From Selaginella moellendorffii (taxonomy: Eukaryota; Plantae; Lycopodiophyta), in contig NW_003314487.1 of assembly GCF_000143415.4 (NCBI RefSeq), positions 1 through 35,277 of the forward strand: a stretch of DNA of 35,277 bases. The letters are read 5' to 3'. Each line of letters starts with the position of its first letter. The stretch's first letter is position 1. This document shows positions 1-35,277 of this stretch, in pieces. The notes under the pieces were generated by a model. That model saw nothing but the letters and a program-made list of their open reading frames with translations, was not told the DNA's origin and ran no database searches. The position numbers and the translations under genes were made by a program.

Positions 1-124
1 TCATCAAGAAAGACATTGTATACCATTCTATAAAATCTAGTTGCGATCTAACGGTTGAATCTCCAGAAAACTCAAAACAATCTCGCGCGTGTCAGAATAT
101 CCTAGGAATATACTCCTATGTGCC

Positions 125-527
125 CCTGAAAATGGCATGCGGCCCCATGCCATTCAAGAGATAACGCCAGATGACGCCGAGAATTTTTTGGTGCATTTTT
201 TGGGTTCAAAATTGCATGAGCCCACATGCTATAAAGTTTATCTTTGCCAAATAGAGAAAAGTTTATCTGTGTCATGTGAGGTAGTTACAGTCTTTTGTGC
301 TCGGCATCTGCCTCTTGCAGCATTTGCACTGAAAGGGAATTTTTCTCCATTCAGCATTTGGTCCTGAAAATGGCATGCACCCATACGCCATTCAAGGAAT
401 AACGCCACAGGACGCCTGGATTTTTGGGTTTAAAATGTTTAGGGTTTATTGGGTTTTTTCAAAATATTTTGGGTCCAACGTTTTTTGGGTTTCTTTGGTT
501 CAAAATTGCATGAGCCCACACGCTATA
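125..527 (+). repeat. Direct duplication upstream of the gene, each unit carrying two palindromes
   Basis: 125-233 (cctgaaaatggcatg...ataacgcca...gacgcc...ttcaaaattgcatgagcccacatgctata) is repeated with a T-rich insertion at 363-527. Confidence 0.8.
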
Positions 528-680
528 ATATTGATTTGAGAGAAAAATAGAAACAGATAGAATTTCTTTATTTAGCTGAACATCTGCCATTTTTGGAAAT
601 ACAAGATGCTTTGGAATATCCAATCATGCATGGTATAAATATAGCGAGGGTATTAAATGATATCCCAATCATGATCTTTC

Positions 681-819
681 TTTTGGATTTCGCGTGCATG
701 CAGTCCGAGGAATGATGACGTTGCGGATTTCTTTTGGATTTTGCGTGCTTGCATGCGCGCGGCAATCCAGAAATTAATGGTGGCGCCCAAGTCCGAGGAA
801 TGATGACGTGGCGGGATTA
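681..819 (+). repeat. Short direct repeats
   Basis: gtccgaggaatgatgacgt at 703-721 and 791-809; cttttggattt..cgtgc at ~680 and ~731. Confidence 0.75.
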
Positions 820-874
820 CCAACCGTTGTGACATTTCGTGCGTGTGAGGTTAGGTTTTGCATTTTGCTTCGTA

Positions 875-1030
875 CTCGCGCTCGCACACTCGCGCTCGCG
901 CTCGCATCACACTCGCGCTCCCGCTCGCATCGCGCTCCCACTCGCGATCACGCTCACTTCTCTACAGGTTTCTCGTGTGCATTGGCTTCCACTCGCGCTT
1001 GCATCACACTCGCGCTCGCATCGCGCTCGT
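875..1030. repeat. CpG-rich (CTCGCG/CTCGCA)n low-complexity tract, probable promoter/5' region
   Basis: Reiterated ctcgcg, ctcgca and cacactcgcgctc units, ~230 bp upstream of the predicted ATG. Confidence 0.7.
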
Positions 1031-2169
1031 GTGCATCGGCGTCCACTTCAAGACACACCCAGTTTGTAACTTCGCCGCCAACTCCGCCGCCCACTCCGCC
1101 ACCCACACGCAGCCCACTTGGCATCCCGGGAGATTTCAGCGCCACTCTCCAACTGTAAGTGGCAGAGTAGCCTTGCTGCTACGATCCGCTGCACACACAG
1201 TGCACATTCGCCAGCGAGTCCGGCCTCGATTGTCACGGCCTCCATCCGGCTTCAAATGGTAAGTCTTTTAGGCCAAGTAGAAAATGGCATGAGGCCACAT
1301 GCCATTCAGTAGCAACATTGGCATGCACCGATTGGGCTCTCGAGTGCAGTCCGGTTACAGATGGCGTGTAGCCTCACGCCATCTTAGGATGCAGCCTCAA
1401 GACATCTGATGCAGTGGTGAATGGCGTGTGGCCTCACGTTATTTCCAGCTACTAGCTTTTCATCTGTCAGCTCTAATTGTTGTGCATTTCTGAACAGGCG
1501 AGGAATTGCGTTCTTCTTCCAACCACTGTCAATGTGGATGTAGAGAAGGGGGAGGAGCTCACCAGCTGGACTTTCGGGATGGAAGGCGAGGATCTGATGC
1601 TATACAACACAGATGGTGGGAGAAAAGAATGCATGGGGATCCTCATCCAAGTGACAGACACTCCATACAGTTCCATGCAAGAATATGGACTGGCACTTAT
1701 GGTAGAGACAGCGTCCGCCTTCAAGATCCACCTTGCACATCCTAGCGGCTTCCCGGAGGGGGGCAGCGGCTATGAGGAATTCCTAAAGGGAGCTAGGGAG
1801 AGGTTGTTCAGAAGGCCCACAATTTCAAAGACGCTGCAAGTCTATGAAGATCACATGGAATCCACGGACCTCACCTACGGTGATGTTCAAAAACTATATT
1901 CCAACATTGAGCCGTTGAGAGTGCCTCCAGTTCGCAAAGCGAAGGGGAAGGGGGTCGATCTGGAAACTACCCCGAAGCAGAAAAGGGTGGTCAAGCTCAA
2001 GCCGACGTCCGACTCTGCTGCTCCAAAAAAGAAGCTACTCGGTGATGCCATTGCCTCGGGTTCGAACACTACACCCACCAAAAGGAAGAGCCGCAAAGAG
2101 CAGAAAGAGCAAGAAGAGGCAGCAAAAATCGTCGCAGATAATAGTACTTGTTACTATTCCAACAAAGTA

Positions 2170-2620
2170 TATACAATCGACGTGAGCCGTATCGACATCC
2201 AAAGCAAATACAACCACAGGCTAGTATCTGATGAGTGGGTGGAGAAACTGAAGCAGAAGATGCTGGCAAGTCCAGTAATACCCGACATCGCAGACGTGAT
2301 CCCCTACTACCAAACAATGAAGGGCGAGACGAGGTTTCCAAACTTGATCAATAGGAAGGTGTTGGACGATCAAAACATCCGGTTCTATGCCGTCTCTGGG
2401 CAGCATTCTAGCTTAGCGATGCAACAGATAGTTGTGGATATTATGGTGGGCAAGGAGGTGAAGAAAGTCTTCAAGACAAGAGTTGTCCGCCTGATAAAAG
2501 GCAACTCGCCCCTCCGATCTATCATATCCATCTCCCACGCGCAGAATGTCAAGCAAGAAACGTGCTACAAATCGGGTTTGCACGAGACATTGGCACGAAC
2601 ACGGAAGCTCTGGGTTCAAC
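2170..2620 (+). other. ParB/Sulfiredoxin-like domain within the spliced gene
   Basis: YTIDVSRIDI...NHRLVSDEWVEKLKQKM...IRFYAVSGQHSSLAM...SISHAQNVKQE...LHETLARTRKLW follows the ParB N-terminal pattern: R..V..L helix, hydrophobic strand + GxH (GxxR box), then a conserved Asn before the next helix. Confidence 0.55.
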
Positions 2621-2787
2621 TGAAGAAGCCACAAAAACCAGGACAAGGACGTGCACTAGCAACTAGCGCCTGGCAGGTAAGCCTCGTTGCATGTGGCATA
2701 GCATGTGGCCTCACGCCATTTCCATTGCAGGAATTCTCGAGTCTTCTCTCGAAAACACTGGGGGTCAATGACACACTCAGCATCCAC

Positions 2788-3067
2788 NNNNNNNNNNNNN
2801 NNNNNNNNNNNNNNNNNNNNNNNNNNNNNNNNNNNNNNNNNNNNNNNNNNNNNNNNNNNNNNNNNNNNNNNNNNNNNNNNNNNNNNNNNNNNNNNNNNNN
2901 NNNNNNNNNNNNNNNNNNNNNNNNNNNNNNNNNNNNNNNNNNNNNNNNNNNNNNNNNNNNNNNNNNNNNNNNNNNNNNNNNNNNNNNNNNNNNNNNNNNN
3001 NNNNNNNNNNNNNNNNNNNNNNNNNNNNNNNNNNNNNNNNNNNNNNNNNNNNNNNNNNNNNNNNNNN
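2788..3067. other. Assembly gap (280 N)
   Basis: Run of N. Confidence 1.
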
Positions 3068-3399
3068 CGCTATTGAAGGATTGGATCTTTGAGCAAGTGG
3101 CCGTGGAGAGGGTGAGCATCGACACCAGGCAAGAGATGATGGAAGAGCTGGACTTGTCAAATGAAGACATCGACGAGTACATGAAGGGGGCCCCTAAGTT
3201 CATCGATCTGCTGCAGGATGCCACGAAAAGTAAAGCCGAGAAGTTGGATCAGTATCCAAATTTCATTAAGAGGGATGTCGACCGCCGGATTCAGAAACAG
3301 CTCGACCCCGCAGCAGAGGCCTATCGAGAACCTTACCGGGTATACGTGAATTCGGATGAGGATCAAAGGTGGAGGAGCATTGTTTCCCGCGGAGATGAG

Positions 3400-4010
3400 C
3401 AGGTCAAGAACATCTTTTGTGTGATGGACTTCACAAACAAGGAGATCACTCATGCAGACGAAGTCAGCTCCATCATTGACTTAATGGTGGGACTTGCAGA
3501 GGTGGAATCTTCAGTCCACTATATGATCTACGACTCCGAATCCTATCACAAGTTCTGGAAGGCCTTGAACGAGGTGAAGGCTCGGTTGAAAGGCAAGGAG
3601 ATGCGGGAGATCCATGGGATAATGGCTAAGAAGAAGATACCGACGAATGTCCGCATCTTCACACTCGCCCTTGTTATTGGTCCTGCAGTAGAGTGGGACT
3701 GGAGTGACTTCCCAGCTTCGTTCAACAAGGCCGATCGAATTGATCTGAGGGAGGTCAATTTACCCGTGCCTGAGGAACTGAAGACGGCTATAGAGCTTTC
3801 GAATCCAAAGAAAGCTCCAGGTGCAGCATGGGAAATGCTTAGCTGGGTCTTCAATGCAATAGCGGGTGACTCCAAGGGCAAATGCGTTGTCGAGTACAAC
3901 TGCGGCGGACTATTCTTTCGAGCCGCACTACTCAAGGGTGTCCCGTGTGTTGCGGTGACAAACTCCATTGAAGAGGTGACTTCAATGGAGCATATAATTA
4001 CAGTTGCCAA
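3400..4010 (+). other. Degenerate beta-class N4C/N6A DNA methyltransferase-like domain
   Basis: NPKKAP..WEMLSWVFNAIAGDSKGKCVVEYNCGGLFFRAALLKGVPCVAV resembles HPTxKP..LL..LI...GDxVLDPFxGSG...AA...GR (motifs X-I-II). The upstream strand IFCVMDFTN lies where D/SPPY (motif IV) would be. Confidence 0.45.
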
Positions 4011-5979
4011 AGAAAAACAGTATCTTCTCTGCGAACCTGGTGAGTACGCACTTTAAGTTTAAATGTTATCTCACAAGCTTTGTATGCAGGAGCGTGGCCA
4101 CCCCCAGATGCTGAAACGGCGTTAACAGCTACTGATGTTAGGCCGAGCTCACTACCTGCACAAGGTAAGGTCACGTGAGGCCTCACGCCATTTTGATTAT
4201 AGATCGTTGTGAATATTCAGACACGAGGACTGAAAAGCGCACTGGTGGCGCGTCGAAGAAGGACAAACAGACAAGCAATAAGAAAAAAGGAGGTACAAAT
4301 CATATTTGCAATGGCGTGTGGTCTCATGCCATTCCTTGCAGGAGACACTTCTTCAAAGGCAAAACAGGCAAGCACCAGTCAAGCTCAAACTGACAGTGGT
4401 CATAAAAAGCAAAAGCACGTTGGACAGTCGTCGGGATCAGAGGCGTTTGATTCGAAAAGGAAGAAGAGCAACGAAAAGATGATAGGTAATGCCTCGCGGT
4501 TATGGCGTGTGTGCTCATGCCATTCATTGCAGATCAAGGGCTGAGTGAAAGGAGCCAGTCACCACCTCCTGACTCAGATTCCTATGGTGGACTCTCCTTC
4601 CCCAATCTCAATGGAGAGGTACAATGGATGAGGGATGCTTTTCAAGTCAGGGCCACGTTTTTCTCATCTCGTCGTCTTCAAAGGGTGCAAGAACGTGCAG
4701 AAACCATGTTAAGACAGTCGGGTGAGGATACGGTCCTAGGTCAAACACTGAAACAGGCTATGGATGTCTTGTATTTTGAGATGGAGACTCGGCCAGATGA
4801 TTTTCCCAAGATGGTCCTGGAAAAACAAGCCATCCAGCCTGAGCAGCCTATGGAAGAAATGTAGGAGGGGGATGAGGAGCCAGAGAAAGATAATGAGCAG
4901 GAAGAGCAGAAGGACGAAGAGGAGGACAAAGAAGAGGAGGACGAAGAAGAGGAGGACGAAGAGGACTTGGATGGTCCTCACAATGGTGACGATCACAATA
5001 ACGACGATGACGATGATGACGACGATGGCCAGCCTGAGGTGGCCAAAGAGCAGCGGAGGAAGGTCATACAAGACAAACCATCAGGTAAATAATAGTACAT
5101 CCATTCCTAACCTTTTACCATTTCTAACATTGTCCATGTAGGTCGCAAAGCAAATGGTAAGTAGAGATTATTCAGTTGAATTAAGATACAAACTCTAGCC
5201 TTTAGTGTCGAGGAAGGATAGTGCCAAGCAAGGGTCAAAACGTATGTCCAATCCTTCAGAATCAGCAGTGCGCCCAATAGCAGTTGATGGTAAATACAGT
5301 ATAGTCGATTCAATGTGCTAATGAGTTTGTTTTTAGTAGCCAGTAGGGAGGATACCATCTCAATCGAAGGGAGATATTTGGACATGCATATGGATCCGCC
5401 AGTGGACTCTACTTGCCTGCAAGAGTCATCAGAGCTGGTGGAGGCTACTATCCATATCAACGCCAAGCAAGCTGACCACGCTCCACTTGATGCTGCCCAT
5501 ACCACTGAGTCAATCTTGTCCACGTATCCAACTGACGGTGACCAGGCGCCATTGGACCCGCATGAGGCCGCCCCAGCCGCCGAGCCGGTCGTATCCTCAT
5601 TTCCAACGGACTCAACGTGTGCCCAATCGTCTGACTACGCGCCGTTGGAACCTCCCTACACCGCCCCTGCTGCCTGTTCGGTCATGTCCACTTTGCCAAC
5701 GGAGGCACCAGCTGAAATGGCGTGTGATCACACGCCATCGGAACCACCCCATGCCACTGTTGAGCCAGTTGTACCAGAGTCTACAGCTGAAATGGCATGT
5801 GCCCACACGCCATCAGATGCGATTGACCCCACATTGCAGAGGAGAGTATTTCTGCCCTTCATGTTTCCTCGACCAAAACCCTCTGAACGACCATCGGGAG
5901 CACCATTCGCTAATATTGCAGATGGTAAAATTGACTTGTACCATTTTTTATGCTGACGCATTTCAGAGTCACGGCGAAA

Positions 5980-6500
5980 GTACTGTATCATTTTTGATCT
6001 AAACGGTGTCCTTTTCTCCCATGAGCGTGGCTCGTCCTCGAATATCACTGCACCCTCTAAAGCCTGCGGTCGCAAGTTGGTCAAAAGAGACAGATTCACA
6101 TTAATCACACGGGAGAAACTGCGGGATCTAATAATGACCATGCGACACTTAAAACAGAGGGCCGGGTTCAATTTGCAATTGGGAGTTTGGACATCCATGA
6201 TGCGCCACAATGCATTAACGTTGCTACATATGATGCATGATCAGACGCGAGTAATATTACCATTTGACTTTCTCCTAACGCAGGAGGATTGCTTGACTAT
6301 GGTCCATGTGAGGGGTAGCAAGCCCATCTTCGTCAAGCCAGAGGCTGTAGTGATGAACCGGACTGCTAGGTCAAGTGAAATCCTCATCATCGATGACTCG
6401 CCGATTAAAACTGCAACGAACACACACACATATGCAGTGCACCCCATCTCTTGCAGTATGGAAACTAGGGAGAAGAAACCGTATGTTCTGGGGGACCTTG
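5980..6500 (+). other. FCP1/NIF-family HAD phosphatase-like domain
   Basis: YCIIFDLNGVL (motif I), LGVWTSMM (motif II), FDFLLTQEDC...KPIFVK, ILIIDDSPIKT (motif IV) and AVHP occur in the expected order and spacing. Confidence 0.75.
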
Positions 6501-7261
6501 CAAAACGGCTTGAAGCGATGGTGATAGAGAACCAGCCAGTCCAGGAGGTGGCTGCAGAAATCAACTAAATGGCAGATGGAACGGTATATCAGAAGCCATT
6601 TGATCGGACAGACACCAGTCATCATTTATGGCATGTATATTGTCTAGCCAAGCACTATCCGCATCTCCATAATCTGCTCAACCGGATGGGTTCTTCGACC
6701 ACTGAACATGAGCGTGGACGTATTAGAGAAGAGATGGCATTACTATTGGGTTTAAATCCTGATAGTGTGGAGAGTGATGAAATTCCAAGATTATTGTATA
6801 GGCGTTGGAGGCAAAAAATAGCAGTCTGAGATGGCATGTATTTATTTAAAAATGTAACTTATTATGGCATGGGTTTCCATGCCATTGTATTAATATTAAA
6901 AGACAATTCTTTGAGAGGATTTGCATTATACTAGAAGTGTTACAGCATGTTATTGGAAGTCTACGAAGTTGTTTTATTAATAAGGGGAAAGTAAAGATTG
7001 AATGGGGACTTGGGCTCCACCTAGACTCGGAGCAACTGAGCCAATATTAAAAGGATGGAAAGAAATTGGATGACGATGACAAGGAGAAGAGAGAGGTGAA
7101 GCAGTGGCAGGGGGAGGAGAAGTGATTGAGTAGACATTTCCTTGTTTAAAATAAAATGGCATGTGCCTCAATGCAGTTGAATTTTGTTATATTTATATAC
7201 TATATAAAGGTTTGGAAACCTTATTTTACAAGTGGGATAATGACAATTCCCACTTTAACGA

Positions 7262-10200
7262 AATAGAGCTTCTTTGAGGTGGACGAATACTGCTTTGCAT
7301 TCAGCTATCTATACCATCTTCTCTTTTCTTGTTTTGTTCGTTAAGGGTAGGGCTACTCTCGAATAGTGTCTGATAAACTTTCGGTAGTCGTTGCATAACC
7401 CCAAGAATGCCCTTAACTCGTGTACATTCGATGGTCGCTCCCAATCCTGGATCGCTTGGACCTTCTCAGGGTCCACCTTGAGCCCGTCTTTGCCCACCAT
7501 ATGCTTGAGAAACTTTACCTCTTGTTGAGCAACGTCACATTTGCTTTCTTTAGCATACAGGTCGTGTTCCCTTAGTTTCTCAAACACCTTCGTTAAGTGT
7601 TTGGCATGCTCCTTTAGTGTTTCACTACAGATTAGGATGTCGTCAATATAGACGACCACAAAGTGATTTAGATACGGTACAAAGATGTGGTTCATTAACG
7701 CCGAAAACATTGCCGACACATTGCATAGCCCGAAGGGCATCACCAGAAACTCAAAGCTCCATACCTTGTTCAACAGGTTGTCTTCTCGACATCTTCCTCT
7801 GCTACCTTGATTTCGTAGTATCCTAACCTTAGGTCAATCCTCGAGAAGTATTTTGCCTTTCCCAACCTATCGAACAGCTCCTCAATCCTTGGCAAAGGGT
7901 ACTCGTTCTTCTTTGTATACTTGTTGAGCAACCAATAGTCTATACACATGTACATAGATCCATCTTTTTTTTCACAAATAACACCAGCGCCCCATATAAC
8001 GACTTGCTCAACTTAACATACCCTTTGTCCACCAACTCCTTTAGTTGGTGCTTGAGTTACTCAAGTTCTTTTTCATTCAAACGATAGGGGGGACGAACCA
8101 CCACCTCAACACCCTCGACTAGCTCAATTTTATGTTCTATCGGTCGTGCGGGGGGCAACCCGCCAGTAACTCCTCTGGCATGGTATCCTGGAATTGGTCT
8201 AACACTCGTTGGATCACTAAAGGTACTTCTTCCGTTCCCGCCTTTTTGTCATTCTTCACTGAGAGTAAGCACAAAAATGCTGCTTTGGTTCCTTTAGTGA
8301 GTTGTCCTCTCGTGGACACCAAGTTCAGGCAGGAATTTTTAGCCTTGCATTGCCCTACCTTTAGATCCTGGGCCTCCACCCTGGATCTTCTTCCTTAGGC
8401 ATTCGCTAGTACCATAAGGTTCCTACCTTGTCCATGCAGGGCTATCACGAACCGATTGAACCAATCCATCCTGAAGATCACGTCAAATCCCACCATATCC
8501 AATACAGTGAAATCCATTTCTACTTTCCATGTCCCTACTTCGACTCTCGCTTGTCGAAGTACCTCATCAATGCTTTGGCTACCTTGAACAAACTCTATAG
8601 TCCTTGGTTCACCCAGCCGTTGCACTATTAATTCGGCTTGTTGGACTATTTTTGCAGCCATAAAATTATTCGAAGCACTCGTGTCAATAAGGATCTTAAC
8701 AAAGCTACCTCCGAGCTTCCCTTGGAGGGCTAGTAGATGTCACGAACGACTCTCTACCAAAGTTGCTCGTGTAATGAGTAACTTTGAGCTAGGGATTGGA
8801 TTACATACCTCAGTTTAGATTTCAACCAACTTAATGGCCATATTAGTTCTGGCCTTCTTCGGGTAGGGACATTCCCTCTAAAAGTGTCCCGCTTCACCAT
8901 AGTTGTAGCATATGTTGCTTCCCATACTGCTAACCAATTTAACCTTCTTATCTGTGGGTTTGTCTCTTTTGGCTTGACTCCTCTACGTACTTGCTCGTTG
9001 GCCACCGCATTTGCCTTTCGGGAACCCCGAGGACTCATTCTTAGAGAAATTCTTCTTGAATTTCCTTTTGCTATATGTTCCCCTTGGTTTGGCCCCTTTG
9101 CTAAACGTGGACCCCGACCCTGTTGTGTTCCCCTTTCACAGGTTATCGTTGAAATGCACCTTGATGGCCGCATCCAACGCTTCCTTGTAGTTGGTTGGGT
9201 TTCAACGCATCACCTCACTGCAAGCCCAGGTTTGCAAGCTTGATATGAAGGCATGAAACGCATCCATATCCCCCATGTCCGTGACAAGTATCCTCTTTGC
9301 CATAAACCCATTCACATACTCCTGAATGGTTCCGATCTGTTTCAACCTACTTAGCTCATCTCTTAGATGCAGAGAAGAATTCGGAGGAATGTAAGTCGCA
9401 CAGATCCTCACCTTCATCATTTCCCAAGTAGCCATCGGTCCTTCGTTGGCCTCTGTCATTCTCCACCAAGACTTGGCATTATCTACCAAGTATGGTTTTG
9501 CACATAGGACCTTCTCCAAGCTCGATAACTGCAACACTTGGAAGTAGTCCTCTATATCGTAAAACCAATCCTCCACCACCTTATAGTCGTTCACTCCCTT
9601 GAAGACTAGTGGGGGCTTTAGTTTGTATTTGAGAATTGCCTAAGGGACTGATTCCACTTCGGTCTATTCGACCTTGTCTATTTTTGCCTCAGTTCCTGCC
9701 CAAGGGTCCACACCTTCTGCACTGCCAGCCTCCACAGTCTGTTGCCTTTTCTTTCGCTTCTCATCACGCTTTAGCTTGTGTACAAGGGTTTCCAACAGGG
9801 CATTGGTCTATGCCAATTATCCTTCTAGAACATCCAATTGAGCCTTGGACGACCAAACCTCACCACCAGACTCCTGTTTGGAAGTTTCCTCACTAGAGGA
9901 TTCCTTATCCGAGGATTCCTCATCCATAGCCTCTTGTTCGACCGAAGGCTCCAGCTCTGGAGGAGGTTCCGTCTCCGCCTTGGTTCGTTTTCACCCTACC
10001 TTTGCCATCTCCCAGCAATCTGCCTCTATCCTTTGTTAGAATTGAGGAAAATGCTCCGATACCAAATTGTAAGCCTCAAATTTTTCCTTTCCAATTTGCT
10101 AGCTTACCTCGTCTATCCGACCAACACTCCCTTGGTTTTTGCTAAGTTCCTTCGCCAAGGTTCCCGTCTATTGTACCAGCTCCTACTTGGTCCTACTTGG

Positions 10201-10985
10201 TTTCAAGTACTCACTGCACGAGCAATGGAGCATTAGCCATCCATCCATGGATTCCCAAATCTCTACCAATCCCCCTCCCCAGGTTAGACTGGGCTTAAGG
10301 TTCAGCTATGCTCCCTACAGGCACAAGCAGCCAAGCACACTAAACCCCTAGGTTCCTAACATCCCTTGGTACAACTAGACTTGATCATGGGACCCTCTAA
10401 ATCCCAAACCTTGGGTGCAACACTTGCTTCAGGACACTGGGGCAAAACACCGTGGCCTAACAGCTTGGTATAGGTACCTCTACCCCTCCACTTCCATCCT
10501 GAAGTGAAGGCCCAAGCCCCTAGAAAGGGCAAGGACCGATGAGCCACAAGGTACTCAAGTGGGGCACCACTCCACATAAGTCGGGAGCACCGCAATCGGT
10601 TTCCCTTTTGAGAGTGGGAGTTGCTTTTGAGCACTTCCTTGAGTGGCCCTTCCGACACCACCCGAGTCCATGCTCACTCCCCGGCCCCAGTCTCAACCTC
10701 AAGCTAGTTTGGAAGCACCACTGGAGAGTTCCTTCAAGACTGGTTCCTGGACCTCACTATCCCTACTATACTTTTGGAACCCCCCTGGGAGATACACGCT
10801 TTGGGCTTTTACCCCTTGACTTGACCTGTATTAGTACTCGGACTCGATCTCAAACTCGATCTCGGACCTGACTTTGGACTTAGTCTTGGACTCGATCCCA
10901 TGGTCCCATCCGATGAACTCTTTGTCATTTTGGTCATGCTTTCGGGGATCCTTTAGCCTATGACACCTCGGGGAGTTGGTTCCTT
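7262..10985 (-). mobile_element. Ty3/gypsy LTR retrotransposon A, 3'-truncated and decayed (5' LTR, PBS, gag, protease, RT)
   Basis: PBS TGGTATCGGAGC (- strand, 10053-10064) next to an LTR edge at 10068. gag WFYDIEDYF...AKSWW (9202-9594), decayed zinc knuckle ~8870-8915, protease LIDTSASNNF ~8670-8700, RT MCIDY..LNK..YPLPRI and VMPFGLCN...YIDDIL (7309-7955). Stops and frameshifts; no RNase H or integrase. Confidence 0.9.
10068..10985 (-). repeat. 5' LTR (partial) of element A
   Basis: Starts TGTAAG next to the PBS and contains the shared core ctatccctactatacttttggaacccccc...gctttgggcttt (10757-10815). Right boundary approximate, at the junction with the next gag fragment. Confidence 0.65.
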
Positions 10986-10988
10986 ACA

Positions 10989-11566
10989 CCAGTCTTCCAA
11001 AACCTGATAGTCCCGCATGCCTTTGAAGTTGGGTGGTTTCAGAGGCTTGAACTTTGAAACTTGTGCAACCGAGGGCGGTTGCAGAACTTCATCATCCTTA
11101 GAACTTAAAGAGGAGTCTGGTTACTTAAGCTTAGCTAGTTTAGCTACCTCAACATCTTTCTTCCTCTTCTTGTTCTCCTTCTTCAATTTCCGAATCTCCC
11201 TTCATAAATTCTCAATCTCAACTTCCTGAGCCGTACGCTACAACGCTGTAGCATCTGGCTCTTCCTCTTCTAACTCAGCCTTACCCTCTTCTGCAGCATC
11301 TCTAGCAAGAGTTTCCTCCTCTCAATTTGCCCGTCTAGATGTTTCAGCATCATCAACACAGTTCATTTTTACCATCCCGCTAGCTACATGCATGTCTCTA
11401 TCAGTAACTGAACATGCTTACAACATTCTTACCAAATGGTGCAATCCAATTAATCCTACATAGGTCGCTTCGGTTCTACTAGAAAAGTCTCTACATATGC
11501 AACTTGAGTTAGAAAATCCAACACAAGTTGGATAGGAATCGCTAAGACAATTCTTGTGATACCAAA
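10989..11566 (-). mobile_element. PBS + leader + 5' gag fragment of a second copy of family B, attached to element B's 3' LTR
   Basis: Collinear with 17422-17999, including PBS TGGTATCAC (11556-11564) and KFKPLKPPNF.GMRDYQVLEDW. Truncated at ~10989. Confidence 0.9.
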
Positions 11567-12492
11567 TGTAGTGCATCTGAATTTGGAGCCGAACTCCAAG
11601 CCTATTGCACTACAAAACGAGGGTCTGGTACAATCCCACGAGCACCAGCTCCCTGTATCCAGCACCTACATGCAAAATGGTGTTAGCAAAGTCTAGCACA
11701 ATTGTGGCATATTGGTGGCCTAACGTGAGGAGGAGGGTACCCCACCAACTAGAGTAGTGTGGAGCTTGGGCTTAGACCAAAGCTGGACACAGAACAAGGA
11801 GCGACACAGCCCAGCGGGAGCCAAATTAATATTTCAGATGGTTGGACATGCAATCCAACCACTATCCCTACTATACATTTGGAACCCCCCATAGCTCCCC
11901 CCCCCCCCCTTGAGGGACACATGCTTTAGGCTTTCACCCCAAGCCTCCCTTAGTACCAGAAGTTAATCTCTGGGACAAGTCCGAAACTTACCAAATAGGG
12001 AATGGCGTTAGATTGCGAATTTAGACACGGGACAAACACCATTATGTTCAGGCTAATCTCTACATTCCGTAGATATCCTAAATGAGTGGATCTAGACACT
12101 TTCCATAAATAGCATTTGGGACCGAAATGAGACTAACACAAATGGCATGATAGCGAGGGTGTTTGGCAGACATGGTAAACTATCATCTAGCAAATATTGA
12201 GGAACTAGTCTCAAAATCGCGGGGGTTCCCAACACTAGCAAGTGCAAGTCAGTATCATGAGTTTCTCGTCACCGTGTGAAGTATGCTTGACTTAATGACA
12301 ACTTAGGATTTCCTTCCTTAGTGCCCTTAAGATCTAAGTGCACATGTGCTTACCAGTTTCTCAACTAGCTTGGGTGGAGACCATAAAGGGAACCAGCAGT
12401 ATTGACCTCCTGCCGTCGTGGCAATAAGGAGAGAGTGTCCGTAAGGACTAGCTGACAAGTATCTTTCAATACCCAAAGTCACATTCGCAACA
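11567..12492 (-). repeat. 3' LTR of element B, also serving as 5' LTR of the adjacent truncated copy
   Basis: TGTAG...CGCAACA termini, PPT on one side and PBS on the other; homologous to 18000-18929. Confidence 0.92.
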
Positions 12493-13102
12493 CTCTCCCC
12501 CCCTTGGGGAAGATCAACATCCTCGTTGATGCATACCCAAGTCTAGCAAACCGTCAAGGAAACAACTCCAAAAGTTCACAGAAAGCACACTATATGGGAA
12601 ACACACTGACTTAAATGATTTATGGAACGACCTCTCTTCTATGTCCAAAGACGTTAAGACTCAGACACCCTTCAGCCGTCACCGACAAGGAAATTACTAA
12701 TGGAGTTAGCCACCCTTGCTGCTCTGAGTACCACTCGGCTTACAAAGGAATGATACATCCCTGCCCACAGGGATATAGGGAGAAGGCTAGAGACCCAACT
12801 TCCCCTGAGCAAGAAATCAACCCCGTCAGGAAGATTTAGACAAGTATTATAAATTGGCAGATTAAGTTGTTTACACCACCACACCCCTTTTTCCAAAAGT
12901 GAGTCATCGAGAGAGAGGTGAGGAGTTGTGATCAGTCTATAATAGGTATCTCCATGGTTATGGATTGGACCCATGGACCGAACTGTCGAAGTCAGCCTGC
13001 CAAAACTGACCCAAGTACTAACGAGCGAGAGAAATGACACTTTAATTTATAGAAATATATTACTGTATTAAGTTGCAAGATTAATTACAAGGTTTACAAA
13101 AG

Positions 13103-16100
13103 CTATTTTTTATTACGATTCTCATACTCTGTGACAAGCTCAGAAGCACATATAAGATTCCTAAGAGGTTCCCAAGTTGATTCACAAGATGGGTAACCTT
13201 TCCACTTAACTAGATATTCCTTCACACGACCACCACGTGCCTTACAAGACAAAAGGATAGCCTCAACTTCATACTCTAATTCACCATCAATAACATTCGG
13301 AGCTGGATGAACATCCCTAGAGCGGCCAAGATCCTCATGATATGGGGCCAGTAAACTGACATGAAACACATCATGAAGTCTAGACATCTCTTGTGGAATA
13401 TCCTACTGATAGGATACATCACCAAGTCGTTTCAACACTTGATAGGGTCCAATATATCTTGGTAATAATTTCCGAGATAAAGATCCCTTAATGTTCAAGT
13501 TCTAGGAAGATAGCCACACCGGATCTCCCACATGATAGGATACATCCTAACGATGCTGATCCTTATCACGTCGATACCTATCCTGAGCTTTGCCCATCGC
13601 CTCAGTAGCTCTAAACCAACCTTGGCGTAGCTGCTCCGCATAAGTCTCAATGGCCGGGACCAACACTTCAGACATTGGTTTTGGTACAACAATCTGTTGA
13701 GGAACCCCACGAGCATTACCTTGCAGCATCTCTCATGGAGAACAGCCTATAGCGCTATGAAATGTGTTTTTATAACAGATTTCTGCTATAGCAAAATGCT
13801 CAACCCAGTCACGTTCGTCCACCGCAACATAGTACCGCAGATAATCTTCAACTTGAGCATTCACACGTTCGGTCTACCCATCAATCTGAGGATGATAAGT
13901 GGTACTAAACTTCAACTTGGTACCAAAAAACTGAAATAGGGTGCCCCAAAACTTCCCCGTAAACCTCAAATCTCTATCTGAAATCATCTCTTCAAGAAGA
14001 CCATGAACCTATACTACTTCATGGAAGAAGAGCTTTGCTGCTTATTTTGCATTCACTGTTCCCACAGTTGGAATGAAGTGTGCAATCTTCCACAACCCAT
14101 CCACAACCACCATGAAAGTATCATAACCCTTAGACTTTAGCAAGAAAGTGATGAAATCAAGTGTCACACTCTGAAATGGCCATGCCGGTGCTGGAATGCA
14201 CTGCAACTTCCAAGCCTGCTTCTCAGCTCTACACTTACATTGCTGGCATATAGGGCAGGAATGAACATAATCCGCTACATCACCTTCCATACTAGACCAG
14301 AAAAATCACTTTTTCAATGAAGCTAGAGTCTTTCACTTTCCACCATATCCCGCTGCTGGAACATCATGATGTTCCCATAGAAACAACTGTTGCAGATCCT
14401 TAGAGGGAAGATACAATCTTTCTTGCTTATAGAATATAAGCCTATCCCGAACTGAGAAGTGAAGCTTCACATTGGTGTGGTTAGCAACTTTTGCTGCCTC
14501 GCTACCAGAGTTCTGCTTCAACAACTCCGCAGGGTGTAAGATTGCCTTCGCCAACAGATCACTTCTATACGAAGCCCGAACATCCTCCAACCAGTCCGAA
14601 CTGATTGCTAATATTGCTCGAAATTGAGCCTGATAACTCAACACATCCGGAATAATATTGTCTTTACCAGGTTTATATATGATTTCAATGTCATATCTAG
14701 CGAGCTTCTCTTGCCAACGAGCCTGCTTTGGCGTAAGCTTAGGCTGCATAACAAAGTAGCTCAGTGTGTTACTATTTGTATAAACCTTGGTATGTCCACC
14801 CAAGTAGTGTCTCCAATGTTCCAGGGCTGACACTATAGCAAACATCTCTTTCTCATGCGTTGGCCATCTTCATTGAGTTTCATCCAATTTCTTGGAATAG
14901 AATGCAATGGGACAACCATGTCGTCTTAGCGTAAAACCAACTGCTTTGTCACAATCTTGCTCCAACACAGCACTAATAGCATAGCCAGATGCATCACAAT
15001 ACACTTTGAAGGGTTTATCAAGATCTAGGATCCCGAGAACAGGAACCGTAGTCAAGGTCTCCTTCAACCATATAAAAGCACGCTAACAAGCCAGTATCTA
15101 CAGAAACGGAATACTACTCTTTGTCAACTCAGTCAACGGAAGAGCAATTCTTACAAAATTGCAGACAAACTTACGATAGTATCCCGCCAAACCGAGAAAG
15201 GAACGAACATCTGATACAGTGGTTGGGACTTCCCAGAACTTCACCGCTTCCACCTTCTTTGGATCGACCTCAATCATGCCACCACCAACTATATGTCCGA
15301 GAAAGTTTACGCACAATTGACCAAAAGCGCATTTACTTTCCTTAGCATACAGTTTGTGTTCGTGCAACTTCTGAAACACCAGCTCCAAGTGTTTCAAATG
15401 ATTCTCCAACGTTTCACTAAAGACTAGAACATCATCGATATACAGGACAACAAATACATCCAAATAATCTCCAAATATTCTATCCATCATAGTGCTGAAC
15501 GTTGCCAGAACATTGTATGACCCGAACAGCATGACAAGGAACTCATAAGATCCATACCGAGTGTTAAAGGTTGTCTTCTCCACATCTTGATCTGCCACCC
15601 GTATCTGATGATACTTGGACCACAAATCAAGTCGCATGAAATACTTAACCTTTAAGAGTTGGTCAAACAAGTCATCAATGCGTGGCAAAGGATAATTGTT
15701 TTTAACCGTGATTTTGTTGAGTGCCCGATAGTCAATACACATCCTCATGGTTCCATCCTTTTTCATAACAAAAAGGACCGGTGCTCCATAAGGTGACTTG
15801 CTTGGTCGGATATAACCTTTGTCAAGAAGCTCCGTGAGTTGCTTCTTGAGTTCAGCCATCTCCTTGATGTTCAATCGATATGGAGCTTTTGTAGGTGGTT
15901 TAAAACCCGGAATAATCTCAATCTGATGATCAACCTCACGGCTAGGAGGTAGCCCTAGTGAAAAATCCTTCAGGAAGATATCCTGATTCCTCGCCAACAA
16001 CTCCAATATCTTCTTTGGTACAGCATCAACCCCGTTGTTGATTCAAACTGAGTCACCAACACTCTCAGCTTCCATCACTTGAACCCAAAATGTCCAACAT

Positions 16101-17826
16101 CCCTTCTTAGCTGCTTTTTGAGCGGCTCACAGTTAGGAATTTAGCATCCCAATCCTTTGAGGAGCGCTTTTGCAACTAGAAGGACACATCAGGACATCCT
16201 TCTGACTTCAATGTGATACGACTTTATCCAACACTGTAAATCCCTTTAATATATTTGTTGAATAAGTCTATACATCTAAAAATCTGGTATCTTTAACACT
16301 ACCAAGTCCACTCTTTTTTTCCACTTGGATATTTTTATTAGAACATCACTCACAAACTTTCTGGCTACTTGCCCACCTTCCACAAACCAGAAGTGCATAA
16401 GTGACATTTGCTTAGCATTCAATCCTAACAACTTAACTAAGTTTTTGCGGATATCATGTTGTGCATAACTCCCGTGTCAATCATTACTCGGATTTGGTGT
16501 CCATGGACAAAGCCTATTAGATACATCAACGGATCAGTTTTTGCATTGACTGCAAGAAAAGTTTGAGGAAAGTAACAAAAGTCACTCACCTCTTCTTCCT
16601 CATAGGCTGCATTGACCAACTCGTCAACCCCTTCAGCTTCACCACCACCATCTTCCCTCATGACATTAACACAAGACCTTGTCTTATGCTTGTTGGAACA
16701 TTCCAAAGACCTATGTCCTAACTCTCCACAATGGAAGCAATGACCCACACTACCCGTTCTGCTAGGAGTAGGTTTTGCAGGTTGCTGCTGCTTGTACCCA
16801 CCAGGAGGAGGAACAGAAGGCCTAGGACCAGAAGAAGCTACTAGTGGTCTCTAACCACCACCACCTTTGTTAACTGTTGCTTGTGAGCCCTCAAAGTGGA
16901 ACCTGCCTTCCACCCTCTGTTTCCGATCACCTTGTTTATTCCCAAAAATTTTATTCTTGTCCAAGGTACCAGCATACGGATGCTAATATTGTTCCATGAG
17001 TGAGTGACTAAAGGCAACTTGCTGCGCTGCCTCCTTACACTCCAGGTACGTCTTCGGCTTAAACTTCAAAATCTCATTACGAGAAAGTGAAATTAAACCC
17101 TCCAGGAAATAACTCCGAGCATCTTTGTCACTCATATTTGCAATCATAATGCACTTCTACAAATGCATTAACATAATGCATGAGATCCCCTTGTTTCTTT
17201 AACTACCGCAGCTCCGCGTGAACTCTCAAACCGAGATCATCCGGCAAGTATTCCTTACGGATACAAGACCACATCTTGGTCCAACTTCTAGTCTGCTCTT
17301 TTTCAGCACACACTTGGCACCACCAAGTTTTGGCATGCTCGGTGAGAAAGGATTGCACGCATGCAACTTTCGTACGATCATCTACGTCTACCGCTATGAA
17401 ATAATTTTCCATATCGTAGACCCAGTCTTCCAAAACCTGATAGTCCCGCATGCCTCTGAAGTTGGGTGGTTTCAGAGGCTTGAACTTTGAAACTCGTGCA
17501 ACTGGGGGCAATTGCAAAACTTCATCATCCTCAGATCTTGAAGAGGAGTCCAGTTGCTTAGGCTTAGCTGGTTTACCTGCCTCATCTTCTTTCTTCCTCT
17601 TTTTGTTCTCCTTCTTCAATTTGCGAATCTCCCTTCGCAAATTCTCAATCTCAACTTCCTGAGCTGTATATTGCAACGCTGTAGCATCTGGCTCTTCCTT
17701 TTTTGACTCGGCCTTAGCCTCTTCTGCAGCATCTCTAGCAGGAGTTTCCTCCTCTCGATTCGCCCGTCTAGAGGTTTTAGCATCATCAGCACGGTTCCTT
17801 TTTACCATCCCGCTAGCTACATGCAT
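13103..17826 (-). pseudogene. gag-pol polyprotein of element B (gag-PR-RT-RH-INT-chromodomain), fragmented
   Basis: Ordered ORF fragments carry the motifs listed for element B. RT-RH-INT order is diagnostic of Ty3/gypsy. Confidence 0.93.
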
Positions 17827-17999
17827 GTCGCTATCAGTAACTGAACATGCTTACAATGTTTTTACTGAATAGTGCAATCCAACTAATCCTACATAGGTCG
17901 CTTTGGATCCATTAGAAAAGTCTCTGCGTATGCAAATTGAGTCAGAAAATCAGACACAAGTTGGATAGGAATCGCCGAGACAATTCCTGTGATACCAAA

Positions 18000-18929
18000 T
18001 GTAGCGCACCTAAATTTTGAGTTGAACTCCAATTTTGAGCAGCACTACGAAATGAGGGTCTAGTACAATCCCAGGAGCACCAGCTCTCCGTATCTAGCAC
18101 CTACACACAAAATGGTGTCAGACGAAGTCTAGCACAATTTTGGCATACTGGTGGCCTAACGTGAGGAGGAGGGTACCCCACCAACTAGAGCAGCATGGAG
18201 CTTGGGCTTAGACTCAAGCTAGACGCAGAAAAAGGAGCGACACAGCCCACAGCCTAGCAGGAGCCAAACTAATATTTCAAGTGGTCGGACATGCAATCCA
18301 ACCACTATCCCTACTATACATTTGGAACCCCCCACAGCTCCCCCCCCCCTTGAGGGACATATGCTTTAGGCTTTCACCCCAAGCCTCCCTTAGTACCAAA
18401 AGTTAATCTCTGGGACAAGTCCGAAACTTACCAAATAGGGAATGGCGTTAGATTGCGAATTTGGACACGGGACAAACACCATTATGTTCAGGCTAATCTC
18501 TACATTCCGTAGATATCCTAAATGAGTGGATCTAGACACTTTCCATAAATAGCATTTGGGACCGAAATGAGACTAACATAAATGGTATGATAGCGAGGGT
18601 GTTTGGCAGACACGGTAAGCTATCATCTAGCAAATATTGAGGGATTAGTCTCAATATCGCGGGGGTTCCCAACACTAGCAAGTGCAAGTCAGCATCATGA
18701 GTTTCTCATCACCATGTCAAGTATGTTTGACTTAATGACAACTTAGGATTTCCTTCCTTGGTGCCCTTCTGGTTTAAGTGCACATGTGTTGATCAGTTTC
18801 TCAACTAGCTTGGGTGGAGACCATAAAGGGAACCAGCAGTACCGACCTCCTGCCGTCGTAACAATAAGGAGAGAGTGTCTGTAAAGACTACCCGACAAGT
18901 ATCTTTTGCTACCCAAAGTCATATTCGCA
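18000..18929 (-). repeat. 5' LTR of element B
   Basis: Begins TGTAG next to the PBS and ends ...attcgca, lacking the final ACA seen in the other LTR. Confidence 0.92.
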
Positions 18930-19329
18930 TTGATAATGGAAGGCCAAAATATAAAAGAAGTAGGGATAGGGCTTGAGTGCTAACTCACCCTATTATCTAG
19001 TTCTACATGGTGGCATCTGTCACTTCTTCCTGTTCCTGAATCTCAAGATTGGAGTCTTGAGATGATGCTCCTAAATGGAAGGTTGATTTCCTATGCTCTA
19101 CTTTTCTCCCACAACTAAGTTGAGCTTCTCTCACTGCACTATGGCATTGGACTGCTTTGTAGCTGCTGCAGCTCTAGAAAGCTTGTCCTTGTACTTGCCA
19201 AGTTTCGACTAGAAGCATCATCATTGTGATTGCTCCTGAGTTTCTGCTGGAACTCATTGTCATCCTCCATCACAATTGGTGGCTGTTTTACCTTGAGCTG
19301 TTGGATCTCATTGTGAAGCTTAGCATTCT
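18927..19329. repeat. ~400-bp direct duplicate of 29787-30189
   Basis: gcattgatRatggaaggccaaaatataaaagaagtaggg...ctcattgtgaagct is collinear at offset 10860 with scattered substitutions. Confidence 0.93.
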
Positions 19330-20235
19330 AGCAACTCTAATTCCTTGGTGTTATTGACCAAGATCTATACAGATTGGCTAGTGCAATAGTTAGCATGAAC
19401 GAGTGTTTGTTAGTCATGCAACATTCATTTTGTTCTGTTGATTATTGCTCAAGTTAGCTCTGATAGATTTGGATGTTATTTCCTTTAGATGATATATTTG
19501 CGAGCATTTTGTTTGCCTGTCAATAATACTTTGTGTTCTTTGAGTTATCTTTTATAAATTGTTTGGCATTCTGTCTACAATCTTTGATAGTTAAGTTTTA
19601 TCATTGAGTTTTCTTGATGATACACTTGCTATTGAATTTTGTTAGATAGTGAATCCTATATTTTCCAAACATACTGATCTTGGTGGTTCCTATATTCAAA
19701 TACTAGTTTATCAGATGATAACTTACCATGAATATTTAGTGTTCTAATCTAAGATTTAATCACTGATAATTAAAACTCTAAGATATCATTGTTTATGACT
19801 CTGATATTGTCCATCTGCTAATCTTTGGGTTTGGGCCAGTATAGGCAAACTAGCTTCGGCACTTTGTGTGCATGGTGAAATCTTTAGTCATGGGGTAACT
19901 ATTGTCGACTAGTCACATAACCCACCTCTCTGTCGATGTTCCTAATTCCATTAAAAAGGTGTGACCGTGTAAACAAATCTAACTGTCTGTTTACACAATA
20001 GTCTATCTAAACCTTACTGACAGGTTTGGTTTTTTTGCTCATGGGGGTTGGGGCCTCTGGCTTCTCTGTCTATATCCCTGTAGGCAGGGGCATATCACAC
20101 TTTAGTAAGCTAGGTGACACCTAGAGCAGCAAGGGTGACTGACTCTGTTGGTCATTTCCTTGTCGGCAACGGCGGAAGGTGTTTGAGTTGGTAGTGCATC
20201 CACGTTAGACAAAGAGGTTGCCTCCTAATTATGAG
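19330..20235 (+). mobile_element. Decayed 3' internal region of a B-related LTR element, opposite orientation
   Basis: 19950-20230 is the reverse-complement homolog of element B's post-integrase region 12610-12900 (e.g. tatatccctgt.ggcaggg, agagcagcaagggtg, tttccttgtcgg). The assignment of 19330-19950 is inferred. Confidence 0.65.
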
Positions 20236-21222
20236 ACATAAAATCCCAAAGTGGAGCCAAAAGGGTGCCACATGGTAGTGGCCAAAGCAAAAGCCAAATG
20301 AGCATAACATGTTTGAACTGAAAGCTCCAACTTGAAAGGTTGAGAACGGGAGTGGAAGTCCCAACAAAATGCTCAAGGAACAAGCACAAAGCAAGCAATA
20401 AGTGAGTCTCTAGAAAAGGGACACAAGAGGACCAACACATGACCCGAGATGGAGTCCAAGATGGACCCGAGATGGAGTCTGGGATGGACCTGAGATGGAG
20501 TCCGGGATGGACCCGAGATGGAGTCCGAGATGGACCCAAGATGGAATCCGAGATGGAATCCGAGATGGACTTGAGATGGAGTTCGAGATGGAGTCTGAGA
20601 TGGACCCAAGATGGACCCGAGATGGACCCGAGATGGAGTCCGAGATGGACCCGAGATGGAGTCCGAGATGGACCCAAGATGGAGTTCGAGATGGACCTGA
20701 GATGGAGTCCGAGATGGACCCGAGATGGAATCTGAGATGGACCCGAGATGGAGTCCAAGATGGACCCGAGATGGAGTCCAAGATGGAGTCCAAGATGGAG
20801 TCCAAGATGGAGTCCGAGATGGAACCGAGACCGAGACTGAGACCAAGACCGAGATCGAGATCGAGTCCGAGTCCGAAACCGGGACTGAGACCGAGTCCGA
20901 GTCTAAGTTTGAGTTTGAGTCCGAGTTCGAATACTAATACAGGCTGTTGGGTGAAAGCCCAAAGCAATCATCCCCCAAGGGGGGGTGGGGCTGCGGGGGT
21001 TCCAAAAGTATAGTAGGGAGAGTGTGGGAGTTGAAGCCTAGTTTGGCTAGTTTGGCCAATTTGGCCCAAAAAGGCCATACCCATTGTTGGGTGATGAGCT
21101 AACCACTGGGAAGTCCAAGACTAGAGTGAATACAGACCGACAAGTAGGGTAGTTTGGTGAAGTGTTCAAGAGCTGGCTCTAGTTCCCCCGGGAAATCAAA
21201 TAGTCGGTGCTCCCAGTCCAAA
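20236..21222 (+). mobile_element. LTR fragment C (related to element A's LTR) containing a minisatellite, interrupted by element D
   Basis: 20900-21025 is the reverse complement of 10757-10870 (tactaatacagg, aaagcccaaagc, gggggttccaaaagtatagtaggga). Left boundary approximate. Confidence 0.6.
20441..20930. repeat. Minisatellite of 11/12-nt units (CCGAGATGGAC / CCGAGATGGAGT) grading into 6-nt CCGAGA/CCGAGT units
   Basis: Directly visible tandem array. Confidence 0.95.
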
Positions 21223-24200
21223 TGTCACGAATGTAACTTCGGGTATCGAAAGTTAACTATCGGCCACTCCTTTTGTACACTCTTTCCTTATTGCCACGAT
21301 GGTAGGAGGTCAGCATTGCTGGACCCTTTATCAGCCCCTCTTGTTCAAGTGTTAGTAAATTGGACTTTGCATCTGTATTTGGCTGGATGAGCATAAGGAT
21401 GGAATTCCTAAGTGTCTATTTAGCCAAGCATACTCGGCCTGGCTTTTTAATTCTCTTTTGCTTTGTTTTGCACTGGCTTGACAAGAACCCTCGCGTATTG
21501 AGACTAGTCCCTCAATATTGCTGGATGATAGCTTACTATGTCTGCCAAACACTCTCACTATCATGCCTTTTGTGTTAGTCTCATTTAAGTCCCAAATGCT
21601 ATTTATAAAAAGTGTCCAGATTTACTCATTTAGCATATCTATGGAATGTAGAGATTGGCCTGAACATAATGGTGTTTGTCCCATGTCCAAATTCACAATC
21701 TAATGCCATTCCATATTTAGTAAGTTTCAAGCTTATCCCAAAGACTAACTCTTGATACTAAGGGAGGCTTGGGGTGAAAGCCCAAAGCATGTGTTCTTCA
21801 AGGAGGGGGGGGATATAGGGGGTTCCAAATGTATAGTAAGGATAGTGGATAGGTCGGGCATGGCCGACGAACCTAAAATATAGTCTAGCTTCTGCTTGCA
21901 TGCCTGTCCTTGTTTTGCATCCGGCTTGGGTCTATGCCCAAGTTCCACTCCATGTTAGCTGGTGGAGTACTTATGTCTTTGCGTTAGGCCACCAGTATGC
22001 CGAAATAGCACTAAATTTCGTTTGGCTCTGTTTTGTGTGCTGGTCCTAGCATTGGGATGTTGGTTGCTCTAGGACTGTTCCAAGTTGCTCCGGGCTCCTA
22101 TCCCTTTGCTTTTTGGGCTATATGATTGGGAGTTGCTCCATGGTCCGGTATTGTCACTCCTTGGCTCCATGCTTGGGAGTTTGGCACCGTTCCCTTGTTC
22201 AGTGGCCCAAGACCCTGAACCTCAGATTCCACACCATTGTCATATGGACATGTGGCATGTATCACATGGCATAAAGAGGGTTTAGGTTCTGCTTCGTGGT
22301 GTTATCCTATGGTAAAACACCATAGGATAAAGGGTAAAAACCATGTGTGCTACATTTGGTATCAGAGAATGAGTCTCAGCAAGTACTATTCAATGAAATT
22401 GGGCAACTAATCTCGTTGCATATGCAAAGATGAAAACAATGATCTGAGTGGTTACACATTTGGGTGCAAAGGCTTCGCAATCGTTCCTTGGGTATGGATA
22501 CCTTTTTATACCATTTTACACGAGTTTGCACTTGGGCTCGTGAGTGAGGCGCATTAGCAACTCAAGGTTACACTTTGAGTTGGCAAGGTTAATGTTAGCC
22601 TATCAGTGGTTCCATGAGTTATTCCATGTACCATGAGTGAAAGTAAACCTTCCCTGGGTTTGCTATGAGTGGCAAATAGACTGATCCGTAGCTGTTTAGC
22701 ACGGCACTAATAGATCCTTCTAGGCATGGTTACAAGTGGATCAATCAAGACTGTAGGGATGAGTTTATTGATTCAAGTAATTGTTGCCATGCTCTCTCAT
22801 AAACTTTTCTTAGATTGGACTGAAGGTAGTGCGAAAGCAAGCTTGAGGTTTAGCTAAACATGAGACCGAAAAGAGAGTCGTCGGGGACGAAAGATCAAAC
22901 ACGTAAATCATTTTCTCTTTTGAAGAAATGATTTGCAACGAGATGTGACTCATTGCTCATATTCACATTATGCAATCAAGAGTCCCTACTTTGATGGATG
23001 TTGGAAATGATAGTCTTACAAGTGGTGAGTTATGGGATGGATAGCGGTGAAGCGCTAAACCATTTTGTCTAGGCTTGCTATTGAAGACTTGAGTTACAAT
23101 GCTCAATTCTTTTCTAGGAAACCTTGCTATTGCTCCTTAAGTAGCTTGGTGTTGAATTAGTTTTGAGTTTGGTCGGAAAGTGAGTGGCATGAACTTGTCC
23201 ATGTTGTGAACAAAAGTTAGTGATGTTGGGTGTTGTAAGTCTCTATTGGTAGAGTGTGGCATTTATGTTGCATTTTGTCGAATCGAGTTGACACTTGATA
23301 TTCATGTAAACCTTTGTAGTAGTGACATGGGCGTTGCTTGTAGTGTTTCTCAATTGATGATCAAGGCATTGTGATACTTATATCATATCCATGTGATAAT
23401 GAGGAATGTGTTTACGAAGTTGCTTGGTTAAACGATGATCAACCCCAATGTGGTTGATGGTGAAGCTAGTCTACCTACACGAAGTAGCATTGTAGTAGCT
23501 TTGACTGGATTCTTGATGGTGGTCCATTATGTTAAGCTTAAGTTGGTTTCTTGTTTCCTTGAGTTTGCATATAAAGTGTTAGAAAAGGGTTATAGCATTC
23601 ATTTTCTATGGCTTATCAGTTGATCTGTTAACACTTGGAGTAGATTGTTGGATGGAGAAGGTGTGTAGTTGAGGCATTGATATCGCTATCACTTGTGTTA
23701 GTGGAAGTGGCATTGTTATTTCAAGTGATGAGGAAGTTTTCCTTAGAGCTTGATTTTCCATGTCATTTTTCTTGTTAGTGTTTTGGCTTCACATTGGATC
23801 TTGAAGGTGGTTGAAGAAGAGTGTTAGTGCAATGTGGATGTCCGAAGATATGGTCTTTGTGATCAAGCCTTGGATGTTTATTTTGCATTTTTCGGATGTC
23901 AGTGTTAAATGTCGAAAAATGGGCAAAGATATTTGATGCTTAATCATGCTATTGGGTCTTGAGAATTTGTGTTGAGGTGAAACTATGTGAAGCTGTTAGT
24001 AGGAGAAAGTTGGATGAGTCTTGAAAGTTTGCAATCCTGGACTAAAAGTCATTCTTTCTCTAGGATGGAAAATTTTCCACAAATTTTCCCAATAGCTGAT
24101 CTATTGATCACTTTGTTCAAAAACCATTCTATTTTCGTAAGTTAGTACAAACTAGTGAAGGGGTTGGAGTTGACTTAGGTTAGCTTAAACCTTAGTAGGT

Positions 24201-25708
24201 AGTTTGTATGATGCAGCCTAAAAGGGATGCTAACTTTTGGGGCTAAGGCAATTGAGTTAGATAAAGTTTAGAGTTGGTGTAGAAAAGTGGTTCCACTTTG
24301 CATTTCATTAAACTCTATGAGAGTAGTGAGCTCTCACTGATCTTGATTTGGTCATGGTAGCTTTGCACCTTGGCTGAGGATGGTGGTGTCCAACTTAGTT
24401 GTTTAAAGTTGAAATATTAGTACCTGTACTATAACTTTGTCTATGAGGAGGTTGTGTACTGATATGAGTCCATCTCATGGTCTTCACTTTAGTTTTGGCT
24501 GAGTGTTGATTATGCATAGCTAGCCTCTTCAAAGCATGCAAAGAGTTATTGGCTAAACGTGTTAGTGAACTTATTACGATTGAGTTGGATTCGAGTGGTC
24601 ATTTAGTTTGTGCTTGTCCATGAACCTTTTATCTCGTACGTGGGATATTACGTTCATATTGGACAAGTATGTGACTCGATGGCATGAGTTTAGTGTTTGG
24701 GTCTTGTGAAGGCAAGTTGAAGAGTGACTGTTAGTTGCTTTGCAAACTAATGATTACTTATAGACTTTGTCGAGGACTGCTTGACACTTGCTTCACTCGA
24801 TAATAATTTAGTAGTGATGGGCTTACTTTACCAGATGGTATTGCAGAGGATCGTGTCGTTAAACTTACATGGGTTTTCCATGTTGGAATGTCGACTCTAT
24901 CTCTGTCAATATCATTTGGATATATTTAGTTTGTAGTGTTGGATTTCATAAAGTCTTGGATGTGGTGATTCACTCCTTGAGGAAGTGTTATCTGTAACTG
25001 ATTTTTGCTAGAGGATTAGTCTCGGATACTGACTAAAGTATCTTTGAGTTTGGTTAGCTTAGTTGCTAGGGAGTTTTGAGTGATGATTCCCTTGTGCTTT
25101 CTTCTAGCTTTGTTATGGTGTTAATAGCATTGAAGTGATGCCTTGTCATTGACATTTTTGATATTGAGTTTCATTAGTCTTGATGAAGATAATGTTGATG
25201 ATTTGGCTATGGCTTTATGTTATTAGCATTTATACAATGGCTAAGTAGCAACTGTATTAACGTTCAAATGAACTAAGTAGCAAGTTTGAGTTAGTTGTGT
25301 TCTGGATGAGATTGTTTAGTAGGGGTTGAGCTTTAGCTTTTCCTTGAAAAGTGATTTAGTCGTGGACTATGCTATCTTTATGAGAAGAAGAGTTAGTGAT
25401 CAGTATTGAAATGATTGAATCCTTATTGGGTTTGAGTTGGAATATATCAATCATTGATAGTTCTTCTTGTGCTTGTTATTAAATGAGTTATGTCTTGCTA
25501 TAGATGGATTCATGGAGGATTGTTTCATAATCACTTGTTGAACATAACTTCATTATGCTTGGTTTTTGGATTGATGCAGACATGCTTTTTATTAGCTTTG
25601 CATTATGAAGTATAGCTTATGGACATGTTGAGAAGAATATTGTGGGTTGTGCTATGATTTCTTCTTTGGCATTGAAGTTAGTTCTTATGAGACTCATGAT
25701 CATTTGTC
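21223..25708 (+). mobile_element. Non-autonomous or heavily decayed LTR element D (5' LTR 21223-22354, PBS, non-coding internal region; no 3' LTR seen)
   Basis: LTR TGTCACGAATGT...GCTACA is homologous to the reverse complement of the B LTRs; PBS TGGTATCAGAG at 22357-22367. The internal region has no long ORF, only gag-like relics near 22980-23080. Confidence 0.8.
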
Positions 25709-25816
25709 ACAAAGTGCTCGAGGAACAAGCATAAAGCAAGCAATAAGTGAGTCTCTAGAAAAAGGACCACAGAGGACCAACACATGACCCGAGATGGAGT
25801 CCGAGATGGACCCGAG
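25709..25816 (+). repeat. ~108-bp copy of 20364-20471 (LTR C fragment plus first minisatellite units)
   Basis: gctc.aggaacaagca.aaagcaagcaataagtgagtctctagaaaa...gaggaccaacacatgacccgagatggagtcc is shared by both sites. Confidence 0.9.
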
Positions 25817-28440
25817 TCTACTAACAAATCACTAAGTTGCAAAGCAACCAACCATTACTCTTCAACTTGCTTTTATCAAACGAAAACATTAAACTCACGT
25901 CATCGAGTCATATACTTATTTCACATGAACGTAATATCTAAGAACGAGATACAGGTTTATGGACAAACACGAACTAAATGACCACTCGAATCCAACTCAA
26001 CTACAATAAGCTCACTAATGTGTATAGCCATTAACTATGAGAATGCCTTGAAGAGGCCAGCTATGCATAATCAACACTCAGTCTTAACTAAAGTGAAGAC
26101 CATGAGATGGACTCATATTGCTACACAACTTCCTTATAGGCAAGGCTATAATATAGGTACTAACACCTCAATCGCAAACAACTAAGTTAGACATCACTAT
26201 CCTTAGCTAAGATGCAAGGCTACCAAGACTAGGTCAAGATCAATAAAAGTTAACTACTCTCATAGAGTCTAACGAGATATAAGGTGCAACCTGCCACCTA
26301 GTATAACACTATAAAGGCACAAGGGTCACCATTTTAGAAAAGCGCAACGGCCACTCTTTTACACCAATTCTAGACTCCATCCAACTTAATTGCCTTAGCC
26401 TCAAAATCAACATCCCTTTCGGACTGTATCATACAAACTATCACTAATTTGTACTGGCTTACGAAAATAGAATGGTTTTCGGGTAAAGTGATCAATAAAT
26501 CAGCCATTGGAAAAGCTTAAAAAAATTTGTGGAAAATTTTCCATCTTAGAGAAAAAATGACTCTTAGTCTAGGAATGCAAACTTTTAAGATTCAACCAAC
26601 TTCATCCTACTAACAACTTCACATAGGTACAGCTTAACACTAATTCTCATGACCCAACAGTATAACTAAGCATTGAACATTATGCCTATATTTTCGACAT
26701 CTAACACCGACATTTGCAAAATGCAAATGAATATCCAAGACTCAATCATAAAGATCATATCTTCGGATATCCATATTGCACTACACTTTTCTTCAATCAC
26801 CTTCAAGATCCAATATAAAGCCAAAACATTAACAAAAAAAATGACATGAAAAGTCAAGCTTCAAGGAAAAACTCTTCATCACTCAAAACAACAATGTCAC
26901 TTCCACTAGCACAAGTGTTAGCAAAGTCAATACCTCAACTTCATACCTTTTCCATTTAACAATCTACTCCTAGTGCTAACGGATCAATTAACAAGCTATA
27001 ACAAATGAATGCTATAACCTTTTCCAACACCTCAATGGGCAAACTCAAGGAAATAAGGTACTAGTTTAGCATATCATAGATCACCATTGAGAACTTAGTC
27101 AAAGCTACTTCAATGTTATTTATTGCAAATAGAGTAGCTTCACTATCAGCCACCTTTGGGTTGATCAGCATTTGACCAAGCAACTTTGTAACCACATTGC
27201 TCACTATCATATGGATATGATATAAAAATCACAATAATTTGATCATTAATCAAGCAACACCATGACCAACACCCATATCATTATGTGAGTATCAAGTGCT
27301 AAATTTGACACAATACAACATAAATGCCACACCCCACCAATAAAAATTTACAACATTAAACACCACCAACTTTTGTTCACAACATAAACAAGTTCATACC
27401 ACTTTCTTTTTAACCAAACTCAAAACTAATCCAACACCAAACTATTCAAGGAGTAATAGCAAGGTTCCCCAAAAAATAATTTAGGATTGTAATTCAAGTC
27501 TTCAATAGCAAGCCTAGACAAAATGGTTTAACACTTCACTACTATCCATCCCATGATTCACCACTTGTAAGACCACCATAACCAACATACATCAAGGTTG
27601 GGACTTTTGATTGCATGATGTGAACACGAGCAATGAGATCACACCTCATTGCAAATCATCTATCCAAGAAGAGAAAATGATTTATATGTTTGATCTTTTG
27701 TCCCCGATAACTCTCTTTTCAATCTCAACTTTGACCAAACCTCAAGCTTACATTAGCACTGCCTTTAGTCCGGTTTAAGAAAAGTTTATAAGAGAGCATA
27801 GCAATGACTACTTGAAATAACAGATTGGTTTCTACAGTCTTGATTGATCCACTTATAATCATGCCTATAAAAGATCCACTAGTGTTGTACTAAACAACTA
27901 CGGACTAGCCCATTTGCCATTTATAGCAAACCTAGAAAAGGTTTACTTTTAACCATGGTACATGGAACAACTTATAGAACCACCAATAGGCCATTATTAA
28001 TCCTACCAACTCAAAATGTAACCCTTGAATTGCTAATGTGCCTCACTCATGAGCCCAAGTGCAAACTCGTGCCCCCCCCCCCCGTGAGGATGCATACTTT
28101 GGGCTTTCACCCTTAGCCACCTTTAGTACCTAAAGTTAGTCCTTGAGACTTACTTGAAACTTATTAAATACGGAATGAAATTGCATTGTGAATATAGACA
28201 CGGGACGAATACCATTTTGTTCAAAACAATCTCTAAATTTTGTAGATATGCCAAATTAGCAAATTTAGACACTTTCCATAAATAGCAATTAAAACCAAAT
28301 GGTACTAACACAAGGTGCATGATAGCAAGGGTGTTTGGTAGACACAGTAAGTTATCATTTAGTGATATTGAGGCACTAGTTCAACATGTAAGAGTTCTTG
28401 TCAAACCAGTGCAAGACAGAGGAAAAGAGAACTAAGAGCC
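25817..28440 (-). mobile_element. Element E: deleted, inverted second copy of family D
   Basis: 25817-28071 is the reverse-complement homolog of 22519-24764. It is fused at a poly-C run (28072) to an LTR segment (ctttgggctttcaccc...agacactttccataaatagca...gatagcaagggtgtttgg). Right boundary approximate. Confidence 0.85.
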
Positions 28441-28775
28441 AGGTTGAGTATTGTAGCGCATGTGATCATGGGATGAGATTTGGATATACTGTCTCCTTGG
28501 AACCTTGGGGGATAAATAGGGATAAAATAGCCACTAAAGGCTCTTTCATCAAGCAATTGCCCCTTTTCCAGTTGACTTAAGGGGAGAGAGATAGGGTGCG
28601 TTACAGTTGGTATTGGAGCAAATGGCACGAGTTCGATTCCCATTGATTAGTGGCTACCTAAAAAGTATAATATACCCTTGAACAAGGTATATTCCTACCC
28701 TTAAAAATTTGAAATTGTACGTATTGAGCATCCATGCGTATGTCCTTCCTCTTGTGTGGAGTATCCACGACAAAG

Positions 28776-29602
28776 NNNNNNNNNNNNNNNNNNNNNNNNN
28801 NNNNNNNNNNNNNNNNNNNNNNNNNNNNNNNNNNNNNNNNNNNNNNNNNNNNNNNNNNNNNNNNNNNNNNNNNNNNNNNNNNNNNNNNNNNNNNNNNNNN
28901 NNNNNNNNNNNNNNNNNNNNNNNNNNNNNNNNNNNNNNNNNNNNNNNNNNNNNNNNNNNNNNNNNNNNNNNNNNNNNNNNNNNNNNNNNNNNNNNNNNNN
29001 NNNNNNNNNNNNNNNNNNNNNNNNNNNNNNNNNNNNNNNNNNNNNNNNNNNNNNNNNNNNNNNNNNNNNNNNNNNNNNNNNNNNNNNNNNNNNNNNNNNN
29101 NNNNNNNNNNNNNNNNNNNNNNNNNNNNNNNNNNNNNNNNNNNNNNNNNNNNNNNNNNNNNNNNNNNNNNNNNNNNNNNNNNNNNNNNNNNNNNNNNNNN
29201 NNNNNNNNNNNNNNNNNNNNNNNNNNNNNNNNNNNNNNNNNNNNNNNNNNNNNNNNNNNNNNNNNNNNNNNNNNNNNNNNNNNNNNNNNNNNNNNNNNNN
29301 NNNNNNNNNNNNNNNNNNNNNNNNNNNNNNNNNNNNNNNNNNNNNNNNNNNNNNNNNNNNNNNNNNNNNNNNNNNNNNNNNNNNNNNNNNNNNNNNNNNN
29401 NNNNNNNNNNNNNNNNNNNNNNNNNNNNNNNNNNNNNNNNNNNNNNNNNNNNNNNNNNNNNNNNNNNNNNNNNNNNNNNNNNNNNNNNNNNNNNNNNNNN
29501 NNNNNNNNNNNNNNNNNNNNNNNNNNNNNNNNNNNNNNNNNNNNNNNNNNNNNNNNNNNNNNNNNNNNNNNNNNNNNNNNNNNNNNNNNNNNNNNNNNNN
29601 NN
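28776..29602. other. Assembly gap (827 N)
   Basis: Run of N. Confidence 1.
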
Positions 29603-29974
29603 ACTTACTTATCTTGATCTTGCATACTACTGCAATGGTTCTTGAGCTAGACACAAAAAAACATAAATAAAATGAGAATAAAGAGTGATTCAAGTCCTTC
29701 GATCCCCAAAAAGGTTCTTGCTAAGATTATGAATAAGGATAGGCTTGGCATCGCTTGAGTACTCCAGATCTTTAGCATGTGAATGTGCATTGATGATGGA
29801 AGGCCAAAATATAAAAGAAGTAGGGATAGGGCTTGAGTGCTAACTCACCCTGTTATCTAGTTCTACATGGTGGCATCTGTCACTTCTTCCTGTTCTTGAA
29901 TCTCAAGATTGGAGTCTTGAGATGATGCTCCTAAATGCAAGGTTGATTTCCTGTGCTCTACTTTTCTCCCACAA

Positions 29975-30214
29975 CTAAGTTGAGCTTCTCTCACTGCACC
30001 ATGACATTGGACTGCTTTGTAGCTGCTGCAGCTCTAGAAAGCTTGTCCTTGTACTTGTCAAGTTTCTACTGGAAGCATCATCATTGTGATTACTCCCAAG
30101 TTTCTGCCGGAACTCATTGTCATCCTCCATGACAATTGGTGGCTGTTTTGCCTTGAGCTGTTGGATCTCATTGTGAAGCTCGGCATTCTCCTTGGAGAGC
30201 TCTTTGTTCATGCA
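29975..30214 (-). CDS. Possible terminal exon of an unidentified coiled-coil protein
   Basis: MNKELSKENAELHNEIQQLK shows heptad periodicity and is preceded by a plausible ctcag acceptor. Upstream exons are not resolved. Confidence 0.3.
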   Translation of the reverse strand, partial: CMNKELSKENAELHNEIQQLKAKQPPIVMEDDNEFRQKLGSNHNDDASSRNLTSTRTSFLELQQLQSSPMSWCSERSST

Positions 30215-30899
30215 CTGAGTCTCAGTGCAAATGGATCCCTAGAAAGCTGTACCTTGAATGCTCCTCTTGAGCTGGAGAATGTCACTCTGGTTATTATGGG
30301 GTATCATGTATGGAGATCATATGGCATAATAAAATTGATCCATTTACTGTTTACTGTTTTAGTTCAATTATCTTTGAATCTCTTAAGAACAAGCCTAAAA
30401 TTTAATTTGAACTGCACTAAGCATTGAAGCACGAAAGAAAGAAATTTTAACTGAGTAACTTGTGCTTGCTCTTTTAAAGGAGTAACTAGTTTTCCATATA
30501 CTGTTGCTGAACTAATCTGACACATCAGAACTGCACAAATAGTCATCACATGACTTAATCTTTTGACATGAATTCTTACTTTGAAAGACATTTCTATTCC
30601 AGCACCAAAAGAGAGTGTACATGTAAGTGAAGCTCAAAATACAGTTTTCTCATGACCAAGCAGCTTAGGTCAGCTCAAGGGTATTTTAAAAGGAGACTCT
30701 TCTCCTGTCGCCTTTCTGCTAGTTTTGCTCATAAAGGAGCCGAGATACAAAGATGACGCAACAAGTACCTCCATGAAAGACCCCGAGCAATAACAAAATT
30801 ATGCTTAAATTTTGGTTTTTTCTGGTAAATAAAATACATAAGTGGAAGAAATTGACAAAACTTGGAAAGTCTGTGTAAAATGCATCATTGACCTAGCTA

Positions 30900-33413
30900 T
30901 TAATCTATTGTTACAGCAGTAGAGGGTCGGCTTCTCCTCTTAGTTTCCCTCTTGGATATTTGCTCTGTCCGTGCCACTTCACGTATTTTCTTTACATAGA
31001 GCGACTTTTTAATCAAACTTTCCCTTCTCTGCCATCAGAACTATCTTTTTAGTATAAAAGATATAAAAATTATACCTCCTTTTTAACAGCAAAAATTTTT
31101 ACTCGTCGTGACTCATGCTGCCCCTCAAACGCTTCCTTCACAAGCTCCAGCCGTTTTCTGAGCTCTGTAATCGACATCTCTGCTAATAGTCCATGATCAG
31201 CAGTGCTATTAGGGTCAAACTTCTTTTCCTCGCGCTCAAACGCAAACTCTATATCCTGTACAACTGGTGGTATGTGCGGTTGAAAATTCTAAAGAGCATA
31301 CATGAAGCTGGCGCACTAGCTCGTGTTTGATCCTGAGCTCTGTTGCTCGAGTAAAATCTCGCTCAGCATGATTCTCATAAGATCAGTTCCATGATTTTCT
31401 GCGCCTTTGACTTTTTATTCCTTGTTTACTTTGGTTACTGTTTCCTTGGTGCGAAGCATTCACGGGTTTCCATACAAAGAAGGGATCGCTTTAGAATACC
31501 CTTTTGAAGCAAACACGAATTTAGGGAGGACATTTTCCATGTCTTAGCTCGTCTAAGTAACTCCACATTCAATTCAAACTCTTGTCTTTGAGCTATGAGC
31601 GCCTGGTTCTGCTGTCTCACATCATTGGCGGTTTCATGTCTATCTTTTATCTAATTCACATCACCAGGTCACATGGATTCAAGCATTCATATGTATAGAA
31701 GAATATCACATTTTAAGGGAGCTTTTCATATAAGTACCACTGTGTTCCTTGCATCTTGTATTGCCTGGGCAATGCCTGCCACACAATCGCGTCTAAATCG
31801 ATTTTCTAAGGATTGTCCCATTTCAAACTTGGCCCGCTCTTCCTCCTAAGAGTAAATTTTGAGGGAAAATGCGCTCTAAAATTTGTTTGTGTCATCTTAC
31901 TTGCCAGGATTTGAAGCTCGCTTCATCTCTGAGCTCAGTCTCTAATGCTTGGACACGTTGTTTATCAGCATCCACTTGCCTTAGATAGAGAGCATGCTCC
32001 CGAAGAACTGCCGATGCATTCAATTTAACCTGCGATAAGGAAAAGATACAGAGGAGTCCCAAAAGCTGCAAACTTTTAGAACCTCTATACTTGCAGGCTC
32101 TGGAAAATGGATGGATTGTGCCGGAATGTATGCATTTTCTGAAGCTCGTTGTCTTTCTACCTACACATAATAAAAAGGAAATTAAATCTCAATTAATATC
32201 GTGACAGAAAGACCTTGTCTCTAATCTCATCTATGTTTGTGGGCCTTTCAAGGCTTCGGAGACGAAAGGGCTGATAATTTGGATCTGCGTAGAAATCTGC
32301 CTCTCGTTTTCTATTTTCGAGGCTGACACTTTCCATGGCTCTTTGCACGACTGTTGGTGGGTCTTTAAACTTTGGCATGGGCCTGGCTTTGAACAGAATG
32401 GACTGGTAGGCTCATAGATTAGGACAATTCAAGTTTAAATTTATAGCAGGAAAAAAGCCACCTCTTCTTTCTTCGGTTGTGGTTTTGGTCTAGGACAAAC
32501 TGACAGCTTAAAAGGTCGAGGTGTGGTTTTTCTCCCTGTTCGTAGGTCTTTAATAAAGACCTTTTCTGCTACCCTGAAAAGGAAAAAAAAATAAAGATAA
32601 CAGTTCTGTGCAAATTGAGCAATGTTTTAAAGAACCTTCTTTCTAAATTGGCAGCTTCGGACGTCCACATCCCTATCCTGCTGATCAAATCGTCCACAAA
32701 CTGACATGAAAACCAAAAATTCAGCTGACTGCAAGTAAAAGCAGAAAGTCAATACTTCCACGTCATAAATTTTCAGCCATTCTGCCTTGCAATGGTTCCT
32801 CAAATAGCTCGTATTAAAGATAAACTCGACAAATGGGAGGACCTTCTGAGCATGCTGGCTAAGTATCAAAAGACTAGTACAAAAAAAGGCAAAACTGTGT
32901 AAGACTAGAAACTATACCTCAGCAGGATATATCCTCACCAAAGGTTTGGGAACGTTATTTCTTCTAAGCGAATAAGAATGAGGTATCCGAGGACTGTGTA
33001 AAGGAAGCGATCTGCAGCCCGTGTAAATGCTGCCTTACATTTGAATAGTTTTGACATGAGTATACTCAAAAGCTTTGTATAGCGGCAGCAGCCATAAAGC
33101 ACCTATTTTACTTAGTCTGTGGAGGTTGGAGAAATTAATTTAGTTAAAATGAGCAGCATACCTGTTCTACAAACACCACATCGTAAGGATGCACTACGTT
33201 AAGGCCTGAGCAGACTGAAGCAACATAGTCATCGCAAGACAAGTCTGGAGGGCCCTCCATCACAAAACCAAATAGAATTTTCTCGCATGCTTCCAGAAGG
33301 GCTCTGGCAGTCATACGTTTCCCACGATCCTTGCATTGCTTGGCATCATAGGCAGCGTGATGGATGACATATTGGAGGCACAGTTCCTCACGCTTCTCAG
33401 GTTCCTCCTCCAT
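30900..33413 (-). CDS. CFAP99: Cilia- and flagella-associated protein 99-like, multi-exon with small introns
   Basis: Spliced segments read ...DVVFVEQ|VLYGCCRYTKLL...LYTVLGYLILIRLEEITFP...LILSQHAQKVLPFVEFIFN...EWLKIYD...FVDDLISR...FKARPMP...PFRLRSLERPTN...VKLNASAVLREHALY...ELRDEASFKSWQ...KFDPNSTADHGLLAEMSITELRKRL, which I recognise as the FAP99/CFAP99 pattern. Exon 1 is 33413-33162, exon 2 starts at 33102, and the stop TAA is at 30900-30902. Not every internal junction was checked. Confidence 0.82.
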
Positions 33414-33963
33414 CTTTCAACACAAGAACCCTAAGTTGACTGAGATAGAATAGTTCATCTTGGCCTGATTTTTTTTTTTTTTTTCTTGTGTATTTTATAC
33501 TTTCTACAAGGAATACTGTTCAGTGCATTTCCGAACACTCTTTTAGACCAAACGAGCTTCTAACAGAAGTCGTTTTACTGAGATCGAATTCCGGCATGTT
33601 TGTATCAGCACGAACATGAGATGTTACCAGTTATCAAATGAAAGCAGTACCTCACACTGTTGCAATGTTGTTCGATGAAGCAGTTACAGGTGCTGGATTT
33701 CACAAGCCTGGCGGATCGTTTATCTTGGAAGGCTGACAAGCCAGTGGTTTCAACCTTTGTGCTTCAACCTTTGACAGACACACTCACGTCTGAGGAGAGG
33801 ACACTCCCTTGGCTGACAAGACACTGTCACATAGTGTCCCATTGTTTTAAAAAGAGCGTGGGACTTCGTTTATGTAAATTTTACATGTATTTTAAAAACT
33901 TTACATTAACCCAGTATTAATACCCCATTAATATGGTTAACGTTAAGCCAGTATTTAAAAAAA

Positions 33964-33990
33964 CTAGTTGGGATTCCAGCTCCGCTGGAA
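33964..33990 (-). mobile_element. Probable Helitron 3' terminus; element body would extend rightward
   Basis: On the - strand: hairpin TTCCAGC-GGA-GCTGGAA, then 6 nt, then CTAG followed by T, at the edge of a very AT-rich tract. The 5' end was not identified. Confidence 0.5.
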
Positions 33991-34378
33991 AATATAGATT
34001 AAAATAAATATAAAAATTCCAAAATAAAATGTAAATATTTTTAGCACAATTATTAGTGATTCCTTTAGATATTAAAATAATTTTTGAAATGAATAGTTTT
34101 AAATAGTTTATGGTGGGTTTCTAGGCTAATAAAATATGCATATTTCTGTATTCTATTTACTTATACCCTTTACTTTATTCAACATTTAAAAGTTGATAAT
34201 ATGTACTAGAAATTATAGATGTGTTTTGTTATTAATGTTGTGTTTGTTATAAAATTATTTTAAACATGACAACTCATAAGCAAATGAAAAATTCCATTCA
34301 AGATTTTCTTAGTCTAGTTACTAACTCACAAAATCAAAGAAACCTGGGTTAATCCATTTTTAGTGGAAGACCCTATGG

Positions 34379-34458
34379 AGACAATGCTCTAGTATGTTTG
34401 ACTGTGTTGATCACACAAAAGACAATGCTCTAGTATGTTTGACTATGTTGATCACACA
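34379..34458 (+). repeat. Tandem duplication of a ~39-bp unit
   Basis: agacaatgctctagtatgtttgactRtgttgatcacaca occurs twice, period 41. Confidence 0.92.
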
Positions 34459-34799
34459 GACTTTTATAAAGTGGATTTCTAAGAAAATCCACTTTTCATT
34501 CTTTCATTTTTAGTATAATTGAAACGTTTGGTTAAAGTTTATAAAAATTAGAGTTTAGATCTAAAATTTTTGTATGGAGTGTAATTCTCAACTAAATTCT
34601 TGGTCAGATTGTCAGGACACTGGGAGAGACATTCCTTGCAAAACTTGCAAAAATCACTAGCCAGACACAAGACATTCCTTCACCAAGAAGAAAGATGATG
34701 ATGACTTTTAATTTAAGTTTAGGGCTCTATGGACTCAGCTTGTAGGAGCTGATGCTATGGTTGCATCCATGGTTAAGAACCCAAACCTTAAACTATAGT

Positions 34800-35110
34800 G
34801 ATGCTAAAGTTGGTTCTGGCCATGCGAGTGGCATCTGTAGTTATGGCAGATTTGACAGTGAGAGTGTGGCATCTGGAAGCAATGGATCTTGCAGTGGTGG
34901 TGACTGCAGCAATAAATTTGGCTGTGGCAGTGGCAGCAATGGATTTGGCAATGGCTGTAGTGGTGGCAATGGATCTAGTAGTGGCCTTGACAAGGGATTC
35001 AACCATGGCAATAGTGATGGATCTGTGGCATGGGAAGGGATTCAGCTATGGCAATGGCAATGGATCTATATGGCAAGGATACTAACAACCATAAACCCTA
35101 AACCCTAAAG
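34800..35110. repeat. Low-complexity (GTGGCA/GCAATGGATCT)n tract ending in plant telomere-type repeats
   Basis: Reiterated gcaatggat and gtggca units; aaaccctaaaccctaaa at 35093-35109. Confidence 0.7.
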
Positions 35111-35277
35111 TTTCATGAATTCCACTTTGACAAACAATAACTTTTAATTAAATTTTTTATAGAATTTCTCTAAACAAAAATCCATAGATCTTTTGGAGCC
35201 TTCTTTTCTCTACCTTTCATTAAATATTCAATAGCTCACCATTCTTGTATTGAAACATGACAACCCAAAGCTTGTAA

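Follow-up and report, generated by a model that had tools for sequence, protein, structure and literature searches.

Palindromes dispersed through a Selaginella moellendorffii DNA transposon are likely docking sites for its own predicted ParB-type accessory protein

The 35,277-nt stretch of Selaginella moellendorffii DNA analysed here (contig NW_003314487.1; hereafter the window) carries, at positions 1..7271 of the forward strand, the right-hand 7.3 kb of a high-copy DNA transposon, in which an array of 15 palindromes (AATGGCRTG-N6-CAYGCCATT) accompanies a single predicted accessory gene. With moderate confidence, we consider the palindromes likely docking sites for the transposon's own predicted ParB-type accessory protein, by which the element would mark itself.

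Fourteen motif matches with at most three mismatches were found in the window, all of them within 131-7178, a number reached in none of 100 shuffles (chance mean 0.03), and a fifteenth copy, at 4169, has four mismatches. All 15 have a 6-nt spacer; palindromes with spacers of 3-5 or 7-9 nt and up to three mismatches gave a single match, overlapping the 4169 copy. With a weight matrix made from the 15 copies, their own scores were 21.0-37.4 (partly built in, the matrix coming from the same 15); outside the array, no site in the window scored above 8.2 (position 28621). The preliminary description had reported about 15 copies restricted to 7 kb, with an invariant spacer length; both claims hold, no comparable site being present across the other 28 kb of the window. 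Its division into four upstream, seven intronic, two coding and two downstream copies is also right under the predicted gene model. That is, the four upstream copies (131, 210, 369 and 504) lie in a duplicated unit at 118..560 (repeat families D16 and D17), three are in predicted intron 1 (1283, 1360 and 1420; 1283..1443), and four very short introns have one each, namely 2697..2720 in the 54-nt intron 2677-2730, its end 10 nt short of the 3′ splice site, 4169..4192 in the 38-nt intron 4165-4202, 4310..4333 in the 49-nt intron 4293-4341, and 4501..4524 in the 47-nt intron 4486-4532. The two coding copies (5716 and 5791; 5716..5814) fall in a low-complexity exon, and the two downstream ones (6863 and 7155; 6863..7178) are subterminal. 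Non-coding DNA holds 13 of the 15 (p = 4e-5 against its share of the length). Since several copies are local duplicates (the pairs 131/369, 210/504 and, by shared flanks, 5716/5791), the independent copies number about 11-12; the total of 15 is itself a lower bound, because the element continues past the left edge of the window.

The earlier proposal that the gene lies inside a mobile element is supported by contigs from sequencing runs. Contig depth was even from 1 to ~7270 and dropped at 7271/7272 in three runs, with 37,861 contigs of run X1 aligned over 8.2 kb as an indication of copy abundance, and contigs ended at 7269-7272, with unrelated loose ends behind 7269-7271 in runs X1 and X5. 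Numerous scattered copies that share a single sharp boundary mark the element as a terminal-inverted-repeat (cut-and-paste) DNA transposon. Its right terminus (7230..7271, forward strand), placed by contig ends, is a terminal inverted repeat of ~40 bp with a hairpin inside (GTGGGA..TCCCAC); the last base lies within 7269-7271, where it is not separable from the target site, and the end is given as 7270/7271. In record 12 of run X5 the terminus is present twice, in opposite orientations ~225 nt apart, as expected of a short derivative, which indirectly points to terminal inverted repeats. Further contigs match exactly from 7230 onward while their interior differs. Two runs also show a second type of terminus, where a palindrome copy abuts the inverted repeat on its inner side (loose ends before 7230). 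The flank starts with T (TAA or TAT in the consensus flanks, TCT in this copy), a pattern that presumably recalls PIF/Harbinger. A Helitron right end, prompted by the hairpin, was ruled out, there being no CTRR end and the terminus occurring inverted. The left end and any transposase are outside the window; the left arm may encode a different DNA-binding protein.

The accessory gene (1256..6568, forward strand; ATG at 1256, TAA at 6566) was modelled with 11 exons from splice sites in the sequence only, and the predicted protein has ~1,550 aa. This copy has a premature TAG at 4862 and an assembly gap of 280 nt at 2788-3067, and the frame past the TAA is open to 6829. Contigs of run X20, which is guessed to be RNA, continue unspliced into predicted introns and were left out of the gene model. 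The region at 2161..2568 (forward strand; GQHSxxA at 2398) is predicted to form an N-domain of ParB/Srx fold (pLDDT 83). Sequence searches against Pfam, PHROG, NCBIfam and PDB did not recognise it; the model matched Noc in Foldseek (E 1.5e-4) and ParB-CDP in structure 7bnk (Z 11.4, rmsd 1.9 Å, 95 residues aligned), and was nearer to ParB, Noc and KorB (Z 9-11.4) than to sulfiredoxin (6.2-7.6), in agreement with the ParB fold named at the outset. A true ParB CTPase with a parS partition system is not supported. GxxRxxA and EN(I/L)QRE are the CTP motifs of ParB, according to PMC11229316. With a register taken from pattern and secondary structure, the first reads G-Q-H-[S/T/L]-x-x-A in 17/17 family sequences; as the arginine is absent from all of them, the family is not a member of ParABS. 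Of the second motif only the Asn is retained, in 16 of the 17, and no ParA partner was found among the window ORFs scanned, the left arm lying beyond the window. The ParB N-domain is a nucleotide and dimer module, and reading parS is not its role. A palindrome-reading HTH after the N-domain, if present, would fall in or beside the gap at 2788-3067.

Downstream, 3325..3996 (forward strand) is a degenerate, permuted N6/N4-methyltransferase-like domain, with an atlas lead to PF01555 (score 0.89). It is collinear with the PF01555-matching region of the Riccia protein P0025, in an alignment of borderline significance (score 86 against a shuffle maximum of 85); the window protein's own region had no Pfam match, and its single-sequence fold was poor (pLDDT 39). 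The catalytic motif of N6A/N4C methyltransferases is (D/N/S)PP(Y/F). Here DFTN stands at the place of DPPY and EYNCGG at that of the SAM loop, and P0025 has DLTH at the aligned position. An active methyltransferase is not supported, since the catalytic motif is degenerate. The third domain, at 5981..6427 (forward strand), is a NIF/FCP1-like HAD phosphatase domain (DLNGV, IDDS; Pfam PF03031, E 8.5e-6, 26 bits against a gathering score of 21.8), whose activity seems uncertain because the first motif reads DxN and not DxD. The NIF regions of the window protein and P0025 gave no significant alignment (41/500 shuffles reach the score). The same order of ParB-like, PF01555-like and NIF domains occurs in R1sor_025532 of Riccia sorocarpa (KAL3675584.1), a member of the same family with a ParB-like region 26% identical to that of the window protein over 250 columns, and other uncharacterised liverwort proteins have both family and domain order in common with it. 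The ParB-methyltransferase-phosphatase order proposed beforehand is therefore supported for the ~1,550-aa protein, with a degenerate methyltransferase-like part. A full HMMER scan gave 17 matches, of which 16 were aligned; P0001, a yeast repeat protein, was dropped as spurious, its match being outside the ParB region. Word-index protein searches returned no relatives of the accessory protein.

The spacer of the palindromes had been described as varying in sequence. In fact it is conserved (WGSCCW; G at position 11 and C at position 14, each in 13/15), which makes the site a palindrome of ~24 bp. The arms of the 6863 and 7155 copies are constant across the family, the sole difference, at 6874, falling in the spacer. 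Position 6 of the half-site is C in 30/30, position 7 is split between A (16) and G (14), and the TG form never occurs. CpG decay would yield CA and TG alike, so that fixation of C6 and absence of TG argue for a symmetric constraint on both strands. CpG o/e was 0.57 within 60 nt of palindromes versus 0.80 elsewhere in the element, and among 202 places in 1-8200 where this copy differs from its relatives in run X1, mostly by transitions, 123 read G for A or C for T. As CpG is no better kept near the palindromes and the differences are mostly transitions, there is no sign of local protection from methylation.

In the mechanism that we infer, a dimer of the accessory protein would read the two symmetric half-sites, and its ParB-type domains would join subunits, perhaps in a nucleotide-gated manner but not via the canonical CTP arginine. 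The protein could then coat copies of its own family and bring its methyltransferase-like and phosphatase-like domains to them; by analogy with VANC for VANDAL, such recruitment might preserve the element's expression or its ability to jump, and palindromes would accumulate where coding capacity is unharmed. In the four very short introns the palindrome also holds the sole branch-point-like word, so that one sequence would serve both DNA binding and splicing. A bolder and rather improbable extension is that land plants have transposons with a bacterial-style system of sites and clamp, in which a ParB-derived dimer would load at the 24-bp palindromes, spread over copies of its own element and deliver enzyme-like chromatin effectors, the sites being welded into micro-intron branch points such that the element would be unable to lose a site without losing splicing. 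It is unlikely, in our view, that the palindromes instead bind another element protein in a transposition complex, i.e. a transposase or a TnpA/Myb-type partner from the left arm, the ParB-fold gene being a bystander. CACTA and Harbinger elements commonly have protein sites just inside their ends, copies do lie close inside the terminus (7155, and the one abutting the inverted repeat in the other terminus type), and the left arm that would encode such a protein is beyond the window. However, sites for a transposase would be expected at the element ends, whereas 9/15 copies sit inside the predicted gene and as far as 6 kb from the right end, and a ParB-like gene with inverted repeats recurs in an unrelated transposon superfamily of red algae.

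Action of the palindromes in RNA, as hairpins that mask the branch points of short introns and control splicing of the element's gene, appears decidedly unlikely. The branch-point-like word CTCAY does occur in six of the seven intronic palindromes versus none of the eight others (Fisher p = 0.0014), and in the four introns of 38-54 nt, with predicted folding at -7.5 to -16.2 kcal/mol, the palindrome's word is the sole CTNAY, 15-17 nt from the 3′ end. Against this, at least six of the 15 copies lie in neither the predicted coding region nor its introns, a hairpin needs no fixed spacer length, 5/9 short introns, themselves predicted only, lack a palindrome, and there was no Rfam match. Moreover, the variation disrupts pairing: at the transcript level, the hairpin-tolerated U.G change is seen in 0/15 copies and the hairpin-breaking A.C change in 4/15, which supports the original preference for a DNA site over an RNA hairpin. 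Three of these A.C mismatches (369, 2697 and 5791) had been listed correctly, and the one at 504 had been missed.

It is highly improbable that the palindromes were gathered for a host transcription factor driving expression (dimeric, NAC- or TCP-like). Their non-coding, promoter- and intron-biased placement and the CpG-rich upstream region (o/e 1.1) would suit such a factor, but no comparable site occurs in the remaining 28 kb, which consists of further repeats and host DNA, a 24-bp palindrome is long for these factors, and copies are also found at the element terminus. That the copies arose neutrally, as a young element duplicated segments locally and copied introns, is very improbable, although the three duplicate pairs and the last 10-17 nt common to three motif introns could suggest it, given that the arms are fixed while flanks differ and that C6/G19 is symmetric in all 30 half-sites despite CpG mutability.

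Self-recognition as a concept has already been published for red and brown algal transposons. The accessory protein of Sola1-1_Ec32 from the brown alga Ectocarpus has ParB-like and N4C/N6A methyltransferase domains and was suggested to bind its own element and modify it (PMC12477816, main text). The Selaginella protein is likewise a DNA-transposon accessory protein with ParB-like and methyltransferase-type domains, but its methyltransferase motifs are degenerate, and no phosphatase is named for Sola1-1_Ec32 in that text, where 'palindrom' has no occurrence. In red-algal Plavaka transposons, PAG3 is a ParB-like accessory gene with inverted-repeat arrays beside it and a self-binding hypothesis given as untested (bioRxiv 10.1101/2025.02.11.637652); PAG3 carries a fused 2OG-oxygenase, the methylase being the separate PAG2, and its repeats are tandem and adjacent to the gene, whereas the Selaginella palindromes are dispersed through introns. 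According to the same text, no transposon other than VANDAL is known to bind its own sequence and modify it. In Arabidopsis, binding and demethylation have been shown for VANC21, whose motifs lie in the introns, intergenic stretches and termini of its own VANDAL21 family (PMC5735166, part of the text); the family-specific motifs in introns and termini of a plant transposon are alike, but those of VANC21 are short, same-orientation YAGTATTAY words in tandem repeats, and no relation to ParB is reported in that part. With bacterial ParB, Noc and KorB and their parS, NBS and OB sites (7bnk, 6sdk, 7ol9, 8qa8), the system shares the N-domain fold and clustered palindromes near or in the gene; it differs in GQHSxxA for GxxRxxA, an EN(I/L)QRE reduced to Asn and no ParA seen (motifs as in PMC11229316), and in a eukaryotic, intron-containing gene with enzyme-like fusions. 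It has the features of the algal class, compared by description: a ParB-like domain, location in a DNA transposon, a DNA-modifying-type fusion and inverted repeats. Among the literature matches listed, there was no land-plant ParB-like transposon gene; Iyer et al. 2011 is reportedly cited for green algae. ParB-like accessory genes, a proposed second self-binding class reported from algae, would thus extend to land plants, and the Selaginella locus offers a well-delimited candidate site on which binding could be assayed directly. It adds two features, a fusion to a phosphatase-like domain that liverworts share and palindromes that also spell branch-point-like words. Should binding and spreading prove true, eukaryotes would here have reused the ParB clamp, and the system might become a sequence-specific tool for the epigenome.

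Pattern matches in other collections were confirmed as homologous loci in 0/82 metagenome, 0/19 viral and 0/48 prokaryote contigs. Among the metagenome matches listed, the palindrome occurred once in 118/119 loci (39 of the loci being short) and twice in one, and four viral and three prokaryote loci had one copy each, partly with a narrower pattern; we read these single matches as chance. A PHROG search of the window, which excludes the left arm, had no match below E 0.05. The suggested viral derivation finds no support, with neither relatives nor motif clusters in viral contigs and with an inverted terminus of transposon type.

The sequence next to the terminus (7272..10200, reverse strand) is a decayed Ty3/gypsy retrotransposon (Pfam RVT_1, Retrotrans_gag) that lies outside the system. 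Depth and contig ends split the two at 7271/7272, which rules out that the gene is cargo of the gypsy element. The transposon was inserted into the RT region of the gypsy element, whose reading frame is broken at the junction, and related gypsy contigs begin aligning at 7272-7274.

The palindrome array is a real feature, and its earlier interpretation was partly right. Scanning the window for AATGGCRTG-N6-CAYGCCATT gave 14 matches with up to 3 mismatches, every one inside 131-7178 (chance mean 0.03), and a fifteenth copy, at 4169, carries 4 mismatches; with local duplicates discounted, about 11-12 copies are independent. A weight matrix built from the 15 copies scored them at 21.0-37.4 versus 8.2 for the top site elsewhere in the window, so their confinement to about 7 kb around one gene, as the preliminary description had it, was borne out. 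The spacer had been described as constant in length and free in sequence. Its length is indeed constant, as spacers of 3-5 and 7-9 nt yielded a single match at up to 3 mismatches, which overlaps the 4169 copy; its sequence is not free, since position 11 is G and position 14 is C in 13 of 15 copies each. Because the spacer is itself palindromically biased, the site unit is about 24 bp, with the extended consensus AATGGCRTG-WGSCCW-CAYGCCATT. Under the predicted gene model, 13 of the 15 sites are noncoding (p = 4e-5).

The gene is part of a mobile element, as had been supposed. Public contigs matching the stretch came from three coded organisms. Fourteen of the runs, all very small and from a single sample, still contained 0.60-0.61 of its words. 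A high-copy repeat would be expected to turn up even in runs of that size; its summed depth does not give a copy number. Contig cover is level from base 1, so the left end lies outside the window. At the right end, depth in sequencing run X1 fell from 799,861 (7240-7267) to 21,582 (7296-7323), and likewise in X5 (258 to 45) and X9 (309 to 139). Element contigs stop at 7269-7272 with unrelated flanks, gypsy contigs start at 7272-7274, and in one X5 contig the terminus appears twice, once in each orientation, with the two about 225 nt apart. The depth fall, the unrelated flanks and the inverted terminus thus identify the element, at the level of contig sequence, as a TIR DNA transposon sitting in a gypsy RT region. 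Some contigs of X1 and X9 have the terminus from 7230 onward in common with the window copy but carry a different palindrome copy immediately inside it. The T-initial flank and the terminus may resemble those of PIF/Harbinger. To judge from a TTTAGGG repeat at a contig joint, the neighbouring chromodomain gypsy elements and the homologues in liverworts, the host is a plant.

The gene model starts at ATG 1256 and has ten predicted GT-AG introns, nine of them 38-57 nt long, being in frame over 1,633 codons; its in-frame stops are TAG 4862 and TAA 6566. The latter is probably the family state, because the four runs covering it show no difference there. An 86-codon frame (6569-6829) follows immediately and in frame (TAA-ATG); it had no Pfam or PHROG match and could be explained by read-through or re-initiation, by an intron missing from the model, or as an old extension. 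Upstream of the gene lies a CpG-rich CTCGCG/CGCTCG low-complexity tract (860-1100) whose length differs between copies; CpG o/e is 1.1 in the upstream region versus 0.43-0.63 outside the element.

HMMER against 1.84 billion representatives returned 17 hits, 16 of which form one family with an invariant G-Q-H-x-x-x-A and with liverwort proteins (Riccia and Calypogeia) as its named members. The predicted structure of the ParB-like region (pLDDT 83) matched Noc (E 1.5e-4), and the fold model aligned with Myxococcus ParB-CDP over 95 residues (Z 11.4, rmsd 1.9), sulfiredoxin scoring lower (Z 6.2-7.6). The ParB claim thus stands for the N-domain fold but not for the CTP motifs, given in PMC11229316 as GxxRxxA and EN(I/L)QRE: neither is retained, and the GxxRxxA Arg is Ser, Thr or Leu in 17 of 17 aligned sequences. 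Atlas placed the ParB-like domain (2158-2676) with a ParB_N cluster (0.93; label on 35% of members), with fungal (Ascomycota) DUF3723 clusters (0.95; label on 78% of members) and with unnamed sponge and mollusc clusters (likewise 0.95); the literature search found no publication that mentions DUF3723 together with ParB. Several homologous ORFs from other samples stop at about 2676/2677 (W-Q/W-K-V), which suggests that an intron following the ParB-like domain is conserved. An N-terminal beta-rich region of about 130 aa (1498-1900), loosely like the homologous proteins P0002, P0003, P0006 and P0011, might be a second module for binding DNA or chromatin. Evidence that the middle domain is methyltransferase-like is indirect, namely an Atlas methyltransferase lead (0.89) and collinearity with the region of Riccia R1sor_025532 that matches PF01555 at E 5.8e-4, under the curated cut-off. 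The C-terminal domain passes Pfam NIF, and R1sor_025532 has three domains identical in kind and order. The proposed ParB-methyltransferase-phosphatase order is supported; the catalytic methyltransferase motifs are degenerate in both proteins.

C occupies half-site position 6 in 30 of 30 cases, while position 7 is split between A (16) and G (14) and the TG form never occurs. Methylated CpG under neutral decay yields CA and TG equally, so both strands appear equally constrained. On the predicted transcript the stem-breaking A.C change is found in 4 of 15 copies (not 3, as first counted), the stem-tolerated U.G change in none, and G.U at the R/Y pair in 2. We infer that this pattern favours duplex DNA read by a symmetric dimer over a hairpin, as had been argued. 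Starting from the array, the element end, the predicted fold and the domain order, which the analysis shows, we lean slightly towards sites that dock the element's own ParB-fold protein, which would mark family copies and bring in its enzyme-like domains, VANC-fashion. The protein would dimerise and bind the palindromes, and might be gated by a nucleotide and affect chromatin. Against such docking stand the missing CTP arginine, a CpG o/e of 0.57 near the sites versus 0.80 in the rest of the element, indicating no CpG protection there, and the transition-rich decay of the window copy. That the palindromes serve another protein of the element is distinctly less likely, and RNA hairpins controlling splicing are less likely again, the A.C and U.G counts speaking against them. 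Host-factor sites seem improbable, and a neutral product of duplication very unlikely.

Docking may not be the only role of the intronic copies. The spacer ends in CT, spelling CTCAY, in 6 of 7 of them versus 0 of 8 others (p = 0.0014), and the four micro-introns that carry the motif contain no CTNAY word besides the palindrome's, which sits 15-17 nt before the 3′ end. Of the five short introns lacking the motif, four contain a separate CTNAY, at a distance of 10-16 nt. This excess and matching distance make it likely that intronic palindromes also serve as branch points.

In Ectocarpus, Sola1-1_Ec32 encodes a protein with ParB-like and N4C/N6A methyltransferase domains, and the paper describing it proposes that self-modifying accessory proteins form a class (PMC12477816). 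Plavaka PAG3 of red algae is ParB-like and has adjoining inverted-repeat arrays (10.1101/2025.02.11.637652). The motifs to which VANC21 binds lie in introns as well as termini (PMC5735166). Chlorophytes and chytrids have fusions of methyltransferases to a ParB-type HTH, and N6A methyltransferases are few in land plants (PMC4738411). The present locus appears to be a variant of the recently proposed, still hypothetical kind of self-modifying accessory protein; among the literature matches listed there was no land-plant case of a ParB-like transposon protein.

Beyond the element, nested decayed Ty3/gypsy elements occupy 7272-19329 (minus strand), and one of them, with a chromodomain (Pfam Chromo, 13103-13402), is flanked by 1.5-kb direct repeats (10989-12489 and 17422-18929) that are 90% alike. 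Short ORFs scattered over 29975-33416 (minus strand) had no significant Pfam match and may belong, as exons, to a host gene or a decayed one. A tandem array of 11/12/23-nt units of the CCGAGATGGA type (20418-20870) adjoins an LTR-like piece, and a 5.5-kb fold-back (22519-28071), with arms at 22519-24766 and 25815-28071 that are about 80% complementary and about 1 kb apart, lies amid LTR-like repeats.
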